Source: Candidatus Woesearchaeota archaeon
GTDB lineage: Archaea > Nanobdellota > Nanobdellia > Pacearchaeales > GW2011-AR1
Direction of reading: 5' to 3'
Assembly: GCA_964355135.1 (NCBI GenBank)
Contig: CAYHCG010000006.1
Location: forward strand, 9,453 to 73,452
Length of the DNA stretch: 64,000 bases
Part shown: positions 1 through 64,000 of the stretch, one piece after another
Layout: each line of letters starts with the position of its first letter
How positions within the stretch are numbered: position 1 is the first letter of the stretch
The notes under the pieces: generated by a model
Database searches by the model: none
Told to the model about the DNA's origin: nothing
The model's input: the letters and a program-made list of their open reading frames with translations, nothing else
Made by a program: the position numbers and the translations under genes

Positions 1-1
1 A

Positions 2-1213
2 AGTGAAGAAAATATAGAAATTTATTCTTTGATAAGTGTCAGTATGACTCCTAGAGGCAAATTTTCACTTGCGGAGGGCCAGACGACTATCGAAGTTACT
101 GCCACTCCAGATGAAATCATACGATCAAGAACAGGATTCTTCAATTTTGAATATCAAATCAAAGGAGACGTATCTGGAATAATTAAAGATAATTTACTTA
201 TCAAGATTGTTGACTTAGCCGATGTGCTGGAAATAGAACCTGGGCCATTACATCCATCAAGTTCTCAAGCAACAGTTATTATCAGGAATAAAGAAAATAC
301 TCATTTAGAAAATGTTAAAATTGATTTCGATTCGCCTTTCTTTTCAGGTACACAGACGGTTTCTTTAGGGCCCTTTGAAGAAGTAGAAGTTAATTTGACT
401 GTAAATAAAGATAAGGAGAAGATTGTTGCTGGAGCTTATATTGTCTCAGCAAATATCAATGTTAAAGACGAGGAAACAAAGATAGAGGGAATTATTGATT
501 ATTTGGAATCCAGTGGCACTTCAGTTGATGAGTCTACTAAAGGAATAATTATCAAAGAGACCACCATAACAAAAACTAATCAGGGAAATACTCCTACAGA
601 AGCTACAATAGAAGTTGAAAAAGATATTATTTCTAGATTATTTACTTCTATGTCACTAGAGGCAGATAGTATAGAGAGAAATGGATTAATGATGAAATAT
701 TTATGGACTAGAAATCTTAATCCGGGAGAGAGCTTTACAATCCAGACCACAACAAATTATACTATTCCATTTATTTTGATTATTTTGATAGTTGCAGTAG
801 GCGTATTAGCTAAAGTGTATTCGCAGACTGCTGTTGTTTTGAAAAAGAGAGTAGCTTATGTAAAGACTAAAGGTGGTCAATTTGCCTTGAAAGTAAATAT
901 CCATGTTAAAGCAAAGAAACATGTTGATAATGTTCAATTAATTGATGTTTTGCCTAGAATGACAAAACTTTATGAAAACTTTGGAAAGAAACCTGATAAA
1001 ATTGATAAAGCAAGCAAGAGAGTTTACTGGAATATAGATAAATTGAGCGCAGGCGAAGAAAGAGTTTACTCTTATATTATTTATTCTGATTTAACTATAG
1101 TCGGAAGATTTGAATTGCCTGCCACTACTGCTGTTTATGAGAAAGACGGAAAGACTGCGGAATCCTGGTCGAATAGAACTTATTTTGTCGCTGAGACAAA
1201 TAAAGTTGATTAA
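2..1213 (+). CDS. 5'-truncated membrane protein with beta-rich N-terminal part, one TM helix and a DUF11-like C-terminal segment
   Basis: The frame is open from nt 2 to the listed TTG at 29, so the gene probably starts off-window. Hydrophobic stretch IPFILIILIVAVGVLAKVY. Segment VYWNIDKLSAGEERVYSY resembles DUF11-type repeats. Confidence 0.5.
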   Translation, partial: SEENIEIYSLISVSMTPRGKFSLAEGQTTIEVTATPDEIIRSRTGFFNFEYQIKGDVSGIIKDNLLIKIVDLADVLEIEPGPLHPSSSQATVIIRNKENTHLENVKIDFDSPFFSGTQTVSLGPFEEVEVNLTVNKDKEKIVAGAYIVSANINVKDEETKIEGIIDYLESSGTSVDESTKGIIIKETTITKTNQGNTPTEATIEVEKDIISRLFTSMSLEADSIERNGLMMKYLWTRNLNPGESFTIQTTTNYTIPFILIILIVAVGVLAKVYSQTAVVLKKRVAYVKTKGGQFALKVNIHVKAKKHVDNVQLIDVLPRMTKLYENFGKKPDKIDKASKRVYWNIDKLSAGEERVYSYIIYSDLTIVGRFELPATTAVYEKDGKTAESWSNRTYFVAETNKVD

Positions 1214-1261
1214 AATTATTTTTATAGTGACCTTTAAATAATTGTTTTAAATTATATAAAA

Positions 1262-1921
1262 ATGGGTGAACGTGCAACGAGAGTTTTAAAATGGATTTTT
1301 TGGATTTGGGTTGTACTAATGCTTTTATTACAGATTGCTAATCTTTTTATGAATGGGGTAAACAGGGGAACATTAATAATTTTCAGTGAATTTCTTATTT
1401 TTGTATGGTTTGGATTTATTTACTTTTTGAGAAAACCTTTATCTAAAATTATAAAGAAAATTCCTAATAAATATTTAAGGTTTGTAGTTGTCGGATATCT
1501 TTCTACGGTTGTTGCAGAACTTGTCTATATGTTTTCACATCCAATGCATAGAAATGTAGTGTGGGATCTTATCTTGACGGCGCCGTGGTATATACTCTGG
1601 ATGGCACTTTGGTTTAAAATATTAAAGAAATATGATTATAGTTTAGTTGAAGCATTTGTACTTGCAGGAGTTCATGGTCTTATCATAGAGGGTCTTTTGA
1701 ATAGTCCTTTGCTTGCATTAATGGGTCTGCCTTTATTCATAGCATTATATGGGTGTTTCTTTATTGTTCCTTATCTACTAATGAAAGATGAATTTAAAGG
1801 ACAAAAACATGCTAGTCTATGGAAGAAGATTAAGATGTCATTTGTTCCATTGATAGCATTTATAATAGGTTTTATATGGATATTTTCTTTAGTTAAAATA
1901 TTTGGTTTAACTTTACATTAG
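1262..1921 (+). CDS. multi-pass integral membrane protein, family not recognised
   Basis: 219-aa ORF with about six hydrophobic helices, e.g. WIFWIWVVLMLLLQIANLF and LIIFSEFLIFVWFGFIYFL. Confidence 0.5.
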   Translation: MGERATRVLKWIFWIWVVLMLLLQIANLFMNGVNRGTLIIFSEFLIFVWFGFIYFLRKPLSKIIKKIPNKYLRFVVVGYLSTVVAELVYMFSHPMHRNVVWDLILTAPWYILWMALWFKILKKYDYSLVEAFVLAGVHGLIIEGLLNSPLLALMGLPLFIALYGCFFIVPYLLMKDEFKGQKHASLWKKIKMSFVPLIAFIIGFIWIFSLVKIFGLTLH

Positions 1922-1962
1922 AAATCTAGGGAAATAATATAGAAATTAAAAATTACATAAAG

Positions 1963-2358
1963 TTAAATCTTAATCTTCTTAATTTCTTCAACTTTATTGA
2001 AATGGTGGTCTAAAGTTAGTATCTCTTTATTTTTAGTCGACAGAGCGGCTTGTAGAATTATAGAGTCTTCATAGTCCAGATTATATTTTTTCATCCATTT
2101 GGTTGCTTGAATCCTATCTTTTGAACTTATCTGATAAATAGTTAGGCCTTTGTATGATGAAAGACTCTTAATAAAAAGCCGAATAGAAGAAAGTTCTACA
2201 TTATTTCTATTCATTATTATAATTATAGAGTCTATAGTAAAATTAGTTAAGGCTGCTTCTTTTTTGCCTTCTTTTACTTCTTGGAGTATTTTCTTACATG
2301 CTTCTGTTTTCTCTTGATTAAGGAGTACCTCAAGAAAAATGTTTGCGTCTATTAGCAT
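1963..2358 (-). CDS. vapC: PIN-domain toxin (VapC-like)
   Basis: 131 aa. N-terminus MLIDANIFLEVLL with the conserved early Asp typical of PIN domains. It overlaps the upstream small gene by 29 nt. Confidence 0.7.
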   Translation of the reverse strand: MLIDANIFLEVLLNQEKTEACKKILQEVKEGKKEAALTNFTIDSIIIIMNRNNVELSSIRLFIKSLSSYKGLTIYQISSKDRIQATKWMKKYNLDYEDSIILQAALSTKNKEILTLDHHFNKVEEIKKIKI

Positions 2359-2611
2359 ATTTCTCCGTTAAGATTTTTCCAAAGCTGTGCTGCAATTCAA
2401 CAGATCCTTTTTTTACGTGTTTCATTAAACCAGCAATGGCATTCACAGGATCCTCTATTTCTTCCCCTTCGTTATAAGAAGATGCCCAACTGTTCATTGC
2501 TTCTTGAGCTGCGATGCTAATTGCTCCTTTTCTATAACCAAATTTTTTCATGGCTACCTTTCTGAAGTACTCTTCTATTTCATTTGAGACACTTATCTTC
2601 ATTTCTCCCAT
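2330..2611 (-). CDS. ribbon-helix-helix-like antitoxin partner of the PIN toxin
   Basis: 93 aa. N-terminal strand-helix pattern KISVSNEIEEYFRKVAMKKFG. Position and overlap are typical of VapB. Confidence 0.55.
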   Translation of the reverse strand: MGEMKISVSNEIEEYFRKVAMKKFGYRKGAISIAAQEAMNSWASSYNEGEEIEDPVNAIAGLMKHVKKGSVELQHSFGKILTEKYANRRKHFS

Positions 2612-2678
2612 AAGTACTTATGGGGGGAGGTTATTATATAAATCTTTTGTTAGTTTAGCCATTAATAAAAAATAAAAA

Positions 2679-4964
2679 TTAACCTGTGTATAGTGGACCG
2701 GTTTCTATACCTGCTTTGACTTTCTTAAGATAGTAATCTTCAATCTTCTTGTATCTTTGAGCGCTTTCTTTTGATACAGAGGCTTTTACTCTTGTTAATG
2801 CTTCTTCAAAGTCTCTTCTTGTAACTACCTTTGCATCTTTATCAGTTCTTAATGCATTTAACGCAGCTTCTCTGACTAATGATTCAATATCTGCTCCTAC
2901 GAAACCTTCAGTTAGTTTTACTAATTCTTCTGCATTTACATCTTTTGATACTGGAGTGTTTTTCATATGCACTTCAAGAATCTTCTTTCTGCTTTCTTCA
3001 TCTGGAATGTCTACCAAGATGACGCGATCGAATCTTCCTGGACGTAATAAAGCAGGATCTAACATATCAGGACGATTAGTTGCTCCAATGATTGTTACGT
3101 CTTTAAGACCTTCTAGACCATCGATTTCTGCAAGAAGTTGGTTTAAGACACGCTCGGTTACCTTTGTTCCATTGTCTACTCCTCTACGGCCTGCTAGAGC
3201 ATCTACTTCATCAAAGAATACAACACAGGGAGCGACTTGGCGGGCTCTTTCAAAGACCTTTCTTACGCCTTCTTCTGACTTTCCGACCCACATAGATAAC
3301 AATGAAGGGCCTTTAATATGTATGAAGTTGGCTTCTGATTCTTTTGCTACAGCTTTAGCTAATAATGTCTTACCCGTGCCTGGAGGACCGTAAAGTAATA
3401 TTCCTCTAGGCGCGCGGATGCCTAAACGAGTGAAACTTTCTGGATGTGTGATAGGCCATTCAACTGCCTCTTTTAGATCTTGTTTTGTTTTTTCTAAACC
3501 GCCGATTTCATTCCAGCCAATATTAGGAGTTTCGACAAAAACTTCTCTCATTGCACTTGGTCTTACTACTCTTAGAGCTTCTTCAAAATCTTCTGCGCGG
3601 ACAATGATTTTATCTAGAACTTCCTGAGGGACAGGTTCTTCTCCTTCTAGCTTTAATTCTGGAAGCATTTTTCTTAAGACCACCATTGCAGCTTCTTTAG
3701 TTAGTGATGATAAGTCTGCTCCTACAAAACCGTGAGTTTTTCCGGCTAATTTTTCTAAACTAACGTTTTTTGTTAACGGCATGTTTCTAGTGTGAATTTT
3801 TAAAATATCTAGACGAGCTTGTTTTGCCGGGACGGATATTTCTATTTCACGGTCAAATCTACCTGGTCTTCTCAAAGCAGGGTCTATAGAATTAACTCTG
3901 TTAGTTGCTCCGATGACTACTACTTTTCCTCTTGATTTTAAACCATCCATCATAGTTAAGAGTTGTGAGACGACACGCCTCTCAACTTCACCCTGAACTT
4001 CTTCTCTTTTAGGAGCTACTGCATCTATTTCATCAATGAAAATTATTGAAGGGGCATTTTTTTGAGCGTCTTCAAAAATATCTCTTATTTTCTTTTCGCT
4101 TTCTCCGTAGAACTTAGACATTACTTCTGGGCCGTTTAGTAGAATAAAATTGGCTTCTGTTTCATTCGCTACTGCTTTAGCTAATAATGTCTTACCCGTG
4201 CCTGGAGGACCGTGTAATAAAACTCCTTTTGGAGGGTCGATGCCAAGTTTTTCAAAAATTTCAGGATGTCTAAGAGGTAATTCTACCATTTCTCTTACTT
4301 TTTTTATTTCTTCTCTTAAGCCGCCAATGTCTTCATAGGTTACTTCCGGAAGAGCTTCATCTGAAACATCTACTGCTTTAGGACTTAACGTGACTTGCGT
4401 ATCTTCATTTATGAAACATCCTTGATTAGGAGTATTCGATACAACTACGAAACGGATTTGCTGGAACCCTGCGAATCCTGGGAAAGAACCCATGTCTTGT
4501 AAAAATTCTCCGAATAAATCAGGGAAGCCATTTGACATCATGTCTCTTCTTCTGTGCACTCCGCCTAAAGAAATAATATCTCCTTTTGTTATTGGTCTGC
4601 CTAGCAATCCATTTTTTAACATTTCAGGATCTGCATGAACTGTAATTCCTTGTTGGGCAGGAGCAATTGTAACTGATTTTGCAGGCTTAAGAACTCCTTT
4701 TTTGACAAAGACTTGTTCGCCTACTGAAACTTTTGCATTTTTTCTTATTAATCCATCTATTCTGATTATATTTTCCCCGACATCTGCAGGGTATGCTCTA
4801 TCGACTACTACGAAAGTTTCTCTGTTTCCTTTAACGGAGATTATATCTCCTCTAACTAAACTTAAAGATTTCATGAGCTGAGGGTCAATTCTGGCGACTC
4901 CTTTGTAAACGTCGTCCTGCAATGACTCAACTACTTTTAGCCTGATTTGATTTTCTTTTGCCAT
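2679..4964 (-). CDS. cdc48: Cdc48/VCP-type AAA+ ATPase (two AAA domains)
   Basis: 761 aa. Two Walker A motifs [15 protein letters not shown], two Walker B motifs ([16 protein letters not shown]), and a Cdc48-like N-domain (VARIDP...GDIISV). Confidence 0.95.
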
Positions 4965-5302
4965 TATTGGAATATTAAGCTCAACCTGCCGAAGTCTTCG
5001 AAGGATAATTTTACCACTTCGTTCATCTTTGCATGGTTTCTTTGATGGATGAAATCAACAATCTCCTTTGGAATGCTGACTGCATGACTGTTTCCTACCA
5101 TTCTTAGTTTAACTATATATACTTTACTTTTTATATGATTGTAGTGGTTATAATTACTTATATCTTCTGGGTGCATTATTCTTTCACCACATTTCTCGCA
5201 TTGTACTGCTCTGAGATGAAAACCTGATTTTTCGACGGTTATAGGAAGCATTCTTACGTCGCATTTCTCGCACATAATCTTTGCATCAAATATGTCTTTC
5301 AT
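4964..5302 (-). CDS. zinc-ribbon plus AbrB/SpoVT-like small protein, translationally coupled to cdc48
   Basis: Start moved to the internal ATG (MKDIF). Two CxxC pairs (CEKCD...CEKCGE). AbrB-like MVGNSHAVSIPKEIV. Its stop overlaps the cdc48 ATG (TAATG). Confidence 0.5.
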   Translation of the reverse strand: MKDIFDAKIMCEKCDVRMLPITVEKSGFHLRAVQCEKCGERIMHPEDISNYNHYNHIKSKVYIVKLRMVGNSHAVSIPKEIVDFIHQRNHAKMNEVVKLSFEDFGRLSLIFQ

Positions 5303-5317
5303 CTTGTAGCTCCTTTG

Positions 5318-5339
5318 TGTGTATACGTAATGTGTATAC
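5318..5339. promoter_or_regulatory. direct repeat TGTGTATAC x2 (13-nt spacing) upstream of the AbrB-like/cdc48 operon
   Basis: TGTGTATAC occurs at 5318-5326 and 5331-5339. Each copy contains the palindrome GTATAC. The repeats lie 16-37 nt upstream of the ATG at 5302 (minus strand). Confidence 0.35.
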
Positions 5340-5373
5340 TGAGGTTTATAAACGTTATGGATAAATAATTTGT

Positions 5374-6447
5374 ATGATGAAAAGTTATTTTGAAACACGA
5401 GTAGGCCACAACGAACATCTAAGAAGGCTACTAGCAGGTTCTAAAGAAAGATTTTATAAGGGCGTGACGGAAAGTCTTTTTCAAGTTGATTTTAATGGAG
5501 AAGTTTCTTTACTAAGAGATTCCGACAAAATGCAAAATATTGTTTATCTGGAAAAGATAAGAGCGGAAGCTGGCGTTTTTGCTCAAAGATACTACAACAC
5601 ATTTGTAAATCAGGCTAACATGTTCAGATTAAGCCGGAGAGACAGAGACTCTTGGAACAAATGGGCGGACAGGGTTAAACAAGTCACATGGGCTAGCAGA
5701 GATGTTACTCTTCCGGATGAATCAGAATTAACCCAAAGAGCGAATAAACTAAGAGTATGGCTAAATGACAATATTGTAAAGAGTTTTGAACAAAATATGG
5801 CTTTATATAAATTAATGGCTCCACATAATTTTTGTATTTCTCCTTTTGTTTCATCCGATTTGGAGAAATCGATGTCCGATAACTTTTTGGGAGGTCTGGG
5901 AGAGTATCGGGTAATTTCTGGGTGGCTAAAAAGCCCCCTATTAATTTATAGTTCGCCTGGATATAGGTTTGATTTAGGGATGTGGGTGAATCCAGATAGC
6001 AGATTAAAGTTAAAGATGTATTGCAAACATGAAACGGACGGATTATTGGATGTTTTAGATGTAGAGGCACAATTCAGAGGAGGCAGGTTTGAGGATATTG
6101 TACATTATGATATAAAAAAGAGAAATACTCTTATGAAAATTTCTAATGCTCATGTTGAACGGGGTGAAATAATTGATGAGAAGGATAGTATAGTAGATTT
6201 TGAGATGAGTGGGAATCCTAGGAGCGGTTCAGTTAAGACGAGAATGAGAACATTGGGAGGACAAGAAAGGATGGTTCTCACTGATTTAGATAGTGCTAAA
6301 AGACAAATATTTGTTGTAAAATATTGGGCCTCTAACCCCGTTATTGCCGGAGGCGAGTTATTGAAGAGAGGAATAGAAATTATCGAGAACGACGGAAGAT
6401 ATGAATCCTTGGTTGGACTAGCGAAAAAGAAAGTAAGCGCGAGATAA
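5374..6447 (+). CDS. hypothetical protein
   Basis: 357-aa ORF of normal composition with no motif recognised. Confidence 0.5.
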   Translation: MMKSYFETRVGHNEHLRRLLAGSKERFYKGVTESLFQVDFNGEVSLLRDSDKMQNIVYLEKIRAEAGVFAQRYYNTFVNQANMFRLSRRDRDSWNKWADRVKQVTWASRDVTLPDESELTQRANKLRVWLNDNIVKSFEQNMALYKLMAPHNFCISPFVSSDLEKSMSDNFLGGLGEYRVISGWLKSPLLIYSSPGYRFDLGMWVNPDSRLKLKMYCKHETDGLLDVLDVEAQFRGGRFEDIVHYDIKKRNTLMKISNAHVERGEIIDEKDSIVDFEMSGNPRSGSVKTRMRTLGGQERMVLTDLDSAKRQIFVVKYWASNPVIAGGELLKRGIEIIENDGRYESLVGLAKKKVSAR

Positions 6448-6512
6448 TATTTTTTTAAGTAAGTGATATATCCTAGGAAAAGATTAATATATTCTATCTT
6501 GTTGTAATCTAT

Positions 6513-6713
6513 ATGGATGGCTCCATTTATTTATCAGATTTAATAAGTACAGGTCCTGCAGAAGTCCCTAGAATAAGTGATGATGAGAGAAGGGATTTTT
6601 CTGAGAGGGTTAGAATGGAAATGGCAAGGCTAGGATTCGATAAGGCTAATGAATTGACTGAAAGATCAACTATATTGACTGGACAAGATTATAGGGCGTA
6701 TATTAATTATTAG
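6513..6713 (+). CDS. small hypothetical protein
   Basis: 66-aa ORF in an otherwise empty gap. There is no other support. Confidence 0.3.
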   Translation: MDGSIYLSDLISTGPAEVPRISDDERRDFSERVRMEMARLGFDKANELTERSTILTGQDYRAYINY

Positions 6714-6757
6714 GATTTTAAGATAAAGTTAAAATAGAGATTTATCTTGCTGATCTA

Positions 6758-7390
6758 ATGAAAAGTAGATTTAGATATCATGCATTGAAACTGTGTTTGT
6801 TGATGATAGTTATATTTGGAATACAATATTTCTCTAGCGGTTTTACAGAATTGTTTGTTTTAAATGAGGATGCATGGACCCAGCCTTGGAGGTTTTTGAC
6901 TTCGGTATTCTTGCACGGGGGGCTATTGCATTTGCTTTACAATATATTTGCGCTTGCATTGTTTGGAAGCATACTCGAGAGCATGGTTGGAGAAAAGAAA
7001 TTCTTGCTGGCGTTTTTTGTGACGGGAATACTTGCTAATTTGATATCTATTAATTTTTATTCTTCAAGTCTTGGGGCGAGTGGAGCGATCTTTGGAGTGC
7101 TGGGAGCTTTGGTTATTGTTAGACCACTGATGGTTGTATGGGCATTTGGGTTGCCTATGCCCATGTTTGTAGCGGGGATATTATGGGCAGTAGGAGATAT
7201 AATCGGAGCAGTAGGATTTTTGATTGGGAATCCTATGAATAACACTGGAAATATTGCGCATTTGTCTGGAATGTTTTTTGGTTTTATATTTGGCATGGTT
7301 TATAGAAGATATTTTAGACAAGTGAGAAACGTGAATGTTTCTATAGACGAAGGCGAAGTAAGGAATTGGGAAAGAAGTTGGATGAAATAG
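6758..7390 (+). CDS. rhomboid-family intramembrane serine protease
   Basis: Six hydrophobic helices. LHGGLLHLLYN motif, catalytic GASGAIFGVLG and a downstream AHLSGMFFG histidine. Confidence 0.8.
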   Translation: MKSRFRYHALKLCLLMIVIFGIQYFSSGFTELFVLNEDAWTQPWRFLTSVFLHGGLLHLLYNIFALALFGSILESMVGEKKFLLAFFVTGILANLISINFYSSSLGASGAIFGVLGALVIVRPLMVVWAFGLPMPMFVAGILWAVGDIIGAVGFLIGNPMNNTGNIAHLSGMFFGFIFGMVYRRYFRQVRNVNVSIDEGEVRNWERSWMK

Positions 7391-8245
7391 TTAGACGTCC
7401 TGTCTTGAATAAAGTAGGTAATCTAGATTGACACCTTTTCTTTGTGGATGGAATTTTGTTGGATACTTGTCATCTTCTTTTGGTTTCTCTCTAACAGGAA
7501 TGTGTCTTACGAATCCCCAGTCGCTTATTACATACACGGGCTGACCGTTTTCGTATTTAATTTTACTTCCACCTGAAGAGGCGTTTACTTGTTTGATTCT
7601 ATGTTGCAATTCAGTATGTTCTAACTCTTTCGGTTTGTAAGGATGCTTTTCTATGAATTGTTTTCTGACATCTTCACCAAAAACGTCAGAGCATATTTCA
7701 TCTGCTTGGCAGCCTGCAAGTACAAGACCGCGATGCAAATATGGTTTAAAGAAAGGCACGGCTGAACCTGAATGGCAGCTTGTGTTAACAAGAACGAAGG
7801 GAACGCTAGCGAATAATGGGGCGAAATCATAATAAGGCACGCGATTTTCTTTTTTATCTTGATTCATACATCCCTCTAGCCCATGGCCTTCATAAATAAC
7901 TACGGCATATCTACCAGGTACGCTTTCAACTGTGTCAAAGAAAACTTTTGTTCTCAACAAGAATTGTGATTTTTTCATGTCTCTTGCTGAAAAGCGATCA
8001 ATTTGGGCAGCAGGTATTGAAGTTTCTTCATGAAGATAATGCTTCCATTCATTGGCTTCGCGTTCAAACCTGTATTCATCTCCTTCGTGAGTTCCTGTTA
8101 TTAGTAATACAAAAGTATTTTCTCTATTCAAGCGTCTTGTTTTTTCGTCTTGGGGTATCTTTAAGGGGGCCTTTCTCATTATTCCTTTTACAGCTGGAGG
8201 TGTAGGTGTGTAGAAAGGAAAACTTTCTTGAATATTCGCGACCAT
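7391..8245 (-). CDS. hypothetical protein with clan-CD (legumain/caspase-like) His-Cys dyad pattern
   Basis: A hydrophobic strand then HG (VVIYEGHG), and 36 aa later a hydrophobic strand then Cys (FVLVNTSCHSG). Confidence 0.45.
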   Translation of the reverse strand: MVANIQESFPFYTPTPPAVKGIMRKAPLKIPQDEKTRRLNRENTFVLLITGTHEGDEYRFEREANEWKHYLHEETSIPAAQIDRFSARDMKKSQFLLRTKVFFDTVESVPGRYAVVIYEGHGLEGCMNQDKKENRVPYYDFAPLFASVPFVLVNTSCHSGSAVPFFKPYLHRGLVLAGCQADEICSDVFGEDVRKQFIEKHPYKPKELEHTELQHRIKQVNASSGGSKIKYENGQPVYVISDWGFVRHIPVREKPKEDDKYPTKFHPQRKGVNLDYLLYSRQDV

Positions 8246-8320
8246 AAAAATCCCATAAGTTACTAGTTTAAAAGTTTATTTATAGGAAAGTTTATATATC
8301 ATATTATAATACATTATAAT

Positions 8321-9070
8321 ATGGAAATGATAGTTAAACAGACTAGGGAAGTTGGAACATCTGCGGGTGTTTTACTGCCAAGGAGTTGGCTGAATAAACA
8401 GGTAGTGGTAACTCTTCTAAAACCTTCAACAGAAGAAATTATTAGAGATGTTATTGATATTTTATTAAAGGAGAGATTAAATTCTGAAGTAAAAGGCATT
8501 TATCTCTATGGTAGTTATGCTAGGGGAGATTATGATCCAAATAGCGATATAGACATTTTAGTACTTACTACAAAGAGCAATAAACTTATTAGATCGGGAA
8601 ATTATGAACTATTGATAGTCTCGGAAGACAATTTTTCTAAGAATTTGAACGAGAACCTTAATTATCTTGCTTTGCTTAGGGAAGTTGAAACTTTACTAAA
8701 TAGGGAGTTGATTGAGAATTATAAATCAAAGAAGATTAAATTTAATTCCAGAAAGCATCTGTTAGAAATAGGAAGTGTTGTCAAGATAAATAAGGGCACT
8801 GTAGAAATTTGTGGAAGTAATAGAAAGCAAGTACCTGATGGAGTAGTATATTCTATTGTTTTAAGGTTGAGGGAATTATCTCTCCTTAAAGACATTATTT
8901 CTCATAAGTCTTACTCTAAAAATGATTTTTCTAAATTAGTTGGGGAGAAAGCTTATTCTGCTTATTTAAGGGTCAAAAGGAATGAAAAAGAACTAAACAA
9001 TCTATCTGCGGAAGAAATAAATCCAATACTAAACATATCTGAAAAATGGCTAAAAGAATTAAAAGAGTAG
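8321..9070 (+). CDS. AbrB-like N-terminal domain fused to a MNT-type nucleotidyltransferase domain
   Basis: VGTSAGVLLPRSWLNKQVVV (swapped-hairpin-like) followed by GIYLYGSYARGDYDPNSDIDILVL (the GS...D.D nucleotidyltransferase motif). Confidence 0.7.
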   Translation: MEMIVKQTREVGTSAGVLLPRSWLNKQVVVTLLKPSTEEIIRDVIDILLKERLNSEVKGIYLYGSYARGDYDPNSDIDILVLTTKSNKLIRSGNYELLIVSEDNFSKNLNENLNYLALLREVETLLNRELIENYKSKKIKFNSRKHLLEIGSVVKINKGTVEICGSNRKQVPDGVVYSIVLRLRELSLLKDIISHKSYSKNDFSKLVGEKAYSAYLRVKRNEKELNNLSAEEINPILNISEKWLKELKE

Positions 9071-9303
9071 AGAAGGGAGTTGAAAGTCTCAAAGAGGAGA
9101 TAGAGACACACTTTAAGAAATTGGAAAACGATTTATTTGAGGGAAATATTGATAGAGGAAGATACCATGCGAAAGAAATTGATAAAAGTCTATTAAGGGC
9201 CTTAGAGATTAAACTTGGTATTTTAGGAATCAGAGACGATTCTTTAATGAAGTTTAAAGAAAGGTTGGAAAAAATTAAGAAAGATTTTGGATATATAGAA
9301 TAA
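9046..9303 (+). CDS. small helical/coiled-coil protein
   Basis: 85-aa charged helical ORF overlapping the end of the nucleotidyltransferase gene. No motif recognised. Confidence 0.35.
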   Translation: MAKRIKRVEKGVESLKEEIETHFKKLENDLFEGNIDRGRYHAKEIDKSLLRALEIKLGILGIRDDSLMKFKERLEKIKKDFGYIE

Positions 9304-9353
9304 CGTTTAAATAAAAAGTAAATGTTTTTAATATAAGGATAATATCCTGTTGT

Positions 9354-9746
9354 ATGGGTTCAAATAAAAGAGTAAAAATAGGAAAATCTAAAATTGTGGG
9401 GGCAGGAAGAGGAGTTTTTGCAGAACACTTAATCAAGAAAGGAGAGATAATTGAATATTGTCCAGTTCTTATTCTCCCAAAAAAAGATTATCCTATTGTT
9501 AAAAAGACACTTTTAAAAAATTACTATTTTATGTGGGGAAAGGTTACTTGCGGGATTTGTTTAGGTTTTGGTTCTCTCTATAATCATTCTTATGAACCAA
9601 ACGCAACATACAAGAAAGATATTAAAAAACAACTAATAAGGTTTTTCTCTATAAAGGATATTAAAAAAGGGAAGGAGATAACGGTCAACTATAATTATGG
9701 GAATTCCCAGAGTAAGAAAAAACTTTGGATAAAAGACATCAATTAA
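9354..9746 (+). CDS. SET-domain protein (lysine methyltransferase family)
   Basis: GAGRGVFA, NHSYEPNA (NHSCEPN-like) and ITVNYNYG motifs in a 130-aa protein. Confidence 0.8.
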   Translation: MGSNKRVKIGKSKIVGAGRGVFAEHLIKKGEIIEYCPVLILPKKDYPIVKKTLLKNYYFMWGKVTCGICLGFGSLYNHSYEPNATYKKDIKKQLIRFFSIKDIKKGKEITVNYNYGNSQSKKKLWIKDIN

Positions 9747-9808
9747 TCAAAACTTCCTTAATTAATGAAGGAGATTATGGATTTATAGAATAACGTTCGA
9801 ATCAAAAA

Positions 9809-9881
9809 TGCCCGATCCGGGATTCGAACCCGGGTTTAGGCCGCGAAAGGGCCTCGTGCTTGACCACTACACTAAACGGGC
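9809..9881 (-). tRNA. tRNA-Glu (anticodon UUC), no encoded CCA
   Basis: Hand-folded cloverleaf with acceptor GCCCGUU/AUCGGGC (one U-U mismatch) and D stem GUGU/GCAC. The anticodon stem is AGGCC/GGCCU with loop CUUUCGC. The T arm is CCGGG-UUCGAAU-CCCGG. Confidence 0.8.
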
Positions 9882-9979
9882 ATACACCTGTCAATAAAAG
9901 TTGTCTTTTAAATGTTGCTGTTTAACCGATCTTTAAAGGCAATAGAAAAACATAAAAACGCACTAAAAGTAGTATTAGT

Positions 9980-10921
9980 ATGGAACTAAAAGAAGCGCTA
10001 TGCGAAGAACTAATGAAGAAGAGCTATTCTGAACTGAAGGATGGAAGAAGAGTTTGGGATGTAGCAAATAGGAGTTTGCTCTACATGACTCCGGAATTAG
10101 TCAATACTTTCCTTAAAGTAAGAGAGCATCCTAGATATAAGAAGACTATTATTGAAATTGAAACTAAACTCTTAAAGCAAAATGCTGGAAAGTTTGCTAA
10201 AGAGCTAGAAAATACTCCTTTCAACTTGATTGATATGGGCTGTGAAGATGGGAGCAAGGCTAAAATATTTATTGAAGCCTTACAAGGAAAAGGAAATGTG
10301 AGATTCTGCTCTGTAAACGTAAGCAAGGCTCTTGCCGAGATGGCATCGAATAATTTAAAAAAGGCTGGCTTTAAGAACGTTACAGAATTTAAATCTCATG
10401 TTGCAGATTTCAAGTCTTTGTATGAAGTAGCTACAATGTTAAGAAGTGGAGATTATCAGAAGAACGCTATTTTACTGCTTGGATGGATCTTGTCAAGTTT
10501 TGAAATTCATGATTATTTATTTAACTTAAGCCAGGCAATGTTCAAAGGAGATATCCTTATGATAGGAAACGGCATAAGAATAGGAGAGAGATTTGTTAAT
10601 ATAGAAACTTACAGACATTCATTGTTCAAGGGATGGTTTGATCATTTAATAAGAGAACTCGGATTTAAAGAAAAAGAAGTAACGTATGATGCACGCTTTG
10701 CCAACGGAAGGGTTGAAGGATTTTATACACTAAAAGTAGGTAAAACTTTGACGTATAAAGGAAAGAAAATAGAATTGAGGAAAGGAGATGAGATAGTTGT
10801 TGCTTTCTTGTATAAGTATTTTGAGAAAGAACTTGAAGAATTCTGCAGAATGTACTTTAGAAGTGTTGAACTTGTTAAAGATGAAGATAGCGAATACGCT
10901 TTGATTATGTGCAGAAAGTAA
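9980..10921 (+). CDS. SAM-dependent methyltransferase, EgtD-like (Methyltransf_33-like) pattern
   Basis: LIDMGCEDGSKAKIFIEAL...RFCSVNVSKALAE parallels the ELGSGSS-K...LLEAL...Y.PVDIS pattern of histidine-specific methyltransferase-like proteins. Confidence 0.5.
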   Translation: MELKEALCEELMKKSYSELKDGRRVWDVANRSLLYMTPELVNTFLKVREHPRYKKTIIEIETKLLKQNAGKFAKELENTPFNLIDMGCEDGSKAKIFIEALQGKGNVRFCSVNVSKALAEMASNNLKKAGFKNVTEFKSHVADFKSLYEVATMLRSGDYQKNAILLLGWILSSFEIHDYLFNLSQAMFKGDILMIGNGIRIGERFVNIETYRHSLFKGWFDHLIRELGFKEKEVTYDARFANGRVEGFYTLKVGKTLTYKGKKIELRKGDEIVVAFLYKYFEKELEEFCRMYFRSVELVKDEDSEYALIMCRK

Positions 10922-10930
10922 AATTTGCCT

Positions 10931-11530
10931 ATGAAAAAATTATTAATTTTTGATTTTGATGGAGTACTTGAAGATACCTTCGACTGGAACTTTCGTGTTG
11001 CTAGGAAAAGGTATGCTAATTTAGATAAAGAGGAGTATAGGGGCTGGTTTGATGGAAATATCTATGAGCATCCTACTGTAAAAGCTGCAGGACCATTAAA
11101 TGTTATTGAATATTTTGAACAGTATAAAAAGGGTTTTGAGAGTAGGAAAGTAAAAAAGGAATTTACTGATATGCTTATTAAACTAAGAAGCAAGTATCAT
11201 TTAGTAATTATTTCTTCTATCGATGATGATATTATTAATCCATATTTAGAGAGAAATAAAATAAATCATCTTTTTGAAGAAGTCTGGGGGATAAAGAAAA
11301 AAACCAGCAAGGTTGAGAAATTCAAGGATTTTCTTAAGCTCTATAAGGTAAATAAGGACAAATGCTTGTTTATCACAGATACCTTAGGAGACATAAAAGA
11401 AGCTAACAAAGTCGGGATAAAAAGCATAGGAGTAACTTGGGGTTATCAAAACAAGGAAAGCCTGCTTAAGGGAAATCCTGTAAAAATTGTCGACTCTATT
11501 GAGGAATTAGAGAATTATCTACTGGCTTAA
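10931..11530 (+). CDS. HAD-superfamily hydrolase
   Basis: Motif I LLIFDFDGVLEDT. Downstream ISS and TDTLGDIKEANKVG motifs. Start set at the ATG at 10931. Confidence 0.8.
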   Translation: MKKLLIFDFDGVLEDTFDWNFRVARKRYANLDKEEYRGWFDGNIYEHPTVKAAGPLNVIEYFEQYKKGFESRKVKKEFTDMLIKLRSKYHLVIISSIDDDIINPYLERNKINHLFEEVWGIKKKTSKVEKFKDFLKLYKVNKDKCLFITDTLGDIKEANKVGIKSIGVTWGYQNKESLLKGNPVKIVDSIEELENYLLA

Positions 11531-11856
11531 TATATTCTAGCTGATTGAATCATTCTAGTGCCTGTGACTATGCCCCAGATCCAGGATATTAACATTAAAA
11601 CTCCGAAAGCAGCATAATAATAATAGAATTGTGGGAGATAATATGTATATGTGCCTATAGCGCCGATGAAGAATAGAATTATTTGCCAGACGCCTGCTTT
11701 TGTTTTTCCACCGATTAGACTGCCTAGCCCTGGAATAACTAGAAAGTTGAGTATTAAGGAGATTACTGCTAAACCCATAGAAGTATTATCCTTCTTCACA
11801 TCCTTGTGAGAAATTGTTGTAACTTTATACTTTGCTTTTTTTGATTTTTTTGCCAT
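11527..11856 (-). CDS. small membrane protein, TM2-domain-like
   Basis: Lys-rich N-terminus, then ISLILNFLVIPGLGSLIGGKTKAGVWQIILFFIG and a second helix ending WIWGIVTG. Confidence 0.5.
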   Translation of the reverse strand: MAKKSKKAKYKVTTISHKDVKKDNTSMGLAVISLILNFLVIPGLGSLIGGKTKAGVWQIILFFIGAIGTYTYYLPQFYYYYAAFGVLMLISWIWGIVTGTRMIQSARIY

Positions 11857-11918
11857 TTTCTCTCTTTTTTATAATTGAATTAAGAAAAAAGGATTTATAA
11901 ACCTGACGGGTTTTGTAT

Positions 11919-12230
11919 TTATTGTTTTTTCACAAATTTAAAATCTGGGAATGATTCTTCAAGACTTCCATTTTTTAATTTTGTTGCGAGATCACACTTT
12001 TTGGGATTTACTCTCAAGGTTAATGTGTTATCATGTTTGTCTCTTAAAGTTGTTTGGATAGTAAACCCTTCTCCTACGCTTTCATATCTCTTTCTTGATA
12101 AGCCGCCTTCGGTAACTTTTCCTTCAGTTGAAGAATAGCCCTGAGCTAATAAATATTCTCTGAAATCATCATGTACTTCGGCGACATACTCTGGATGATG
12201 CATGAAAAGTCTTGAGGCTTCTATTTTCAT
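11919..12230 (-). CDS. hypothetical protein
   Basis: 103-aa ORF with no motif recognised. Confidence 0.4.
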   Translation of the reverse strand: MKIEASRLFMHHPEYVAEVHDDFREYLLAQGYSSTEGKVTEGGLSRKRYESVGEGFTIQTTLRDKHDNTLTLRVNPKKCDLATKLKNGSLEESFPDFKFVKKQ

Positions 12231-12285
12231 TGGTTTATATTGAATAAATGGTTTTTAAGCATTGTTGCTTTACTTGAATTATATG

Positions 12286-12407
12286 TGATCTTGCTGGGAT
12301 TTGAACCCAGGACCCCCGCCTCTCTTCGACTTCTCGATGAGAATGTATGCTCTAATGAACATGCGTCATATAAGAGCGGTGCTCTAACCAGGCTGAGCTA
12401 CAAGATC
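12286..12407 (-). tRNA. intron-containing tRNA, anticodon read as UAU (tRNA-Ile); 47-nt intron at 37/38 (plus-strand 12322-12368)
   Basis: Hand fold with acceptor GAUCUUG/CAAGAUC (7 perfect bp), D arm GCUC...GAGC and T arm CUGGG-UUCAAAU-CCCAG. The anticodon stem CCGCU/GGCGG has mature loop CUUAUAA. The intron junctions sit in 3-nt bulges flanking a short helix (BHB-like). Confidence 0.75.
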
Positions 12408-12466
12408 AGAAATGGGGAGAAAATAAGATATTTAAAGTTTGGTTTTCTTGTTTTTATAGCTTATTT

Positions 12467-13717
12467 TCAATTAGAGTTGAATTCTAAGGTTTCTCTCATT
12501 TGAGGAAGATATTTTTTAGCTTCATTATCTAAGAATGCTATTGCTTGATCTCTTTTTGCATAGAGTCTTTGAGGTTCTCTAAGGAAGCCTCTTGTTTGGG
12601 GAACATTAGCAAAGAGTTTTTCTATATCTCCGTTATATACTCCTTTTAAGGCATCTTCATATAATGCTCTTTCCCAAAGAATTGAATGAGCTATTGTGCT
12701 CATGACCATAGTATAATCTACAGGAACCGAAACTGTTAGTGCATCTTTTTGTAGTTTGCCCCAACTTATTGCTTCTGAAGGAGGGCAGCTTGCAAGACTT
12801 CCTTCAGTTACGGGAGCGGTTGTAAATTGGACACCGATCTGATATTTTTTAGTTGGAATACATAAGATCTGTTCTAGAGCAGGTTCGGGCTGCAATAGAT
12901 AATTTTTAACTGCTCCTCCGCCGCATACAATATATGCCAATTCTCCATTTCCTTCATTTTCCTGACACCATTTATGGAATGCACAGAACTCATATACATC
13001 TTGCTGTAAATCAATTCTCATCTTAGGTTCTCTTCCTTCTAGTCTATCCATTAATGATAGTTTTACAGCATTAAGAAAAGTTGAACCGTCTGCTGGAGAT
13101 GGACAGAAGCCAGGCACATCATATGCAAATGCGGTTGCAGTTAATCCATGAGAGATATTTCTTTTTTCTTCCAGAGCATGCAGATATTTTCCAATATTGT
13201 TACGGTATTCTGTAGTTGTAAGGCTCTTTTGCATTTCGGGTTGATTAAGAACATGAGTCATGAATCTGTCTGTGTTAAATAAAACGCTTTCAGGGAAACC
13301 TATATCTGTAATTCTTATTATTTGAGCATCTCGGTATTCTCCGTCATCTCCTTGTATATCTACATCGTATATTTTTCTTTCGCCTTCTACTGCGTCATGA
13401 GCATCATGGTAAGAAATTGCATCAGATGCTGAAAAAGCGGAGATATATCCTTTTTCTAAAAATGGAACTAACCAGACTCTAGCGTAATCTGAAGCAGTGA
13501 TTGGTCCTGCTATTGCTGCAAAAATAGTATAATTGTCTCCAATTGCTTTTCTTATTAATTGATATGCTGTTCGGAGAAGCTTTCCTCCGAAAGCAGGATG
13601 TCCTCGCATCATAACTGTGTTCATACTTTCTCTTCCTGTTAGAGGTGTTCCTTGAGCAATACTGCCAAATAATTTTCTTTGATGTTCTTCTATTTCTCTT
13701 TCTAGATCAGCACTCAT
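12467..13717 (-). CDS. deoxyhypusine synthase family protein (divergent, long)
   Basis: IFAAIAGPITASD...GYISAFSASDAISYHD, VPGFCPSPADGSTF and CGGGAVKNY parallel the DHS motifs (G.t.n.isSG...vd.ivtTaG, iPvfCPa.tDGS, iGGGv.KH). Confidence 0.6.
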   Translation of the reverse strand: MSADLEREIEEHQRKLFGSIAQGTPLTGRESMNTVMMRGHPAFGGKLLRTAYQLIRKAIGDNYTIFAAIAGPITASDYARVWLVPFLEKGYISAFSASDAISYHDAHDAVEGERKIYDVDIQGDDGEYRDAQIIRITDIGFPESVLFNTDRFMTHVLNQPEMQKSLTTTEYRNNIGKYLHALEEKRNISHGLTATAFAYDVPGFCPSPADGSTFLNAVKLSLMDRLEGREPKMRIDLQQDVYEFCAFHKWCQENEGNGELAYIVCGGGAVKNYLLQPEPALEQILCIPTKKYQIGVQFTTAPVTEGSLASCPPSEAISWGKLQKDALTVSVPVDYTMVMSTIAHSILWERALYEDALKGVYNGDIEKLFANVPQTRGFLREPQRLYAKRDQAIAFLDNEAKKYLPQMRETLEFNSN

Positions 13718-13804
13718 TTTTTTATTTCCCTATTGTTATATTAAAGCATATGTATACTAAATGGAAATAATTAAATTTATTAAGTTTTATATGAATTTAG
13801 TATT

Positions 13805-14389
13805 ATGATAATTGGGGTAAGTGGGCCTATTGCGGCTGGGACAGATAGTGTGGCGGCCATATTAGTTGAACAAGGATTTAAGTGGTTTTCTTTTTCTGAT
13901 GTATTAAGAGAAGAGGCTAAACTGCGAGGACTAGAGATAAATAGGAAAGCTTTGCAAGATTTGGGAGATGAGTTGAGAAAAACCGGAGGGACTGGAGCTA
14001 TTGCTAAGAAAATAATGGAACAGTTTGTGGAAGGCGAAAACTATGTTGTAGGCAATATCAGAAACCCGGGAGAAGTAGAAGAATTAAAAAAATTAAATGA
14101 TTTTTTTCTTATTAAGGTTGATGCATCTTTAGAAATCAGATTTGAAAGAATTAAATCTCGCAAGAGAGATGATGACGTGCTTGACTTTTCTGAGTTTAAA
14201 AAAGTTGAAGAAAGAGACTTAGGAATTGGACAGGAAGAACATGGTCAGAGACATGCAGATGTTTTTGAATTGGCAGACTTTGAAATTATTAATGAAGGAA
14301 CAGAAGAAGATTTAAGAAAAGAGATAGAAGCTATTCTTTCATTAATAAAGAGAATGCAGCACGCAATGTCGAGAACTGAAAGTTCTTGA
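13805..14389 (+). CDS. P-loop nucleotide-kinase-like protein with degenerate Walker A
   Basis: MIIGVSGPIAAGTDS sits where GxxxxGK[ST] is expected. Kinase-like length and layout. Paralogous to 14503..15057. The last 8 codons and the stop lie inside the hairpin element. Confidence 0.5.
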   Translation: MIIGVSGPIAAGTDSVAAILVEQGFKWFSFSDVLREEAKLRGLEINRKALQDLGDELRKTGGTGAIAKKIMEQFVEGENYVVGNIRNPGEVEELKKLNDFFLIKVDASLEIRFERIKSRKRDDDVLDFSEFKKVEERDLGIGQEEHGQRHADVFELADFEIINEGTEEDLRKEIEAILSLIKRMQHAMSRTESS

Positions 14390-14465
14390 GCACAACAAAG
14401 ATGCAATCTTTGTGCCGTCAAAATATCAAATATTTTGAGGTGATCAAGATACGCATATCTTGACA
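14367..14465. repeat. four-hairpin palindromic element, copy A (MITE/REP-like)
   Basis: The element is TGTCGAGAAC..GTTCTTGA, GCACA(ACA)AAGA..TCTTTGTGC, TCAAAATAT..ATATTTTGA and TCAAGATA..TATCTTGA-CA. Its ends TGTCGAGA and TCTTGACA form an imperfect inverted repeat (one G-U position). A second copy lies at 32356..32453. Confidence 0.7.
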
Positions 14466-14502
14466 TATAAAGTTTTAAAAGCTAGGATTTTATCGTGATT
14501 TT

Positions 14503-15057
14503 ATGATACTAGGATTTACCGGGACACTTGTTTCTGGAAAAGGGACTGCATCTAAAATATTAAGAGACGAATACGGTATGCAGATTCTATCGTTTTCCGA
14601 CGAAGTAAGGAAATTTATTAATGAAGACCTTACAAATAGGGGGCCAGTTGATAGAGAAAAGATGCAGTTTTGGGGAAATGAAGTAAGAAGCCAGTATCGG
14701 ATAGATTTCTGGGAGGAACGACTTTTTCCACAGATAGAGAAGAGATATTCTCAAGTGGTTGATAGTTTCAAATACACTGATCAAATTAAAAATTTTATGA
14801 GTAAATATGATCCATTTATATTAATAGCTTTTGATGCTGACCCTGAACTAAGATTTAAATGGATGAGGGAGAGAAATAGACCTGGAGATCCAGAAACTTG
14901 GAACGAATTTCTTGAAGCTGATCGTGTTGATAAGGAAGGATATAAGGAAGGGATCGGACAAAATACAAAGGGATGTATGGAAATAGCGGATTATAAAATA
15001 TATAATAATGGAAGTATAGATGATTTAGCAAGAAAAGTAAGAGAGTTAATATTTTAG
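14503..15057 (+). CDS. P-loop nucleotide-kinase-like protein (dephospho-CoA/dNMP kinase-like)
   Basis: MILGFTGTLVSGKGTAS is Walker-A-like. 184 aa. Paralog of the upstream gene. Confidence 0.5.
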   Translation: MILGFTGTLVSGKGTASKILRDEYGMQILSFSDEVRKFINEDLTNRGPVDREKMQFWGNEVRSQYRIDFWEERLFPQIEKRYSQVVDSFKYTDQIKNFMSKYDPFILIAFDADPELRFKWMRERNRPGDPETWNEFLEADRVDKEGYKEGIGQNTKGCMEIADYKIYNNGSIDDLARKVRELIF

Positions 15058-15099
15058 GAAAATGGCTAAATTTATTAAGCATCACTTTTTTGAGTTGTT

Positions 15100-16293
15100 A
15101 TGTTAATAGGATTAGTTGGTAGGCCTAATACTGGAAAAAGCACATTATTCAAAGCAGCGACTTTGTCTGATATCTTAATTGCAAATTATCCTTTCGCAAC
15201 AATAAAGCCAAACCACGCGATGGGTTACGTTAAGATATTGGATCTTGCGCCTGATTTTGGAAAAGTAAGTAATCCTCGCGAAGGTTTTGTAAAAGACGGA
15301 GAAGGAGTAAAGGGCAAATGGAGATTTGTGCCTTTTGATTTGATTGATGTTGCAGGTTTAGTTGAAGGGGCTAGTGAAGGAAAAGGCTTAGGTAATGAAT
15401 TTCTAAATGATTTATCTGGAGCGAATGCATTTATTCAGGTTGTTGACATGTCCGGAGAGACAGATGCTGAAGGCAAGCCAACTGAAGGCCATTATCCTGG
15501 AAAAGATATCAGTGTGATTGAAAGGGAACTGGATTTGTGGTATAAAGGAATATTAACAAAAGTCTGGAAGACTTTTGCAAGGACTCTAGAGATGAAAAAA
15601 GAGAATTTTGCTGAAGCTATAGCAAAACAATTTTCAGGACTGAAAGTTAGTGCAGATGATGTAAAACATGTTGTTATCTATGCAAAGTTTGACGCAGAGA
15701 AACCAACACTGTGGAATGATGGAGAAGTTTTTAGATTTGCTAGGGAATTACGTAAATTTACAAAACCTATGATTATTGCAGCAAATAAAATGGACAGAGA
15801 AATGTCCAAGGAAAATCTGAAGAGACTTAAAGAGGATTATAATTATCCAATTGTTCCATGTTTTGCAGACGGAGAATTAGCTTTGCGGGAAGCGGACAGA
15901 GCAGGCCTTATCGAATATTTGCCTGGGGATAATGACTTTAAAATTTTGAAACAGTTAAACGAAAAACAAAGTGAAGCGCTAGAAAAAATAAGATTATTTC
16001 TTAAAGAATTTGGAAGTACGGGAGTGCAGGAAATTCTCAATAAAGTAGTATTTGATGTTTTGAAATATATTTCAATATTTCCTGCTGGAGATAAGTTAGC
16101 TGACTCTAAAGGAAATGTTTTACCTGATTGTTTTTTGATGCCCCCTAATTCAACCGCACTCGATTTTGCCTATAAATTACATAGCGATATAGGAAAGAAT
16201 TTTATTAAAGCAATTCATATTAAAAGTAAGAAAGCTGTGGGCAAAGATTATGTTCTACAGCATCGAGACGGGCTAGAAATTATGGTAAAATAA
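15100..16293 (+). CDS. Obg/YchF-family GTPase with C-terminal TGS-like domain
   Basis: G1 GLVGRPNTGKST, G2 YPFATIKPN, G3 DVAGLV, G4 ANKMD. C-terminal VLQHRDGLEIMV is TGS-like. Confidence 0.85.
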   Translation: MLIGLVGRPNTGKSTLFKAATLSDILIANYPFATIKPNHAMGYVKILDLAPDFGKVSNPREGFVKDGEGVKGKWRFVPFDLIDVAGLVEGASEGKGLGNEFLNDLSGANAFIQVVDMSGETDAEGKPTEGHYPGKDISVIERELDLWYKGILTKVWKTFARTLEMKKENFAEAIAKQFSGLKVSADDVKHVVIYAKFDAEKPTLWNDGEVFRFARELRKFTKPMIIAANKMDREMSKENLKRLKEDYNYPIVPCFADGELALREADRAGLIEYLPGDNDFKILKQLNEKQSEALEKIRLFLKEFGSTGVQEILNKVVFDVLKYISIFPAGDKLADSKGNVLPDCFLMPPNSTALDFAYKLHSDIGKNFIKAIHIKSKKAVGKDYVLQHRDGLEIMVK

Positions 16294-16327
16294 TAAGAAT
16301 TAAATATAGGAAATACATTTTTAACTC

Positions 16328-16483
16328 ATGAAAGATGGTTATCCTATTGATGCGAAAGCAAAGATTAAATCTAATGGGGAAGCAGATTTGTCAGAAATAT
16401 TTGGTTCTCTTAAACCTAAAAGAAAAATGTCTGGTCAGGAATTTAAAGATTTGGCTAGAGAAGGATGGAAAGATAATTTTTAA
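16328..16483 (+). CDS. possible 51-aa small protein
   Basis: An ATG..TAA ORF below the track cutoff (MKDGYPIDAKAK...AREGWKDNF). No further support. Confidence 0.2.
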   Translation: MKDGYPIDAKAKIKSNGEADLSEIFGSLKPKRKMSGQEFKDLAREGWKDNF

Positions 16484-16523
16484 TTTTGGCCGCTTATTCT
16501 AACGAAAAAATAGCTGCAATGGG

Positions 16524-16589
16524 TTGTGAGGCGCGAAGCGCCGAACGCGCTGGACATTCTGAATGTTATCTGCTTAAAAGTTCTCACAA
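16524..16589. ncRNA. candidate structured RNA (GC-rich three-way junction), strand unknown
   Basis: Closing stem TTGTGAG/CTCACAA encloses hairpins GGCGC-GAA-GCGCC (16530-16542) and ACATTC-T-GAATGT (16554-16566). It is a local GC island between convergent genes. Confidence 0.3.
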
Positions 16590-16636
16590 GGAGGATTAGG
16601 CGAAGCTAGATGCAAGATCTATTCTATTAAGAAAGA

Positions 16637-17395
16637 TTATTTCTCTGCAATTTTCCACAAATTATCAAAGTATTGTACAAAAGAATCCGCTGCCTCTTTA
16701 CTCTTTATTCTTATTACTAGTGGTTGCTCGTTGAGTATTATTATGGATACTACTTCTTTATAGATCATTATCTCACTTGGAGTGGATTGTTTTAGAAATC
16801 TTATCTCATAGTTCTTATTTTTCATAAAGAAATTGATTCTTTCTTTTCTATTTTTTACTCCTTCATTGAAGATAATTTTTGTAATTATTCCTTTTTTTGC
16901 TCTAGCTGTTGAATATTTTAAGAAGAATTCATCTGCTCTTTCCTCATTCTTCCCTATGTTTGCGCCGAATATATAATTTTCATCTCCCTTTTTACAGTCA
17001 TCTAATAGATCTTCAAAAACTGTTTTTAGGCCGTTCCATCCAGTAAAGACTTCTACATTAACTTTTTCATTATTATTTTGATAATTAGAAATAAGTTCTG
17101 GTAGCAATGAGTGAATTATCTCTTCTTCTTTTTTTATTTCACTTTCTTTTTGTTTTACAAAATCCAATAATCTATTAGGATTTGCAGCTTTAAAATGAGC
17201 AATGCCGTTTTTCTCTATTTTGGAAATAATACCTTTTTCTATAAGTCTATTGGTTATATCATATATATTTGACGGAGCTATTCTTGCTTCTTTTGCTAAG
17301 AGAGTTTTTGTGCTTTCTCCTATTTTTAATAATGCTCCGTACACTTTTATTTCCCCTTCTGTTAACCCTATTTTCTTTAAGTTATGTAATTGCAT
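16637..17395 (-). CDS. TrmB-family transcriptional regulator
   Basis: The N-terminal winged HTH LGLTEGEIKVYGALLKIGESTKTLLAKEARIAPSNIYDITNRLIEKGI is typical of TrmB. 252 aa. Confidence 0.85.
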   Translation of the reverse strand: MQLHNLKKIGLTEGEIKVYGALLKIGESTKTLLAKEARIAPSNIYDITNRLIEKGIISKIEKNGIAHFKAANPNRLLDFVKQKESEIKKEEEIIHSLLPELISNYQNNNEKVNVEVFTGWNGLKTVFEDLLDDCKKGDENYIFGANIGKNEERADEFFLKYSTARAKKGIITKIIFNEGVKNRKERINFFMKNKNYEIRFLKQSTPSEIMIYKEVVSIIILNEQPLVIRIKSKEAADSFVQYFDNLWKIAEK

Positions 17396-17537
17396 TATTT
17401 TAATTTGTAATTCTGCTATTTAATTCTTTCTAAGTAGTCCTGCACAAGGACACCTAAATTTAAGAATATATTATTTGCGTAGTTTATTATGAAAGAACAA
17501 AAAATTAACCTAGAAATGAAAGGAGACTTATATTACC

Positions 17538-18029
17538 ATGGCTGAAGATAGTGAGAATTCCCCTAGAACTTTCCTTATTTCACATTATATTGTCTTACCT
17601 GGAGCAGGTAACACAAGAATGCTCAGAGCGAGAATCCTAGGCGGAGATGCGAAAACAGTTATAGATCACGATACTAGAAAGTGGGGCGATGAAGCTCTTG
17701 ATTGCGGAGATATATTTGGATTGGTATGGCATCTTTCTGAGAATAAAATCATTTATAGAGATGAAGATATCATCCGGAGAGAAGGATTGGACATAGGCTC
17801 TTATAATAAAGACATATTGGAGTTAGTCGCAAAAGCACGAGGAAGAACTGGGCCTCCGCTCTATATTCCGACTCCTGAAGGTGAAATGGCGGCAGGGGAT
17901 TATCGGAATGGATATTATTATGCTCTTCCTGGAAGAGGTATGAGTGTTTTTAGAGATATGTTTTATGCGGCATCTCGAGGACGTAATCAATTTGGCTATT
18001 CACGTACAGATTCTAAGGATTTATTATAG
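17538..18029 (+). CDS. hypothetical protein
   Basis: 163-aa ORF with no motif recognised. Confidence 0.45.
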   Translation: MAEDSENSPRTFLISHYIVLPGAGNTRMLRARILGGDAKTVIDHDTRKWGDEALDCGDIFGLVWHLSENKIIYRDEDIIRREGLDIGSYNKDILELVAKARGRTGPPLYIPTPEGEMAAGDYRNGYYYALPGRGMSVFRDMFYAASRGRNQFGYSRTDSKDLL

Positions 18030-18054
18030 TAATATTTATAAAAAGTAAGAATTA

Positions 18055-18624
18055 GTGAAGGAAATGAAGACAAGAGAGGAAGCGCTGGCATTATTGAATG
18101 AATGGGTGAAGAGCGATAGTTTGAGAAAACATTCTTTGGCGGTTGCAGCTGCAATGGAAGGATACGCCACTAAATTTGATGTCGATCTTGATGATATTGA
18201 TGTATGGTGGATGACTGGCCTTTTGCATGATATGGATTATGAGAAATTTCCAGATATTAATGTGCATCCTATAATGGGTTGTAAGGAACTTCGAAAGAAA
18301 GAATATGACGAAAGAATTTTAGAAGCAATTTTAGGCCATAATTCAAAAACAGGAATAAAAAGATATAGTAAAATGGCTAAAGCACTTTTTGCTGTAGATG
18401 AATTATCTGGATTGATAACTGCTTTAGCGAAAGTGAGGCCTGATAATTTTGCAGGGATGAATGCAGACAGCGTAAGAAAGGTAATGAAGAAAACGGATTT
18501 TGCTGCTGCGATAAACCGGCAGGATATTGAACAAGGAATTGCAGAACTAGAAGTTAATGAGAATGAACATTTTGAACTAGTTATCTCTTCTCTGAATAAC
18601 GTTAAAGAGGATTTAGGATTTTAA
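18055..18624 (+). CDS. HD-domain phosphohydrolase
   Basis: H...HD pattern (LRKHSLAVAA...GLLHDMDYEK) in a 189-aa protein. Confidence 0.8.
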   Translation: MKEMKTREEALALLNEWVKSDSLRKHSLAVAAAMEGYATKFDVDLDDIDVWWMTGLLHDMDYEKFPDINVHPIMGCKELRKKEYDERILEAILGHNSKTGIKRYSKMAKALFAVDELSGLITALAKVRPDNFAGMNADSVRKVMKKTDFAAAINRQDIEQGIAELEVNENEHFELVISSLNNVKEDLGF

Positions 18625-18785
18625 TGTTTAGAAAAGCTTTTTAGAAATTTTTCTTCATATTGACTTAATATGCTCTCTTTTATTTCTTTTTGAGTTAACT
18701 TCTTTTTTAATTTTGGGCCACTAAAAAAATCTTCTATAAATTCTTCTATTTTGTCTTTTTTTAACTCCATTATCTTCTTATTCAT
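18621..18785 (-). CDS. possible 54-aa Lys/Glu-rich small protein
   Basis: Minus-strand ATG..TAA ORF (MNKKIMELKKDKIEEF...) filling the gap. Below the track cutoff. No other support. Confidence 0.2.
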   Translation of the reverse strand: MNKKIMELKKDKIEEFIEDFFSGPKLKKKLTQKEIKESILSQYEEKFLKSFSKH

Positions 18786-18836
18786 GGCTAATAATCAATT
18801 AACAAACTTTATAATCTTTTCATCTTTATCTCAAGA

Positions 18837-19052
18837 GTGATAATTAAAGTTAAAGTAAAACCCAATTCTAAAGAAGAAAAAGTTGAAAAGATATCTGAGA
18901 CAGAATACTATGTCGAACTCAAAGAAAAAGCTGAAGATGGAATGGCTAATGCGCGTTTGGTGAAACTACTTTGCAGGGAATTTGGCGTCGACTGGAGAGC
19001 AATAAAAATTAAAAACCCTAAATCTAAGGATAAATTAATTGAAATTAAATAA
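18837..19052 (+). CDS. DUF167/YggU-family small protein
   Basis: IKVKVKPNSKEEKV...DGMANARLVKLLCREFGV...IKIKNPKSKDKLIEI matches the DUF167 pattern (V.p.ak...G.AN..l...La..). Confidence 0.7.
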   Translation: MIIKVKVKPNSKEEKVEKISETEYYVELKEKAEDGMANARLVKLLCREFGVDWRAIKIKNPKSKDKLIEIK

Positions 19053-19058
19053 TTTTTA

Positions 19059-19487
19059 ATGAAATTGACAAGAAAAAAATATCTAAACAAAAGCAGAAGA
19101 CTAAAAGTTTCTGAGAGCGGGCAAAGATTATTATACAATTATTTTAGAATAAATACTGAGGAGTATTCTTTGAGGATAGGGGTTGTTTCCGAATGGGTTC
19201 CTTACGCTTGGGAAGAAAGAGAGCATGGAATTAGATTGATATCTAGGATCTCCGGTTCGGGTATTGAGTTTGCTGGAAGAAATGGGGGATTATTAAGAAT
19301 AGATGAATTATTAAGAACTCATGATAGAAATAGGACCATATGGAAATTAGAACTTGATTTGCATTTTAAATTTAGTCATTATGACTGTACTTTAGGATCT
19401 TTGCACGATTCCAAGTATTTTGCTTCTCTTTCAGCTCAAGGAAATGTAATGGTTACGGCGGACGATATGTTTATTACATCAACGTAA
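19059..19487 (+). CDS. hypothetical protein
   Basis: 142-aa ORF with no motif recognised. Confidence 0.4.
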   Translation: MKLTRKKYLNKSRRLKVSESGQRLLYNYFRINTEEYSLRIGVVSEWVPYAWEEREHGIRLISRISGSGIEFAGRNGGLLRIDELLRTHDRNRTIWKLELDLHFKFSHYDCTLGSLHDSKYFASLSAQGNVMVTADDMFITST

Positions 19488-19539
19488 AATAATTAAAGCC
19501 TTGAGCTAATTCAAGCTTAACCAACTCTAAAAAGAGACC

Positions 19540-19944
19540 ATGAAATATGAGGATGCGCTTGATTTGAAAGTGAGGATGATGGATATAGCAAGAACTTTGG
19601 AAATGGAACATATTGACTTGCAAAGAGTAGAATGTTTGAGAAGTTTTGGCTCATCTTCAAGGAGAACTATTGCGCGGTGCCATGCATTAGGAAAACTCAT
19701 GCAGAGTGCGATGAAAACTAAATCATTTTATGCGATTGAGTTTTTGGAAAGATTTGATAGAATGAGTAAAGCGGATCAGGACAAAGTTATAATCCACGAA
19801 TTAATGCATATTCCGAAAAGTTTTGGGGGAGGGTTTAGACATCATGATTTTGTTTGCGAGAAAAATGTGGACATAATGTATGAAAAGTTTGCTAGCTTAA
19901 AGTTTCCTAAACCTTTGAAAACTACAAAAAGTAAGTGGTGGTAA
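19540..19944 (+). CDS. small predicted zinc metallopeptidase (HExxH)
   Basis: The IIHELMHIPKSFGGGFRHHD motif in a 134-aa protein resembles the small archaeal predicted metallopeptidases. Confidence 0.6.
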   Translation: MKYEDALDLKVRMMDIARTLEMEHIDLQRVECLRSFGSSSRRTIARCHALGKLMQSAMKTKSFYAIEFLERFDRMSKADQDKVIIHELMHIPKSFGGGFRHHDFVCEKNVDIMYEKFASLKFPKPLKTTKSKWW

Positions 19945-20006
19945 ATTTTAGGTTTTTAGGATTTGTTTTGGGCGAAACATTTTAAATTTTAATACACGTG
20001 AGAAAT

Positions 20007-20111
20007 CTCCAATCTTTAGATTGGAGTTATTTGCTGTCGATTTTTCCCGGTTCTCCCCAAATCCCTAGCAAACTCCACACTTTAGTGTGGAGTACAAATC
20101 CGAAGGATTTG
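20007..20111. repeat. three short hairpins, two of them a covarying pair CTCCANNC-TTTA-GNNTGGAG
   Basis: CTCCAATC-TTTA-GATTGGAG at 20007-20026. CTCCACAC-TTTA-GTGTGGAG at 20073-20092. CAAATCC-GAA-GGATTTG at 20095-20111. Confidence 0.6.
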
Positions 20112-20343
20112 GTGATATAAAAGAAAAATGGAGTTTTAACTGCTAAATTACTACTTATTATGTATGATAATATAACATGTAATAAGTAAGAAAGTTGGCA
20201 TTTTAAGCAACATTTATAAAGCAAAAATAACACTAAATAAGTATATTTTGGGGTGTAAAAACAATGTTAAATTTAGGGGCGCAAATAATTAGAAATTCCG
20301 AATTTTTTAATTCAAAATATTTTTATTTAATCTTTAAGAAAAG

Positions 20344-20380
20344 GGCTGTCCAAACACCCCAAAATTGTTTCTGGACAGCC
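20344..20380 (+). promoter_or_regulatory. 9-bp stem hairpin in the leader of the giant gene, followed by a T-rich run and a GGAGG RBS
   Basis: GGCTGTCCA (20344-52) pairs with TGGACAGCC (20372-80), then TCTTTTCTT. GGAGG lies about 7 nt upstream of the ATG at 20411. Confidence 0.5.
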
Positions 20381-20410
20381 TCTTTTCTTATGTGGAAAGG
20401 GAGGTTTTAG

Positions 20411-23400
20411 ATGTCTGAAAAGCTTAAAAGATTTAAGGAAAGAAATAACAGTTTAGCTGAAAGAATATTTTTAGCCCAGAGATATAAAAAAGAAGTAATA
20501 GAAAAAGTACAAAAACTGGTCGCAAAGTTAAATTCTGGAGAAATAACTCGTAAAGATTATGATGAAAGTCTACAGAAAATATTTGGAGTTAGAACACCAA
20601 AAGAATGGCTAACTTATTATGATAATTACATAGAGACTTATGAAAGACAATTAAGTGAAAGCAATAGACAACTTAACAAAGAAAAACTAAAGAAAGCAGC
20701 ATTTGTTTTTGTGCCTATATTTTTAGTTTTATTTTCAGTTATCTTTTTTGTTTATTTCTCAGATAGAGCAATTACGGGATTGGCTGTGCAAAACAGTAAA
20801 GAAGTTTTTACACAAAACATTAATTCCGAATTTAGTTCTAGTGGAAGTTATACTTTTGAGGTTAAACAGAGTGGGAAACTAAATTGGGCTAAAGTTTCCG
20901 GCAATATTGAAGGGGAAGGAAATGTTAAAATTTACTTATTGGCAAACGGAGGTGAGATTTTAGTTTTAGATAGTACTGATTTAGAAGTTGAAGAAGTTGC
21001 TTTAACTGGAGGAGTCATTACTGGATTTAATGTTGAAGGTGCCGAGGACTCTGGAGGAGAGTCTTCTGATAGTTCAAGCGGCGGCTCTTCAGGCAGTCAA
21101 GCAAGTACAGGCGATGTAAGCTCAACTAGTGGAGGAAGTTCTGAAGCTCCTTCACCAACTTCAGAAAGTACTAGCGAAACAACTTCTAGTAGTGATTCAA
21201 GTGAAAGCGCTTCAAGTCCACCTTCTGAGAATACTGTGGAAACTCCTGCAACTACGGAAAGTGAAACTCCTGTTGAAAGTAATGAAGTTAGCAGTGGGAC
21301 AACCTCTGAAGAAGTAATTGCGGGAAATGAATCGCAAAATAATGAGGAAACTAATGCTACTGGCGGTGAACCAACTCAAGAGAACACTACAGTTTCAGGG
21401 CAAACAACAACTAAAGAAAAGAAAAAGAAATTCTCAGATTATTGCAAAGAGAGTTGCGATTTGTCTAATTTGGAATTGGACAGAGATAGTTATGAATTGA
21501 GAGTTGAAATAAATGGGGCGGTAAAATTAAATCTAGATAAGATAAGATATGAGATAGAATTTGAGAAGACAGGAGAAATTATAACAGAAGAAAATGAAAC
21601 TGTACAGAACGAAACAAAAGAAATTACTCCTGAAATTGAATTAAACGAGACTCTTCCTGAGCTAAACCTTACTAATGTAAGTTCTGCTCCATTAATATTA
21701 AAACAAATCCCTAATCTTGAAATAGAAGTTAATTCAAGCTTTAATTTGACTTTAAGTGATTACTTTCTAAATGCCGAAGATTATGATATTAATAAAGTTG
21801 AGAACATTACTTTTGATCTTGCTGGAGATAATCTAGAGATTCTTCCTGATAAGGGCTTTTTGGGGAACAGAACTGCTGAAATAATTGCAGAGAATTCTTT
21901 TGGCAAAAATGAAAGCAATGAGTTTACAATTAATGTTGTTGAAAACATGCCCAAAATAGGAAATGCTACATCTAATATCACAACTTTACAGTATAAGGCG
22001 GTTATCAACAGACCAACTAAGTGGATTAAGATTTTGAACGCAACAGGGGGAGACTTAACTATTGAGCTTCCTAAGGAAGCGGAAAATATAACTGTAAAAA
22101 CGGGAAGCGATGTTGGCCTGGCCCTACAGGAATATGAGGATTATGAAGGGCTGGTTGATGGGGCTGACAAAGAAGATTTAATTTCAGGAGGGATAACGGG
22201 GAATGTAGCATTAGATCTTAAAGAAGGGAAGGGCCTTATACCAAGGTTTATTGATTGGCTGAAGAACTTGTTTTCTAAGGGGATAACTGGTAGAGCAATT
22301 ACGGAGCAAACTCTTGAAGCGCAAATAACCGAGACTAGTGAAAACACCATAGTCGATGTTACAGATATTGTAAATCAGACTCAAACTGGGGAAGTTGCAA
22401 TAGAGTATTACACTCAAGGGCCGGCAGCTAGAGAAGAAAATTTGACTAATGGGAAGAGAGTGGTTGTTTCTGGAAAAGATGAATTAAACTTTACGGATAT
22501 TTTGGCATTTGCAGAAATTGAAGAAAAAGTAGAAGTTGCGGATAGCAGTACAATAAAAATTTATTGGAGGGAAAACGCGAGTTTTATTAATTTTAGTGTA
22601 GGAGATTTGGATGGAAATGGGAAAATAGATTATATTGAATGGATCGTTCCTCATTTAAGCAACCAGACTTATGATATCATACTCATCACCCATGCAGAAC
22701 ATCTTGATAGTAACAGGACATTTATTTCTGATATATATGAAAGTGTTAGGGAATTAGATGGAAATTGGTCGGAGAGTATTGTTGACGGAGAGTATGTTAG
22801 GGTTACTTTTGAGAAGAATTTGACTAATGTTAACGATATCACTGTTTATGCTAAAGGAATAAACGGAACTGGACAAATAGAGGTTTATGAGTTTAATGAC
22901 ACACGTTTACTTGCGACATTCACTGATATACTTAATGAGACTTATTATAAGATTTATTTGACAAACTTAAGTAACTCGAGTAATTATTCACAAGGAGTTT
23001 TTGATTTACGAATTTTAAATGCCTCAGTGGAATTTGATTTAATTATTGATCCAACTTTGACTTTAAATGCTACTGGTGGAACGGGAACAAATACAACTGT
23101 TGAGGCAGGAAACTTTACACATTTGAGCATTGGAAGCTCAACTATTGGATTTGTTAATAATACCAATGTTGTTGCTTATTATCCTTTTGATACTAATACT
23201 TCTTCAAATACTGCCTTTGATTATTCCGCGAATAATTTAGATGCTGGTTTTATTAATACGGGGCCAAGATATGATGCAGGATTACTTGGAAACTCTTATT
23301 ATTTCAATAATTCAGTTTGCTTGAACACAACAAACAGTGCAGCATGGAATGTTACTAATCAGGTAACTCTTTCTGCTTGGGTTTATAGAAATAATAGTGA

Positions 23401-26400
23401 TACGGGCAGTGACTCTATTTTTATGCGAGGAGGCTCAGTTGTAGCAAATACTGAAATTGGTCTTGGAGTATTTCAATCTGGACTTTTAAGATTACTTATA
23501 AAAAATACTACACAGACTAATGCTGGAACATGTAACAGCGGTTCTGCATTACCTACCTTTAATTGGACTCATATTGCAGCGACGTATAATGGAACAACGT
23601 CTGTACTCTATATCAATGGTGTTGCAGAAACTCCTTGTACAGTTACTACTGGGAATATTATCTTTGCTGGAAACTCTCCTAGTATTGGTTGCCTCAAAAC
23701 AACGGCACAAGCATTTAACAACAATTGGCAAGGATGGATAGACGACTTAATGTTTTTGAATACCACTTTAAATGCAACACAAATTTCCCAAATTTATAAT
23801 AATCAAAGCTTGAGATTATTTTCTCGCGGAGAGCAGATATTTTCTAATTTAAATGGCTCGGGTAGTGGGGCTGAAGAAGAAATTAATATAAGGATAAATG
23901 CGAGCATGAATTTTGGCAGTTCGATAAATGTATCTTTAGGGAATTCTTCTGGAGGAACTTATGTTTATGGAAACGAATATGCTTTTAGCAATAATGTTGC
24001 AAATAATATTCCTTTAGGGACTCCAAATAATTATTCTTTAAAGTTTATATTTTATGCAGGTAATTCTTCTGCAAACTCTTTTATATCTCCTACTTTAGAG
24101 AATTATATTCTTGCTGAAAGCATTTTAGTAGTTCCTTCATTGACTTTGAATGCCCCGGCCAATGCAAGTACATTTAAAGAGGGAATATTTAATATAACTC
24201 TGAATGCAACTATTTTAGATAATGCGGCGACGTCAGCATATATTTACGGAGTTAATTCTTCTAACACTGCGAACTTTTACAAACATGGATTATTGTATCA
24301 GGCATTTGGCTTAGTAAATGGAACTCAAATAACTTACAATTGGACTTCTCCCGTAACTGTTCCTGATGCTTCTACTGTTGTCTTGTATCATTTGGATAAT
24401 AATTCTGTTTATGGGGAAAACCAAACTAGGGCTTGGGATTATGTTTCTGGAAATGTTAATTTAACTGCTGTTGGAAATGCTTTTCCAAATGTAAGTGGGG
24501 GGAAATTTGCTGGGGGATGGACTTTTGATGGAAGTGGAGATTATTTGAATGATGCCTCAAATATTGGAGCTTTAAATGGTTATTATCAATCCGGAACATT
24601 TTCTGCATGGGTTAAGAGAGCGGGAGCGAGTTCGAATGGATATGAAACTATAATTCAGGAAGGAGATAATACCAATGGTTTTGTGATAACAAATAATTGC
24701 GGATGGGATAATATGACTCAGGTCGGAACAGTATACATCCCAGAATTTGATCCTGTTGTTGTAATAGCAGAAACACCTAATAGTATTATTTCTGATGGAA
24801 ATTGGCATTTGATTACAGGCGTTTTTGATAATATCATTGCATTTAAACAATATATTTATGTTGATGGAGTACTTAGGAGTTCTGCAAGTGTGGGGGCGCC
24901 TAGTGATAGTGTTAAAGGAGTAAAGGTGGGAGGAGTACTGTCTTCCGTAGGGCAGAGTTGTGACGGAAGTGCAAATGCTGGCTCATTCAATGGAAGCATT
25001 GATGAAGTTGGAATTTGGAATAGGAGTTTAAGCGCAACTGAGATAATGAGCATGTATAGATTAAATGCACCGAAGTATTTTTGGAAAGTAAATGTTACGG
25101 ATTCTGTTGGAAATAGTAATGAGAGTGAGACACGCGAGTTTTATGTGAATCCTCAGACTGTTCCTTATACTGCATTGAATGGGCCTGCGAACAGGTCTAT
25201 ATTTTGGAAAGATATATTTAACATTACTTTGAATGCGACTGGTTATGATAATGATGATAGTTTTACTATTGAGATTTACGGGGCGAATTCTACAAATGCC
25301 ACTCTCTTTTATAATTATGGATTACTTTATAGACAGCAGGGAGTCAGTAATAATACGGCAGTTAGTTATAATTGGACTAATTCACTTGTAGATCCGGATA
25401 TTTATCTATATGCAGATGCCTTGTATCATTTAGATAATAATTCCAGATTAGGGGAGAATGATACAAGAGTGATTGATTCTTATACTGGAGATGGCGATGC
25501 TTTTAATTTAACACCTGTAGGAAACGCATATCCAAATATGACGGGAGGAAAATTTGCAGGGGCTTGGGAATTTGACGGAAATGGAGATTTTCTAAATGGT
25601 TCAAACTCTTTGCGCCCTGCCGGTGATCCTTCTTTTTCTGCATGGGTACGGCGAGCAGGAAATAGTTCAACTGGATATGAAACTATTGTTCAGGATAATG
25701 CAGGAAGTGGAGGGTATTCTTTAACTGCCAGCTGTAATAATAGTTTATTAGCGTTTTCAGCATATGATGGTACTTTGTTTGCAAAAGCTTCAACATCTAA
25801 TTCTATTCTCTCTGATGGTCAGTGGCATCATGTTTTGGGCATTCATAGTTCTTCTTACTCTAAAATTCTTTTATATGTTGATGGAGTTTTAAAAGCAAAT
25901 GCAACTTCATCAGTAGCTGTTCCGATAAACGATCCACATAAATTAGTTATAGGGGGTCATGGGGCAGGAGATTATGGTAGTGGTCCAGGAGGGACATCTT
26001 GTGTCTTTGGCGGCTCTTCTAGTGCAGGTTCATTCAACGGAAGTATTGATGAAGTTGCAGTCTGGAATAGCGATGTTTTTCAAATAGACACTGGCAGCGG
26101 TTTACATCTTAATACTAGTAATTTATATAAACTTATTAAAGGAAAATATTATTGGAAAGCAAACATTACTGATTCCTTGGGGAATAATAATGAAAGCGAA
26201 ACTCGCGAATTCGTTGTTAGGGATACGCCTTATGTTTTAGTGAATTCAAATATGAATTGCACCGACTTAAAGACTGAGGCTGTAAATTATTATTATGGTT
26301 ATTCTTGCACTGCTTCTGGGTATTCTACTTGTGTTGGACTAAATGCAGATTTGAATATTACAAATGGAACTTTGAGTGTTCCTTCAAATTGTAACATTCA

Positions 26401-29299
26401 ATTTAATCAAAGCAGTAATGGGCAGTATAGTTTTATTATTGAAGGAACTGGGAAATTGAATTTGAGCGGGGGGAATATTACCTCATCTTCTTCAACAAGT
26501 AGATTCAATTTAACTTCTTCAGTTGGAGTTATCAATTATCCTGGAAGTTATGGGAACTTTAGTTCTGCGAATGTTGTGGGGAGCGCTAATTTCTCTGATT
26601 CAAGAATTAATTTTTACAATTTTAATATAACTGGGCGGATGATAATTCTGAATTCGACGGATATCGCAACTACAGGGTATTCTATTGGTAGCGGGGGTAG
26701 ACTTGATAGGCAGTGGAGGTTGAATGTTACTGTTTTGGCCTCTGGCGCAGTAGTTTCAGGAGCAAATGTAACTGCAAGGAATGTTTCATTAAATATATTT
26801 GATTCTAAATCCACAGGTTCTGATGGCGCAGCCTGGCTTAATCTTTCAGAGTATGTAGATACTGGTTCGGGTAAAATGCATCAAAATAATTATACGATTA
26901 ATGTTACGAAGAATGGATATTTTGCAAACAGTACCACTATTAATTTGACTAGTGATAGTAGCAAATTGATAACCCTTGGAACGTATGATACCATTGAAGT
27001 TTCAAGTACTGAAACTTTACATGACGTATTTGCAAGAATTAACGATGTAACAATTTTTAATAATCTGAGTTCTGCATCTAGACCTTGCAGATATGTTGCT
27101 AGTGCATCGATAAATATCACTAGCGGGCATTTGGTTATGGAAGGATGTACCTTGGAGATGAATAGTAGCTTAGATAGTACTTATAAATTAATAGTTGGAG
27201 GTGGTCGATTGACTGCTAATTACTCAAATATAACTAGATTCGGATCTAATAATTACGACTTTTACACTGCGTCATCTGCGGCGACGCAGGTTGTTTTGAA
27301 GAATAGTTTTGTTTCAAGAGCGGGACACTTAAATTCTCCAAATTTGAGAGGTTTGACTTTGAATACAAATAATGTGACTTTTATTAATAATACTTTAGTT
27401 GATGCAGATGTTGCAAATTTAGAATTAGGAGCAAATGGAATAGTTGTTGAAAAATCTTTATTTTTGGGTCCTTCTGGAGTTACTAATTATCCTATTTTTG
27501 TGAGTGCTAATGATTCTATCATTTTAGATTCAAATTTGTCTGGTTCAACTGAAGAAGATGTGAGATTATCTTCTAGAACAAACATTACTTTTTTAAATAC
27601 AAATTATACGGATGAGGGTTTGGAAGCTGGAGCAGTTAATGTTTCCTTATTCAAAAAATGGTATGCGGGTGTTAGGGTTATAAATTCCAGCGGTGGCGGG
27701 GTTGAGAATGTAAACGTTACATTCTATAACAATAGCGGGAGTTTAACTCAAAGTGCATTGACAAATTCTTCTGGAGATATAGATACGCAGAATGTGACTC
27801 AATATGTTTCTAATGGGACAAACAGATTTTATCACACAAATTACAATATTACTGCAACAAAAGTAGATGGCATAAATGGTACAATAAATGTTAACATAAC
27901 CCAGAGTACCAATTATACAATTAGTCTTTCAACTTCTACACCAACAGTAACTTTTGTTTCTAGTATAGGAAGTGTAAATCCTTTGGGCGCAAGCGTCAGG
28001 AATATTACTTTTAACTTTACTGTCCAGCACGGAGACGGAGGGGAATATATCAACATTACAAGTTCTAAGGCTAATTTTACTTACGGAACGGAACCAATTA
28101 GATTAAACGACACTTGTAACTTACTGACAGATCAAAATACATCCACTACTCGAAACTTTACTTGTACTATTGGAATGTGGTATTTTGACGTTGCTGGAGA
28201 TTGGAATGTAAGCATTTATGTTGCAGATACGAGAGGTAATTCTACAACAAATATAACTACATTTACTTATGCAACATTACAGGATTTTGTTGTTTCCCCG
28301 ACATTGGTCACATTTGGAACTATAAGTCCTATTGATGTCAATAAGACTCCCTCAAATGATCCTTGGATATTGAATAATACCGGAAATTATGATCCGGTAA
28401 ATATTTCTATAGTCGCATTAAACTTACATGGGGAGACGACACAGTCGGAGTTTGTAGGGGCAGGTAACTTTAGCGCGTCTAATAATACGAGCTCCCCACC
28501 TTCTCCTTTGGAATGTAGCGGAAATTCTTTAATTAACGGTACAAATGTGAACATAACTAATGCTATTTTACCTAGGGGAAATAATTCTCTGAATTATGTT
28601 AATTCGACAAGTGGGCAAGAACAGTTATATCTCTGCCTTAAACAAATTCCTTCTGCGCTTTCGCAGCAGACTTATTCCACAAGTGGAGCGGGGGCTTGGT
28701 CAATCAGGATTTTAGTTGGCGTCTTTGCAGTTGGAGGAGGAATAAACAGAAAGAGAAAAAAGAAGTCGAACAAGCATAATAATTTGCTGGAGCTTGATGC
28801 TGAAAACATACTCGAGGTGCTGGATAAAAGATTAAGAGAGACTTACGAATTAGGATTAAATGAGATATTAGATATTGCAAGGAAGAGAAATGCAAAGAAG
28901 GAAACCAATAGGGAAGTAAAGAAAGAAATAAAGATACCAATTGAGGTGTTCAGTCAGAAAATTGGAATTTCAGAATCAATCTGCAAGTATCTTAGGGATA
29001 ATCTCCATTTAAGATATAACGAAATCTCCAGAGTGGTAGGCAGAGATCAAAGAACTGTTTGGAATAATTATAGAAATGCAAATAAGAAGATGAATGAAGA
29101 AATTAAAGTCAATGAGAAAACCATGTATATTCCAATGAAGGCATTTTTGAATAATAAATTAAGTATGCTTGAAAGTGCAATCTTTTACCTTAGAGAAGAG
29201 AGATATAGAAATATAGAAATTGCTTCTATGCTTGGAAAGGATCCAAGAAACATTTGGACCATATATAATAGGGCGAAGAGAAAAACTAATGGTAATTAA
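20411..29299 (+). CDS. giant surface protein A (2962 aa)
   Basis: N-terminal ~95-aa cytoplasmic domain, then a TM (aa ~96-116, nt 20696-20758) and a Ser/Thr/Glu-rich linker. LamG/ConA-like motifs follow (WTHIAATYNGTTSVLYINGV; SFNGSIDEVGIWNRSLSATEI; GSIDEVAVWNS). After a beta-helix-like region (~26230-27900) and a terminal Ig-like module containing MWYFD come the hydrophobic segment AWSIRILVGVFAVGGGI (about 28694-28744), RKRKKK and the HTH tail. GGAGG RBS. Confidence 0.9.
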   Translation: MSEKLKRFKERNNSLAERIFLAQRYKKEVIEKVQKLVAKLNSGEITRKDYDESLQKIFGVRTPKEWLTYYDNYIETYERQLSESNRQLNKEKLKKAAFVFVPIFLVLFSVIFFVYFSDRAITGLAVQNSKEVFTQNINSEFSSSGSYTFEVKQSGKLNWAKVSGNIEGEGNVKIYLLANGGEILVLDSTDLEVEEVALTGGVITGFNVEGAEDSGGESSDSSSGGSSGSQASTGDVSSTSGGSSEAPSPTSESTSETTSSSDSSESASSPPSENTVETPATTESETPVESNEVSSGTTSEEVIAGNESQNNEETNATGGEPTQENTTVSGQTTTKEKKKKFSDYCKESCDLSNLELDRDSYELRVEINGAVKLNLDKIRYEIEFEKTGEIITEENETVQNETKEITPEIELNETLPELNLTNVSSAPLILKQIPNLEIEVNSSFNLTLSDYFLNAEDYDINKVENITFDLAGDNLEILPDKGFLGNRTAEIIAENSFGKNESNEFTINVVENMPKIGNATSNITTLQYKAVINRPTKWIKILNATGGDLTIELPKEAENITVKTGSDVGLALQEYEDYEGLVDGADKEDLISGGITGNVALDLKEGKGLIPRFIDWLKNLFSKGITGRAITEQTLEAQITETSENTIVDVTDIVNQTQTGEVAIEYYTQGPAAREENLTNGKRVVVSGKDELNFTDILAFAEIEEKVEVADSSTIKIYWRENASFINFSVGDLDGNGKIDYIEWIVPHLSNQTYDIILITHAEHLDSNRTFISDIYESVRELDGNWSESIVDGEYVRVTFEKNLTNVNDITVYAKGINGTGQIEVYEFNDTRLLATFTDILNETYYKIYLTNLSNSSNYSQGVFDLRILNASVEFDLIIDPTLTLNATGGTGTNTTVEAGNFTHLSIGSSTIGFVNNTNVVAYYPFDTNTSSNTAFDYSANNLDAGFINTGPRYDAGLLGNSYYFNNSVCLNTTNSAAWNVTNQVTLSAWVYRNNSDTGSDSIFMRGGSVVANTEIGLGVFQSGLLRLLIKNTTQTNAGTCNSGSALPTFNWTHIAATYNGTTSVLYINGVAETPCTVTTGNIIFAGNSPSIGCLKTTAQAFNNNWQGWIDDLMFLNTTLNATQISQIYNNQSLRLFSRGEQIFSNLNGSGSGAEEEINIRINASMNFGSSINVSLGNSSGGTYVYGNEYAFSNNVANNIPLGTPNNYSLKFIFYAGNSSANSFISPTLENYILAESILVVPSLTLNAPANASTFKEGIFNITLNATILDNAATSAYIYGVNSSNTANFYKHGLLYQAFGLVNGTQITYNWTSPVTVPDASTVVLYHLDNNSVYGENQTRAWDYVSGNVNLTAVGNAFPNVSGGKFAGGWTFDGSGDYLNDASNIGALNGYYQSGTFSAWVKRAGASSNGYETIIQEGDNTNGFVITNNCGWDNMTQVGTVYIPEFDPVVVIAETPNSIISDGNWHLITGVFDNIIAFKQYIYVDGVLRSSASVGAPSDSVKGVKVGGVLSSVGQSCDGSANAGSFNGSIDEVGIWNRSLSATEIMSMYRLNAPKYFWKVNVTDSVGNSNESETREFYVNPQTVPYTALNGPANRSIFWKDIFNITLNATGYDNDDSFTIEIYGANSTNATLFYNYGLLYRQQGVSNNTAVSYNWTNSLVDPDIYLYADALYHLDNNSRLGENDTRVIDSYTGDGDAFNLTPVGNAYPNMTGGKFAGAWEFDGNGDFLNGSNSLRPAGDPSFSAWVRRAGNSSTGYETIVQDNAGSGGYSLTASCNNSLLAFSAYDGTLFAKASTSNSILSDGQWHHVLGIHSSSYSKILLYVDGVLKANATSSVAVPINDPHKLVIGGHGAGDYGSGPGGTSCVFGGSSSAGSFNGSIDEVAVWNSDVFQIDTGSGLHLNTSNLYKLIKGKYYWKANITDSLGNNNESETREFVVRDTPYVLVNSNMNCTDLKTEAVNYYYGYSCTASGYSTCVGLNADLNITNGTLSVPSNCNIQFNQSSNGQYSFIIEGTGKLNLSGGNITSSSSTSRFNLTSSVGVINYPGSYGNFSSANVVGSANFSDSRINFYNFNITGRMIILNSTDIATTGYSIGSGGRLDRQWRLNVTVLASGAVVSGANVTARNVSLNIFDSKSTGSDGAAWLNLSEYVDTGSGKMHQNNYTINVTKNGYFANSTTINLTSDSSKLITLGTYDTIEVSSTETLHDVFARINDVTIFNNLSSASRPCRYVASASINITSGHLVMEGCTLEMNSSLDSTYKLIVGGGRLTANYSNITRFGSNNYDFYTASSAATQVVLKNSFVSRAGHLNSPNLRGLTLNTNNVTFINNTLVDADVANLELGANGIVVEKSLFLGPSGVTNYPIFVSANDSIILDSNLSGSTEEDVRLSSRTNITFLNTNYTDEGLEAGAVNVSLFKKWYAGVRVINSSGGGVENVNVTFYNNSGSLTQSALTNSSGDIDTQNVTQYVSNGTNRFYHTNYNITATKVDGINGTINVNITQSTNYTISLSTSTPTVTFVSSIGSVNPLGASVRNITFNFTVQHGDGGEYINITSSKANFTYGTEPIRLNDTCNLLTDQNTSTTRNFTCTIGMWYFDVAGDWNVSIYVADTRGNSTTNITTFTYATLQDFVVSPTLVTFGTISPIDVNKTPSNDPWILNNTGNYDPVNISIVALNLHGETTQSEFVGAGNFSASNNTSSPPSPLECSGNSLINGTNVNITNAILPRGNNSLNYVNSTSGQEQLYLCLKQIPSALSQQTYSTSGAGAWSIRILVGVFAVGGGINRKRKKKSNKHNNLLELDAENILEVLDKRLRETYELGLNEILDIARKRNAKKETNREVKKEIKIPIEVFSQKIGISESICKYLRDNLHLRYNEISRVVGRDQRTVWNNYRNANKKMNEEIKVNEKTMYIPMKAFLNNKLSMLESAIFYLREERYRNIEIASMLGKDPRNIWTIYNRAKRKTNGN
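28745..29296 (+). other. C-terminal tail of giant A with two sigma70-region-4/LuxR-like HTH units
   Basis: Unit 1 is about 28928-29092 (ISESICKYLRDNLHLRYNEISRVVGRDQRTVWNNYRNANKK). Unit 2 is about 29124-29290 (LSMLESAIFYLREERYRNIEIASMLGKDPRNIWTIYNRAKRK). Compare the sigma r4 pattern LS..E..V..L....G.S..EIA..LG.S..TV....hRA..KL. Confidence 0.65.
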
Positions 29300-29410
29300 T
29301 TAAGTGTAAATTAATTAAATATGGAAATTTAAAGTAAAAATATTTTCTGATAACCAATTAAACCTTATTAAAAATAATTAAAAGGTAAAACATTAATTAA
29401 CTTAAAGAAT

Positions 29411-30769
29411 TTATGCAAGTCTCTTTCTTTCTCTGCCTTGGTAAACTAAAGTTCCAGCTGTAAGAGTTAATAGTGCTAAGATTCCTGCTCCCCATGTTGA
29501 TACTGTTGGGATTGCTTGGTTATTTCCTTGATAAAGTTTATAAAATTCAGCGACATCAATTGGACCATTTGAATTAACCCAGAATACTTGTTTTTCTATG
29601 TCAGATAATTGCTCTCCATTTCTTTCTTTATCCAATGCTATTAACATAGCATTTTGGTCAACATCGTTAACTGTACCATCATTATTAGAGTCTCCAAATG
29701 GGGCAAATGCACCACAGTAGTGTCTTTCTGAACCATTAACAGTTACACACTTTCCATCTCCTATAAAAGGAGAACCAAAAAGAGGTCTTCTAGACCAGGT
29801 TACTTTTGCATCATTTGAATCTTCGCTTGCGACGTTGTTGCCTGCAGGCCAGACGTCCGATAAATATTGACCGTTCCATAAATATCCCGGAGCAGGATTA
29901 TTTGCAATGTTCATTTCTCCATTTCTGGAAGGAACTCCTGCTGATGCAACTCTCCCTTGGCTTCCAAGAATTGGCCCTGGGGTGCCGGTAAGAACGTTAT
30001 TTGGTACGGTTACTCCATTCATATCTATGTTAATATTTCCACCAAAACTGCCAAGACCCAAAACAATATTTTGACCAGAGGCAACGCTTCCGACAGTATA
30101 AAGTGGAGGTGAATATACAACTCCGGAAATTTGTTCAAAAGTATTGTTGCTGACTTGTGCCCAAGCTTTTTGATCATTGACTGCAGTACCGCTAGATTCA
30201 TCAAAGATTCCTCCTGCAAAAACTGCCCTTATGTAATTACTATCAACGATTACGGATGGAAGGGAGTTGGGACCGAAGACGTCTTTGTTCGTCCACTTAA
30301 TTCCTGTTTCGACATTTTGGATCGTGTTGCCTTGAATAATAATTGGATTAGAAGGATCAAAATTAGCATCAAGTGTTACTCCATGTTGTGCATTTTCCAT
30401 TATAAAACCATAACTTCCACTATTGATTGAATCTATCCTTAATGTTGTACCAGAGGTAACAGTCGCACCTCTCAATATTACGCTACCATCGGCAACTAAG
30501 TCAACTCCTTGATTGTTTAAATAAAATTTTGCACCTTGGACTTGGGGAAGTTGATAGGTTCCTGCGGCGAAATGGACGTCTTCGCCGGAGACGGCAGATG
30601 CGATTGTATTATTGATATCTGTATACGACATAGAATTATCAACGAATTTATCAGCATAAGCTTTTGTGCCTGCGAAATAAGAAGAACCGAGAGCTGCAGT
30701 AACGGCTAGATATTTACCAAGGTTACGACCGGTGCTCTTTACACTTTTTACGATATCGTTTAGTGCCAT
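29411..30769 (-). CDS. secreted parallel beta-helix protein with dockerin/EF-hand-like loop and PEP-CTERM-like C-terminal sorting signal
   Basis: Signal peptide ...AGTKAYA. Repetitive beta-helix-like segments (IQGNTIQNVETGIKW etc.). DSNNDGTVNDVDQNAMLIALD. C-terminus IPTVSTWGAGILALLTLTAGTLVYQGRERKRLA. Confidence 0.7.
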   Translation of the reverse strand: MALNDIVKSVKSTGRNLGKYLAVTAALGSSYFAGTKAYADKFVDNSMSYTDINNTIASAVSGEDVHFAAGTYQLPQVQGAKFYLNNQGVDLVADGSVILRGATVTSGTTLRIDSINSGSYGFIMENAQHGVTLDANFDPSNPIIIQGNTIQNVETGIKWTNKDVFGPNSLPSVIVDSNYIRAVFAGGIFDESSGTAVNDQKAWAQVSNNTFEQISGVVYSPPLYTVGSVASGQNIVLGLGSFGGNINIDMNGVTVPNNVLTGTPGPILGSQGRVASAGVPSRNGEMNIANNPAPGYLWNGQYLSDVWPAGNNVASEDSNDAKVTWSRRPLFGSPFIGDGKCVTVNGSERHYCGAFAPFGDSNNDGTVNDVDQNAMLIALDKERNGEQLSDIEKQVFWVNSNGPIDVAEFYKLYQGNNQAIPTVSTWGAGILALLTLTAGTLVYQGRERKRLA

Positions 30770-30949
30770 TTTAGTATGTGGTTTTTTTAGTATTTATACT
30801 TTGCTTATTTAGTTTATCCCAAACAACGTTTGCTTTGGATAGTTTAACTACTTTTAAGGGGTATATAAATCTTTCGCACCCTTTGAGAGTTATTAATTGT
30901 TTTGTAGGGAAACAGAAAAGCTTAAATACTGTTTTCTATTAAAACAATA

Positions 30950-32209
30950 ATGGAAGCAGTTTTTGAGGAATGGAAGGCATATGCGCAAAAGAAAGGGCTA
31001 AAACTTCGGAACGTAAGTTTAGATAGCATTAAGTCAAATTCTCAATTGAAAATTGTAGCTCTTACTGGATCAAGAAGGGCAGGGAAATCAAGTGTTTTAA
31101 TTTTATTTTACCAGATGCTTTTAAAAAGTGGAAATAAGGCCGCATATATTAATTTAGAAGATAGCCGTATAAAAAACAATAAAGATGTTTTAGATGATAT
31201 TCTTAAATGGTTTGGCGATGAAGGTTATTTGCTCTTAGATGAAATAACAAGCGTTAATGACTGGGAGGGATGGCTTGCAAGAAATCATGAAATGTTAAAA
31301 GGAAAGTTAAATATAATCACTAGCTCCTCAAGAAAAACACTTGCGAAACCTAGTAAACCTTTGCGCGGTAGAATGTTTTATTATGAATTATATCCTTTGT
31401 CATTTAATGAATTTTTACAATTTAAGGAATTAAATATAGAAAAAACTACTTCTGGAATTGGAAGAATAGAAAAAAATCTTGAAGAATATCTTATTTATGG
31501 AGGTTTTCCGGAAGCAGTTTTATTGGAAAATAAAACGGATAAAGTAAACTTATTAAATTCTTATTTTAGAGAAATAATTGGATTAGATGTTGCAGAAATA
31601 GCAAATGAGAAAGTTTCTACTGTTGAATTGTTTGGAAAATATGTTATTAGTTCTCCTTATTTTTCTGCTTCAAAATGTTTGAATTTTTTTAAAAGTTTAG
31701 GATATAAAATAGCAAAACAAACATTGCTTCATTTAGAACAACATTCCCAAGAGGGATATTTATTCTTTTTTGTCCCTATATTCTCTCATACAATGAAAGA
31801 CAGATCTCAGTATCCTAGGAAAGCTTATTCGGGTGATACTGGTTTTTTTTATTCAATAAATGGAAAAGTGGATTGGGGGAGATTATTCGAGAATTGTGTT
31901 TTTTTAACACTAAAGAAAAGGCTGTCTCAAAATCAGGAAATAAATTATTGGAAGAATTCTAAGGGAAATGAAGCAGATTTTATTATTAGGGAAGGTCTAA
32001 CGACAAAGGAAATTATTCAAGTTACTTATGAAATTGAGAATGAAAAGACAAAAGAGAGAGAGATTATAGGGCTTGTAGAATGTGCAAAAGAAGTAGGATT
32101 AAAAAAGGGCCTTATTATAACTAAGGATTACGAAGATAGTGAAGTCTTTAGCGGCATACATATAAAATTTATTCCTTTGTGGAAGTGGCTTCTGGAGGAT
32201 AAGGTCTGA
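30950..32209 (+). CDS. AAA-type ATPase of the COG1373/DUF4143 kind
   Basis: Walker A LTGSRRAGKSS, Walker B YLLLDEIT. The 419-aa length and C-terminal layout are typical of this family. Confidence 0.75.
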   Translation: MEAVFEEWKAYAQKKGLKLRNVSLDSIKSNSQLKIVALTGSRRAGKSSVLILFYQMLLKSGNKAAYINLEDSRIKNNKDVLDDILKWFGDEGYLLLDEITSVNDWEGWLARNHEMLKGKLNIITSSSRKTLAKPSKPLRGRMFYYELYPLSFNEFLQFKELNIEKTTSGIGRIEKNLEEYLIYGGFPEAVLLENKTDKVNLLNSYFREIIGLDVAEIANEKVSTVELFGKYVISSPYFSASKCLNFFKSLGYKIAKQTLLHLEQHSQEGYLFFFVPIFSHTMKDRSQYPRKAYSGDTGFFYSINGKVDWGRLFENCVFLTLKKRLSQNQEINYWKNSKGNEADFIIREGLTTKEIIQVTYEIENEKTKEREIIGLVECAKEVGLKKGLIITKDYEDSEVFSGIHIKFIPLWKWLLEDKV

Positions 32210-32229
32210 AAATAGGAGAAAATATAAAG

Positions 32230-32528
32230 ATGTGTTTATGTTACTATACTTATGAGGAAAAGTCTGCCAAAGATTATATGGAAGGCAAAATGACTATGAC
32301 TGAGGCAGCAAGAAAAGCAAGTTTAACGGTCTGGGAAATGGAAAAATATTTGATATGTCAAGAATTTTCAATTCTTGAGCACAACAAAAATTAAGGATTT
32401 TTGTGCCATCAAAATAAGAATTTTGAGGTGATCAAGATGCGCGCATCTTGACAGAAAAAGGTTACAAATCCGATTATTCTGTTGATGACTTAGAAAAAGA
32501 ATTAAATTTAATGGAAAGAAGGTTATAA
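32230..32528 (+). pseudogene. UPF0175-like small gene split by the four-hairpin element
   Basis: The 5' part (32230-32355) encodes ...MTEAARKASLTVWEMEKYLI. The 3' part (32454-32528) encodes EKGYKSDYSVDDLEKELNLMERRL*. The 98 nt between them (32356-32453) are the element, and removing them joins the two parts in frame. Confidence 0.5.
32356..32453. repeat. four-hairpin palindromic element, copy B
   Basis: Same hairpin order as copy A: TGTCAAGAATT..AATTCTTGA, GCACA(ACA)AAAAT..ATTTTTGTGC, TCAAAAT..ATTTTGA, TCAAGATGC..GCATCTTGA-CA. Substitutions relative to copy A are paired across the stems. Confidence 0.7.
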
Positions 32529-32572
32529 CAATGCGAGATAAACTTTAAATACGGGGTAGCTTTATAAGTGGA

Positions 32573-33553
32573 ATGAAAAAGGGGATAAAATGGAGGCATG
32601 TTGCTTTTCTAGGCGCTGCTTTGACTATGTTGTTTATTGTTGGAATGAGTTTTGCTTCTGCTGGAATTGTGGATTGGTTTGGGAAGGTGACTGGACACGC
32701 TACTTCACAAGATACTAACGTAACGGTTACAGTTTCTGGGACTACTGCTGTCACGATTGAAGTTTTGAACAGCACTCTAACGGGAGTTAATCCAACATCT
32801 GACAGCACGACTGCTGTTACCTTAACAGTTAGAGTTACCGATGCGGACGGGTATTTGGATATTAATACAACAAGCGTTCATGCTAACTTTACAAAGTCCG
32901 GAGAGGCCATAAGATCCAATAGTTCTTGCGTTGATCTTGCGCAGAATACGGCTACAGCTAAGAATTTTTCCTGTATCCTTTCTATGTGGTATTTTGACGG
33001 CAGCGGAATCTGGTCTATAACCGCTGCGGGAAGAGATTTAGGAAACACGACGCTAGTACAAAATACAACTAGTGTTTTTACATATGGCACTTTACAAGAA
33101 ATAAAAATGAGTCCTAATCAGATAACTTTTGCCTCTGTTGCGCAGGGAGCAGTCAATATAACTTCAGATAACGATCCTACTTTGATAAATAACAGCGGAA
33201 ACTATAATTTTGTAGGAGTCAATATCACTGCTGTAAATCTTAGGGGAGAAACTAATACTACTGTTTTCATCAATGTAGGTAATATTACAATAGGAAATAA
33301 TACTCATGCTTCGAATAAATATGAGTGCGATGTTGCTCCAGTTTTAGGTTCAAATGCTACCGCACTAGTGAATGGAACAACAGTTAATGTAAAGCACAGC
33401 GTTATTAGTAAGGGGAATAATTCTGTTAACGATGGGACAACTGGTCAGGAGCAGATTTATTATTGTTTTAGAACTATTCCAACAGGCATACTTTCACAAG
33501 CATATTCGACAGCTTATACAGGAGGAGCGTGGGTTGTTTCCGCGAATGTATAA
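32573..33553 (+). CDS. secreted Ig-like protein, stand-alone paralog of the terminal MWYFD module of the giants
   Basis: Signal peptide ...MSFASAG. NFSCILSMWYFDGSGIWSITAAGRD and GQEQIYYCFRTIP...AYST parallel giant A (NFTCTIGMWYFDVAGDWNVSIY; GQEQLYLCLKQIP...TYST). Confidence 0.8.
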   Translation: MKKGIKWRHVAFLGAALTMLFIVGMSFASAGIVDWFGKVTGHATSQDTNVTVTVSGTTAVTIEVLNSTLTGVNPTSDSTTAVTLTVRVTDADGYLDINTTSVHANFTKSGEAIRSNSSCVDLAQNTATAKNFSCILSMWYFDGSGIWSITAAGRDLGNTTLVQNTTSVFTYGTLQEIKMSPNQITFASVAQGAVNITSDNDPTLINNSGNYNFVGVNITAVNLRGETNTTVFINVGNITIGNNTHASNKYECDVAPVLGSNATALVNGTTVNVKHSVISKGNNSVNDGTTGQEQIYYCFRTIPTGILSQAYSTAYTGGAWVVSANV

Positions 33554-33554
33554 A

Positions 33555-34094
33555 ATGAATAAATATCGATTGCTTATCTTGCTCTGTGTATTGTCTGTAA
33601 TTGGCTTGAGTGTAAATGCTAATGCTGTCGGGATTGCATATAATGACTTTTTATGCCCGGATAGACCCATTATTCTATATGAAGGCGAAGAGAGAACTGT
33701 AAGCTTATGGCTACAGAATTCCAATGTCGAAGATGAAAAAGTCAGAGTAAAGATTCTTAACAATGAAGAAGGAATTATCGACATTAACGAAAAAGATTAT
33801 GTAGTAGAAGCTGGAACATATGATACTGAACTGAAGTTCAAGCTAAGAATTCCAGAAAATGTTTCACTAGGGACTCGCTATGATATGGTTCTTAATTTCT
33901 TAAATGTTCCAATGGAAGAAACTGGCGGAATAGCACTAACTACGGCAATGAATGTAAATGTCTGTGTCCAGGTTGGAGAATACGTCGCCACATCGCCTCC
34001 TCCAGGATTTAGTACAACTACATGGATTATCTTGGCGATAATAGCAGTAGTAATTTTAGCGGCAATTATAATTTTCATAAGAAAAAAGAAATAG
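33555..34094 (+). CDS. small secreted beta-sandwich protein with C-terminal TM and basic tail (family member 1)
   Basis: Start set at MNKYRLL. Signal peptide. CPDRP...NVCVQV Cys pair. C-terminus WIILAIIAVVILAAIIIFIRKKK. Paralogous to 34133.. and 40648... Confidence 0.75.
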   Translation: MNKYRLLILLCVLSVIGLSVNANAVGIAYNDFLCPDRPIILYEGEERTVSLWLQNSNVEDEKVRVKILNNEEGIIDINEKDYVVEAGTYDTELKFKLRIPENVSLGTRYDMVLNFLNVPMEETGGIALTTAMNVNVCVQVGEYVATSPPPGFSTTTWIILAIIAVVILAAIIIFIRKKK

Positions 34095-34132
34095 TTAAAC
34101 AGTTTTAAATATTGAAGAGGATTAGTTAGATT

Positions 34133-34690
34133 ATGAAGAGGAAAATTTTATTATGTCTCATTTTATTGTTGAGCTTGCTATTTGTAAGAAATGTCTTGGC
34201 ATTCGGTGTGGCTTATGCTGATTTTAGATGTCCTGACAATCCTCTAAAATTATTTCCGGGTCAGGAAAAGATAACTAGCCTATGGCTGCAAAACATGGCC
34301 GATGATGATGCAAGTGTCGCCGTTATTCTTAGAGAGGGCGCAGGCATAGCTGAAATGGAAACTCAAAATTACCTGGTCAAATCTAAAACAGAGGATACTA
34401 GCGTTCCTATCACTTTTAAAATTCCTGAAGATGAACCTATAGGTGCGAATCATACCGTTGTTATCGCTTTTGATACTATAATAGATGGAGAAAGCGGAGG
34501 AGTTGCTATCGGAACAGGAATGGACGTTAAAGTCTGTGTTCAGATTGTACCAGAGTATCCTGTTGAACTCTCTCCTGTGGATAAAGAAAGTGGGAAAGCA
34601 TGGTACTATGTGATTGGATTCGTGATTTTAGCTGCATTAATTGTAGTTTTTGTGGTAAGAAGAAAGAGGGCAAATAAGTCTTTGAGGTAA
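34133..34690 (+). CDS. small secreted beta-sandwich protein with C-terminal TM and basic tail (family member 2)
   Basis: Signal peptide. AYADFRCPDNP...GGVAIGTGMDVKVCVQIV aligns with the preceding gene. C-terminus YYVIGFVILAALIVVFVVRRKR. Confidence 0.75.
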   Translation: MKRKILLCLILLLSLLFVRNVLAFGVAYADFRCPDNPLKLFPGQEKITSLWLQNMADDDASVAVILREGAGIAEMETQNYLVKSKTEDTSVPITFKIPEDEPIGANHTVVIAFDTIIDGESGGVAIGTGMDVKVCVQIVPEYPVELSPVDKESGKAWYYVIGFVILAALIVVFVVRRKRANKSLR

Positions 34691-34824
34691 ATCATATAAA
34701 TTAAGCTCTAATTAATACAGAATAAGACAAATCTAATACGTTTTAATGGAGAAAAAGGCTTAAAATGGTAAGTTTTATATAGCATTTTTCATACAATATA
34801 AGCATAAGAGAGCTTAATATTGCA

Positions 34825-37800
34825 ATGACTGAAAAAATTGATTTTCTAAATGAGAAAAGAAAGGAATTACTGGAAAGAATTAATGTTGCGCAAAATTACA
34901 AAAAAGAAGTTGGCGAAAAAGTTCAGAAACTTGCAGCAAGATTTAGCATAGGAGAACTGAATTTTTTTGAGTATCATCAGGAACTGAAGAAAAATTTTGG
35001 AGATAAGTCGCCTGCTGATTGGATCGAGTACTATGACAAGTATATTGAAAAGTGCCGCACGGAGCTTAAAAAGTGCGGCGAAGAAATAAACGAGTTGAGA
35101 ATAAAAAAAGTTGCAAGATTTTCTCCTTTGATTTTGGTTATTTTTATCTTTGCACTAGTTCTTTATTATAATTTTAAAGATAGTTCTATCTTACTTTCAC
35201 CTTCCGAAATATTCACTGAAAAAATAAATTTTGTGGCTAGTGAAGATGGTTCATTTATGTTTGAGCCACAACAGGGAGGGAGACTTAGCAGTTTGAGAAT
35301 TTCAGGAGATATTAATGGAGGAGGAAATGTTAAAATTTATCTCCAAGCGAATGGAAATGAATTATTGATTTTAGATAGCGACGCTATAGGGTATAAAGGA
35401 ATAAGCGGGCTTGCAATAGAAGAATTCGATAGAGTTCTTGATGAAAATGAAAGTATTGAGAAAAATGCAACTATTTTAGTGGAAGAGAATATTGAAACTA
35501 TTGAAGTTAACGATAGTTTAGATGATATAGAAAATAAAACTGAAGCTAACTCAGAAATCAAAAAAGGATTTGTTAATTATTGCAATGAAACTTGTGATTT
35601 AGACAGTATTGATTTAGGAGACTCTTATGAAATAAAAATTGTGATAGGGGGAGAGGCCGAGGTTATAATTGAGGAGATTAACTATAAGATTACTAAGAAA
35701 GAGGTAAGAGAAGATATCGAAATAGAAACTCCTAGAAATGAGACAAATCAGACTGTAGTTAGAGATATAGAAAAAATTGAAAGAAAAAATGCACAAGGAA
35801 AAGAAGTAGTTGTGAAGAAAAAGCAAGGCGAGAAAAATATAATTGTAGAGACTACAGTTCCTATTGAGTGGAACGTGAAAGACGCAGGAAAAATCAGAGT
35901 AAGATGGAAAGAAGGAGGAGAAGAAATTAATTTTAATGGTGAAGATACAAATAATGACGGAATTATCGATAGTATTACTTGGGTTGTCAGTGATCTAGAA
36001 AGAGATCAAACTTATGAAATTATTGTGATCACAAAAGCAGAACATCTTGATACTGATAGAAGTTTTGTTAGTGATATTTACGATTTAGTTAAAGAGCAAG
36101 ATGGAGTTTGGAGTGAGAGTATTGGGGATGGAGAGTATGTAAGAGTTACTTTTGAAATCCCCCTTGATAGTACGAGAGATATAACACTCTGGTCTAGAAC
36201 GGTGAGTGGGAATCCTCGCGTTGAAGTGTATGAAACAAATGGAAATGTAACAGTTGCTTCATTTGAAAGTTTGAATGATGACGAATATAATAAGGTTTAT
36301 TTGACGGGACTTTCTGGAACACAAGAGACATTTGATTTGAGAGTTGTTGATGGTTCAATTGAACTCGATCATGTTATTGATCCTTATTTTTCTGATAAGG
36401 TTAAACTGTATTTTAATAATACTGCTACTCCAATTGGAGGAGCATGTCCTACTGGAAATAAAAAAATGGGAACTGCTGCACCCAACTCTGTTGTTATAAT
36501 CTGGCCTGGAGAGTTTGACAGCGGTGTTCCTGGGAATACGGATGCAGGGCAGTGGTATTCTGGGAGTGTTAACAGAGCAAATACGACATTATCTACTCAA
36601 ATTGCTAGCGCTACCCAGAGTTCAAGAAATTCAAATAGCTTCGGGCAGGGATGGATGTACGATGAGGATTTGACAGGACTGACTTTAGATGCAGGAAACT
36701 TTAGTTTTAATCTTTCTTTGATGGGTGGGCAGATGTCTGCAATAAACAGCGCAGAAAGGATCTTTGCCAGAATAAGTGTTGTTAATTGTAATGGTGGGAA
36801 TTTTAATTTAGTGCAAGATCTCACATCGACCAATATTGTTGGGGAAATAAGTCATACTGGGGGTCAAAACGGGTGGAAGGCAAATGAGGGAGGAAGAATA
36901 AACCATCCAGCTGTTTCTGCCGTCGTAAATGTCAATGTTAATTTTTCAACAAATCCTTATACATTCAAAAATGGGGAGATGTTGTTTATAGAATTGGGAT
37001 TTGGAGATGCTAGTAGCAACATTGATAGAACTATAGGATTGAGATACAATATTGCAAATTCTTTTGTTGTGACTCCTCCGTTTTTAGATAATACTCTGCC
37101 TTATGCTATTTTGAATGAACCTATGAATGACTCTAGATTTGTGGTAGGCGTATTTAACATTTCATTGAATGCAACAGTTGCTGATGAAACTATTTCTGAC
37201 TTGCTAAATGGGGAAATTTATGGGGTGAGAAACGGAAATGAGGCAGATTTTTACAAACATGGATTATTGAGTCGGAGATTTAATTTTACTAATGGAACGC
37301 AGGCGGTTTATAACTGGACTGCTCCTGTTGTAATTCCTGATGCTTCTACTGTTGTATTGTATCATTTAGATAATAATTCAAGATACGGAGAGAGTCAGAC
37401 CGAAGCAGTAGATTATGTTTCCGCGAATGTTAATTTAACTCCCGTCGGGAATGCTTTTCCTAATCAGACTAGCGGAAAGTTTGCAGGAGGGTGGGAATTT
37501 GACGGAAACGGAGACTACTTGGGTGATGCTTCCAATTTAGGGGCATTAAACGGAGTGGATAATGCAACTTTTGCTGCGTGGATAATGAGGGCTGGAGCAA
37601 GTTCTACGGGTCTAGAAGTTATTGTTCAGGAAGGTGGGCAGGGCAGAGGATTGGCACTGATTGCGAACTGCAACAATAACATGATGCAGTTTGGGGTAAA
37701 AGAAGGAGGCGTTTATTATGCTGCTAATGCATCTACTTTCTTGCTTAATGATGAGAACTGGCATCACTTGGCCGGAGTGTATGATGGGGATGCAGACACT

Positions 37801-39702
37801 ATTAAATTATATTTTGATGGTGTTTTAATGAATACTACTATTGCTACTACAGATATTGTAAATCCTGCTGTTGGAATAAGAGTTGGAGGAAGTGGTGGGG
37901 GAATTAGTCAGGGAACTTCATGCGCTTCTTCTAGTGTGGCAAGTTCATTTAATGGGACGATAGATGAAGTAGGAATATGGAATAGTAGCTTGACTGCTAG
38001 TGAAATAAAAGATCTTTATAGATTGAAAGTCGGAAAATATTATTGGAAAACTAACGTAACTGACCAGATTGGAAATAACAATGAAAGCGAGACAAGAGAA
38101 TTTACGGTAATTAATTCCCTACCTATTATATCTGATGTCAATGCAACGAACGTAACGCAGAACTTTGCAATGATCAACTGGACAACAGATTATGAGACTA
38201 ATAGTAGTGTTAATTTTGGCACGAATATGGCTTTGGGAACTAATATAAGTGAAAATATCTTAATCACAAAACATAATATTAGTCTAGCTGGTCTTTTATC
38301 AAATACACTTTATTTTTACAACGTAACTAGCTGCAGTTTTGATAATTTCTGTTCTACTAGCGGAACTTTTAATTTCACTACTTTAGCTTTATCTAATCAG
38401 GCTCCGGTTGTTAATTTTGTTAATTTTACGGATACAGGCGCTGTTCTGGGGGGAGTACAACCTGTTTTAATTAATTTCACTGTAAGCGACCAAAATGGTT
38501 TTGGAGATATAAATGACCCTAGTTCTAAAGTTGAAATTTACAATCTAAGCTTAACTGGCGCAGTAAGAGTAAATTCAACTTGCAGCGCAGTAGGTAATGT
38601 TGATGCAGATACAAGAAATTATAATTGCGTTGTTGGAATGTGGTATTTTGATCCTTATGGAATGTATACAGTGAACGTTACTATAAGAGATAATGCAGGG
38701 GCAAGAGCAGAGAATTCAAGCAGAGTTTTCCAGTTTATAGCTACTCCAGGATTTACTATGTCTCCTAATAGTATTAGTTGGCCTACCTTAAGTCCTGGGC
38801 AGAGCAATATACCGTCTATTGAAAATTTAACAATAAATAATACCGGAAACGTGGCTTTTTACAATGTTAGCATTACTGCTTTTAATCTAACTGGCGTAAC
38901 TGATTCAGGAAATTATATTCCTGCTATGAATTTCTGGGGCGGAGTAAGCTTTAACCAATGCAGCGCTCCTGCGACACAATTGAGAGACGATGGCAGCGTC
39001 AATATAAGTAACGCCTTTCTAAATACTGGGAATTTGTCTATTGGGGCAGGCGCGGGTCAGGAAGAAATATTTTTCTGCCTAGCTAGCGTTCCTGATCCTT
39101 TGCTCAAACAGACTTACTCTACTGAGGTTGGAAATCCCTGGCAAATTGAATTATTTACTGCAGCTTTGGTCTTGAGTGGATCAGTTGGCAGAAAGAGAAA
39201 AAGGAAAATAACTCTGGAAAATGAAGATTTACTTGAACTCTTGGGAGATAGGCTGGAAGAATTACTCGAATTAGTTAAGGCGAACAAATTAAGGGAAAAT
39301 AAGGTTGCAGAAAATAAAGAAATAGTTGTTCCTTTAGATATCTTTAAGCAAGAGGGCGGAGCTGCAGAGTCTTTATGCAAGTATCTTAAAGATAATAAAG
39401 GGATGAAGTTCAGCGAGATTGCGAGATTATTAAAAAGAGACAGAAGAACAATAAGCTTGAATTATAAGAATACGCAGACTAAAATACTGCCAGAGAATTT
39501 TGGCGAAAATGAATTTTACGTTCCTGTACGGATATTCTCCGATCGCAGACTAAGCATACTTGAGAGTCTTGTGTCATATCTAAGAAATAAGGGCTATAAG
39601 AATGTCGAAATTGCAAAAATGCTTGAGCGTGACCAGAGAAATGTCTGGACACTGCACTCCAGGGCAGCTAAAAAATTAAGAGTAGAAAATAAGAATATTT
39701 AA
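34825..39702 (+). CDS. giant surface protein B (1625 aa), paralog of A
   Basis: The N-terminal domain aligns with A (LERINVAQNYKKEVGEKVQKLAARF vs AERIFLAQRYKKEVIEKVQKLVAKL). TM at ~35113-35175. It carries the shared AEHLD module, a LamG unit (~37096-38109; ENWHHLAGVYDG...LYFDGVL; SFNGTIDEVGIWNSSLTASEI) and FN3 (INWTTDYETNSSVNFG...LYFYNVTS). It ends with the MWYFD Ig module, WQIELFTAALVLSGSVG + RKRKRK, and the tail. Confidence 0.9.
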   Translation: MTEKIDFLNEKRKELLERINVAQNYKKEVGEKVQKLAARFSIGELNFFEYHQELKKNFGDKSPADWIEYYDKYIEKCRTELKKCGEEINELRIKKVARFSPLILVIFIFALVLYYNFKDSSILLSPSEIFTEKINFVASEDGSFMFEPQQGGRLSSLRISGDINGGGNVKIYLQANGNELLILDSDAIGYKGISGLAIEEFDRVLDENESIEKNATILVEENIETIEVNDSLDDIENKTEANSEIKKGFVNYCNETCDLDSIDLGDSYEIKIVIGGEAEVIIEEINYKITKKEVREDIEIETPRNETNQTVVRDIEKIERKNAQGKEVVVKKKQGEKNIIVETTVPIEWNVKDAGKIRVRWKEGGEEINFNGEDTNNDGIIDSITWVVSDLERDQTYEIIVITKAEHLDTDRSFVSDIYDLVKEQDGVWSESIGDGEYVRVTFEIPLDSTRDITLWSRTVSGNPRVEVYETNGNVTVASFESLNDDEYNKVYLTGLSGTQETFDLRVVDGSIELDHVIDPYFSDKVKLYFNNTATPIGGACPTGNKKMGTAAPNSVVIIWPGEFDSGVPGNTDAGQWYSGSVNRANTTLSTQIASATQSSRNSNSFGQGWMYDEDLTGLTLDAGNFSFNLSLMGGQMSAINSAERIFARISVVNCNGGNFNLVQDLTSTNIVGEISHTGGQNGWKANEGGRINHPAVSAVVNVNVNFSTNPYTFKNGEMLFIELGFGDASSNIDRTIGLRYNIANSFVVTPPFLDNTLPYAILNEPMNDSRFVVGVFNISLNATVADETISDLLNGEIYGVRNGNEADFYKHGLLSRRFNFTNGTQAVYNWTAPVVIPDASTVVLYHLDNNSRYGESQTEAVDYVSANVNLTPVGNAFPNQTSGKFAGGWEFDGNGDYLGDASNLGALNGVDNATFAAWIMRAGASSTGLEVIVQEGGQGRGLALIANCNNNMMQFGVKEGGVYYAANASTFLLNDENWHHLAGVYDGDADTIKLYFDGVLMNTTIATTDIVNPAVGIRVGGSGGGISQGTSCASSSVASSFNGTIDEVGIWNSSLTASEIKDLYRLKVGKYYWKTNVTDQIGNNNESETREFTVINSLPIISDVNATNVTQNFAMINWTTDYETNSSVNFGTNMALGTNISENILITKHNISLAGLLSNTLYFYNVTSCSFDNFCSTSGTFNFTTLALSNQAPVVNFVNFTDTGAVLGGVQPVLINFTVSDQNGFGDINDPSSKVEIYNLSLTGAVRVNSTCSAVGNVDADTRNYNCVVGMWYFDPYGMYTVNVTIRDNAGARAENSSRVFQFIATPGFTMSPNSISWPTLSPGQSNIPSIENLTINNTGNVAFYNVSITAFNLTGVTDSGNYIPAMNFWGGVSFNQCSAPATQLRDDGSVNISNAFLNTGNLSIGAGAGQEEIFFCLASVPDPLLKQTYSTEVGNPWQIELFTAALVLSGSVGRKRKRKITLENEDLLELLGDRLEELLELVKANKLRENKVAENKEIVVPLDIFKQEGGAAESLCKYLKDNKGMKFSEIARLLKRDRRTISLNYKNTQTKILPENFGENEFYVPVRIFSDRRLSILESLVSYLRNKGYKNVEIAKMLERDQRNVWTLHSRAAKKLRVENKNI
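39190..39699 (+). other. C-terminal tail of giant B with two sigma70-region-4/LuxR-like HTH units
   Basis: Unit 1 is about 39321-39487 (AAESLCKYLKDNKGMKFSEIARLLKRDRRTISLNYKNTQTK). Unit 2 is about 39513-39677 (LSILESLVSYLRNKGYKNVEIAKMLERDQRNVWTLHSRAAKKL). Confidence 0.65.
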
Positions 39703-39740
39703 AAATACAAAAGTTGTATATCTACTAAGAGAAGAGGAAA

Positions 39741-40646
39741 GTGGTAAACAAAATTTCGTTATTTGTCAGCATAATTATTGTAATTGCCGTTGGGACTTTG
39801 GTATTCTTGCTTTTTGGAGCAGGGAATAATTTGATTAGATTCTCTCCTTCTCCTTTTAATGTGAGTGTGCAGGTTGGGAACTCTCCTCCTGTAGTTAACC
39901 TTGTCAGCTTTACTAATCAGCCGGCTGTCGTTGGCGGAGTACAACCTGTATTAATCAATTTTACGGTTAGGGATTCTAATTTAGTTACTGATTTAAATGA
40001 TTCAACTGCAAGAGTTGAAATATACAATCTAAGCTTAACTGGCGATGTACGAGTAAATTCAACTTGTGATGTTGTAGTAGACCTAGACGCAGACACAAGA
40101 AATTATAATTGCGCTGTTGGAATGTGGTATTTTGATCCTTATGGAATGTATACAGTGAACGTTACTATAAGAGATAATGCAGGGGCAAGAGCAGAGAATT
40201 CAAGCAGAATTTTCCAGTATATAGCTACTCCGAGCGCAGTTATTTATCCTAATGCATTGAGCTGGGATCCTATCGCTGTAGAGGATGTTGATAAGCCATC
40301 AAATAATGACCCTCTGATTTCAAATAATACTGGAAATGTTGATTTCAATACTTTGACTTTAACCGCCTTTAACTTGCCTGGGTCTATAACTTCTAATAAA
40401 TTTATTTATGCGGGCAACTTTAGCGTTAATGTTGCAGATAACTGCTTAGGCGGAGATATGATGGCAAATAATACAGGCGTTGGTTTAAGTGGGGGAGCAT
40501 TATTAATTGGTAACTTATCTAGTGGGGGAGGAATTGCGCAAGAAAATCTCTATTTCTGCATAAAGGCAATCAATTCTGATACTCCTGCGGAAACATTTTC
40601 ATCATCAAACACGGGAGGAATTGCGTGGAATCTTGATTTTAGCTAA
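39741..40646 (+). CDS. secreted/anchored Ig-like protein, paralog of the terminal MWYFD module of giant B
   Basis: GTG start. N-terminal hydrophobic MVNKISLFVSIIIVIAVGTLVFLLF. GGVQPVLINFTV...RNYNCAVGMWYFDPYGMYTVNVTIRDNAGARAENSSR is nearly identical to giant B. Confidence 0.8.
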   Translation: MVNKISLFVSIIIVIAVGTLVFLLFGAGNNLIRFSPSPFNVSVQVGNSPPVVNLVSFTNQPAVVGGVQPVLINFTVRDSNLVTDLNDSTARVEIYNLSLTGDVRVNSTCDVVVDLDADTRNYNCAVGMWYFDPYGMYTVNVTIRDNAGARAENSSRIFQYIATPSAVIYPNALSWDPIAVEDVDKPSNNDPLISNNTGNVDFNTLTLTAFNLPGSITSNKFIYAGNFSVNVADNCLGGDMMANNTGVGLSGGALLIGNLSSGGGIAQENLYFCIKAINSDTPAETFSSSNTGGIAWNLDFS

Positions 40647-40647
40647 T

Positions 40648-41220
40648 ATGAACAATAAAATAATAACTTGGGCAGGGTATTTTTTGGTATTCTTAAGTGT
40701 ACTAATATTAATTGCTAGAGTAGATTCTTTAGGAGCAGCAATTGAATGCGCGCCAAGAACTCCTTGTACAATGTATGCGGGAGAGGAGAGAATATTCAAT
40801 ATTCCTTTGCAGTCTTCTCCAGGAGAGGGAGATACCAGGGTAAGATTTGAGTTGATAGATAATGCGGGAGGAATTGCCGAAATTGTTGGAGATAGTGAAT
40901 TTGCGGTCCCTGCTGGTAGTACAGATGTCAATGCTCGCTTAAGAATTAAGATTAGAGAAGATGCGACTACAGTAGAGCATATCAATGTGATTATAAAATT
41001 CAGTGAAATCCCTGCTGAGAGTGATGGGCAAGTAGGCCTGTCTCCAAGTTTTACTATGCCCTTTGCTATTACTGTGGGGGGAGTGGTCCCTCCAGTAGCA
41101 GTTGAAAAGAAGGAAGGTTTTGGCGCAGGTGGAGCTTTCTTTTTGGCAGTTATGCTAGTACTAGTTGTTTTAGTAGCTATTACATTTGTTTTGGTCAAGA
41201 ATAAAAAAGAGTTAAACTAA
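40648..41220 (+). CDS. small secreted beta-sandwich protein with C-terminal TM and basic tail (family member 3)
   Basis: Start set at MNNKIITW. The AGGIAEIVGDSEF... layout parallels 33555 and 34133. C-terminus FFLAVMLVLVVLVAITFVLVKNKK. Confidence 0.7.
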   Translation: MNNKIITWAGYFLVFLSVLILIARVDSLGAAIECAPRTPCTMYAGEERIFNIPLQSSPGEGDTRVRFELIDNAGGIAEIVGDSEFAVPAGSTDVNARLRIKIREDATTVEHINVIIKFSEIPAESDGQVGLSPSFTMPFAITVGGVVPPVAVEKKEGFGAGGAFFLAVMLVLVVLVAITFVLVKNKKELN

Positions 41221-41311
41221 AAGCTATAGTTTTTCATGTTTTTAATAGAATTTATAACAATATTTAAATACTATAAAACACTACAAAACATAGTAAAAAA
41301 CAATATTGACA

Positions 41312-41551
41312 ATGGTAAAGGCGACAATAGAAATTCCGGAACGAGAAGATAGAATATTGAATATAGTTAAAGGTAAATATGGATTTAAGAATAAAACAGA
41401 AGCTTTGATTTTTATTGTAGCCGATTATGAAAAGAGTTTAGAACCTCAACTTAGACCCCAATATCTGAAGAAACTTAAAAAAATAGACAAGCAAAAAGGC
41501 ATCCCCTTTAACAACATTGAAGAGTTAAGAAATATGATTGAGAAGGATTAA
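41312..41551 (+). CDS. small antitoxin-like protein upstream of the RelE/ParE-like gene
   Basis: 80 aa (MVKATIEIPEREDRILNIVKGKYGF...). Ends 1 nt before the toxin ATG. Confidence 0.5.
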   Translation: MVKATIEIPEREDRILNIVKGKYGFKNKTEALIFIVADYEKSLEPQLRPQYLKKLKKIDKQKGIPFNNIEELRNMIEKD

Positions 41552-41552
41552 A

Positions 41553-41828
41553 ATGTATAATTATGAGATCAAACCCAATCTTGGGGCAATTCTTAAAAAA
41601 TTATCTAAAAAAGACAAAGTTCAATATTTAGCTCTTATGAATAAAATTCAGGAAATTATTAACTCTGGAAATATTGAGCATTATAAAAATCTCAAATATG
41701 ATTTAAGCGCATTCAAAAGGGTTCATGTGATGGGAAGTTTTGTATTGATTTTCAAGTATGATAAGAAAAATAACATTATTTCTTTCGAAGACTATGATCA
41801 TCATGATGTTATTTATGGAAAGAGATGA
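41553..41828 (+). CDS. RelE/ParE-family toxin-like protein
   Basis: About 91 aa. The layout with the KRVHVMGSFVLIFKYDKKNNIISFEDYDHHDVIY C-terminus is typical of RelE/ParE-fold toxins. Confidence 0.6.
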   Translation: MYNYEIKPNLGAILKKLSKKDKVQYLALMNKIQEIINSGNIEHYKNLKYDLSAFKRVHVMGSFVLIFKYDKKNNIISFEDYDHHDVIYGKR

Positions 41829-41860
41829 ACAATTATAAAGTCTAAAATACAGAGAATATT

Positions 41861-42304
41861 ATGAAGAAGTTGGATAAAATTGACAAAAAGATTGTTAATT
41901 TTATGAAATTAATTGGTTTGCCTTTTTTAAGGATATCACTAGCAGTTATTTTTATATGGTTTGGAATACTCAAACCGCTTCATTTGAGCACTGCAAATGA
42001 ACTTGTTACCAATACTGTCTACTGGGTAGATCCTTCCTGGTTTATCCCCTTTTTAGGATGGTGGGAAGTGCTCATAGGCGTTTGTTTATTGTATAAGCCT
42101 TTACTGCGATTTGGAATATTTATAATGTTTTTACAGATGATCGGGACTTTTCTTCCTCTTGTTTTACTTCCAGATATGATATATATAAAATTTCCATTTG
42201 TTTTGACACTCGAGGGACAGTATATCATTAAGAATTTAGTGTTAATTGCTGCCGCCATAGTGATAGGAAGTCATGTTAGAGATAAACAAGGAAAAAAGTT
42301 ATAA
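41861..42304 (+). CDS. four-helix membrane protein (DUF417/DoxX-like by eye)
   Basis: 147 aa with four hydrophobic helices (LRISLAVIFIWFGILKP...). Confidence 0.5.
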   Translation: MKKLDKIDKKIVNFMKLIGLPFLRISLAVIFIWFGILKPLHLSTANELVTNTVYWVDPSWFIPFLGWWEVLIGVCLLYKPLLRFGIFIMFLQMIGTFLPLVLLPDMIYIKFPFVLTLEGQYIIKNLVLIAAAIVIGSHVRDKQGKKL

Positions 42305-42320
42305 AGATACAATTGTGTAG

Positions 42321-44258
42321 ATGAAGATGATTAATAATAAGGGTTTGAGTAGCGCAGTCATTATTACTCTTAGCGTTTTGCTAGTTATCGGCGCTACGGT
42401 TATAGTTTGGGAATTTATAGGGCCGGTTATAAAACATTTACGAGGGATAAATACTTTTTCTCCGACAGGCAATCTTTCTAGCGAGACTTCGGGAGACTGT
42501 ACATTAACAGAAGCAAACTGGAATAATGATAGTGGCCTAGAGGGAGAAACTCTTGGAATGAGTGTTGAAGGCGAGAATTGTGAAGGCAAAGAAATAACGT
42601 TTAGAGTTTTTGAAGGGGATTCTTCTAATGGGGATGATGATGTCAACCTTGCTCCTTCGCCTGATAAAGCGATATTTATCAATGGAAAAGCCGAGACTGT
42701 GTGGGTAGCTGAGTGGCAGGCTGACTGTAATGGATTATGCAATCCCCCTGAATACTTTTTTGAAGCTTCTCTATCTGAGCAAAAAATAGAAAGCAATTTA
42801 ATTGAAATCGGAAGGACAGAGGGAGACTTGTCCCCTTTAGAAGACTGCAAGACTATAAAGTATCACGGGGATGGAAGAGTGGACATTGTAATATTTGCCG
42901 AGGAGACCATTGCTAACCAATATGCAGAACACATGCTTAGCTTTTCTCCTTTAAATGAAAATAGAGGCGCATTTAACTTTTATTATATTGATGATTATAC
43001 TCCAGATTGTGAAATTTACAAGGGTATTGCTTTGTTATGCAGATCGAAAGAAATGGTAAAGAGAGCTGCATCCTGTCCTAATGATTATATTATGGTTGTT
43101 GAAAGTCATCCTAGCTATGTAAGAAGCTCTGCCTTTATGAATGTGATGAGTATTAATTCTAATTTACCTCCTGCAGAGGTTGTTCAGCATGAATTTGGAC
43201 ATGTTTTTGCTGCATTGGCTGAGGAATATACCCCAGCTATCTTGCCTAAAAACTCTAAAAATTGCGTTGAGAGTTGTGACGAATTTAACGTTAAGGATGG
43301 TTGTTATCAGGGATGTTCAAAAGGAGAGTTTTATAGATCGATAGAAAACGGTGTAATGAGAACATTATCTTCTAATGATTTTGGTATTTTTAACAAAAAA
43401 CTAATTTTAGAAAGATTAGAAGACTCTGTTTCTTCAAGTGTGCCAATAACCGGGGGAGTAATATTGGATCCTAGTGCATGCAATCAAGAAAATTATTATC
43501 TAATTGAGGGAAAATATGACGCCAGTACAAATGAGTTAGACTTGCATAAGGCGACTCTTCAACCTGGCTGCGCGGGTACTAATGGATATGGTGATGTTGA
43601 ATATACTATCATTGAAGACGGAGACGATATAATCGTGGAAGGAAGTTTTAATCCGGTATATATTTTTAGCGATGGAATTGGAGAAGAAGGAGTTAACGGA
43701 GAAATTGAGGGCGATACTTTCGTAAATGAAAAAGAGTTTTACTTGAAAATTCCTAAGCCTGCTACAAATGGAACTAATCTAACTATTTATCCTCCTCAGG
43801 GCGGAGGACCAAGCGGGACATGCTTCTTGCCTGATACGATGATTATTACCCCAAGTGGAAATAAAATGATCAAAGATATTAAAGAAGGAGATGTAGTAGT
43901 AAGTTATAATGAAGCAACTGGCGAGAGGGAAAACAACGCAGTAACAAAAGTATTCAGACATCAAACTGACTCTTACTTAATTATCAATGGTAAATTGAAG
44001 GTGACCGCAGAACATCCTATGATGGTTAATGGAATATGGCAGGAGATTGGCAAGGCTAGAGTAGGAGATGCGTTACAGACTGCAGATGGGCAGCATGTCG
44101 TATACTCGATAGAAGACGTAGAAGAAAGTGTTGAAGTATTCAATTTAGAAGTTGAACGTGATCACACTTATTATGCAGAAGGGTACTTAGCGCATAATAA
44201 GGGGCCTGGAGGGTTAAGCACTCATTTAACTGTAGGTGAGGACGAGTACATTCTTTAA
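42321..44258 (+). CDS. signal-anchored zinc metalloprotease (HEFGHVFAALAEEY, M64-like by eye) with C-terminal Hint domain
   Basis: N-terminal hydrophobic AVIITLSVLLVIGATVIVW. HExxH plus EEY. C-terminal CFLPDT...TAEHP...YLAHN. Confidence 0.85.
   Translation: MKMINNKGLSSAVIITLSVLLVIGATVIVWEFIGPVIKHLRGINTFSPTGNLSSETSGDCTLTEANWNNDSGLEGETLGMSVEGENCEGKEITFRVFEGDSSNGDDDVNLAPSPDKAIFINGKAETVWVAEWQADCNGLCNPPEYFFEASLSEQKIESNLIEIGRTEGDLSPLEDCKTIKYHGDGRVDIVIFAEETIANQYAEHMLSFSPLNENRGAFNFYYIDDYTPDCEIYKGIALLCRSKEMVKRAASCPNDYIMVVESHPSYVRSSAFMNVMSINSNLPPAEVVQHEFGHVFAALAEEYTPAILPKNSKNCVESCDEFNVKDGCYQGCSKGEFYRSIENGVMRTLSSNDFGIFNKKLILERLEDSVSSSVPITGGVILDPSACNQENYYLIEGKYDASTNELDLHKATLQPGCAGTNGYGDVEYTIIEDGDDIIVEGSFNPVYIFSDGIGEEGVNGEIEGDTFVNEKEFYLKIPKPATNGTNLTIYPPQGGGPSGTCFLPDTMIITPSGNKMIKDIKEGDVVVSYNEATGERENNAVTKVFRHQTDSYLIINGKLKVTAEHPMMVNGIWQEIGKARVGDALQTADGQHVVYSIEDVEESVEVFNLEVERDHTYYAEGYLAHNKGPGGLSTHLTVGEDEYIL
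43821..44198 (+). other. Hint (intein/Hedgehog-type) domain, 126 aa, followed by a 19-aa tail
   Basis: Cys1 in GT|CFLPDTMIITP (block A), KVTAEHPMMV (block B TxxH), VFNLEVERDHTYYAEGYLAHN (blocks F/G, terminal HN). The +1 residue is Lys. Confidence 0.8.
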
Positions 44259-44292
44259 ATGTAAATTTTAAATAGATAGCTTATTGTTTAGT

Positions 44293-45951
44293 ATGATGAA
44301 AAAGAGGATTTGCATAGGGTTTTTAGTTTTGGTATTTTTTTCTATGTTAACTGTCAAGGCTGAAACTGCATTTTCTCCACAGTTTAATGTCACGGTTAGT
44401 GTGGTTGGGTTACCTAGTCTTGTTGTTGAAAGTCCTCGCAATGAAACTTATTTTTCAAATGAATCATTAAAATTGAGGGTTTTAAGCAATGGAGACTTAA
44501 TTTGGCACAATCTAGATAATGGATTTAATTTTACTTACAACGGAGAAATCGATCTAGCTGCTACAGAAGGGGGACATGTTTTACATGTTTTTGCAAATAA
44601 TAGTTACGGGACTAGTAAGAAGAACGTTAGTTTTAATGTCAATTTAAGTCTCTTTAGAATTATATATGGGGAGTATAATGGCTCCTTTAAAGGAAATTCG
44701 ACTGATTTTAATGGTTTTAGTTTTAATCAAATACAGAATTTAGGCGGAATAATCTTAGAAAATACAAATTATGGGAAAATAACTTTCTTAGAAAACGTGA
44801 ACTTAACAGCGGATGCTAATGAATCGGATAAGACATTGAATCTGGATGCTTATAGTGAACTTAGTTTTAATAAAATTGAACTGGATACTCAAAACTTGCC
44901 TAATTTTAACAAGGGCGCAACTTTGATTTTTTACAATTTACCCTTTACGAATCCTAGAATTTTATTAAATGGGGCTGAGTGTCCTTTAACTGTTTGTACC
45001 TTATTAAGTTATAGTGGGGGAACCTTAGTATTTAATGCAAACTCTTTAGGGAGCTTTTCCATTGAAGAGGTTGTTGCACCTATAGATAATTCTGGGACGG
45101 GTACTTCTGGAGGGGGCGGAAGTTCGGGCGGAAGCTTTGGAAGCGTTTTAGTGAGAAATGAGTTTTCTATAGATAAAGAAAATATAGCTTTATCCCTAAA
45201 AAAGAGCACTGCGAGAAGAGAGCAGTTTATCATAGAAAATACCGCTAATAAAGATTTGAACATAAAGATAACTCATAATCTGGGCGATTTCTTAAGGTTG
45301 AATGAAAAAGAATTTATCCTTAAAAAGGGAGAGAAGAAAATTATTTTGGCTGATTTTCTGGTTCTAGAAGACAAGAAAGAGGATATTTATCTTGGTAAAA
45401 TAATTGTATCGAGTCAAAGTACTACAAAGGAAGTTCTTGTCGCAATTGAAGTTGAATCTAGAAACCCCTTATTTGATATTAAAGTATCGATTCCAGAAGA
45501 TTATCTGAAAATTAAGCCGGGAGGGGAACTCGTTGCAGAAGTTAGCTTATTGAATATAGAAAGAGTTGGAATAGTCGATACAGAGATAAATTACATAATT
45601 AAGGATAGTGAAGACAACATTGTTCTAAATGAACATGAAACTGTGGCTGTGGAAACTCAATCAAGTTTTGTGAAGAAATTTAGGCTAGCAGGAACTCTCA
45701 AAGAAGGAGAATATGTATTGTATGCTAATGTAGCTTACTCTGGACAAGTAGGGAGTAGCAGCGCATTTTTTATGATTGACAAGGGCAAAGAAATTTCTCC
45801 ACGGTTAGCGTATATTTTAATTTTGTTGATTGTCTTGCTTACACTTATCTTATTTATTATAAAACGTCGTAAAAAAGATGATCAAAATCCTCCAAATAAA
45901 AAACAAGGAAGAAGGAGAAAGTTTTACTCTTCAACATTAAATAAAGATTGA
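44293..45951 (+). CDS. secreted beta-rich protein with Gly-rich linker and C-terminal TM plus basic tail
   Basis: Signal peptide FLVLVFFSMLTVKAET. Linker GTGTSGGGGSSGGSFGS. C-terminus LAYILILLIVLLTLILFIIKRRKK. The C-terminal half resembles 61584..62786. Confidence 0.7.
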   Translation: MMKKRICIGFLVLVFFSMLTVKAETAFSPQFNVTVSVVGLPSLVVESPRNETYFSNESLKLRVLSNGDLIWHNLDNGFNFTYNGEIDLAATEGGHVLHVFANNSYGTSKKNVSFNVNLSLFRIIYGEYNGSFKGNSTDFNGFSFNQIQNLGGIILENTNYGKITFLENVNLTADANESDKTLNLDAYSELSFNKIELDTQNLPNFNKGATLIFYNLPFTNPRILLNGAECPLTVCTLLSYSGGTLVFNANSLGSFSIEEVVAPIDNSGTGTSGGGGSSGGSFGSVLVRNEFSIDKENIALSLKKSTARREQFIIENTANKDLNIKITHNLGDFLRLNEKEFILKKGEKKIILADFLVLEDKKEDIYLGKIIVSSQSTTKEVLVAIEVESRNPLFDIKVSIPEDYLKIKPGGELVAEVSLLNIERVGIVDTEINYIIKDSEDNIVLNEHETVAVETQSSFVKKFRLAGTLKEGEYVLYANVAYSGQVGSSSAFFMIDKGKEISPRLAYILILLIVLLTLILFIIKRRKKDDQNPPNKKQGRRRKFYSSTLNKD

Positions 45952-45997
45952 TTAGAGAATTAGCAACTTTTAAATATTTATTAAATCTGCTCCAACT

Positions 45998-47416
45998 ATG
46001 AAAAAGGGGACTATTATTTTATTTATATCTCTATTGTTTATTTTCTCTATTTTCAATGTTAGCGCAGGGATATTTGATTCTATAACTGGGAGAGCAACAA
46101 CACAGCACACCAATGTTTCTGTGACTATAAGTGGCGCTCCATCTTTGGGAAGTATTGAAAATCTAATTCTCGCATGTGAAAGTTCCTCTTTGTCTTATAA
46201 ATTTAATGCAACCGACAGTCCTTCAGAAATACTAAGCTTTTCTCTAAGCAGCTCTGATCCATTTTTTGTGCAGACATTTTCTTCAACAACTAATTCTAGC
46301 AATGTAATCTATACGGGAGAATTATTTTCGACTACACTAGTCAAAAGCCAGGCAGCTCTGAATTATTCTAGAACGATTTTTGTTACTGATGGAACTTTCA
46401 GCGATAGCAAGGCGATCAATATTAGCGTTATTGAAATTAACAATGCTCCTTCGATGACTGCTATAGCGACTCAGAGCGTTAATGTGAGCGGGGGGAGCGT
46501 TAATTTCTATTATAAGGTAAACGTTAGCGATACAGAGAATGGGAATCAGGATTCAGGAAATATATCATTTAATTCAACTTTTACCTCTGGCGCAGAACTA
46601 TTCAATATAAGTGCTGCAGGAATAATTAATAAAACTTTTACTAGCGCAGATGTTGGAAGTTATTCTATACGGGTTTGCGCAACAGACTTGGGAATTCCTA
46701 GTTCACGAAGACATCCAAATATAACTTATTGCGGTCAGGGAGATGGAACTAATAGTTCGGATTGTGAGAGTTTTACTTTGACCATTAGCCAGACTTCTTC
46801 CAGTTCTTCACCTAGCTCGAGTTCTGCTGGCGGAAGTAGTAGCGGAGGCGGAGGAATTTCCTGTTTATCAAAGTGGGGTTGTAAAGAATGGGGCACTTGC
46901 CAAAATGCCTTTGCGGCTTTGCAAAGTGGTATTTTAACCGGAGAGGATTATAGAATAATAGACGCATATTGCATTCTTAATGGATGGGAAGACGAAGAAA
47001 GGTGTGGATTTACAGAAAGGACATGCATCGATGTCAATTCTTGCAATAACGATCAGAGTAAACCCCTTGAAGTTGGAGCATGCTTTTATACACAAGACCC
47101 CTCATGCACAGACGGAATAAAGAACTGTCATTCGGAACAGTGCGAGTTTTTAGTCGATTGTGGTGGCCCTTGTGGAGCTTGCGCAACTTGTTCTGATGCC
47201 GTGCGAAATCAGGGAGAGGAAGGGATAGATTGCGGAGGACCATGTCCCGATCTTTGTATTGCTTTTGCTTCTCCGGGTGACTCTATTTTTGAACCTTTTA
47301 AGAATTTTGACAAAATGAGAGTTGCAGTCATTGGATTAGTCTTGAGCATATTTTCTGCTTTGTTTATAGTTCTAGCCATAAAACTTGCTAGAGTTATGAA
47401 GTTAAGCAGAGGTTAA
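45998..47416 (+). CDS. secreted protein with cadherin-like repeats, Ser-rich linker, Cys-rich CGGPC modules and C-terminal TM
   Basis: Signal peptide ...FNVSAG. VIEINNAPSMTAI (cadherin-like DxNDxAP position). SSSSSPSSSSAGGSSSGGGG. DCGGPCGAC and DCGGPCPDLC. C-terminus VAVIGLVLSIFSALFIVLAIKLARV. Confidence 0.7.
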   Translation: MKKGTIILFISLLFIFSIFNVSAGIFDSITGRATTQHTNVSVTISGAPSLGSIENLILACESSSLSYKFNATDSPSEILSFSLSSSDPFFVQTFSSTTNSSNVIYTGELFSTTLVKSQAALNYSRTIFVTDGTFSDSKAINISVIEINNAPSMTAIATQSVNVSGGSVNFYYKVNVSDTENGNQDSGNISFNSTFTSGAELFNISAAGIINKTFTSADVGSYSIRVCATDLGIPSSRRHPNITYCGQGDGTNSSDCESFTLTISQTSSSSSPSSSSAGGSSSGGGGISCLSKWGCKEWGTCQNAFAALQSGILTGEDYRIIDAYCILNGWEDEERCGFTERTCIDVNSCNNDQSKPLEVGACFYTQDPSCTDGIKNCHSEQCEFLVDCGGPCGACATCSDAVRNQGEEGIDCGGPCPDLCIAFASPGDSIFEPFKNFDKMRVAVIGLVLSIFSALFIVLAIKLARVMKLSRG

Positions 47417-47736
47417 TTAATTGTTTGTATATAAAGTATATCTACTTTATAGAACAATAGTTATTTTATACGAAATGAATTCGTCTAAAATAAGAATTCA
47501 TGAGAAACTTGCTTTCGAATGAATTACTATCTGTGCTTAAGCACCTATGCGCGAATAGCGCATTAACTTGTTGTATATAAAGTATATCTACTTTATAGGA
47601 ATTTAGCTATTTTGTTTGAAGCATCAAGATGCAATACATCTTGAACGAAGTGAATTCGTATAAAATAAGAATTTATTCAAAATTTACTTTTGAACTAAAT
47701 TACTAAATGTGCGTAAGCACTTTGTCTAACAAGGCA
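47414..47736. repeat. tandemly duplicated intergenic unit (~147 and ~170 nt) rich in hairpins
   Basis: TGTATATAAAGTATATCTACTTTATAG is identical at 47425-47451 and 47571-47597, and each unit ends GCATTAA(A)C. Hairpins are GTGCTTAAGCAC / GTGCGTAAGCAC, ATGCGC-GAATA-GCGCAT, and in unit 2 TCAAGATG-CAATA-CATCTTGA. Confidence 0.7.
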
Positions 47737-50634
47737 TTAAACAATATCTGAACCTGGAGGAAGAGGCCCCTTGTTATGAACTAAAAAGTCTTCTGCGAAG
47801 TAATTGTGGTTGTTTTCAACTTGTAGATTGAATACTTCTACACTGTTTTTTATTTGCTTTATGGAAAATATTGTTTCTTCTCCATTGTTCAATGTTCTGA
47901 TATTATCTCCTATATTTGCTGAACCTATTTCTTGCCATTGATTATTGACAAATATAGGATGATTTGGAGTAACTTTGAGTTTTCCATTAATAATTAAATA
48001 AGATTCGGTCTGATGTTTGAATACTTTAGTAACTTTGTTACTTTCCATCTTATTGCTTACTTCATTATAACTTACTACTACGTCTCCTTCTTTAATGTCT
48101 TTTATCATTGCTTTTCCATTTTCTGTGGAAATCATAGTATCGGGCAAGAAACAAGCTCCCGAAGTAGGAGGATTTCTTACACAAGTGCCCCATTGACAAG
48201 ATGAATTACAAATCTTAGTTCCTGCTGCTCCATAACCTGCATCGCAATTCGTTTTCTTTCCTATAGGTTCACATTGTTCTCCCGCATCAATTATTCCATT
48301 GTTGCAACCTGCTGGGAAAGTAATTACTAATTGAGGTGTTGGATAAGTTGCATAATTCCCATCTGCGGGATGATAATTAATTTGTAAAATTGCATCCGTC
48401 CCAGGAACAAGGCCTGTAATATCATAACCTCCTCTAATGCCTAATACTGTCCAGGCGTTACCTCCTCTATTTATCCAGGATAATTCGGATAATGCCAAAT
48501 TGTTTATTCCACTAGAACCTTGGAAGATCGGAACTGAAATTGGGGATAGGGTTGTAAATTTGCTATAATCGCTCATTCCAAAGTTTGGAGGGGCCAACAG
48601 ATCAATTTTTGCAAGCTTTATATAATTTAAGCTGGAAGGTGAAGCGTTTGCTGACATAACAGATTGATGTATTTCTACTTTTGCAGATTGTATATTAATT
48701 GTTGTTGGGATAAGAGAAGTTTTAAATGGTAAGATGATTCTAGTAATTTCATTGTTATTGGTGAGAGTTTGTGCGTTTCTTAATTGCATGAGGGGTAAAG
48801 AACTATATTGATTGACATATGATCCTGCGGATAATGCTCTTAAGTTATCGAAACCTCCATTGTTTCCATTTATAGATTCGGCTCTGATGAACCCATCTAA
48901 GGAAACTGAAGGGATTTTTATTGTACAAGTTGTAGAGGTACATACAGTATTAATTTTACAATCATTTTTACAATAATCGGCATTGTTAGTATTGCTATCA
49001 TCACATTGCTCGCTCAAATAATTGAAGTATCCGTCTCCGCAAGTGTTATTGACACAATTATTACGGCAATTATCCCCGTTATTTGTGTTGCCATCATCAC
49101 ATTGTTCTCCTATTTCTAAAACTCCATTAGAGCAAGATGCTGGAGTCTGACCTGTACAATCTGAATTACATTGAAGAGGGTCGCCATTTAAAGAAAGGCC
49201 ATCATCACAAATTTCTTGACCATTTATTTTTCCATCACCGCAGGATTGTATTGGATTACAAGTATGGATGTTAGTGCATTGTAAGTTGCAATCTGCTGTC
49301 CCCAAGTAGCCTTGTTGATTATAACAAGAAGTACTTCCCCCATCACAAAACTCATTTAAATCTAGACGTCCATTTGAGCATGAGGGCCCTCTACACAAAT
49401 CTCCCAAGATATTGCAATCGCCAAAACCACACGGATCATTACTACATGCAACTAAATCTGAATTATAGTCTTCACATTTGTTTTTATTTAAACATGTGTT
49501 TGGATTGTTAGTAATAACACAATTATTTGAACAAGCATCATTATCAATTTGATTTCCATCATCACATTCTTCATATCCATAATTAAGAATTCCTCCTAAA
49601 CCTTTGCCATTAGGAGTTTGCAAGACTGAATCTCCGCAATAGGTTAAGGCGCAGGATTCATTACATTGATCAAAGTTAGCATTAACTCCAGAATCATCAC
49701 ATTCTTCTGGAGTTTCTAAAACTCCATTGCCACAACCAGGAGATAAAGTATAAACTACCTTTAAATTAGGATGAAAAGAGGTTTGAGGGTAATTTGAAGA
49801 TGTGAAACTAAACATTATATCTTCTCTATTATCCGATTGAGTTCCTCCTAATAGGTCTCTGCCAGTTATTAATCCTATATTTGTAAATCCGATTTTATTA
49901 ATCTTTGTTAGACCAAAATCGTTAAATGGAAGATCTAAAAATTGTCCAATATATCCATCTAATAATATTCTATCTGTCGAGTCTATTATTTCTGAATTAA
50001 ATTTATTAAAGTCTGAATTTGTTAGTGATTGGGGATTTGATGGATTGGCTTCTACAAGGGTTATAAAATTATTTGATTCGGTAGAATAATAATAGTGGAA
50101 TGTTGGTTTAATAGATAACGTGGATGATTGAATTAATGCATTTTTTGGAATTAGTTTTGTGTCAAATGATAAAAGAGATCTATATAATTCGGATGATATT
50201 GCAGAAGAAGAAAATATTCTTGATTCTGCATTTAATGAAGTACTCATTTTTGATACAAGATTTGAAGTTGGAGAATTTCTTAAATCGTTAAAATTATTAG
50301 TTAACATAGATTTTTGGAAAGTTGAATCTTCAGGGAGGGAATTTAAATTTGATTCGCAATGGTTTTCGGTTGGATTAAAGGTGTCAGTGGGTGCGCATTT
50401 AATGTCTCCAGAGATGTTTACTATTAGATAATTTTCATTTGCTTCCAGAGTTGTGATTGTAATTCCATTTGCAGAGTCTGTGAATGTTTGTTCCAGAAGA
50501 AGAGCTGCGGTGAGTAAATTTCCTCCGATTTGTGTTGGCAGGGTGAGATCAAGAAGTTGTGTATCTCCACCATCAACGTCTTTTTTCCATTGTATTCGAG
50601 CACCCTCATAACTGTAAGGAAGGTAGTCTCCCAT
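47737..50634 (-). CDS. C-terminal portion (965 aa) of a frameshift-split surface protein: Cys-rich CGDG..EECDDGN repeats plus terminal Hint domain
   Basis: At least five repeats of the type CGNGVLETPEECDDSG...C / CGDGKINGQEICDDG...C (Myxococcus-type Cys-rich repeat pattern). C-terminal Hint domain. The frame stays open upstream of the listed ATG to 50679. Confidence 0.75.
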   Translation of the reverse strand: MGDYLPYSYEGARIQWKKDVDGGDTQLLDLTLPTQIGGNLLTAALLLEQTFTDSANGITITTLEANENYLIVNISGDIKCAPTDTFNPTENHCESNLNSLPEDSTFQKSMLTNNFNDLRNSPTSNLVSKMSTSLNAESRIFSSSAISSELYRSLLSFDTKLIPKNALIQSSTLSIKPTFHYYYSTESNNFITLVEANPSNPQSLTNSDFNKFNSEIIDSTDRILLDGYIGQFLDLPFNDFGLTKINKIGFTNIGLITGRDLLGGTQSDNREDIMFSFTSSNYPQTSFHPNLKVVYTLSPGCGNGVLETPEECDDSGVNANFDQCNESCALTYCGDSVLQTPNGKGLGGILNYGYEECDDGNQIDNDACSNNCVITNNPNTCLNKNKCEDYNSDLVACSNDPCGFGDCNILGDLCRGPSCSNGRLDLNEFCDGGSTSCYNQQGYLGTADCNLQCTNIHTCNPIQSCGDGKINGQEICDDGLSLNGDPLQCNSDCTGQTPASCSNGVLEIGEQCDDGNTNNGDNCRNNCVNNTCGDGYFNYLSEQCDDSNTNNADYCKNDCKINTVCTSTTCTIKIPSVSLDGFIRAESINGNNGGFDNLRALSAGSYVNQYSSLPLMQLRNAQTLTNNNEITRIILPFKTSLIPTTINIQSAKVEIHQSVMSANASPSSLNYIKLAKIDLLAPPNFGMSDYSKFTTLSPISVPIFQGSSGINNLALSELSWINRGGNAWTVLGIRGGYDITGLVPGTDAILQINYHPADGNYATYPTPQLVITFPAGCNNGIIDAGEQCEPIGKKTNCDAGYGAAGTKICNSSCQWGTCVRNPPTSGACFLPDTMISTENGKAMIKDIKEGDVVVSYNEVSNKMESNKVTKVFKHQTESYLIINGKLKVTPNHPIFVNNQWQEIGSANIGDNIRTLNNGEETIFSIKQIKNSVEVFNLQVENNHNYFAEDFLVHNKGPLPPGSDIV
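47773..48153 (-). other. Hint domain, 127 aa, followed by an 11-aa tail
   Basis: GA|CFLPDTMISTE, KVTPNHPIFV, VFNLQVENNHNYFAEDFLVHN. The +1 residue is Lys (KGPLPPGSDIV). Close paralog of 43821..44198 at the DNA level too. Confidence 0.8.
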
Positions 50635-51821
50635 TGGAGGATGAGTGAGGGGAGGGCTGAAGCATCTGTTCCAATCGGCCTACGATATTCTATGCTATAA
50701 AATGATCCGTCTTGGAGGGGTATTTTGATCATCTTTGTTCCATTTGAAATTTCTATAGGTTCTATAGTATAATTCCCTTGTTTTGGATTATAATTCTGAA
50801 TTTGACTTTCTTTCAACCAACCAATGCTCTCTTTATGTAAAACATTAAAATGGCCTTTATTGCCCGCAACCCCCATTACATCTAATGAATCGCCATAAAC
50901 TGATGATGAACAAGGGCCTTGTGAAGGGAGATTATTATTACACCACCATCCGTTTGCATGCTGTAAACCAAGATTATGCCCAAATTCATGTGCAAGAACT
51001 CCATTATCTATATTTTCTGGCTTCATAACTAATGAAGTGGATAACCAAATTTTTGTATCTTGGAGATTAAACTCAGGAATTCCGATATTAGCAATCCCTT
51101 CTAAATTATTTCCACAAATTCCTTCTTCGAAGATGATTATTAATCTTGTGTAGGATTCTATGTTTATATTATTGTTCTGGAAGAACTGGGAATTTCTCAT
51201 ATCAGTTGGATTACAATAAATTTCATTTGCACTAGCCTGCGTCCAATCTAAAACCTCTCCAGTTAGCCATGCCCTATTATAAGAAACTTCTTTTATCCAT
51301 GAATTTAGAGAGTCAGGGTTTGTTAAATCGAATATATTTGCTATGATTTGTTCACGAGTAAGTGGGGGGGCAGATGTTCTAAAAATGGGGACAATTAGGG
51401 TTTTTTGTTCACCCAGATTAAAGTTTCCCCTGTTGTTGACTGAAGCAACATTAGCTTCATTTGATAGTATTTTTAGATAACCTGATTGACTTATAGAAAT
51501 TATTCTTAATCCTTGATCTACCTCTCCAAAAATTTCAATGTCTTTTCCAGAAATTAATTCTTTTGGTATTTTTGGGTAGTTGAAATTATCAATTATTTCA
51601 TATTTGAAGATACCTGAATGGATATAGTATTTAATTGTGTAAGTAAGGTCGATATTTTCTACAATTACAACTTCTGATTTACCATTTAGAGTCATAGGAG
51701 ATAAAGATATTGATGGTTCTTGCAAGAAATTGTTGACTATTGGAGCTAAGATAAATATTAATATGCCGATAAAAATTAGAATGGACAAGTAAGCGATTCT
51801 GCTGTTCACTCTTTTTTTCAT
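50424..51821 (-). CDS. N-terminal portion of the same split gene: signal-anchored metzincin-type zinc metalloprotease
   Basis: N-terminal IAYLSILIFIGILIFILAPIV. HEFGHNLGLQH fits HExxHxxGxxH exactly. Sensible sequence stops near ...IEYRRPIGTDASALPS (~50650). The remaining ~70 codons look out of frame. Confidence 0.7.
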   Translation of the reverse strand: MKKRVNSRIAYLSILIFIGILIFILAPIVNNFLQEPSISLSPMTLNGKSEVVIVENIDLTYTIKYYIHSGIFKYEIIDNFNYPKIPKELISGKDIEIFGEVDQGLRIISISQSGYLKILSNEANVASVNNRGNFNLGEQKTLIVPIFRTSAPPLTREQIIANIFDLTNPDSLNSWIKEVSYNRAWLTGEVLDWTQASANEIYCNPTDMRNSQFFQNNNINIESYTRLIIIFEEGICGNNLEGIANIGIPEFNLQDTKIWLSTSLVMKPENIDNGVLAHEFGHNLGLQHANGWWCNNNLPSQGPCSSSVYGDSLDVMGVAGNKGHFNVLHKESIGWLKESQIQNYNPKQGNYTIEPIEISNGTKMIKIPLQDGSFYSIEYRRPIGTDASALPSLILQWETTFLTVMRVLEYNGKKTLMVEIHNFLISPCQHKSEEIYSPQLFFWNKHSQTLQMELQSQLWKQMKII

Positions 51822-51876
51822 ATATTTTATAGATTTTTATTGTTTTTAATAGTTTTGTTTTATCGAATTTAGATAT

Positions 51877-51965
51877 GGATAACTGTATTGTTTAGATGAC
51901 AGATTTTCGGCAGTTGTCCATTAGAGAACTGCGTACAAAATGTCATGTAACTTACACAGTTATCC
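51877..51965. promoter_or_regulatory. 89-nt nested inverted repeat (three helices) in the divergent region upstream of giant C
   Basis: GGATAACTGT (51877-86) pairs with ACAGTTATCC (51956-65). ATGACAGATTTT (51896-907) pairs with AAAATGTCAT (51937-46). GCAGTT (51910-15) pairs with AACTGC (51927-32). Confidence 0.5.
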
Positions 51966-52103
51966 CTATATTAATTGAACATTTTTACTGAATGAATTAA
52001 AAAAATTGTAGGAGAACTGATTAATTTGATAAGTTCTGTTTAGAAATGCTTATATAGCTGTTTTTTCTAATTTCTTTGTTTAAAAATTGAGGTTGTCCTA
52101 CAC

Positions 52104-55100
52104 GTGGTTCATAAGAAGTACAAATGGAAAAATGGCAAGAAGTATGGTCCTTATTATTATGAAAATAAAAGGGTTGGAGATAAAGTTGTTACGACATATT
52201 TAGGAAGACATCACAAATTAGAGAGTAAAAATGAAGATAAGAATGTAGGAGAACTGACTGTAACAAGTAAGAAAAATTACTTTTTTATCTTGGGGATAAT
52301 ATTAATTATTGGATTTTCTTTTGTCTTTTATTTTATTGGCAAAGGGGTCTTTTTTTCACCTGATTTTAAAGCGATTGAGATTAATTTAGATAAGGAAAAT
52401 TATAATGCGGGAGAACAGCTTAAGGGAAATGTATTATTAAATTTAAGACAAGGAGAGTTGATTCCTATTGATTCTAAAGTGATGATTACTTTTGAGGGGA
52501 TTGAAAAGGAGATAAGTGTAGGGGAAAATGTCGGAGTTGATAAAAATAAGGGAACTTATTATTTAACTAATGGTGAATTAATTGGAAGTGGGGAAGGATA
52601 TGGAATTGCAGGAACAAAAGAGATTTATCCTGAAATCGAGTTTGAGTTAATTTTAACTGAAACTAATGGGGGAGAGGTTAATGCAGATAGTGAAGAAAAT
52701 GTTAGTGATGGTGTGATTGGGGGTGGGGGAGATGGTGAAAGTAGTGGGGGTGGGAATGAAGGACCAGCGATAGAGGAAAATACTGGAGAAACTCTACCTG
52801 AGAATGAAGAAGGTCAAATTCCAATAGTTAGTGAAGAGACTCCTCAAACTCAGACGGAACCGGAAGAAGCCCCTACAGGAGAGGTAACACTGGAAAGTGT
52901 ACAACCTGAAACGGGGAATAGTGAAACAGTTCAAGAGACTACACAAGAAGCGACTGTTTCAGATACTGCAGAAAGCAGTTCTGATAATGGGGGAGATAGT
53001 TCACCCAGTGGAGAAAGCAGTGGGGGAACAGAAAGTGGAGGAGGAGAAGTCAATGGGGGAGAAGTAAGTTTATCTCCAAATGAAGAAATCATATCTGGAA
53101 AAGTTAGAAAGGGAGAAGACTTTATTTATGAAATAAAAGAAGGGCAACTTGTAAAGGTAAAAGAGGGAAGTGTAAAAGTAAATGGTGAAAGTGTTGAAGA
53201 TAATCTAGTGGAGTTGAAAATTGAGGATGGGAAGGTAATTGTCTCTACAACATATGCTGAGATTGAAGAGGGTTTTGGAGAGGAATTTTTGGGAGATGAG
53301 TTTTTAGAAATTAGGATAAATATTGATGAACTAGGATTTATTGTAAATGAAGAAGGAAGTTTGGATGTAGGTTTAATTATAGGAGAAAGAGAGGTCTTGA
53401 AAACAACGAAGGAAATAATACTCAGAGAAGTAAACGAGAGTATTATTAATCAGAGTGAATTAATTGAGACACCAATTAATGAGGCCATAATAAATCAGAC
53501 CATAGTTAATGAAACCATTTTGAATGAGACTATAATTGAGACAAATGTTAGTAATTTAACTGGATATGGTGCAATATTAGGGCAACCGGTTAAATGGGTT
53601 AAGAGAGTTGAAGTATTGACTGGGGAAACTGCAGTAAAATTTGATGTTCCAAAGAGTGCTGAAAAATTAATTGCTAAGAAACGTGATAATAGGGGAAGAG
53701 AAGTGGAAATAGAAGATTTTGAAAAGGGTGAAATAAAGAAATTTGAATTTGAGGGTGAAGTGGATTCTGGGAAGAAGGATGATGTAAAAAGTGAACTAAA
53801 TGATTCAATTATTAATGAGACAATTGTTGAAGAAAACAAAGATGATAATATTTTGGATGAAAATAAGAATATTGGAACAGGGAATGAAGAGAATGAAAAT
53901 GTAGGAATTGGAAATGGTGAAAATATTGATTCTATTGTTGAACCTGAAATATCTTTATCTCCAGAGATAGTTGAGGGTAAAGAAATTAATGTTAATGTTC
54001 CTATAAATGCTTTAGAAGTTGTTTTGGAATATGAGACGCCCGCTCCTTATGCAATTGAGGAAGAGACTTCTAAGGGCAAGATTGTAAATGTTATTGGACC
54101 TAACGATGTACATTATGAAAATGTTTTGATATTTACAAATTTAAATGAAGGTTTGAATATAATTGATTCATCTAAAATTAGGATAATCTGGAAAGAAACA
54201 GGACAGGTGATAAATGTATTAAATGCAAACGATACGAATAATAATAGTATAATAGATTATATCCAGTTTGTTGCTCCGAGCTTGAGTAATCAGACTTTTG
54301 AGATTATTGTGATTACGAAAGCTGAACATCTTGATCAAAATAGAAGTTTCATTAATGATATTTTTGATAGTGTTAAAGCTCAAGATGGAATTTGGAGTGA
54401 GATAATAAATGATGGAGAGTATGTAAGAGTAACTTTTGAAATTCCTCTAGATAAAACAAGAGATATTACCTTATGGCCTAGAACTGTAAGTGGAATTTCG
54501 AGAGTTGAAGTATATGAAATTGATGGGAACACAACTGTTGCTTCATTTGAAAGTTTGAATGATAATGAATATAATAAAGTATATTTGACAGGACTTGCAG
54601 ATGGTGTAAGTCAGGATACTTTTGATTTGAAAGTTATGGGGGGAAGTGTGGAACTGGATCATGTGATTGATCCGCAGCCTAGCGGAGCTACAAGATCTTG
54701 CAATATGAATGGGTCTGCTTCAAGTACTGGAGTAAAATGTTTAAATGGAGCTGCTGGAAAGAATGAAGATTGGACTAACGGGACTATTGATTCTTGTATA
54801 GACAAAACTAGCACACCAACAGTATATGTCAGGGATATGTGGGTAAATGACTCAAATATTAAATCAGGAGATAGTGTCAATGTTAGTTGTAGTTTTGTGG
54901 GTGGAGGTTCAACAAGATTGGCATCGTTTTTTTATAACGATGGAGTAAGTGGATGGATTAATACAAGCTCTTTTCTCTATGGGACTGGATCTGGTAATAT
55001 TAATATTACCCATCCTATTAAAATTGCAAATAAATCAGGAATTCATTATTTTAGATGCTGGATATCCAGCGATAGTACTTCTTGTAATACTACTACTCCT

Positions 55101-58100
55101 TGCTGTGGAAATTCAATGGCAGATAATGATGATTTTTCATTTAGTGCATGCGGAACTGCAGGCGTCGCTACCTCCTCACTTAGTAATTGTTGTCCTGGAT
55201 TGATTGCTATTCATAATGGAACAAATTTAGTTTGTGGGACTGAAAGTGATTGTTCAAGCTACCCGAAAAGATATTGTCAGAATGCGACCGGAGACTATGG
55301 AATATGTGTTAATTATAATGCAACGGGATCGCTAATAACTGGAGTTTGCGATACTGTTGCTCCTGTTGCTTCGAATTCAAGTTCTGAAGCATTTTTATCT
55401 TGTGTTGCGGATAAATGGAGGAATTGTGATAACACTTTAATAGGGATAGGATTTTCTAATGATGGTATTTGTGTCGATAATGATGTATGTTCAATTTTAA
55501 GTGTTGGGGGGAAGAATGATACTGATAAGCAACCCGATACTTTAGTTGCGAATATAAGTTGTACAGACACAGACTATGGGTGCTTTAATTCATCCTATGA
55601 TGGAAGAACTTGTGTCGGAATTCCAATAACTCCCGTATCTTCTCCAGAACCTTCAAAAATTGGAATAATTGCTGGAAATAAAAGCGGGGGGGCTGGAGGA
55701 AATGGTGATGATGCTTCGCCTTGTTGTTATCAAGATACCTTCTTTGTTTTTGATGGAACAGGGGATCATATCTATGGTAGAAATGAAAGTGATTCTACAC
55801 CATATGAAGGATGTGGATATAATTTTCCTAAAGATGGATTAACTTGTGTGAATTATAGGCAATACGCTAATTGGGACGGTATAAATGATACAGATATTGG
55901 AGTTTCTGTAAACTCTACTTCTTGTGAATTGGGACTTGTAAGTAAAAACAGTTCTGGGAATTATTTGAATACATGTTCTGGGAATGAAAATGGAACATGT
56001 GATACTGATATAACTCTTAGCGGATATGTTCCTGATGGGACATGTTATAATACAAATGGTCAGGGAGTACAATGTGAGACAGATGACGCAAATGGCTCTA
56101 CGACAACAACAAATTGTATTTATAATGGGGAAATACTTCCTCATGGACAGACTGGGAATTATACTGCTGGGGGAAATGCGAGTATTTTATGTGCGAACAG
56201 TAATTTGTATTATTGTGTATATCAAGCTGATTTATCTCCGACTGTGGGGATAAATAGAACTAATAATTGTGATCCTGTTCCTGGAACTAATTTAATTTGT
56301 CAGAATGCGGGAGTTACTAAAGGGCTATGGCTTACTACGATATTTGATGGGGCTTCTTGTACTTGCAGTAAGGGAACTGAATGCAGCAGCGGCTTATGTG
56401 AAGAATTATCTGGACAAGGATATTGTAGGGGTAGTTGTAATTTTGCAGGCAATATGTGTTCTAATAATAGTCAGAGTTATTTGGTTGGGGGTACATGCAC
56501 GGACTTTGATGGATGTATTATGGGGCCTATTTATAAAAGCACTTCTCTTGTTTTACGTCCAGGGTGTACTAGTGGGAATGCAGGCGTGAATATATGTGAT
56601 AATAACGGAACTGGAGGATTTATTGTGGAAGGAATATGTACTAATAATGGTAGTGGATTTGGAGTTTGTGACACAAATGATACTTACTTTGATGATGAAG
56701 CAGGAATTTATTATGCAAATGTTCAAGTGAATATGACTAATTATACTTCCGAATTGAATAATGGGGGAGGATTCGGGGATAGTTGTGATAATAATGTCAG
56801 TAATGGGCTTTATAGTGCAGTTGGGATGGCTGTAAGTAATCTTGGAAATATGACCTTGACCTGCAATGCATTTAGCAGAACGGTTATGATAAATGCGACA
56901 AATTCATTATATGTTGGGAATTGCAGCCTTGGTGGTGGAGAGAGGTGCGATAATTCTACGGGACTCTTGGGGGGCAGTATAAGTGATTCATTTTTTGCTA
57001 ATGGAATATGTGTAAATAATTCAGATGTTGCTCATTGTTCAACAACTACTGCCGCAAGAAATAATTATACAAATGGGTCTTTATATGGGGCTAGTTTAAT
57101 TTATTCATCTAGTTGCACTTTTTTGGCAAATAATTCTCAATGTGATTTAGACGTAAGTGATTCATATTTTAATTTTACCAATAATACTGGAACAACTTCG
57201 GGAGTTTGTTATTCTGGAAGTTGTGTTCAATGCGGGCAATTTGAGATTGCGCCTACTCAATGTTCTGGCGGAATAGATGACGATTGTGATGGGTTAATTG
57301 ATAGTAATGATCCTAATTGTCAGCCCCCAATTGTAACTATAAATTTCCCTACTAATAGAACTTATTTTTCGAGTAATTTGCATCTGAGCTTTAATGTTTC
57401 ATTAAACATAGATACAGGTAGCGTTAGATATAGTTTAGATGGGGGAATAAATAACAAAACAATGTATAATTCAAGTGGGGGGATGATTGGGCGATATTTC
57501 AATGCGACAAATAGTTCTATTGCGGACGGTAATTATACTTTCAGAGTGTACGCTAACGACAGTTGGGGCAACAAGAACGAAACAGCGAAAGTTAATTTTA
57601 CATTTGAGAATACTGATTTGACGGGATGCAAGAATTTGACTTATGCAGGGCAGACTTACAGACTTATTGGAGATATTCAAACAACTTCAACATGCTTTAA
57701 TATTCTGGCCAATAACATTACTTTAGATGGAAATGGAATGAGCATTGTTTATGGGAATCAGTCTGGAGGTACATATTATGGTGTTACTGCGAACAATTTT
57801 AATGATTTAATAATAAAGAATTTGAGCGTAAGTAGGGGAACTTCTGCAGGGTCTAATGATTTAAGATATGGGATCTACTTAATTAGGTCGACAAATTATT
57901 TAGTTAAAGATATCAAAGCCAATAATAATTATTATGGGATTTATTTAAATGACCCTTCTTTAGGGTTCAGTTCTTACTCGAATTTAAACAACATCATTGC
58001 AAATAATAATTCAATTGGTATTAATGTCCGGAAAATACATTCACTTAACTTTAATAATATTGTCGCGAATAATAATAGCAATAGGGCGATTTATGTTCAG

Positions 58101-61100
58101 GATGCATCTTACAATATTTTTAATAATTTAATTGCAAATTATAATAATATAAGTGTAGAGTTCCGTGAACTCAGCCAGTATTCACAATTTAACACCATTA
58201 ACACTTTTGATTTCAATTATAACAAGAAGGGGATTGTTTTGGTTTCAAGTTATGGTAATACAATATCGAATGGGAGAATAAACTCTACTTCAGGAAATGC
58301 TGTAGAGGTATTTACGTCTAGTGTTTCTTTTGCTAATTACTTAAGTAACGTAGCTATTTCAAATACTAACTTTAGTTTTTATGACTTAAAGGTTTCAGTA
58401 CCTGATATAGGGGAGCTTTCTCTCAATAATATGCCTCATATCGGGAATTACAGTTTTGATGCAGGAGGCAACCTTATTACTATAAATAATTCATTTGGTG
58501 AAATTAAATTCCTGAATGGAATAACTGGATCTGGAACTAATTTAACTGCAGATGTGCGGATTGGGAATAACTCTGCAACAGTAATGAGTAATATAAATCC
58601 TGGGCTTAATAGAAGTGCAAATATTACTTTATATGGAATTGGAGAAAGAGGATTTGTCAGTCCAGTATTATTGAGAGACAGCCTTAACTGTGGGAATAGT
58701 TGTAACAACTTTACGGCTTTGAATGCTTCAGAAGTTAGATTTAATGTAACAGGATGGACTGATTATTCCATAGGGGAAGAGGTTTACCTTTCAGATTGTG
58801 GAGTTTTGAACGTAGCTAATAGATATTACAGGCTATTAAATAATATCACTACGACGGGAACTTGCTTTATCATCAATGCCACAAATGTTACTTTAGATGG
58901 ACAGGGTAAAAAGATAATTTATGGAGACCAACTAGGTTCTTCGTTTTATGGGGTCATTTCAAATGGGTATAATAATACTATTGTTAAGAATGTTACCATA
59001 AGCAGAGGCAGTCTTTCTCTTTCTAGTAATACGAGATATGGAATTTATTATTTGAATAATATTAATGGTAGAATAGAATATGTTAATACAAGTTCTAATC
59101 TTCGCGGAATATCTCTTTCAACTAGCTCAAATAATTCTATTCTTAATAATATTGCAAATAGTAATGCCTTACGTGGAATTTTGATTTCTGGAGGATCTAA
59201 TAATTCCCTTATAAATAATACTGTAAATAATAATGGCCAGGTAGGAATAGAAACTGCTTCGAGGAGCAAATTTATAAATAATACTGTAAATAATCATTCT
59301 TTATATGGAATTTACGTAACCGGAAGTTATAACAGTTTAATTTTGAATACTATAAATAATTCTAATTTAGGCATTTATATTTTGGGGGGTAATAATAATA
59401 TTACTAATAACACCCTGATTTTCAATAATGATGGAATAACTATTGGTGCTTCATCGTCTAATAATAGGCTAGAGAATAATTTATTTGTTTCAAATAATTT
59501 TGGAATTAGGTTAATTTCAGATTCGGTTACAAATATGATTACTGGAGGAATAATAAATAACTCTAGAAATAATGCAATAGATATAGGTCCATCTTCAAAC
59601 GACAATAATTTTACTAATATTAGTATTCTAAGCACGAACAAGTCATTTTATGATATAAGATTTAATAGCGCAGGTATAAATGGAAATTATCTAATTGATA
59701 TGCCTCACATTGGGAATTATAGTTTTGCTGGTGCGGGAGGAACGGTTTACTTCAAAAATTCTCAATATGGAGAAATAAGATTTTTGAGTGCGATTAATGG
59801 AAGCGGGACGAATTTGAGTAACGATGTGAGGATTGGAAATAATTCTGTGACTGTGTTGAGCAATAATAATCCTGGATTGAATAGAAGTGCGGATATTACA
59901 CTTTATGGAATAGGTAACAGGGGCTTTACCAATCCAACCATGCTAAGAAATGGAGTGAACTGTGGAAATATTTGTCGCAATTTTACGGCATTGAATGCAC
60001 CAGAGGTTAGATTTAATGTTACTTCCTGGACGAATTATTCAATTGGAAATAGCACTAATTCTGCACCTAATGATCCTTTGACGAAAATAAATTCAACTGA
60101 TGGAAGCAATAGGACAAAACAGGACTTACATTGCTTTGATAGATTGCTTGATGTAGATAATAACACGATGAATGTGAGCGTTGTTTGGTATAATAATTCG
60201 ATATTTAAATTCCAATTTGATTATAATAATAGTTATATGAATGGAACACTGTTTAATGCAACACTTGGACATTTTAATACAACAAAAGGAGAAAACTGGA
60301 GCTGTGCCTTGAGATTGTACGATGGACAACTTTATTCTGCTTGGAGGAATTCTACGAATTTGACGATACTAAATTCTTTGCCTAATGCTACGTTACTTTT
60401 ACCTACAAATAATAATTATACCATAGACAGGACTCCGGTATTCAACTGGAGTATTTTAGATGACGATGGAGATGTTGTAAGTTCACACTTTAATTTGAGT
60501 TGTTATTCGGGATGCTCATTAGATAACCGGAGCGTTATGGTTGGAGGAGGGCAGAATGCTTCTTATGAAATAGTGGGAGATTTACAATATCTAGTTGACG
60601 ATACTTATTATTATAACTGGAGTGTTAGAGCAAATGACAGTGTTGGTTTTGGAAACTGGGCTAGCGACTATAGACTCAATATACAGTCTTATGTCGCTAT
60701 CAATTTAACTAGGGATTATATCAATTTTGGAAGCATTACAATTGGGACTAATGATACAACGGACGACTCTCCGCTGCCATTTTTGCTTAAAAATATAGGG
60801 AACGTATTTGTAAACGTGAGTATAAATGCCTCTGATTTATGGATTAGCGCAGTAAATCCTACTCCTTATTATCAATTTAAAGTTGATAATTATGCTGGTC
60901 AAGCTGGAGCATTCAACTGGGCTGCTTCCACTACATCGTTTACGAGCGTGCCTAACCGCACAATAGTGCCTAGAATCATGAGCGGCTTTAATTATACGGA
61001 TACTAGAAATACTGCAGAGATTGATGTCAATATTACTGTTCCTCCAGGAGAAGGAGCAGGAGTGAAAAGCTCAATAATAACTTTTGTGGCAAGCAGAACA

Positions 61101-61103
61101 TGA
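52104..61103 (+). CDS. giant surface protein C (2999 aa)
   Basis: GTG start with a GAGGT about 10 nt upstream. A basic N-terminus (KKYGPYYYENKRVGDKVVTTYLG) and a TM (FFILGIILIIGFSFVFYFIG) are followed by a Gly/Ser/Glu linker. It shares the AEHLD module (54225-54674). It also has a long Cys-rich region with a DDDCDGLID motif, two tandem beta-helix units and terminal Ig-like domains. No C-terminal hydrophobic segment or HTH tail. Confidence 0.9.
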   Translation: MVHKKYKWKNGKKYGPYYYENKRVGDKVVTTYLGRHHKLESKNEDKNVGELTVTSKKNYFFILGIILIIGFSFVFYFIGKGVFFSPDFKAIEINLDKENYNAGEQLKGNVLLNLRQGELIPIDSKVMITFEGIEKEISVGENVGVDKNKGTYYLTNGELIGSGEGYGIAGTKEIYPEIEFELILTETNGGEVNADSEENVSDGVIGGGGDGESSGGGNEGPAIEENTGETLPENEEGQIPIVSEETPQTQTEPEEAPTGEVTLESVQPETGNSETVQETTQEATVSDTAESSSDNGGDSSPSGESSGGTESGGGEVNGGEVSLSPNEEIISGKVRKGEDFIYEIKEGQLVKVKEGSVKVNGESVEDNLVELKIEDGKVIVSTTYAEIEEGFGEEFLGDEFLEIRINIDELGFIVNEEGSLDVGLIIGEREVLKTTKEIILREVNESIINQSELIETPINEAIINQTIVNETILNETIIETNVSNLTGYGAILGQPVKWVKRVEVLTGETAVKFDVPKSAEKLIAKKRDNRGREVEIEDFEKGEIKKFEFEGEVDSGKKDDVKSELNDSIINETIVEENKDDNILDENKNIGTGNEENENVGIGNGENIDSIVEPEISLSPEIVEGKEINVNVPINALEVVLEYETPAPYAIEEETSKGKIVNVIGPNDVHYENVLIFTNLNEGLNIIDSSKIRIIWKETGQVINVLNANDTNNNSIIDYIQFVAPSLSNQTFEIIVITKAEHLDQNRSFINDIFDSVKAQDGIWSEIINDGEYVRVTFEIPLDKTRDITLWPRTVSGISRVEVYEIDGNTTVASFESLNDNEYNKVYLTGLADGVSQDTFDLKVMGGSVELDHVIDPQPSGATRSCNMNGSASSTGVKCLNGAAGKNEDWTNGTIDSCIDKTSTPTVYVRDMWVNDSNIKSGDSVNVSCSFVGGGSTRLASFFYNDGVSGWINTSSFLYGTGSGNINITHPIKIANKSGIHYFRCWISSDSTSCNTTTPCCGNSMADNDDFSFSACGTAGVATSSLSNCCPGLIAIHNGTNLVCGTESDCSSYPKRYCQNATGDYGICVNYNATGSLITGVCDTVAPVASNSSSEAFLSCVADKWRNCDNTLIGIGFSNDGICVDNDVCSILSVGGKNDTDKQPDTLVANISCTDTDYGCFNSSYDGRTCVGIPITPVSSPEPSKIGIIAGNKSGGAGGNGDDASPCCYQDTFFVFDGTGDHIYGRNESDSTPYEGCGYNFPKDGLTCVNYRQYANWDGINDTDIGVSVNSTSCELGLVSKNSSGNYLNTCSGNENGTCDTDITLSGYVPDGTCYNTNGQGVQCETDDANGSTTTTNCIYNGEILPHGQTGNYTAGGNASILCANSNLYYCVYQADLSPTVGINRTNNCDPVPGTNLICQNAGVTKGLWLTTIFDGASCTCSKGTECSSGLCEELSGQGYCRGSCNFAGNMCSNNSQSYLVGGTCTDFDGCIMGPIYKSTSLVLRPGCTSGNAGVNICDNNGTGGFIVEGICTNNGSGFGVCDTNDTYFDDEAGIYYANVQVNMTNYTSELNNGGGFGDSCDNNVSNGLYSAVGMAVSNLGNMTLTCNAFSRTVMINATNSLYVGNCSLGGGERCDNSTGLLGGSISDSFFANGICVNNSDVAHCSTTTAARNNYTNGSLYGASLIYSSSCTFLANNSQCDLDVSDSYFNFTNNTGTTSGVCYSGSCVQCGQFEIAPTQCSGGIDDDCDGLIDSNDPNCQPPIVTINFPTNRTYFSSNLHLSFNVSLNIDTGSVRYSLDGGINNKTMYNSSGGMIGRYFNATNSSIADGNYTFRVYANDSWGNKNETAKVNFTFENTDLTGCKNLTYAGQTYRLIGDIQTTSTCFNILANNITLDGNGMSIVYGNQSGGTYYGVTANNFNDLIIKNLSVSRGTSAGSNDLRYGIYLIRSTNYLVKDIKANNNYYGIYLNDPSLGFSSYSNLNNIIANNNSIGINVRKIHSLNFNNIVANNNSNRAIYVQDASYNIFNNLIANYNNISVEFRELSQYSQFNTINTFDFNYNKKGIVLVSSYGNTISNGRINSTSGNAVEVFTSSVSFANYLSNVAISNTNFSFYDLKVSVPDIGELSLNNMPHIGNYSFDAGGNLITINNSFGEIKFLNGITGSGTNLTADVRIGNNSATVMSNINPGLNRSANITLYGIGERGFVSPVLLRDSLNCGNSCNNFTALNASEVRFNVTGWTDYSIGEEVYLSDCGVLNVANRYYRLLNNITTTGTCFIINATNVTLDGQGKKIIYGDQLGSSFYGVISNGYNNTIVKNVTISRGSLSLSSNTRYGIYYLNNINGRIEYVNTSSNLRGISLSTSSNNSILNNIANSNALRGILISGGSNNSLINNTVNNNGQVGIETASRSKFINNTVNNHSLYGIYVTGSYNSLILNTINNSNLGIYILGGNNNITNNTLIFNNDGITIGASSSNNRLENNLFVSNNFGIRLISDSVTNMITGGIINNSRNNAIDIGPSSNDNNFTNISILSTNKSFYDIRFNSAGINGNYLIDMPHIGNYSFAGAGGTVYFKNSQYGEIRFLSAINGSGTNLSNDVRIGNNSVTVLSNNNPGLNRSADITLYGIGNRGFTNPTMLRNGVNCGNICRNFTALNAPEVRFNVTSWTNYSIGNSTNSAPNDPLTKINSTDGSNRTKQDLHCFDRLLDVDNNTMNVSVVWYNNSIFKFQFDYNNSYMNGTLFNATLGHFNTTKGENWSCALRLYDGQLYSAWRNSTNLTILNSLPNATLLLPTNNNYTIDRTPVFNWSILDDDGDVVSSHFNLSCYSGCSLDNRSVMVGGGQNASYEIVGDLQYLVDDTYYYNWSVRANDSVGFGNWASDYRLNIQSYVAINLTRDYINFGSITIGTNDTTDDSPLPFLLKNIGNVFVNVSINASDLWISAVNPTPYYQFKVDNYAGQAGAFNWAASTTSFTSVPNRTIVPRIMSGFNYTDTRNTAEIDVNITVPPGEGAGVKSSIITFVASRT

Positions 61104-61591
61104 TTAAAAATAAAAAAGTAATCGCAATGGATTTGATTTTAATAGTGGGAACTTTTGTAGTTTTATTTGGAATATTTTCTTTTTACTCTAGTAAACCAAT
61201 AGCTTTATCTCCTAGTGATGGATTTGAGACTAAGAATACCTTTGTTTTATTTGAATTTGAAAATGCGGAATCAATCTTAATAGACGACAATTCCCAATTT
61301 AGTTCTCCAACAACCTATTATGTAAAGGATAATTTTGTTATAAACTTGAAGCCGGGAATTTACTATTGGAAACTGGAAGGAGAAAAAGAATTAAGACAAT
61401 TTACTATTGAATCGGAAGTAAGTCTGAAGTTAAGAGATAATGGCGAAAGATATGAAATTGTTAATGCAGGCAATGAAAACTTGGAAGTCGATGTCTATGA
61501 ATTCGGAGAACTAAAAGAGAATGTTGTCTTAGATGTTTATAGCAGTCAGGAAACAAATGGGGATGCATTTGTTGGGAGGCAGAATGATTAG
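61100..61591 (+). CDS. signal-anchored small beta-rich protein, start overlaps the giant C stop (ATGA)
   Basis: N-terminal TM MDLILIVGTFVVLFGIFSF. GIYYWKLEG resembles the KYYWK strand that ends the LamG-containing units of A and B. Confidence 0.6.
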   Translation: MIKNKKVIAMDLILIVGTFVVLFGIFSFYSSKPIALSPSDGFETKNTFVLFEFENAESILIDDNSQFSSPTTYYVKDNFVINLKPGIYYWKLEGEKELRQFTIESEVSLKLRDNGERYEIVNAGNENLEVDVYEFGELKENVVLDVYSSQETNGDAFVGRQND

Positions 61592-62786
61592 AAAGGCTAT
61601 TTTATTGCTTATTTTGGTTTTGTTGACTGCTAAAGTTATGGCCTTAGGAATAACTCCTGGAAGGATGACCTTTGATTATGAGCCTGGACTAGAAAAGAAA
61701 GTAGACTTTTCCGTGGTTAATAATGAAAAGAAAGATGTACAATTCGTTATTTTAGTAAATGGGGAATTTAATCAGAGTATCTCACTTAGCGAGGTTTCCT
61801 TTACGATGTCTGCGAATGAGGAAAGTAAGGCACTAAGTTATACTCTAAAGATGCCGCAGGATTTGTCTCCTGGATTACATACTACCGAGATACAGGTATT
61901 GCAACTTGGCGAAAAATCTTCTAGCGGCGACTCCTTTGTGGGAGGTTTAGTGGGGGTTGCAACGCAGCTGTATGTCAATGTTCCTTATCCTGGAAAATAC
62001 GCAGAAGGAGAACTAAATATTGTAGCGGAGGATAGCGGGAAAATTACTTTTGCAATGCCTATAATTAATAGGGGAGGCCTGGATTTAGTAAGGGTCAAGG
62101 GAGTAGTTGATATTTATTCTTCACTAAATGAGAAAATTACTAGTGTAAATACTAATGAAATTTCATTAAGTAGCAAGGAGAGAAATGAAATTGCCGCTAC
62201 CTGGGATTCTTCTAAAGCATTGCCTGGCCCATATAGGGCTGTTGTGAGTGTATTGTATGATGAGAGAGTACTAGCTTTGGAAAAAGAATTCAATGTAGGA
62301 ACTAAAAAATTAAAGGTGGAAGATCTAGCGGTAAATGATTTTTCTCTAGGCGACATAGCTAAATTTGAAATCCTTGTAGAAAATACTTGGAGTGAGAGGA
62401 TAACTGATGTATATGCAGAGATGGTAGTCTATAATGAAGATAGAGAAAAAATGGCAGAGTTCAAGTCTGCGGATTATGATATAGGTCCTCTGAGCAAAGG
62501 TTTAATTGTTGCCTTTTGGGACACTAAAGGAGTAAAAGAAGGCACTTATGATTCTTCTCTGTTCCTTAAATATGGGGAGAATTCAGAACAAAGGGACTTG
62601 AAACTGGATATAAGCGATACAACCATTAATATCATCGGTTTTGGTTATACTTTGAGAGCTAGCTCTAAAGATGAAGAGGGACTATTGAGTACAACTAATA
62701 TACTAATTGGAGCTATAGTATTATTGATTATTATTAATTTGGCTTGGTTTACGTTCTTAAGGAAGAAATTTGTGAAAAAGAAATGA
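61584..62786 (+). CDS. secreted multi-beta-sandwich protein with C-terminal TM plus basic tail
   Basis: Start set at MIRKAILLLILVLLTAKVMA with a GGGAGG RBS. C-terminus ILIGAIVLLIIINLAWFTFLRKKFVKKK. Overlaps the upstream stop. Confidence 0.7.
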   Translation: MIRKAILLLILVLLTAKVMALGITPGRMTFDYEPGLEKKVDFSVVNNEKKDVQFVILVNGEFNQSISLSEVSFTMSANEESKALSYTLKMPQDLSPGLHTTEIQVLQLGEKSSSGDSFVGGLVGVATQLYVNVPYPGKYAEGELNIVAEDSGKITFAMPIINRGGLDLVRVKGVVDIYSSLNEKITSVNTNEISLSSKERNEIAATWDSSKALPGPYRAVVSVLYDERVLALEKEFNVGTKKLKVEDLAVNDFSLGDIAKFEILVENTWSERITDVYAEMVVYNEDREKMAEFKSADYDIGPLSKGLIVAFWDTKGVKEGTYDSSLFLKYGENSEQRDLKLDISDTTINIIGFGYTLRASSKDEEGLLSTTNILIGAIVLLIIINLAWFTFLRKKFVKKK

Positions 62787-62787
62787 C

Positions 62788-63069
62788 TTAGATAAAACTT
62801 ACAACTCCCTTTGCCAATAAAAGAAAAGTTGGGATCCAGAGAAGAATGGAAGGAAGTGTAAAGAATATTGCAAATATAAGCAGGAGTGAGGAAAATAAGT
62901 CAACTACGCTTAACATATCTCCTGTTATTATGAAAAGGCCTTTGGCAAATAACAATCCTGCTGCAAATAACATAAGTTGCAGCGGGAGGCTTGCCCCAAA
63001 TATAAGCATAAGGAATACAATTGCTGAGATAAGATCAATTGCTCCTAGGATTTTAACAAATACCATCAT
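62788..63069 (-). CDS. small three-helix membrane protein
   Basis: 93 aa, almost entirely hydrophobic helices. Confidence 0.5.
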   Translation of the reverse strand: MMVFVKILGAIDLISAIVFLMLIFGASLPLQLMLFAAGLLFAKGLFIITGDMLSVVDLFSSLLLIFAIFFTLPSILLWIPTFLLLAKGVVSFI

Positions 63070-63207
63070 GAATGCAGAAAATATGATTATTTATTGCTTT
63101 TGTTTTAAGACGATTTTATTTTTGTTACTATCAACGTAGAAAAAATTCTGCGAAAGATTTATAAAGCATTTGTAATTATGATATATTAGTTTTAAAAAGA
63201 GAGAAAG

Positions 63208-63420
63208 ATGGATAAACAAAAAGCGGCTGTGATTCTTTTGGTTATTGCTATAGTCATGTCTGCTATATCTGTAGTTATCAGTATTTCAAGTTTCTCTCAA
63301 CTAGAGCCAATGGGCGGTTCAACTAATAAGATTACTAATTACTTTTATACCACCGGCGCAAGTCAGAGTAGTGGTGGTGGGGAAATCGGAATAACTATCC
63401 TTCCTCCTGAGGGTCCATAA
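63208..63420 (+). CDS. small N-terminally anchored protein
   Basis: MDKQKAAVILLVIAIVMSAISVVISI then a Gly/Ser-rich segment. 70 aa. Confidence 0.4.
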   Translation: MDKQKAAVILLVIAIVMSAISVVISISSFSQLEPMGGSTNKITNYFYTTGASQSSGGGEIGITILPPEGP

Positions 63421-63422
63421 AA

Positions 63423-64000
63423 ATGGTAAATGAAAAGAGTTTAATGATTGTTGCGGTTATTGCCGTTATTGTTTCTGCTGTAGCAATGATGGTTGCTGTG
63501 ATAAATGCGGGCAATGTCAATAATTGGGTTCTAGGACTTTCTCCTGGGAACACTACAAATCAAACTTATGGTACTGTTAACGTTACTATAGTTCAAAATT
63601 TAGTTATAAACTTTTCTAGCGATAAAATTATTTGGGGAAGAGGAAGTGTAAATGCAGGTGAGACAAGCGCCATTTTAGATAGCGCTCAAAGCGTAACTGC
63701 TGTTAATGGAAATTGGAATAGAAGCGTTATGACTATTGGAGCTACGCCGGGAGAAGGTGACGGAGCTACTACCCCTCAGGGTTTTGTTTTACAGAATATA
63801 GGAAATATCAATGCACATCTTTATTTGAGAACTGATAAGGACGCTACACAGTTCCTTGGTCCTAGCACAAACCCTGTTTATCAGTACAATGTGTCAAATG
63901 CTGGAGGATGCGCAGTTGCTAATCAGACATTGTCTGCCCCGGGTTATGGTTCATACTTTGATGTCAACACAACAAACCCTGGTACTAAAGTTTGTAATCA
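63423..64000 (+). CDS. 3'-truncated signal-anchored Ig-like surface protein
   Basis: The frame is open from the ATG at 63423 to the window end. The N-terminus MVNEKSLMIVAVIAVIVSAV resembles that of 39741 (MVNKISLFVSIIIVIAVG). FVLQNIGNINAHLYL resembles FLLKNIGNVFVNVSI at the end of giant C. Confidence 0.6.
   Translation, partial: MVNEKSLMIVAVIAVIVSAVAMMVAVINAGNVNNWVLGLSPGNTTNQTYGTVNVTIVQNLVINFSSDKIIWGRGSVNAGETSAILDSAQSVTAVNGNWNRSVMTIGATPGEGDGATTPQGFVLQNIGNINAHLYLRTDKDATQFLGPSTNPVYQYNVSNAGGCAVANQTLSAPGYGSYFDVNTTNPGTKVCN

Follow-up and report, generated by a model that had tools for sequence, protein, structure and literature searches.

A probable family of small, hairpin-ended mobile DNA repeats in groundwater Woesearchaeota, present twice in one archaeal contig

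A 64,000-nt stretch of a Candidatus Woesearchaeota contig (CAYHCG010000006.1; hereafter the window) carries twice an element of about 100 nt that is predicted to fold into four hairpins, which raises the question of whether the element acts as RNA, as a protein-binding site or as mobile DNA. Both copies were located where the original prediction had placed them, and their sequences were confirmed (Table 1). They have four hairpins and invariant linkers in common, and their likeness stops exactly at TGTC(A/G)AGA...TCTTGACA; when the two were aligned together with 27 nt of flank, the similar region started at (A)TGTC and ended at GACA. Since the flanks are unrelated, copies A and B are discrete and do not belong to a larger duplication. 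This discreteness had been predicted, and we found neither an absence of further copies and of covariation nor a larger duplicated segment around the two. Both the 17-mer TTCTTGAGCACAACAAA and the 18-mer TTTTGAGGTGATCAAGAT are present just twice, the chance expectations at three or fewer mismatches being 0.34 and 0.21, respectively; approximate matches at 23318 and 41185, in unrelated sequence context, were dismissed as chance. Coding potential was also rejected: ATG-started ORFs cross some copies on either strand, with neither frame nor stops conserved.

Table 1. Coordinates of the repeat copies, their hairpins and the genes that they enter, numbered from the first base of the window.
Feature	Position	Strand	Description
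AAA_17 kinase-like gene	13805..14389	+	last 7 codons and stop (14367-14389) come from copy A
Copy A	14367..14465	+	99 nt, TGTCGAGA...TCTTGACA; sequence, fold and covariance-model match (88.5 bits)
Copy A hairpins	H1 14369-14389; H2 14395-14413; H3 14414-14441; H4 14444-14463
Linker GAGGTGATC	14437..14445, also 32425-32433	+	directly 5' of H4
UPF0175 gene, 5' part	32230..32355	+	residues 1-42, ending ...WEMEKYLI
Copy B	32356..32453	+	98 nt, TGTCAAGA...TCTTGACA; sequence, fold and covariance-model match (86.6 bits)
Copy B hairpins	H1 32358-32378; H2 32384-32404; H3 32405-32429; H4 32432-32451
UPF0175 gene, 3' part	32454..32528	+	EKGYKSDYSVDDLEKELNLMERRL*; open and in frame without the element
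Solo hairpin unit	47616..47644	+	TTGAAGCA-TCAAGATG-caata-CATCTTGA

The four-hairpin fold was obtained for each copy (z = -5.5 for A and -3.9 for B), and the stem differences between the two are paired in every case just as had been described. The H1 arms read TCGAGAAC/GTTCTTGA in A and TCAAGAATT/AATTCTTGA in B, a G-C pair of H2 in A is A-T in B, and an A-T pair of H4 in A is G-C in B, whose H4 stem is longer by one G-C pair (GC/GC). This compensatory pattern holds between A and B; in the wider family, however, H1 and H4 differ mostly by replacement of whole modules, not stepwise. Two further structural details concern the termini and H2. The proposed terminal inverted repeat is complete (8/8) in copy B, but matches at only 7/8 positions in copy A, where a G at 14371 gives a G.T pair within H1. 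The ACA bulge proposed for H2 represents just one of two alternatives; the fold of lowest energy pairs ACAAAGAT/ATCTTTGT plus GCC/GGT instead, and since the columns concerned never vary, neither pairing is distinguished by variation. The pattern TCAAGA-N4-16-TCTTGA occurs 4 times where 0.22 is expected. The related hairpin noted near 47625 is indeed present, at 47624-47644; its unit is a 29-nt insert in copy 2 of an intergenic sequence duplicated in tandem, and copy 1 (47405-47545) lacks it.

The genes that surround the two copies offer evidence of how they arrived. The UPF0175 ORF rejoined without copy B matches PF03683 across the junction (E = 4.9e-6), and the homologues P0002 and P0005 read WEMEKYLIEKGYKSDYS over it. 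When aligned at both the protein and the DNA level with an intact homologous gene (L060:1501-1707), copy B is an exact 98-nt surplus, and the junction 32355/32454 without it reads ...TATTTGATA|GAAAAAGG... By this comparison, copy B is an insertion that splits a small, antitoxin-family UPF0175 gene. Copy A lies inside what was ancestrally the penultimate codon of a kinase-like gene (GCA A^TA TAA) and supplies the tail of that gene, namely the two closing bases of an ATG codon followed by SRTESS and a stop. Minus copy A the ORF would end ...QHAI*, relatives of the same length end ...KGAI*, and at the syntenic locus L057 two kinase genes overlap with no element; copy A appears from these alignments to swap out the last residue of the kinase-like protein. 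Contigs of the same population as the window all carry both copies, with no empty allele among them.

Further copies were retrieved with one exact-match pattern, a retrieval that favours conserved cores. There are many more discrete ones, about 30, of which 5 are in two Woesearchaeota MAGs and about 25 in groundwater metagenomes; this exact-match search placed the family nowhere outside AT-rich Woesearchaeota MAGs and groundwater metagenomes. Most copies are intergenic, in either orientation, and a systematic search for gene-interrupting copies gave none beyond copy B and those of locus L006. Nearly all complete copies are delimited by (A)TGTCAAGA...TCTTGACA(T/C), and the terminal inverted repeat TGTCAAGA/TCTTGACA is kept across about 25 unique copies, single-base variants being few in both respects.

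An empty-site check gave one site with both filled (L027, L034 and L020) and empty (L028 and L032) alleles. The filled alleles read CGAAT-element-TCTCC, and the empty ones CGAATTCTCC or CTAATTCTCC. At L013 (TAAA^TGAAC), the element's final A rebuilds the downstream start codon. The target-site duplication is 0 bp for copy A, for copy B and for L027 versus L028/L032, and L013 agrees by inference. TGTC...GACA without duplication is the sole boundary model that fits copies A and B, the L027 site and L013; models with a 2-bp 'AT' duplication, a 1-bp duplication or a 9-bp repeat (ATGTCAAGA) were rejected, each being contradicted by copy B, L027 or both. At the resolved sites the outer flanking bases derive from the target, and about 37 of 48 ends have A as the outer base (T at the far end) in our own count over the listed flanks. 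These data indicate that what moves is precisely TGTCAAGA...TCTTGACA, with no target bases gained or lost, that the preferred insertion point lies between an A and a T, and that genes can be entered. Few independent events underlie the 0-bp duplication and the A^T preference, as DNA-level comparators exist for two sites only (copy B and L027), copy A being judged from protein ends and synteny, and L013 and L006 being inferred.

A non-autonomous mobile element was among the roles first proposed, and it is the one that further discrete copies, two precise gene insertions and a filled/empty site bear out. We therefore favour, with good but incomplete confidence, the explanation that the family consists of small, non-coding, non-autonomous mobile DNA repeats of the REP/REPIN/MITE-like kind, restricted, within the sampling, to a groundwater Woesearchaeota clade and moved in trans by a hairpin-recognising enzyme. 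The accompanying description as 'MITE-like' holds for the terminal inverted repeats and fails for the mode of insertion: with no target-site duplication at the resolved sites, an origin as a classical MITE, descended from an insertion sequence with a DDE transposase and mobilised by cut-and-paste at staggered target cuts, does not fit. An 8-bp perfect terminal inverted repeat with TG...CA, in a small, non-coding, multi-copy element, is in keeping with such an origin. However, a 2-bp 'AT' or 1-bp model would need coincidental mutations or inconsistent ends, no longer element with the same ends was present in about 450 kb of related DNA, and a duplex-binding transposase would have no need of a hairpin at each terminus. 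We regard a DDE-derived MITE as very improbable.

Comparison of the copies revealed a modular architecture. The basic unit, as judged from the aligned sequences, is a palindrome that forms a hairpin and invariably has TCAAGA/TCTTGA as its foot; of the 69 distinct hairpins with this foot, 47 have perfect arms of 8 bp or more, and at least 10 different extensions lie beyond the foot. Two tandem units with TG...CA bounds and a short linker (GAGCA-YGNTC) make up a mini-element of 57-120 nt, and the four-hairpin form is a mini-element with a near-invariant linker insert of about 50 nt that contains H2, H3 and GAGGTGATC. Mini-elements without this 50-nt core occur, and at paralogous sites in L006 the four-hairpin and the two-hairpin form occupy the same position. 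L012 and L036 have the upstream flank, H1 and the core in common and differ in H4 and in the downstream sequence, and nested insertions lie in H4 of L026 and of L020. These mosaics indicate that H1 and H4 are interchangeable modules, and that the elements serve as break or recombination points and as sites of nested insertion.

The GAGGTGATC of the core is unchanged in 16 of 16 distinct aligned core sequences, for which the search pattern itself demanded GAGGTGATCA. This 9-nt sequence would be complementary to the conserved 16S rRNA 3' end (GAUCACCUC), and thus looks Shine-Dalgarno-like. The near-invariance of the core, including this sequence, goes beyond what mobility alone would explain, and the core may have a function.

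The third of the roles first proposed was a protein-binding array built on the TCAAGA/TCTTGA half-site. In a related explanation, the elements would be binding or recombination sites for a host recombinase or DNA-binding protein, similar to Xer/dif or integron attC sites, and would mark module boundaries without transposing. The four TCAAGA half-sites do pair up as two inverted sets, TCTTGA-GCATGC-TCAAGA in the internal linker is similar to the joined-ends junction TCTTGA-CATG-TCAAGA, and rearrangement breakpoints coincide with elements, as in L012 versus L036. Small toxin-antitoxin modules are flanked as well: in L006, hicA has an element on either side, and in L025, elements adjoin UPF0175/PIN. 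Site-specific tyrosine or serine recombination needs a matching crossover, however, and the insertion sites are diverse, with no common core beyond A^T. The window holds no regular cassette arrays, its two copies being 18 kb apart, and no integrase was seen adjoining elements. We give such a site array very little credence; within the mobile-repeat explanation, the half-site is instead the probable recognition site of the mobilising enzyme.

Since the stems are conserved in pairing, selection on structure, as RNA or as cruciform DNA, had been put forward, as had a role in stabilising mRNA ends. Neither the RNA structure nor the stabiliser was supported. Orientation relative to flanking genes is random (upstream genes, 9 on the same and 12 on the opposite strand; downstream genes, 13 and 12), and the stems are Watson-Crick palindromes, of which both strands fold about equally: over 22 elements, the summed energies are -1013 and -966 kcal/mol and the G.U pairs number 59 and 65, favouring neither strand. 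Whole modules are exchanged, the core is absent from mini-elements, and copies are found inside ORFs and within other repeats. Hairpin loops occur as reverse-complement pairs (CAAAG/CTTTG, CAAGG/CCTTG and TGAAA/TTTCA), inversions that suggest processes at the DNA level. Rfam gave no match at gathering thresholds in the whole window, and over 14300-14550 a search extended to E = 10 returned two chance-level matches only (E > 7). Against these observations stand several that would suit a structured non-coding RNA, spread by duplication, with the four hairpins as its functional fold. It could come from an sRNA gene, or act in cis within mRNAs in the manner of a REP-like stabiliser of 3' ends or of a portable ribosome-binding site. 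Folding is strong relative to shuffled sequence, 99.4% of core cells are paired with both-side changes in 3 pairs, the near-invariant core contains the anti-16S complement, a few G.T pairs in long-form H4 (L004 and L010) suit the + strand only, and the start codon at L013 is rebuilt by the element. On balance we consider an RNA of this type improbable, and the mobile DNA repeat the better account.

A different role for RNA would be that of an intron-like element: cleavage at either end of the terminal helix would release it from the transcript and ligation would join the exons, so that gene insertions do no harm. Removal of 98 nt restores the UPF0175 frame, with a 3' part that is intact and equals the homologue consensus. 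The gene-associated copies (A, B, L013 and two in L006) are apparently all in sense orientation, a sample of only 3-5 cases in which the orientation of the L006 mini-element follows from homology with its four-hairpin paralogue. In L006, two paralogous small ORFs have the element at the same codon boundary and, by hand count, about 11 synonymous versus about 10 non-synonymous differences in their flanks, and the archaeal host has at least one likely intron-containing tRNA. However, the archaeal bulge-helix-bulge intron, with two 3-nt bulges 4 bp apart, was rejected: the folds have no bulges there, the two junctions sit face to face where a perfect 8-bp helix ends bluntly, and the exon contexts are unrelated, differing at every site. 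Most copies are intergenic and in both orientations, an intron in the penultimate codon of the kinase-like gene would be purposeless, and the 57-nt mini-element in L006 is read through in frame. A length of 98 nt is also below that of known self-splicing introns. An intron-like element is in our view very improbable, and it is equally hard to credit that a cut-and-ligate activity at the blunt helix base removes the repeat from transcripts and keeps the UPF0175 and L006 ORFs functional, which would make the repeat a mobile intervening sequence of archaeal protein-coding genes, defined by structure and free of the BHB motif.

For the favoured mobile repeat, we propose that a trans-acting enzyme encoded elsewhere in the genome would recognise the hairpin feet and cut two bases outside each. 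Recognition would most likely occur on single-stranded DNA, because every terminus is self-complementary beyond the six conserved bases and the stem sequences are diverse. The leading candidate is a Y1 HUH enzyme of the IS200/RAYT type, to which we assign a likelihood of roughly one in three; it is favoured because its chemistry leaves no target duplication and because such enzymes occur in the lineage. The perfectly symmetric TG...CA termini count against it, as DDE transposases more typically act on such ends, which are unlike IS200 and REP substrates. Terminal inverted repeats are absent from IS200/IS605 elements, which need a left-flank target of 4-5 nt; no such target was seen here, the left flanks having only the adjacent A in common. 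That the family is the substrate of an undescribed DPANN transposition chemistry, acting on hairpin-ended TG...CA units and blunt at A^T, has a fair but less than even chance.

The window was predicted to lack a transposase, and none was identified by a Pfam scan of the genes called between about 4.5 and 42 kb plus ten other ORFs, a few long ORFs such as 52104-61103 lying beyond its coverage. A query with an IS608 TnpA sequence found a Y1_Tnp gene (PF01797, E = 5e-25) at 8700-9152 of L039, a contig that also has an element; the hairpins around this gene are GC-rich and unrelated, and it could not be linked to the repeats. In L028, an IS110 DEDD transposase lies 230 nt from a mini-element, with an end of the IS110 copy about 30 nt away. 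The adjacency is incidental, as this IS110 has its own ends (ACCAATAGAA...GGATGCTAAC), its own guide and its own target (GTATCTGAC^AGATATT) in L028 and L049-L056, as judged from homologues and 8 contexts. No transposase family with at least two members was present among the 25 commonest of 101 Pfam families from 150 ORFs of related loci, a weak negative. Pairing TGTCAAGA with TCTTGACA at 0.4-5 kb across about 450 kb of related loci revealed no convincing long composite or autonomous insertion sequence. Among IMG/VR viral contigs, which likewise gave no autonomous insertion sequence with these ends, the core pattern had no matches, the H1-plus-linker pattern had 68, all of them chance matches in coding DNA, and the joined-ends palindrome had 3. 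In a survey of 256 Nanobdellota proteomes, K07491 (RAYT) is reportedly the only KEGG transposase orthologue with strict matches (bioRxiv 10.64898/2026.05.13.725050).

The literature searched contained no prior description of repeats, MITEs or introns of such kind in DPANN archaea or Woesearchaeota. The kind of element is familiar, and the present family and its style of insertion appear undescribed. DPANN archaea reportedly combine tiny genomes with very few transposases, and a REP- or MITE-like family among them, apparently active or recently so, would fill a gap in that literature. The combination of perfect TG...CA inverted termini, hairpin ends, no duplication and A^T insertion is not that of any one known transposase family, which makes the enzyme behind it worth seeking. 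In practical terms, these repeats split genes and thereby cause truncated ORFs to be called wrongly, the 54-aa and 194-aa products here being examples. They are also markers of rearrangement breakpoints and a probable cause of broken metagenome assemblies in the clade, and the invariant core with its perfect anti-16S sequence hints at a secondary function.

Among known systems, several resemble the family in part. Helitrons and IS91 (HUH Y2) insert at A/T without duplication and have a hairpin near one end; Helitron ends read 5'-TC...CTRR-3' and form no terminal inverted repeat, and these large elements are known only from eukaryotes. The present family has the same A^T insertion without duplication, but has terminal inverted repeats, and no Y2 gene was seen. 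Correia/NEMIS, ERIC, RUP and BOX elements measure 100-150 nt and have terminal inverted repeats, strong structure and modularity (boxA-B-C in BOX). Bacterial MITEs may carry signals resembling promoters or ribosome-binding sites and insert near or within genes, and those derived from DDE elements, such as Correia, create target duplications such as TA. The Woesearchaeota repeats are alike in size, inverted repeats and modularity, but make no target duplication. Rickettsia palindromic elements (RPE) are likewise palindromic repeats in protein-coding genes, comparable to the in-frame mini-element in L006, whereas copies A and B bring stop codons and no in-frame peptide insert. The PATEs of Haloquadratum, a haloarchaeon, are non-autonomous, IS200/IS605-derived elements with hairpin ends and no target-site duplication. 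They match the present family in being archaeal, in autonomy, ends and duplication, and an IS200-like Y1 gene is on a related contig; in contrast to the perfect inverted repeat and mere A^T preference here, IS200/IS605 ends are asymmetric, and such elements enter on the 3' side of a fixed target of 4-5 nt.

REP sequences are palindromic hairpin units with a GTAG/CGTC tag (PMC3733652). The repeats described here have no such unpaired tag, their tag-like TG/CA dinucleotides being symmetric and their outermost TGTC lying within the inverted repeat; their stems are AT-rich where those of REP are GC-rich, and two hairpins stand in tandem inside the terminal inverted repeat where a REPIN is one long hairpin. 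The host, too, differs in being a DPANN archaeon, in whose sampled loci no repeat-flanked RAYT gene was found. In common with REP/REPIN/BIME-RAYT systems, the family consists of short hairpin palindromes that occur singly, paired or in mosaics with defined linkers, is mostly extragenic and multi-copy within its lineage, leaves no target-site duplication, and comprises several co-resident families whose units occasionally lie inside genes.

Pairwise alignment that included the flanks, together with folding, bore out the two predicted copies of a four-hairpin element (copies A and B; hairpins H1 to H4), as well as the paired differences described in H1, H2 and H4. Since the similarity runs from (A)TGTC to GACA and the flanks are unrelated, each copy stands as a separate unit and not as a piece of a larger duplicated segment, a possibility raised beforehand. 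Each copy folds into four hairpins (z = -5.5 and -3.9 versus dinucleotide shuffles). The motif TCAAGA-N4-16-TCTTGA is found four times across the window, where 0.22 occurrences would be expected. The two invariant blocks, TTCTTGAGCACAACAAA and TTTTGAGGTGATCAAGAT, are present exactly twice each; at up to three mismatches, 0.34 and 0.21 chance matches, respectively, are expected for them. Two approximate matches elsewhere in the window were dismissed as chance. The related hairpin predicted near 47625 was located at 47624-47644, in an intergenic tandem duplication (47405-47715; unit of about 146-175 nt) whose first unit lacks this solo hairpin. The contig that holds the window is 135 kb long and comes from the Hainich groundwater metagenome (well H52).

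Coordinates of elements, genes and repeats in the window and in related loci (L-numbers) retrieved for comparison
Feature	Location	Strand	Remarks
Copy A, 99 nt	window 14367-14465		four hairpins
Copy B, 98 nt	window 32356-32453		four hairpins
Invariant linker GAGGTGATC	window 14437-14445 and 32425-32433		immediately 5' of H4
Solo hairpin, 29-nt insert	window 47616-47644		in second copy of duplicated intergenic unit
Paralogous ORFs, about 35 aa	L006 4367-4600 and 5258-5480		M.V..KRKL..FAS.FPR^WKDDTL..FVYE.GG; element at same codon boundary (^)
Z repeat, two hairpins	L028 3436-3532 (rc), L032 1289-1384 (rc), L027 about 6430-6660		ATGGAGAATTCGG...CGAATTCTCC then AGACAGAGGATTTG...CAAATCCTCTGT
tRNA	window 12286-12407	-	Rfam match over 122 nt, model positions 1-71; missed by ARAGORN
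Giant ORF, 2962 aa	window 20411-29299		Laminin_G_3 domains
Giant ORF, 1625 aa	window 34825-39702		Laminin_G_3 domains
Giant ORF, 2999 aa	window 52104-61103		
PT-HINT (pretoxin Hint) domain protein	window 42321-44258	+	faces the next
PT-HINT (pretoxin Hint) domain protein	window 47737-50634	-	faces the preceding
IS110-family insertion sequence	L028 1730-3195; also L049-L056		DEDD_Tnp_IS110 + Transposase_20
IS200-like Y1_Tnp gene	L039 8700-9152	-	PF01797, E = 5e-25; contig also bears element

Once copy B is removed, the open segments on its two sides read as a single 66-aa ORF with a Pfam UPF0175 match across the junction (E = 4.9e-6, 26.6 bits versus a cut-off of 27.9), and homologues of 61-67% identity read ...WEMEKYLIEKGYKSDYS... 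uninterrupted over the same point. At the DNA level, an intact gene (L060, 1501-1707) aligns on both sides, and the window has exactly 98 extra bases. Copy A lies at the end of an AAA_17 kinase-like ORF (13805-14389) that terminates within the element (...QHA-MSRTESS*); without copy A it would end as ...QHAI* at 189 aa, and its closest relatives are 188 aa long and end ...KGAI* or ...KEVV*. In a syntenic locus (L057, 3001-5382, versus window 13805-16293) a 4-nt overlap (ATGA) joins two AAA_17 kinase-like genes, with no spacer or element, and in the window copy A plus 37 nt part the two. For the downstream kinase-like gene of the window, the flank supplies a separate Shine-Dalgarno-like sequence, GTGAT.

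Three loci (L027, L034 and L020) carry the filled allele CATTCGAAT-element-TCTCCAGACAGAGG, and two others (L028 and L032) the empty allele CATTC(T/G)AAT^TCTCCAG(A/C)CAGAGG. In L013 the element sits between a stop codon and the start of the next gene (TAAA^TGAAC), and its terminal A restores the ATG. Nearly all complete copies start with (A)TGTCAAGA and finish with TCTTGACA(T/C), with single-base variants at a few ends (e.g. TGTCCAGA or TCTGGACA). TGTC...GACA with no target-site duplication is the only boundary consistent with copies A and B, the L027 set and L013; duplications of 2 bp (AT) or of 1 bp, and a 9-bp repeat including the flanking A/T, were each contradicted by copy B, L027 or both. 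When we tallied the listed flanks, about 77% of element ends had A as the adjoining outer base (T on the far side), and because the outer bases belong to the target in resolved sites, the preferred target is A^T.

The further copies for which the original prediction had proposed a search were found with the exact-match pattern GAGCACAACN{15,40}GTGCCN{15,45}GAGGTGATCA. This retrieved five true copies in two 'Candidatus Woesearchaeota archaeon' MAGs, the only core-bearing reference genomes, and about 25 on AT-rich contigs of groundwater metagenomes, leaving 22-26 distinct copies once duplicates were dropped. Another five reference-genome matches (four high-GC bacterial contigs and one Bacteroides contig) and four GC-rich groundwater-metagenome matches were due to chance. 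The exact-match core pattern found no copies in IMG/VR. A covariance model built on the core brought up no divergent copies of it; the model also matched a different multi-hairpin family with a common terminal TCAAGG...CCTTGACAT hairpin.

The core, comprising the linker GAGCACAAC, H2, GTGCC, H3 and GAGGTGATC, is nearly invariant, an impression to which the exact-match retrieval itself adds, and variation sits in its two loops. H1 and H4 come in many types of 20 to 130 nt, freely combined, all of them palindromes on a TCAAGA/TCTTGA foot. Related loci also hold two-hairpin mini-elements that lack the core (TGTCAAGA-x-TCTTGA-GCATGC-TCAAGA-y-TCTTGACA; linker variants GAGCATGATC, GAGCACGATC, GAGCACATTC and GAGCACCATC), and the four-hairpin form equals a mini-element plus about 50 nt between GAGCAC and GATC. 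In L006 the two forms, with related H4 modules, occupy the same position of two paralogous sites; the four-hairpin insert (122 nt) shifts the frame and the mini-element insert (57 nt) is read through in frame. A hicA gene and a hicB-like ORF lie between these paralogues. Additional TCAAGA hairpins occur within long H1 modules (L010, L021 and L022), and nested insertions within H4 modules (L026 and L020). Loci L012 and L036 have the upstream flank, H1 and core in common and differ in H4 and downstream sequence, a comparison that indicates recombination at elements. The hairpin repeats of these loci include at least two other families: a TAGATAATCCCC... element, and Z, into which the TCAAGA element has inserted in L027. 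Within H4 of L026 and L035 a third repeat (TAGATAATCCCCATGATTGGG...GGGAAGACCTATA) is nested.

The paired differences between copies had been read as selection on structure, in either RNA or cruciform DNA. Hairpin potential is indeed kept while sequence varies: of 69 distinct hairpins, 47 carry perfect arms of 8 bp or more, and past the conserved foot at least 10 different extensions occur. In the long H4 type, the upper stems vary yet stay complementary. Core helices are 99.4% paired, with 16 of 20 pairs invariant and both-sided changes in three (five cells in all). The RNA part of that reading fared less well. Across 22 elements, the summed fold energies (-1013 kcal/mol on the + strand, -966 on the - strand) and G.U counts (59 and 65) are near-equal, and therefore provide no strand signature. 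For 27 distinct core copies, orientation was compared with that of the neighbouring genes: the upstream gene shares the element's strand in 9 cases and has the opposite one in 12; for the downstream gene these numbers are 13 and 12. The H2 and H3 core loops were seen as reverse-complement pairs (CAAAG/CTTTG, CAAGG/CCTTG and TGAAA/TTTCA), which suggests repeated stem-mediated loop inversions in DNA. The element has no match in Rfam, and its junctions lack BHB geometry. We give a small probability to an RNA-level role. Points that would speak for it are the 50-nt core, nearly unvaried from site to site and sample to sample (an impression to which the retrieval pattern contributes), the invariant GAGGTGATC, the apparent placing of all 3-5 gene-associated copies in the sense direction and the coding-like substitution pattern kept around the insert in the two L006 small-ORF paralogues (about 11 synonymous versus about 10 non-synonymous flank differences, counted by hand). 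The linker GAGGTGATC is presumably complementary over nine bases to the conserved 3' end of 16S rRNA, and copies with H4 starting TCAAGATG have an ATG 3 nt after it; the mini-ORFs that this creates show no conservation. Taken together, the pairing, strand and loop results fit recognition of a DNA hairpin in single-stranded form, or a palindrome-preserving DNA process, and they fit an RNA fold less well.

Among the ORFs scanned in the window we identified no transposase, as the original prediction had noted. The tRNA is probably an intron-containing archaeal tRNA. All three giant ORFs have 300-nt repeat segments in common (62-80% identity), the two with Laminin_G_3 domains also sharing many shorter in-register repeats, and the three probably encode surface proteins built of shuffled modules. 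The PT-HINT pair resembles a polymorphic-toxin cassette arrangement; the 3' parts of its genes form a 249-nt plus 107-nt inverted repeat (43821-44207 versus 47764-48153, 72-74% complementary).

In the related loci, two candidate mobilising enzymes were considered. The IS110-family gene of L028 adjoins a mini-element and was traced through eight contexts; it has its own ends (ACCAATAGAA...GGATGCTAAC) and target (GTATCTGAC^AGATATT) and no relation to the hairpin family. Downstream of this gene, an internal sequence (CTGTATCTGAC, CTGTAGTTGAC or CTGTATTTGAC) covaries with the target's left flank (GTATCTGAC, GTAGTTGAC or GTATTTGAC), a guide-like change in step with the flank being seen in L055 and L056; it resembles the guide of a bridge/seek RNA encoded by the right end. 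A Y1 search with an IS608 TnpA sequence as query found the one Y1_Tnp gene of L039, whose flanking hairpins are GC-rich and unrelated to the TCAAGA family. Y1 HUH chemistry leaves no target duplication. An enzyme of this class could mobilise the hairpin family, and one is available in the lineage, given the L039 gene and the RAYT orthologue K07491, which a preprint reports as the sole transposase orthologue of KEGG to which 256 Nanobdellota proteomes gave strict hits (bioRxiv 10.64898/2026.05.13.725050); the symmetric TG...CA ends count somewhat against such a link.

The precise inserts, filled and empty alleles and many copies support the non-autonomous mobile element put forward as one candidate, and the best explanation is a family of non-autonomous, hairpin-ended mobile repeats of groundwater Woesearchaeota with precise A^T insertion and no target duplication. 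The literature searched held no account of such a repeat family in DPANN archaea. The family behaves like bacterial REP/REPIN/BIME sequences and hairpin MITEs. REPs, however, are defined by a GTAG or CGTC tag and a RAYT gene flanked by repeats (PMC3733652), and neither was found at the TCAAGA loci compared. The earlier description "MITE-like" holds for the behaviour of hairpin MITEs but not for the target duplication that a classical MITE would leave. IS200/IS605 PATEs have a fixed left-flank target and asymmetric ends, and archaeal introns carry a BHB motif, all of which are absent here. Helitrons differ in their ends but, like the TCAAGA family, insert at A^T without duplication.

What the first reader, a model, noticed from the sequence alone, without database searches (positions are those of the whole stretch)
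20411..29299. Giant surface protein A appears anchored at both ends and carries a tandem HTH tail
Seen in sequence:
- A ~95-aa charged N-terminal domain is followed by a clear TM helix (nt 20696-20758).
- About 2,650 aa of sequon-rich LamG, beta-helix and Ig-like modules follow.
- A short hydrophobic segment AWSIRILVGVFAVGGGI comes next, followed by INRKRKKK.
- The protein ends in a 185-aa tail with two ~55-aa units. Their cores (LSMLESAIFYLREERYRNIEIASMLGKDPRNIWTIYNRAKRK) match the sigma70 region 4 / LuxR HTH pattern.

Inference: both termini are cytoplasmic, so a huge extracellular loop is physically coupled to a DNA-binding module. This could be a membrane-tethered transcription factor, released by intramembrane proteolysis or acting as a one-component surface sensor. 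I do not know of a described system like this.

Caveat: the C-terminal hydrophobic segment is only 16-17 aa, contains an Arg, and partly overlaps the last Ig strand. Topology is therefore not certain.
Basis: partly seen in the sequence, partly recalled or inferred. Interest (0 to 1): 0.9.

Follow-up and report, generated by a model that had tools for sequence, protein, structure and literature searches.

The report
Giant archaeal surface protein with DNA-binding tail
A 2,962-residue surface protein of a tiny symbiotic (DPANN) archaeon ends in a pair of DNA-binding domains that probably sit inside the cell and bind a conserved DNA motif at the gene's own promoter, so the cell may regulate (or sense through) its giant attachment proteins directly from the membrane.

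Summary
ORF 20411-29299 encodes a conserved helical N-terminal domain, a strong TM helix, a ~2,650-aa sequon-rich ectodomain, a short hydrophobic stretch, a polybasic cluster and a 185-aa tail with two sigma-70-region-4-like HTH units.

It is not an assembly artefact. A paralog in the window (34825-39702) has the same architecture. A tail profile finds 2,188 representative proteins. 68 of 82 related loci, almost all Woese-/Pace-/Nanoarchaeota, carry the fusion.

New findings:
- **Split form.** Some genomes encode the whole tail as a soluble protein. Its gene overlaps the start of the surface-protein gene, which then ends exactly before the hydrophobic and polybasic junction.
- **Promoter motif.** An 18-bp motif (ATACATAcATAATAAGTA) flanks the TATA box of genes encoding this HTH module and is nearly absent elsewhere.
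- **Sequons.** N-glycosylation sequons are 2.3-fold enriched in ectodomains but not in tails.

Best reading: a membrane-tethered, probably autoregulatory transcription regulator built into a giant adhesin-like protein. DNA binding and topology are inferred, not shown.

Caveat: the second membrane-crossing segment is abnormally short across the family (about 10-14 residues, against 22 for TM1).

It is a new variant of the known class of transmembrane transcription regulators. I found no description of it in the searched literature.

The parts
20152..20243 (+). Promoter of gene A. It has three copies of the family-specific 18-bp motif: 20152-20169 on the minus strand, and 20171-20188 and 20226-20243 on the plus strand. 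A TATA-like TTTATAAAG lies at 20213-20221.
   Evidence: - repeat finder D1 (two copies, spacing 55) and palindrome I5.
- The PWM hit of 13.1 bits at 20152-20169 is the only hit of 12 bits or more in the 64-kb window.
- Same motif-TATA-motif layout as in about 25 related loci.
20339..20385 (+). Hairpin in the ~165-nt 5' leader of gene A, followed by a T-rich run and a GGAGG Shine-Dalgarno-like site at 20400-20404. Most relatives look leaderless instead.
   Evidence: Inverted repeat I4, 19-nt arms, 79% complementary; sequence read; motif-to-ATG distances of relatives.
20411..29299 (+). Gene A, 2,962 aa: N-cyt domain, TM1, giant ectodomain, short hydrophobic segment, polybasic cluster, tandem-HTH tail.
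20411..20695 (+). N-terminal cytoplasmic domain (aa 1-95): a three-helix hairpin / coiled coil, conserved at the N-terminus of the family.
   Evidence: - AlphaFold2 pLDDT 92.2, helices 3-41, 47-58 and 63-99.
- The HMM hits the N-terminus of 25 of 29 complete fused proteins in genome loci.
- Foldseek finds only generic helical hairpins.
20696..20758 (+). TM1, a canonical signal-anchor helix (aa 96-116).
   Evidence: KD 2.93. The family median uncharged run is 22 aa.
20759..28696 (+). Ectodomain (aa 117-2762). It contains three LamG/ConA-like modules: aa 974-1126 from the Pfam best stretch, and about aa 1336-1560 and 1690-1900 estimated from the BLAST repeats and the Laminin_G_2/Pentaxin hits. 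It ends in a conserved two-domain Ig-like cassette (about aa 2508-2768).
   Evidence: Pfam; BLAST against paralog B; 149 sequons; AlphaFold2 beta-sandwich.
28697..28765 (+). Junction. W2763-I2778 comprises the last Ig strand WSIRIL plus VGVFAVGGGI. The polybasic RKRKKK follows at aa 2780-2785. This is the presumed stop-transfer / second membrane crossing.
   Evidence: - KD 1.57.
- AlphaFold2: strand at aa 2764-2768, then coil with pLDDT <50.
- Family pattern W-(11..19 aa)-polybasic in 134 sequences, median 14.
- Uncharged run median 10 aa.
28766..28930 (+). Helical linker of the tail (aa 2786-2840), homologous to the N-terminal part of the stand-alone HTH proteins.
   Evidence: Alignment A1. 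AlphaFold2 helices at model residues 180-195 and 199-218.
28934..29089 (+). HTH unit 1 (aa 2842-2893).
   Evidence: AlphaFold2 pLDDT >90.
29129..29284 (+). HTH unit 2 (aa 2907-2958), the unit that matches Sigma70_r4_2 best.
   Evidence: - Pfam, tail residues 153-195.
- AlphaFold2 pLDDT ~95.
- Foldseek local matches: SigR region 4 (5fgm, prob 1.00, rmsd 1.7 A), EnfR (8hnp, prob 0.99, rmsd 0.8 A), sigmaE region 4 on DNA (2h27).
34690..34804 (+). Promoter of paralog B. Variant motif copies lie at 34690-34707, 34711-34728 and 34787-34804, around a TATA-like TTTTATATAG at 34773-34782.
   Evidence: Sequence read and compared by eye with the B-like locus L033. The copies fall below the PWM threshold, so this is weaker than for gene A.
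34825..39702 (+). Paralog B (1,625 aa) with the same architecture. N-cyt and TM1 at the start; WQIELFTAALVLSGSVG followed by RKRKRK from nt 39133 (polybasic from 39190); HTH units at nt 39328-39483 and 39520-39675.
32573..34690 (+). Conserved accessory genes found downstream of family genes in many loci. One is a ~310-aa secreted two-Ig cassette protein (32573-33553). Two are ~190-aa proteins with a signal peptide and a canonical C-terminal anchor (33432-34094, 34133-34690). A second set follows gene B (39741-40646, 40621-41220, 44284-45951).
   Evidence: phmmer of window ORFs against locus ORFs gives 50-128 hits each; sequences.

Best explanation
Gene A, and its paralog B, encode a giant adhesin-like surface protein of a DPANN archaeon (Woesearchaeota/Pacearchaeota-type).

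**Proposed layout.**
- The polypeptide starts in the cytoplasm with a helical-hairpin domain.
- It crosses the membrane once through a canonical TM helix.
- It displays about 2,650 glycosylated residues outside.
- It re-enters through an unusually short hydrophobic segment held by a polybasic stop-transfer cluster.
- It ends in the cytoplasm with a tandem pair of sigma-70-region-4 / Tfx-type HTH domains.

**Proposed function.** The tail is a sequence-specific DNA-binding module. Its most likely target is the conserved 18-bp element ATACATAcATAATAAGTA. One copy lies upstream of the TATA box. Another lies between the TATA box and the start of the very genes that encode the module. The protein would therefore be a membrane-tethered transcription regulator that controls its own, very costly, synthesis. 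The site between TATA and start suggests autorepression. One regulator domain is made per surface protein.

**Shown:** the architecture, its conservation, the fused and split forms, the fold of the units, and the specificity of the motif for these promoters.

**Inferred:** the N-in/C-in topology, DNA binding to that motif, the sign of regulation, and any coupling to host contact or proteolysis.
For: **The architecture is real and conserved.**
- The paralog in the window has the same layout.
- A tail profile finds 2,188 representative proteins at E<=1e-3.
- 91 of 153 sequences analysed carry W-hydrophobic-polybasic directly before the HTH units.
- 68 of 82 loci carry the fusion, nearly all in Woese-/Pace-/Nanoarchaeota MAGs.

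**The tail has an HTH fold.**
- Pfam Sigma70_r4_2 scores above threshold, and 58 of 61 homologs hit it.
- AlphaFold2 gives pLDDT >90 for both units.
- Foldseek local matches include SigR region 4, sigmaE region 4 on -35 DNA, and the archaeal regulator EnfR.

**The tail is probably cytoplasmic.**
- Stand-alone homologs of the whole tail (about 170-240 aa) have no signal peptide or TM.
- Their genes overlap the start of a gene for a membrane or surface protein in 10 of 10 complete cases (L002 and nine genome loci). Eight of these have a cytoplasmic helical N-terminus of 60 aa or more before the TM, and five of them also hit the N-cyt HMM. A further locus, L083, has two such pairs with signal-peptide proteins downstream.
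- In L037 and L070 that surface protein stops right after the ...W-x-I-x-V strand. The hydrophobic and polybasic junction therefore appears only when a tail has to be connected. Small secreted Ig-cassette proteins end at the same point.
- Sequons are 2.26-fold over expectation in ectodomains (4.6 per 100 aa). In tails they are 0.86-fold (0.55 per 100 aa) over 120 proteins.

**The motif looks like an operator.**
- There are 70 PWM hits of 12 bits or more in 802 kb, against 15.2 +/- 3.9 in local shuffles.
- All 52 plus-strand hits of 17 bits or more lie upstream of family genes, or at a contig end just after one (L048).
- The layout is motif-(N15-33)-TTTATAAG-(N6-7)-motif-ATG. Spacing is mostly 51-53 nt.
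- The motif also sits upstream of stand-alone HTH genes that were not used to build the PWM: L002, L037, L039, L045, L056 and L083.
- Reverse test: of 80 metagenome loci with an exact 18-mer match, 19 have a family gene starting within 140 nt downstream. One more (L137) has the match at a contig end just after a family gene.
- In the window, the only hit of 12 bits or more is upstream of gene A. The third giant gene (52104-61103) has neither N-cyt, tail nor motif.
Against: - The second hydrophobic segment is too short for a standard TM helix across the family. The uncharged run before the polybasic cluster has a median of 10 aa (IQR 8-12) and a best 19-residue KD of 1.09. TM1 has 22 aa and 2.68. 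Ordinary C-terminal anchors in the same window are 19-23 aa.
- Part of that segment is the last strand of the Ig domain, and AlphaFold2 predicts no helix there.
- No dedicated topology predictor was available.
- No direct evidence links the HTH to the motif. Another factor could bind it, or it could be a family-specific core-promoter variant. It resembles a BRE/TATA element.
- In the window itself the motif copies are degenerate. Gene A's best copy scores 13 bits and gene B's copies fall below the PWM threshold. Window-wide hit counts are not above shuffles.
- Foldseek and PDB-sequence E-values are weak: none at or below 1e-3, and EnfR at E=0.025.
Confidence: 0.55

Rival explanations
1. Host-contact signalling by release. 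The protein is a juxtacrine sensor. Binding of the LamG/Ig ectodomain to a host surface triggers cleavage within or near the short, Gly/Pro-rich hydrophobic segment. The freed HTH tail then regulates the attachment-gene island, in the manner of Notch/SREBP or RsgI-SigI. This extends the best explanation rather than contradicting it.
For: - The architecture is sensor-like, with carbohydrate-binding-type modules outside and a DNA-binding module inside.
- The hydrophobic segment is short and rich in helix-breaking G/P (VGVFAVGGGI...AVIPA...VPF...).
- The soluble split form shows the module can work untethered.
- The N-cyt domain and the tail co-occur in 25 of 29 complete fused proteins.
Against: - No intramembrane protease (S2P, rhomboid) was found among the window ORFs scanned.
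- No cleavage-site motif was identified.
- Membrane-bound regulators such as ToxR/CadC and ArnR act without release (PMC10269533, PMC6396743).
- Nothing here measures a signal.
Confidence: 0.2
2. The tail is cytoplasmic but is not the factor that reads the 18-bp motif. It could serve as a protein-protein docking module, for example for the N-cyt hairpin or for clustering the giant proteins. It could also be a non-specific DNA/nucleoid tether. The motif would then be a family-specific promoter element read by general factors or by another regulator.
For: - Sigma region 4 is also a protein-interaction surface in bacteria (established knowledge).
- The N-cyt domain is a coiled-coil hairpin suited to docking.
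- The motif resembles a BRE/TATA-like sequence, and a half-motif ATACATA often sits at the BRE position.
Against: - The recognition-helix region (RDxRTIWTxY / RDQRNIWTIYSRAxKK) is the most conserved part of the tail.
- The motif travels with the HTH gene, not with the surface-protein gene, in split loci. This holds in loci whose downstream surface protein did not hit the N-cyt HMM (L056, L083).
- There are tentative matching changes in unit-1 helix and motif 3' end: RTIW with AAGTA, and RTIS/RTIG with AAGAC/AAGCG/AAGCT.
Confidence: 0.15
3. The hydrophobic segment does not cross the membrane. The tail is extracellular, for instance binding extracellular or host DNA. The hydrophobic and polybasic stretch would be an interfacial or sorting element.
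For: - The segment is only about 10-14 residues and overlaps an Ig strand.
- Canonical anchors in the same genome are about twice as long.
Against: - No sequon enrichment in tails.
- Stand-alone homologs lack export signals.
- The junction is present only in fusions.
- A strong, invariant positive cluster follows the hydrophobic stretch immediately, consistent with the positive-inside rule (established knowledge).
- The promoter-specific motif implies access to the chromosome.
Confidence: 0.08
4. Assembly chimera or mis-called fusion of two genes.
For: None found. One homolog (L001) and one locus (L038) are interrupted, but only by scaffold gaps (runs of N).
Against: - There is a continuous frame with no internal stop.
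- A second copy lies in the same window.
- The same junction occurs in 91 representative proteins and 68 loci from independent assemblies.
Confidence: 0.01

Closest known systems
Transmembrane transcription regulators (TTRs): ToxR/TcpP/CadC in bacteria, ArnR/ArnR1 in Sulfolobus (PMC10269533, PMC6396743)
   Same: One polypeptide carries a DNA-binding domain and membrane-spanning segment(s), with an extracytoplasmic part. The regulator is thought to act on DNA from the membrane. ArnR/ArnR1 likewise regulate surface structures in an archaeon.
   Different: - Classical TTRs have an N-terminal winged-helix or HTH domain, one or two TMs and a small sensor.
- Here the DNA-binding module is C-terminal, tandem and sigma4-type.
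- The 'sensor' is a 1,000-5,700-aa adhesin-like ectodomain.
- The second crossing is abnormally short.
- The family is DPANN-specific and has a soluble split form.
- The TTR survey text mentions neither DPANN nor Sigma70_r4.
ECF sigma / anti-sigma pairs, including RsgI-SigI with carbohydrate-binding ectodomains
   Same: - A sigma-region-4-type HTH.
- In the split form, the HTH gene lies immediately upstream of, and overlaps, a gene for a protein with a ~95-aa helical cytoplasmic N-domain, one TM and an extracytoplasmic domain. This is the classic sigma then anti-sigma operon layout.
- Autoregulated promoters are typical of ECF systems.
   Different: - There is no sigma region 2 (only r4 hits).
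- Archaea have no bacterial RNA polymerase core for a sigma to bind (established knowledge).
- The N-cyt domain does not resemble anti-sigma domains. Foldseek finds only HlyD/AcrA/occludin-like hairpins, and there is no Zn-binding motif.
- The units are duplicated in tandem.
Tfx / EnfR family of archaeal regulators (EnfR: PMC10570040; PDB 8hno/8hnp)
   Same: The closest solved archaeal HTH: rmsd 0.8-0.9 A over 43 residues, 32% identity. It is the top PDB sequence hit. It shows that sigma4-like HTH domains act as sequence-specific regulators in archaea.
   Different: - Matches fall below family thresholds (NCBIfam Tfx, EnfR and PRK03975 hits sub-threshold).
- EnfR has one HTH plus a distinct C-terminal domain, is soluble and is not tandem.
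Membrane-tethered transcription factors activated by proteolysis (Notch, SREBP, ATF6)
   Same: A large extracellular or luminal part is covalently coupled through the membrane to a transcription-factor domain. Helix-destabilising residues occur in the membrane segment.
   Different: Those are eukaryotic and unrelated in sequence. Cleavage is their defining step, and there is no evidence for it here.
C-terminal membrane anchors and sorting signals of archaeal surface proteins (TM plus basic tail; PGF-CTERM/archaeosortase)
   Same: A hydrophobic stretch followed by a Lys/Arg cluster at the end of a glycosylated ectodomain. Neighbouring genes in the window have exactly such anchors.
   Different: - The segment is not at the C-terminus, because 185-400 aa follow it.
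- It is about half as long.
- No PGF-type motif is visible in the junctions listed.

Membership tests
Transmembrane transcription regulator (TTR, as defined in PMC10269533) | Predicted DNA-binding domain in the protein | tested here: met
   - Sigma70_r4_2 at 31.1 bits, above the 25.7 cutoff, for the tail alone.
- 58 of 61 homologs hit the family.
- AlphaFold2 and Foldseek support a sigma4-like fold.
Transmembrane transcription regulator (TTR, as defined in PMC10269533) | At least one predicted transmembrane region | tested here: met
   TM1 at aa 96-116, KD 2.93. This was judged by hydropathy only, because no TM predictor was available.
Transmembrane transcription regulator (TTR, as defined in PMC10269533) | DNA-binding domain located on the cytoplasmic side | tested here: inconclusive
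   Comparative evidence favours it. The second crossing segment is atypically short and AlphaFold2 does not predict it as a helix.
Sigma-70 family / ECF sigma factor | Region 2 (core-binding and -10 recognition) together with region 4 | tested here: not met
   Pfam and NCBIfam align only region 4. ECF model positions ~100-165 matched, with scores far below cutoffs, for example SigX4 at 31 against 323 bits.
Sigma-70 family / ECF sigma factor | Partner bacterial-type RNA polymerase core | not tested
   The organism is archaeal: an intron-containing tRNA, deoxyhypusine synthase and TrmB, and DPANN relatives. That archaea lack sigma-dependent polymerase is established knowledge. It was not checked in this genome.
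Class I anti-sigma factor (for the N-cyt domain plus TM plus ectodomain) | N-terminal anti-sigma domain fold (helical bundle, often HxxxCxxC zinc site) | tested here: not met
   - AlphaFold2 gives a three-helix hairpin.
- Foldseek's top 50 are generic coiled-coil hairpins, with no anti-sigma entry.
- There is no Cys in aa 1-95.
- Pfam gives only sub-threshold PAH/TAFH/SHOCT-like hits.
Class I anti-sigma factor (for the N-cyt domain plus TM plus ectodomain) | Gene immediately downstream of, and co-transcribed with, its sigma-like partner | tested here: met
   This holds in the split form only. The HTH gene overlaps the start of the N-cyt-TM gene in L002, L037, L045, L060 and L070 (HMM or alignment). 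The same holds with similar architecture in L034, L039 and L068.
Tfx / EnfR archaeal regulator family | Score above the NCBIfam model cutoffs (TIGR00721 Tfx, NF053597 EnfR, PRK03975) | tested here: not met
   Only the relative P0014 hits them, and below cutoff: 23.5 against 115 bits, 22.5 against 260, 10.7 against 60. Local structural similarity to EnfR is good.
Proteolytically released membrane-tethered transcription factor | Regulated cleavage that frees the DNA-binding domain | not testable with these tools
   No protease candidate was found among the window ORFs scanned. This needs proteomics or western blots.
PGF-CTERM / archaeosortase-type sorting signal | Signature motif plus TM plus short basic tail at the extreme C-terminus | tested here: not met
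   The junction is followed by 184 further residues in gene A. No PGF motif is visible in the 91 and 68 junctions listed.

The most novel reading that the evidence does not exclude
DPANN archaea use their giant adhesins as direct contact sensors. Engagement of the ectodomain with a host cell changes the state of the covalently attached tandem-HTH tail. This could happen by cleavage at the unusually short, Gly/Pro-rich membrane segment, or by rearrangement against the N-terminal hairpin. The change would switch the conserved 18-bp-operator promoters of the attachment-gene island. That would be a Notch-like, single-protein juxtacrine signalling pathway in archaea. The abnormally short crossing segment would be a functional feature of it.
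Probability: 0.2. Interest if true: 0.9.

Novelty: new variant of a known kind. Interest (0 to 1): 0.75.

Why it matters
**Host sensing in DPANN archaea.** How these ultra-small, host-dependent archaea sense and regulate attachment is essentially unknown. They also have few recognisable signalling systems.

**A concrete, testable circuit.** This family offers a defined DNA-binding module, a defined 18-bp candidate operator with fixed promoter geometry, and natural fused and split versions. All of it is attached to the proteins most likely to touch the host.

**A possible answer to a published puzzle.** 'Sigma-70' genes without anti-sigma factors were reported in Woesearchaeota (PMC8204110). 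Those may be region-4-only HTH modules of this kind. I could not verify that the published family is the same one.

**Membrane biology.** A 10-14-residue hydrophobic segment conserved as the apparent membrane crossing of hundreds of proteins is an oddity worth resolving.

**Regulatory design.** Tying one regulator domain to each copy of a 3,000-aa product is an unusual way to meter an expensive protein.

Tried and rejected
- **Word-indexed protein search with the tail alone** found only 2 relatives. The exhaustive profile search was needed.
- **Word-indexed search with the N-cyt alignment** found nothing. The distribution of the N-cyt domain outside the fetched loci is therefore unknown.
- **Model coordinates are not exposed**. 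An intramolecular N-cyt/tail contact could not be examined, and a full-length prediction was not attempted.
- **Anti-sigma-domain hypothesis for N-cyt** was rejected on fold.
- **Chimeric assembly** was rejected.
- **PGF-CTERM-like sorting signal** was rejected because of position and the absence of a motif.
- **Supplementary tables of PMC8204110** did not contain fam00359 in the held text. The link to the published 'sigma factors' stays unverified.
- **The listing of cluster members** gave no names or taxa for soluble four-unit proteins.
- **PWM scan of the window.** Overall hit numbers are not above shuffles. Only the single top hit upstream of gene A is notable. Gene B's copies were recognised by eye and by comparison with L033.
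- **The palindromes CTCCANNCTTTAGNNTGGAG** upstream of gene A are unique to that spot and unrelated to the family motif.
- **PDB sequence searches** gave only marginal hits.


Full report
**1. What is in the window.**
- ORF 20411-29299 (+) is uninterrupted and encodes 2,962 aa.
- Hydropathy gives one outstanding TM helix at aa 96-116 (KD 2.93). The second-best segment is aa 2760-2778 (KD 1.57), followed by RKRKKK.
- Pfam finds three Laminin_G_3 stretches (E=3e-43) and Laminin_G_2.
- When the last 199 aa are scanned alone, Sigma70_r4_2 scores 31.1 bits, above the curated 25.7.
- The ectodomain has 149 N-X-S/T sequons and a net charge of -132. The tail has none and a net charge of +17.
- The window is archaeal. 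It has an intron-containing tRNA at 12286-12407, deoxyhypusine synthase and a TrmB regulator.

**2. It is a family, not an accident.**
- A second gene in the window (34825-39702, 1,625 aa) has the same N-terminal domain, TM, LamG block, Ig cassette, WQIELFTAALVLSGSVG-RKRKRK junction and two HTH units.
- A third giant gene (52104-61103) has neither the N-terminal domain nor the tail.
- A profile of four tails finds 2,188 representative proteins at E<=1e-3 among 1.84 billion, and 659 at E<=1e-30.
- I analysed 153 sequences (the best 150, P0002, and genes A and B).
  - 91 have the pattern ...YST..G.W-x-I-x-I, a few more hydrophobic residues and then a polybasic cluster, directly before the HTH units.
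  - 86 have two units, 5 have three and 62 have four.
  - Lengths reach 5,919 aa.
- In one-genome-per-species contigs, 189 stretches encode a relative. The 80 best are almost all Woesearchaeota, Pacearchaeota or Nanoarchaeota MAGs.
- 68 of 82 HTH-bearing ORFs are fused behind long ORFs.

**3. The tail.**
- AlphaFold2 on aa 2618-2962 with 26 sequences gives mean pLDDT 78.8.
- Both HTH units score above 90. Each has a short strand (IPxxIF) followed by four helices.
- Foldseek E-values for the multi-domain query are weak (none at or below 1e-3), but the local matches are consistent:
  - SigR region 4 (5fgm, prob 1.00, rmsd 1.7 A over 49 columns).
  - SigmaE region 4 on -35 DNA (2h27).
  - AlgU.
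  - The archaeal regulator EnfR (8hnp, prob 0.99, rmsd 0.8-0.9 A, 32% identity).
- EnfR is a characterised Thermococcus repressor (PMC10570040).
- Only region 4 is present. No region 2 appears in any scan. This is not a sigma factor.

**4. Topology: the evidence for and the problem.**

Evidence for a cytoplasmic tail:
- Homologs of the entire tail exist as soluble 170-240-aa proteins without signal peptide or TM.
- In those split loci the partner surface protein ends exactly after the ...W-x-I-x-V strand (L037, L070). Small secreted two-Ig proteins do the same. The hydrophobic and polybasic junction therefore occurs only where a tail must be connected.
- Over 120 family proteins, sequons are 2.26-fold above compositional expectation in ectodomains and 0.86-fold in tails.
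- The polybasic cluster immediately after the hydrophobic stretch fits the positive-inside rule (established knowledge).

The problem:
- The segment is very short everywhere. From W to the polybasic cluster the median is 14 aa.
- The uncharged run before the cluster has a median of 10 aa (IQR 8-12), against 22 aa for TM1.
- Canonical C-terminal anchors in neighbouring genes are 19-23 aa.
- AlphaFold2 puts SIRIL in the Ig domain and leaves aa 2770-2795 as low-confidence coil.
- I rate C-in at about 0.8. How the chain crosses the membrane is unexplained.

**5. The N-terminal domain and the split form.**
- The first ~95 aa form a confident three-helix hairpin (pLDDT 92.2) that runs into TM1.
- Foldseek finds only generic hairpins such as HlyD, AcrA and occludin, and no anti-sigma domain.
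- Pfam gives only sub-threshold PAH/TAFH/SHOCT-like hits.
- Its HMM hits the N-terminus of 25 of 29 complete fused proteins in the genome loci.
- Split form: in L002 and all nine complete stand-alone genome loci, the HTH gene is immediately followed, usually with overlap, by a membrane or surface protein gene.
  - Eight of the ten have a cytoplasmic helical N-terminus of 60 aa or more before the TM (L002, L034, L037, L039, L045, L060, L068, L070).
  - Four of these hit the N-cyt HMM (L037, L045, L060, L070). L002 aligns with genes A and B.
  - Sources.
- In a 49%-GC lineage (L083) two such pairs lie in tandem. There the downstream surface proteins have signal peptides instead.
- The gene order resembles ECF sigma / anti-sigma operons. 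The defining folds are not met.

**6. A conserved operator-like motif.**
- Upstream regions of family genes share ATACATAcATAATAAGTA, with near 2 bits at most positions.
- The arrangement is motif-(N15-33)-TTTATAAG-(N6-7)-motif-ATG.
- The second copy ends 0-1 nt before the ATG in many loci, which suggests leaderless mRNAs. Copy spacing is mostly 51-53 nt, with a second class at 33-34 nt.
- A PWM from 25 fused-gene instances gives 70 hits of 12 bits or more in 802 kb, against 15.2 +/- 3.9 in local shuffles.
- All 52 plus-strand hits of 17 bits or more lie upstream of family genes, or at a contig end just after one (L048).
- The motif also lies upstream of stand-alone HTH genes that did not contribute to the PWM: L002 (3 copies), L037 (6), L039 (4), L045, L056 and L083.
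- Reverse test. An exact-pattern scan of metagenome contigs returned 80 loci.
  - In 19, a gene with the N-cyt domain and/or HTH units starts within 140 nt downstream.
  - In one more (L137), the match sits at a contig end just after a family gene.
  - Sources. Family genes are a vanishing fraction of all genes, so this is far above chance.
- In the window, gene A has copies at 20152-20169 (-), 20171-20188 (+) and 20226-20243 (+), around TTTATAAAG at 20213-20221.
  - Unusually, a ~165-nt leader follows, with a hairpin (20339-20385) and a GGAGG site.
- Gene B has degenerate copies around a TATA-like box.
- The motif contains a direct repeat ATAnnTA 11 bp apart (ATACATA ... ATAAGTA). That would suit two head-to-tail HTH units on one face of the helix. 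This is my reading of the consensus, not a test.
- Lineages with RTIS/RTIG instead of RTIW in unit 1 have AAGAC/AAGCG/AAGCT instead of AAGTA. This is suggestive, but it may reflect a single evolutionary event.

**7. Mechanism proposed.**
- The tandem HTH is a sequence-specific regulator of the promoter that drives its own gene or operon.
- In the fused form, one regulator is made per giant protein and held at the membrane. A ~60-aa helical linker could let it reach DNA in a very small cell, as other membrane-bound regulators do (PMC10269533).
- A site between TATA and start is the usual position of archaeal repressors (established knowledge), so autorepression is the simplest output. The upstream site could add activation or cooperativity.
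- Whether the ectodomain state, the N-cyt hairpin or proteolysis modulates this is open.

**8. Relation to known systems.**
- By definition it is a transmembrane transcription regulator (DNA-binding domain plus TM; PMC10269533). Archaeal precedents exist (ArnR/ArnR1, PMC6396743).
- It differs in domain type (tandem sigma4-like), position (C-terminal after a second crossing), the giant adhesin-like loop, the odd crossing segment and the natural split form.
- PMC8204110 reported 'sigma-70' genes prevalent in Woesearchaeota with no anti-sigma factors and an unclear role. These may be the present HTH modules, but I could not verify the family identity.
- No paper in the searched library describes the architecture.

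**9. Limits.**
- No topology predictor, no DNA-protein modelling and no access to model coordinates were available.
- The motif-HTH link is associative.
- The sample of loci is biased toward the closest 80 relatives.

Noticed in passing
window 20007-20110: Two near-identical 20-nt palindromes CTCCANNCTTTAGNNTGGAG lie at 20007-20026 and 20073-20092, with 0.03 matches expected by chance. A third palindrome, CAAATCCGAAGGATTTG, lies at about 20094-20110. They sit between the upstream metallopeptidase-like gene and the gene A promoter. They could be terminators, a small RNA or another operator.
   Followed up: partly
window 20339-20404: Gene A has a ~165-nt leader with a 19-bp-stem hairpin followed by a T-rich run and a GGAGG site. 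Most relatives start translation 0-1 nt after the second motif copy and look leaderless. This may be an extra layer of control, such as attenuation.
   Followed up: no
window 32573-34690, 39741-41220, 44284-45951: A conserved accessory gene set travels with family genes in many DPANN loci.
- A ~310-aa secreted protein made only of the two-Ig cassette, ending at the ...W-x-I-x-I strand.
- ~190-aa proteins with a signal peptide and a normal TM anchor.
- A 555-aa anchored protein.

The Ig cassette gives weak Foldseek matches to donor-strand-exchange fibre subunits (FimA/FimG, CanA cannulae, archaeal bundling pili; E 0.03-0.5).
   Followed up: partly
window 52104-61103: A third giant gene (2,999 aa) has an N-terminal TM but lacks the N-cyt domain, the HTH tail and the promoter motif. 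It serves as a useful internal negative control. It has almost no Pfam matches.
   Followed up: partly
window 42321-44258 (+) and 47737-50634 (-): Two surface-island proteins end in Hint / pretoxin-HINT domains (PF07591, E=2e-14 and 5e-10) at their extreme C-termini. No toxin module follows.
   Followed up: no
window 29411-32209: Two genes sit between gene A and its accessory genes. One is a minus-strand 452-aa anchored protein without Pfam hits. The other is an AAA_14/DUF4143 ATPase. Homologs of both genes also lie downstream of the closest relative of gene A in locus L003.
   Followed up: partly
L037 5719-5917; L060 ~5800-6000: Some split-form promoters carry arrays of the motif. L037 has six copies with a 32-nt period. 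L060 has 63-nt tandem repeats containing variant copies.
   Followed up: no
P0131, P0055, P0067, P0085 (family proteins): Some giant relatives have two N-cyt domains in tandem before the TM. 62 of 153 family sequences have four HTH units instead of two. Copy numbers of the two cytoplasmic modules both vary.
   Followed up: no
window 19540-19944: A 134-aa protein matching 'putative phage metallopeptidase' (PF18894, E=1e-17) lies directly upstream of the gene A promoter. It is not conserved next to family genes in the fetched loci.
   Followed up: partly
window 12286-12407 (-): A 122-nt tRNA match was found by Rfam but not by ARAGORN. It is presumably an intron-containing archaeal tRNA.
   Followed up: no

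What the first reader, a model, noticed from the sequence alone, without database searches (positions are those of the whole stretch)
32230..32528. Element copy B interrupts a UPF0175-like ORF, and precise removal of 98 nt restores the reading frame
- The upstream part encodes ...MTEAARKASLTVWEMEKYLI (HTH-like, as in UPF0175 antitoxin-type proteins) and then runs into the element and stops.
- Immediately after the element, in another frame, comes EKGYKSDYSVDDLEKELNLMERRL*. This is the expected continuation (compare the family pattern L.e.gi...y..edleeDl).
- Deleting exactly 32356-32453 (98 nt, the element from TGTCAAGA to TCTTGACA) joins ...YLI to EKGY... in frame.
- Copy A similarly sits in the last codons of gene 13805-14389 and supplies its stop codon. 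Removing 14367-14465 would give ...MQHAI*.

This is either insertional disruption by a mobile element with a preference for gene 3' regions, or, more exotically, an excisable intervening sequence.
Basis: partly seen in the sequence, partly recalled or inferred. Interest (0 to 1): 0.65.

Follow-up and report, generated by a model that had tools for sequence, protein, structure and literature searches.

The report
Small hairpin transposon splits antitoxin-like gene
A 98-base mobile hairpin repeat, common in tiny groundwater (DPANN) archaea, has landed precisely inside a small antitoxin-like gene and broken it, so this is gene disruption by an undescribed transposase-less element family and not an intron.

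Summary
Deleting window 32356-32453 (98 nt, TGTCAAGA...TCTTGACA) rejoins ...WEMEKYLI to EKGYKSDYS.... Uninterrupted UPF0175 homologues read exactly this sequence, and a DNA alignment shows one clean 98-nt gap. Copy A (14367-14465) sits one codon before the stop of a small kinase gene.

The element belongs to a large family found only in Woese-/Pace-/Nanoarchaeota groundwater genomes. It is non-coding and has 8-9 bp terminal inverted repeats. It is built as a mosaic of hairpins: two outer TCAAGA..TCTTGA hairpins, with or without a two-hairpin core.

- Four filled/empty comparisons show no target-site duplication.
- Half of 74 copies, including A and B, lie directly 3' of a one-sided TTNAYA hexamer. 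In copy B that hexamer is host coding sequence.
- The core and the hairpin loops occur in both orientations. Stems show no G·U excess, and there is no Rfam match.
- A BHB splice motif is thermodynamically implausible (+13.5 kcal/mol).
- No contig lacks the insert, and no RNA data exist.

Best reading: a DNA insertion by a transposase-less small mobile repeat. It resembles the SMR and PATE elements of Haloquadratum, and its targeting behaviour resembles IS200/IS605. The mobilising enzyme was not found. The gene is an orphan, truncated antitoxin homologue.

The parts
32230..32355 (+). 5' part of the UPF0175-like gene (42 codons, ...WEMEKYLI). As it stands the ORF runs on to a stop at 32392-32394 inside the element, giving a 54-aa product (P0001).
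32350..32355 (+). TTGATA, the host-encoded hexamer (Leu-Ile codons) directly 5' of the element. It matches the family's one-sided flank motif TTNAYA and is the inferred targeting sequence.
   Evidence: Homologues keep L-(I/V) at this position.
32356..32453 (+). Element copy B, 98 nt, non-coding, with terminal inverted repeats TGTCAAGA / TCTTGACA. The boundary is ambiguous by one base: 32355-32452 gives the same joined product.
32358..32378 (+). Outer hairpin P1 (TCAAGAATT-TTC-AATTCTTGA).
32379..32431 (+). Central 'core' module, absent from the commoner core-less relatives. It carries hairpins P2 (32384-32404) and P3 (32409-32426), flanked by GAGCAC / GTGATC.
32432..32451 (+). Outer hairpin P4 (TCAAGATG-CGCG-CATCTTGA).
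32454..32528 (+). 3' part of the UPF0175-like gene (EKGYKSDYSVDDLEKELNLMERRL*), now out of frame with the 5' part.
14367..14465 (+). Element copy A, 99 nt, with the same four-hairpin build. It lies one codon before the stop of the AAA_17/AAA_18 kinase-like gene 13805-14389 and supplies seven codons plus the stop (MSRTESS*).
14466..14471 (-). TTTATA on the minus strand (TATAAA on the plus strand, which is the Ile and stop codons of the restored gene). This is the TTNAYA flank motif for copy A. It lies on the opposite strand to copy B's, while the two cores point the same way.

Best explanation
Copy B is a DNA insertion of a small, transposase-less mobile repeat. It landed inside a solitary UPF0175 (antitoxin-type HTH) gene, 24 codons before its stop. 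The gene now encodes a 54-residue truncated product with an element-encoded tail.

What is shown:
- The insertion is exactly 98 nt and makes no target-site duplication.
- The family is multi-copy and confined to Woese-/Pace-/Nanoarchaeota genomes.
- Its members are mosaics of hairpins bounded by TGTCAAGA...TCTTGACA.
- The commonest form is a 117-120 nt two-arm element. Copies A and B are short-armed derivatives that carry an extra two-hairpin core in the central palindrome.
- Insertion is oriented and occurs directly 3' of TTNAYA.
- The core and the hairpin loops flip by small inversions, arms are exchanged between copies, and copies nest in one another and in other repeats.

What is inferred: the element most likely moves in the manner of IS200/IS605-type elements. 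That means single-strand 'peel and paste' by a HUH/Y1 transposase supplied in trans, cutting after TTGAYA at the target/left-end junction and after the similar TTGACA at the right end. The features pointing this way are targeted, oriented, duplication-free insertion together with hairpins at both ends. The enzyme was not identified.

Confidence is about 0.85 that this is a mobile-element insertion that broke the gene, and about 0.4 for the HUH-type mechanism.
For: Precise 98-nt insertion:
- Homologues read straight across the junction.
- The DNA alignment shows one clean gap.

No duplication at four independent sites:
- Copy B.
- Copy A.
- L057 and L128, compared with empty copies of another repeat in L058, L061 and L147.
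- L090, compared with two empty paralogous sites.

Family size and host range:
- The core-containing pattern was found only in Woesearchaeota MAGs among 596 Gb of genomes, and in 26 groundwater metagenome contigs.
- The core-less pattern was found in 72 stretches, nearly all from Woese-/Pace-/Nanoarchaeota MAGs.
- Neither pattern was found in viral contigs.

Target motif:
- 37 of 74 non-redundant copies have TTNAYA on exactly one side and none have it on both. About 0.8 would be expected by chance.
- In 24 of 24 master-type copies the motif is next to arm X, and 23 of 24 share the same strand sense.
- In copies B, A and L052 the hexamer is host coding sequence.

DNA-level rather than RNA-level behaviour:
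- The core is inverted between otherwise identical copies (L054 versus L062 and L068), loops are flipped, and arms are chimeric.
- Both strands fold equally well.
- Stem mismatches are G·T 6 versus A·C 5.

The interrupted allele is fixed wherever it was sampled.

Published archaeal precedents: PMC3119063 describes transposase-free elements without target duplication (PATEs and SMRs), and states that IS605-type integration depends on a 4-6 bp targeting sequence.
Against: - No parent element carrying a transposase between the same ends was found in about 0.8 Mb of related loci.
- The only Y1 transposase genes seen (L067, L111) have different end hairpins. In L111 the gene is itself a victim of the element.
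- The element has 8-9 bp terminal inverted repeats, and its hairpins start 2-3 nt from both ends. This is unlike classical IS200/IS605 ends.
- Half of the copies lack a strict TTNAYA flank, for example the sites GAAT^TCTCC and TTCCA^T.
- Conserved hairpins with compensatory changes would also fit a functional RNA or a protein-binding DNA element.
- There are no transcript data.
Confidence: 0.85

Rival explanations
1. The 98 nt are an intron removed from the mRNA, either by the archaeal splicing endonuclease at a bulge-helix-bulge (BHB) motif or by self-splicing. On this reading the full 66-aa UPF0175 protein is still made.
For: - Removal restores the frame and the exact family sequence.
- The 3' gene fragment is still intact.
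- The target UUGA and the terminal UUGA could form a 4-bp helix (U-A, U·G, G·U, A-U). That helix would place both boundaries after the second base of 3-nt bulges, which is the BHB cleavage geometry.
Against: - The BHB-like conformer has no flanking helices. It is 13.5 kcal/mol less stable than the MFE fold, and its pairs have probabilities of 1e-7 to 1e-8.
- No Rfam intron or ribozyme family matches.
- Most copies are intergenic.
- The core occurs in both orientations.
- Frame restoration is expected for any duplication-free insertion.
- Copy A needs no removal for its host gene to work.
Confidence: 0.04
2. The element is a functional structured unit: a small RNA gene, a bidirectional transcription terminator, or a REP-like mRNA or protein-binding element. 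On this reading it was spread or retained for its function, and the UPF0175 overlap is a side effect.
For: - There are four stable hairpins (z-scores -3 to -7), and 6 of 38 pairs show compensatory changes.
- Conserved internal bulges in the master form recur across distant genomes.
- Many copies lie at gene ends, and 9 supply stop codons.
- T-runs are present on both strands of the long arms.
Against: - There is no excess of G·U over A·C in the stems.
- The core and loops flip without loss of the element.
- There is clear insertion polymorphism into genes, pseudogenes and other repeats.
- There is no Rfam match.
- Palindromes keep their complementarity at the DNA level without any selection on RNA.
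Confidence: 0.07
3. The element is a substrate of a site-specific (tyrosine or serine) recombinase that acts on the repeated TCTTGA-N4-6-TCAAGA palindromes. It would be an invertible or excisable DNA cassette rather than a transposon of the HUH type.
For: - The central site TTCTTGA-GCATGC-TCAAGAA and the predicted circle junction TCTTGACA|TGTCAAGA are perfect palindromes with recombinase-like arm-spacer-arm geometry.
- The core is inverted exactly between inverted TTCTTGA/TCAAGAA repeats.
- There is no target duplication.
Against: - No recombinase gene recurs near the elements.
- Hairpin loops as short as 3-5 nt also flip. That fits template switching or intrastrand recombination better than an enzyme site.
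- The insertion sites share only TTNAYA and no sequence resembling an attachment site.
Confidence: 0.04

Closest known systems
SMR-A 'small mobile repeats' of Haloquadratum walsbyi (HqIRS42/43/55; Dyall-Smith et al. 2011, PMC3119063)
   Same: Both are about 110 bp and too short to encode a transposase. Both have prominent terminal inverted repeats unrelated to any known transposon, make no target duplication, are numerous, show strong target preference and are often found inside palindromes of other mobile elements. In both cases the mobilisation is unknown (compared).
   Different: The host phylum differs (DPANN versus Halobacteria), and sequence similarity was not tested. Here there is a one-sided TTNAYA flank with strict polarity, a modular hairpin mosaic with an optional invertible core, and most copies are not inside other elements.
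PATEs and IS200/IS605-type (IS605/IS1341) elements
   Same: Both make no target duplication, have palindromes next to both ends, and insert in an oriented way beside a 4-6 nt targeting sequence (my knowledge of IS608 and ISDra2). IS200/IS605 is the most widespread IS family in archaea (PMC13343696). Y1_Tnp genes exist in related contigs.
   Different: PATEs are defined as lacking terminal inverted repeats, and this family has them. Its hairpins start 2-3 nt from both ends. No tnpA- or tnpB-bearing parent with the same ends was found, and the Y1 genes seen have different end hairpins.
[quoted passage not shown]
   Same: Both are small, non-coding, multi-copy, have terminal inverted repeats, nest within one another and sit at gene ends.
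   Different: There is no target-site duplication at four tested sites, and no related autonomous IS was found.
Bacterial REP/BIME/REPIN elements with RAYT transposases
   Same: Both are mosaics of paired hairpins and are mostly extragenic at gene ends. Both keep their palindromes through compensatory changes and are presumed to be mobilised by a HUH-type enzyme.
   Different: There is no GTAG-type 5' motif. No RAYT gene is flanked by the repeats; the one adjacent Y1 gene is a truncated target. These elements are archaeal and they insert into ORFs.
Archaeal bulge-helix-bulge introns in protein-coding genes (e.g. cbf5 of Crenarchaeota; from my knowledge)
   Same: Both are short, sit precisely inside an ORF, have no flanking duplication, and removal restores the protein.
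   Different: No stable BHB can form. The family is mostly intergenic and occurs in both orientations.

Membership tests
MITE | Small, non-coding, multi-copy | tested here: met
   The elements are 98-99 nt and hold no ORF of their own. There are dozens of copies in related genomes.
MITE | Terminal inverted repeats | tested here: met
   The ends are TGTCAAGA / TCTTGACA, often ATGTCAAGA / TCTTGACAT.
MITE | Target-site duplication | tested here: not met
   Four filled/empty comparisons show none. Flanking bases at the two ends do not co-vary.
MITE | Ends shared with an autonomous IS | tested here: not met
   No long element with these ends was found in about 0.8 Mb of related loci. No recurrent transposase family lies near the copies. 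Whole genomes were not searched.
PATE / IS200-IS605-type non-autonomous element | No target duplication | tested here: met
PATE / IS200-IS605-type non-autonomous element | Short targeting sequence beside one end, with oriented insertion | tested here: met
   TTNAYA is one-sided in 37 of 74 copies against about 0.8 expected. Polarity is consistent in 24 of 24 master-type copies. The hexamer is host-encoded in copies B and A. Half of the copies deviate from the strict motif.
PATE / IS200-IS605-type non-autonomous element | Near-terminal palindromes | tested here: met
   Hairpins P1 and P4 start 2-3 nt from the ends.
PATE / IS200-IS605-type non-autonomous element | Devoid of terminal inverted repeats | tested here: not met
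   An 8-9 bp inverted repeat is present.
PATE / IS200-IS605-type non-autonomous element | Palindromes similar to those of a tnpA/tnpB-bearing element | tested here: not met
   The ends of the Y1_Tnp elements in L067 and L111 show no similarity above shuffled controls.
SMR-A (Haloquadratum small mobile repeats) | About 110 bp, prominent inverted terminal repeats, no target duplication, no related transposon | tested here: met
   The definition comes from PMC3119063.
SMR-A (Haloquadratum small mobile repeats) | Preferential insertion into palindromes of other mobile elements | tested here: inconclusive
   This was seen in the stem of a second hairpin repeat (L057, L128) and inside sister elements. 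Most copies, however, are in unique DNA.
SMR-A (Haloquadratum small mobile repeats) | Sequence relationship to HqIRS42/43/55 | not tested
Archaeal BHB intron | Bulge-helix-bulge motif with both splice sites in 3-nt bulges flanked by helices | tested here: not met
   Only a U-A/U·G/G·U/A-U central helix is possible. The flanking helices score 2 of 4 and 1 of 4 pairs. The conformer costs +13.5 kcal/mol and its pair probability is at most 5e-7.
Archaeal BHB intron | Spliced transcript | not testable with these tools
   No RNA run holds the locus.
Group I/II introns and self-cleaving ribozymes (Rfam) | Match to a covariance model | tested here: not met
   No match reached the gathering score. The best E-value hits are chance miRNA-hairpin matches.
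Programmed translational bypass (T4 gene 60 type) | Matching take-off and landing codons with a stop directly after take-off | tested here: not met
   The take-off codon is AUA and the codon before the landing site is ACA. The next in-frame stop is 12 codons on.
UPF0175 (PF03683), host gene | Profile match and homology that continue across the junction | tested here: met
   The restored protein scores 26.6 bits, just under the 27.9-bit cut-off. It is 53-62% identical to five proteins that all match PF03683, with no indel at the junction.
REP/BIME with RAYT | Conserved 5' GTAG-type motif and a RAYT gene flanked by the repeats | tested here: not met
   There is no such motif. Y1 genes occur in only 2 of about 110 loci and are not flanked by the repeats.

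The most novel reading that the evidence does not exclude
The family could be a so far undescribed kind of hairpin-bounded element in DPANN archaea. It would move as single-stranded DNA, by a HUH enzyme or another enzyme not yet recognised, and would excise precisely. Interruptions such as the one in the UPF0175 gene would then be reversible at the DNA level. That would make it a true 'excisable intervening sequence', with the invertible core and flipping loops as by-products of its hairpin chemistry.
Probability: 0.2. Interest if true: 0.6.

Novelty: new member of a known kind. Interest (0 to 1): 0.38.

Why it matters
For the genome, the practical point is annotation. The 54-aa ORF at 32230-32394 is a UPF0175 gene truncated by an insertion, and the tail of the kinase-like gene at 13805-14389 is element-encoded.

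More broadly, small non-autonomous mobile repeats have not been described in Woese-/Pace-/Nanoarchaeota in the literature I could search. Here a single family is present in many groundwater genomes from several continents. It marks rearrangement breakpoints and reshapes gene ends.

The family combines terminal inverted repeats, duplication-free insertion and a one-sided hexamer target. That combination sits between the two enigmatic transposase-free classes defined in Haloquadratum (SMRs and PATEs). It offers a second, independent system in which to ask what mobilises such elements. If a HUH-type enzyme does, the family would be a compact natural substrate for studying single-strand transposition in archaea.

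Tried and rejected
- Rfam at the gathering threshold on the whole window, and at E<=10 on copy B and on a master copy, gave nothing meaningful.
Rejected.
- Translational bypass was rejected.
- RNA evidence: no run holds the locus.
- Population evidence for empty sites: contigs from four DNA runs show no joint that lacks the insert. Contigs do drop rare variants.
- The first 18-mer scan of the genome collection returned mostly chance hits, with one true copy.
- Viral contigs gave no hit for either element pattern.
- I searched for an autonomous parent in four ways, all negative:
  - Orphan ends and long TIR pairs; L067:4544-6911 turned out to be a chance pair.
  - Unpaired arm-X copies.
  - Clustering of all ORFs near the elements.
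  - tblastn with a Y1 transposase.
- Similarity between the IS200-like ends and the master element was not above shuffled controls.
- A TA or AT target duplication was considered because many copies are flanked by TA...TA. It was rejected because the two flanks do not co-vary and copies B and A lack it.
- A 6-bp duplication (TTGATA/TTGACA) was rejected because the 3' TTGACA is constant whatever the target variant.
- Virtual excision of all copies, to find essential genes split in the middle, gave only gene ends, pseudogene fragments, one in-frame read-through (L082) and one unannotated 105-codon ORF (L108).
- The ORF merged across the L057 element is not coding-like.

Full report
**1. The observation**

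ORF 32230-32394 encodes MCLCYYTYEEKSAKDYMEGKMTMTEAARKASLTVWEMEKYLI. It then runs into the element and stops after CQEFSILEHNKN. Directly after the element, in another frame, comes EKGYKSDYSVDDLEKELNLMERRL*.

Deleting 32356-32453 (98 nt, TGTCAAGA...TCTTGACA) joins the two parts in frame.
- The restored 66-aa protein hits Pfam UPF0175 across the junction (E 4.9e-6, 26.6 bits against a cut-off of 27.9, profile positions 29-74 of 75). The unrestored ORF scores 12.5 bits.
- A search of 5.8 billion proteins returned the window's own truncated product and five uninterrupted homologues, 48-62% identical over the alignment. These read ...WEMEKYL(I/V)(E/D)(K/R/N)G(Y/F)K(S/A)... with no indel at the junction. 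All five match PF03683.
- At the DNA level, the closest homologue (L069:2665-2871) aligns with a single 98-nt gap. Its empty site is CTTAT^AGAAAAAGG.

Copy A is also as described. The AAA_17/AAA_18 kinase-like gene 13805-14389 ends ...KRMQHAMSRTESS* inside the element. Removing 14367-14465 gives ...MQHAI* at 188 aa. That is the length of the nearest uninterrupted homologues P0008 and P0009, and P0009 ends ...GFKGAI. A 98%-identical variant, P0007, carries the same element-encoded tail.

The interrupted UPF0175 allele is on at least 10 contigs from independent assemblies of Hainich groundwater (wells H51 and H52, and runs ERR3858110-12), so it is not an artefact.

**2. What the element is**

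Copies A and B are 83% identical. Both fold into four consecutive hairpins (P1-P4), and their differences in P1, P2 and P4 are compensatory. The window is archaeal: it holds an intron-bearing tRNA, is 35% G+C and has DPANN-like homologues.

Pattern scans located the family.
- The core-containing form occurs in two Candidatus Woesearchaeota MAGs among one genome per species of 185,579 species. It also occurs in 26 groundwater metagenome contigs.
- A core-less form occurs in 72 stretches, nearly all from Woese-, Pace- and Nanoarchaeota MAGs from several aquifers and lakes.
- Viral contigs hold neither form.

The anatomy is modular.
- The basic unit is ATG-TCAAGAA..TTCTTGA-GCATGC-TCAAGAA..TTCTTGA-CAT.
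- The commonest version is 117-120 nt and has two long arms. Arm X contains ...CGTAAACTCCCTACTTTAGTTCGTGAG.... Arm Y contains a conserved AACACGC bulge and a variable, compensating upper stem.
- Short-armed versions of 50-57 nt exist.
- Copies A and B are short-armed versions that carry an extra two-hairpin 'core' in the central palindrome. The core reads CAAAAAT..ATTTTTG-TGCCA-TCAAAAT..ATTTTGA.
- An alignment of ten short copies gives 38 base pairs, 6 of them with compensatory changes.

**3. DNA-level behaviour**

- Between otherwise identical copies with the same flanks, the core is inverted (L054 versus L062, L068 and L056). The loops of P2 and P3 are also flipped (AAAG/CTTT, GAAA/TTTC).
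- Arms are exchanged between copies (L043 versus L065; L050 versus L057).
- Elements nest in each other's loops (L041, L051, L052, L085) and sit at rearrangement breakpoints (L062 versus L068).
- Both strands fold equally well as single strands (z-scores -7.0 and -6.2 for copy B).
- In 52 hairpins, mismatches beyond the conserved foot are G·T 6 and A·C 5, so there is no RNA-type wobble excess.
- No Rfam family matches.

These points argue for a DNA element whose palindromes matter as DNA. They argue against a strand-specific RNA.

**4. How it inserts**

Joining the flanks of every copy and searching for them among the fetched loci gave further filled/empty pairs.
- L057:6483-6585 (103 nt, with core) and L128:56-109 (54 nt, core-less) lie at cattcgaat^tctccag. 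This is in the stem of a second hairpin repeat, which is uninterrupted in L058, L061 and L147.
- L090:7079-7129 lies at ttcca^t, a site that is empty in two paralogous gene fragments.

Together with copies B and A, this makes four independent sites without target-site duplication. Only 1-nt ambiguities remain.

The flanks carry a one-sided motif.
- 37 of 74 non-redundant copies have TT-N-A-(T/C)-A directly 5' of one end and none have it at both ends. About 0.8 would be expected by chance.
- In 24 of 24 master-type copies the motif is next to arm X, and 23 of 24 share the same strand sense.
- Near-variants such as TTGATAA account for many of the remaining copies.
- The hexamer is target rather than element. 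In copy B it is TTGATA, the Leu-Ile codons of the conserved YLIEKGY. In copy A it is TTTATA on the minus strand, which is the Ile and stop codons of the gene. In L052 it is the last codons of a 410-aa gene.

The element's own 3' end, TTGACA, resembles the target.

Targeted, oriented, duplication-free insertion next to terminal hairpins is how IS200/IS605-type elements and their PATE derivatives behave (PMC3119063; my knowledge of IS608). I therefore infer single-strand mobilisation by a HUH/Y1-type enzyme acting in trans. This is an inference only.
- No parent element was found.
- The two Y1_Tnp genes in related contigs have unrelated end hairpins.
- One of them (L111) is itself truncated by the element, 3' of TTTATA.

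**5. Context and consequence**

Of 67 non-redundant copies with enough flanking sequence, 54 are intergenic, 9 supply the stop codon of an upstream ORF, 1 overlaps a 5' end and 3 lie in ORFs. Virtual excision found no essential gene split in the middle. It found gene ends (copy A, L052), pseudogene fragments (L037, L090), one in-frame read-through (L082) and one unannotated ORF (L108). The apparent preference for 3' ends is best read as survivorship in compact genomes combined with an AT-rich target.

The UPF0175 gene here is solitary. No PIN or DUF3368 partner lies nearby: an AAA_14/DUF4143 ATPase is upstream and a secreted protein is downstream. It also lacks the N-terminal RHH part that the longer homologues have. 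It now loses its last 24 residues. The intact 3' fragment indicates either a fairly recent insertion or too little time for decay.

**6. The exotic reading**

- For the two splice pairs that would give the right product, one geometry places both boundaries after the second base of 3-nt bulges, separated by a UUGA:UUGA helix. The helix is U-A/U·G/G·U/A-U, and the flanking helices are absent.
- The conformer is 13.5 kcal/mol above the MFE, and its pairs have probabilities of 1e-7 to 1e-8. This is most simply a by-product of the similarity between the target and the element's end.
- Bypass signals are absent.
- No RNA run holds the locus.
- Contigs of four DNA runs show the occupied form only. 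The core of the element is at about three times the flank depth, which reflects other copies.

RNA-level removal is therefore unsupported. Precise excision at the DNA level is plausible for this kind of element but has not been observed.

**7. Comparison and novelty**

The closest described things are the transposase-free elements of Haloquadratum walsbyi (PMC3119063).
- SMR-A repeats are about 110 bp, have prominent inverted terminal repeats and make no target duplication. They show strong target preference, often sit inside palindromes of other elements, and their mobilisation is described as 'enigmatic'.
- PATEs have no inverted terminal repeats but have near-terminal palindromes, make no duplication and have a 4-6 nt targeting sequence.

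The present family shares the SMR definition and adds PATE-like targeting. It fails the MITE definition on target duplication and the PATE definition on terminal repeats.

I found no paper that links DPANN lineages to MITE-like elements. A 2026 survey of archaeal ISs did not cover non-autonomous elements.

I rate it a new member of a known kind. It is a solid, ordinary explanation for the gene interruption, and it comes with a moderately interesting, undescribed element family.

Noticed in passing
window 47624-47644: A solo hairpin, TCAAGATGCAATACATCTTGA, lies between convergent genes. It has the same stem foot as P1/P4 of the element but lacks the TGTC/GACA ends. It may be a remnant of an element or a free-standing member of the hairpin module.
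   Followed up: partly
window 12286-12407 (-): Rfam calls a 122-nt tRNA here (56 bits) that ARAGORN does not report. It is presumably an intron-bearing archaeal tRNA.
   Followed up: no
window 13805-14389 and 14503-15057: These are tandem paralogous small P-loop kinase-like genes (AAA_17/AAA_18; some sources name the homologues 'dephospho-CoA kinase'). Element copy A sits between them.
   Followed up: partly
window 20411-29299, 34825-39702, 52104-61103: Three giant ORFs of 2962, 1625 and 2999 aa lie on the plus strand. They were not examined.
   Followed up: no
L082:2617-2709: A 93-nt core-less element lies in frame and without a stop inside an LPG_synthase_TM gene (Pfam E 2e-33 after removal). 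It would add 31 residues if translated.
   Followed up: partly
L057:6443-6625; empty copies at L058:3453-3532, L061:1305-1384, L147:2029-2108: This is a second hairpin repeat family, tatGGAGAATTCG-gttgattaggttacctttcatt-CGAATTCTCCa. The TGTC..GACA element is inserted in its 3' stem in L057 and L128.
   Followed up: partly
L054:5515-5675 versus L062:1726-1885, L068:1356-1515, L056:2694-2945: The arms are the same and the flanks are partly the same, but the central core is inverted. The P2 loop is also flipped between L062 and L056. These are small inversions between inverted repeats.
   Followed up: yes
L067:8697-9152 (-) and L111:922-1302 (-): These are IS200-like Y1_Tnp genes. The L067 copy is intact (151 aa). 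The L111 copy has a 1-nt deletion, and its 3' end is cut off by a 219-nt nested element inserted after TTTATA.
   Followed up: yes
L037:4421-4542 and 5312-5368; L090:7079-7129: Repeated 5' fragments of a glycosyltransferase gene (..STFPR^WKDDT..) carry the element at the same codon boundary. An intact paralogue in L090 (3872-5152, -) has the empty site.
   Followed up: partly
L108:2340-2459: A 120-nt master copy splits a 105-codon ORF, ...DKIPPI|YIKKYEVNNVWRIELADRWRLTYTI.... The sequence looks toxin-like to me, but it has no Pfam hit at E<=0.01.
   Followed up: partly
L125 (VGJV01000002.1, labelled Candidatus Liptonbacteria): This is one pattern match in a MAG labelled as a CPR bacterium. It may be a chance match, a mis-binned contig or a transfer. 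It was not examined.
   Followed up: no
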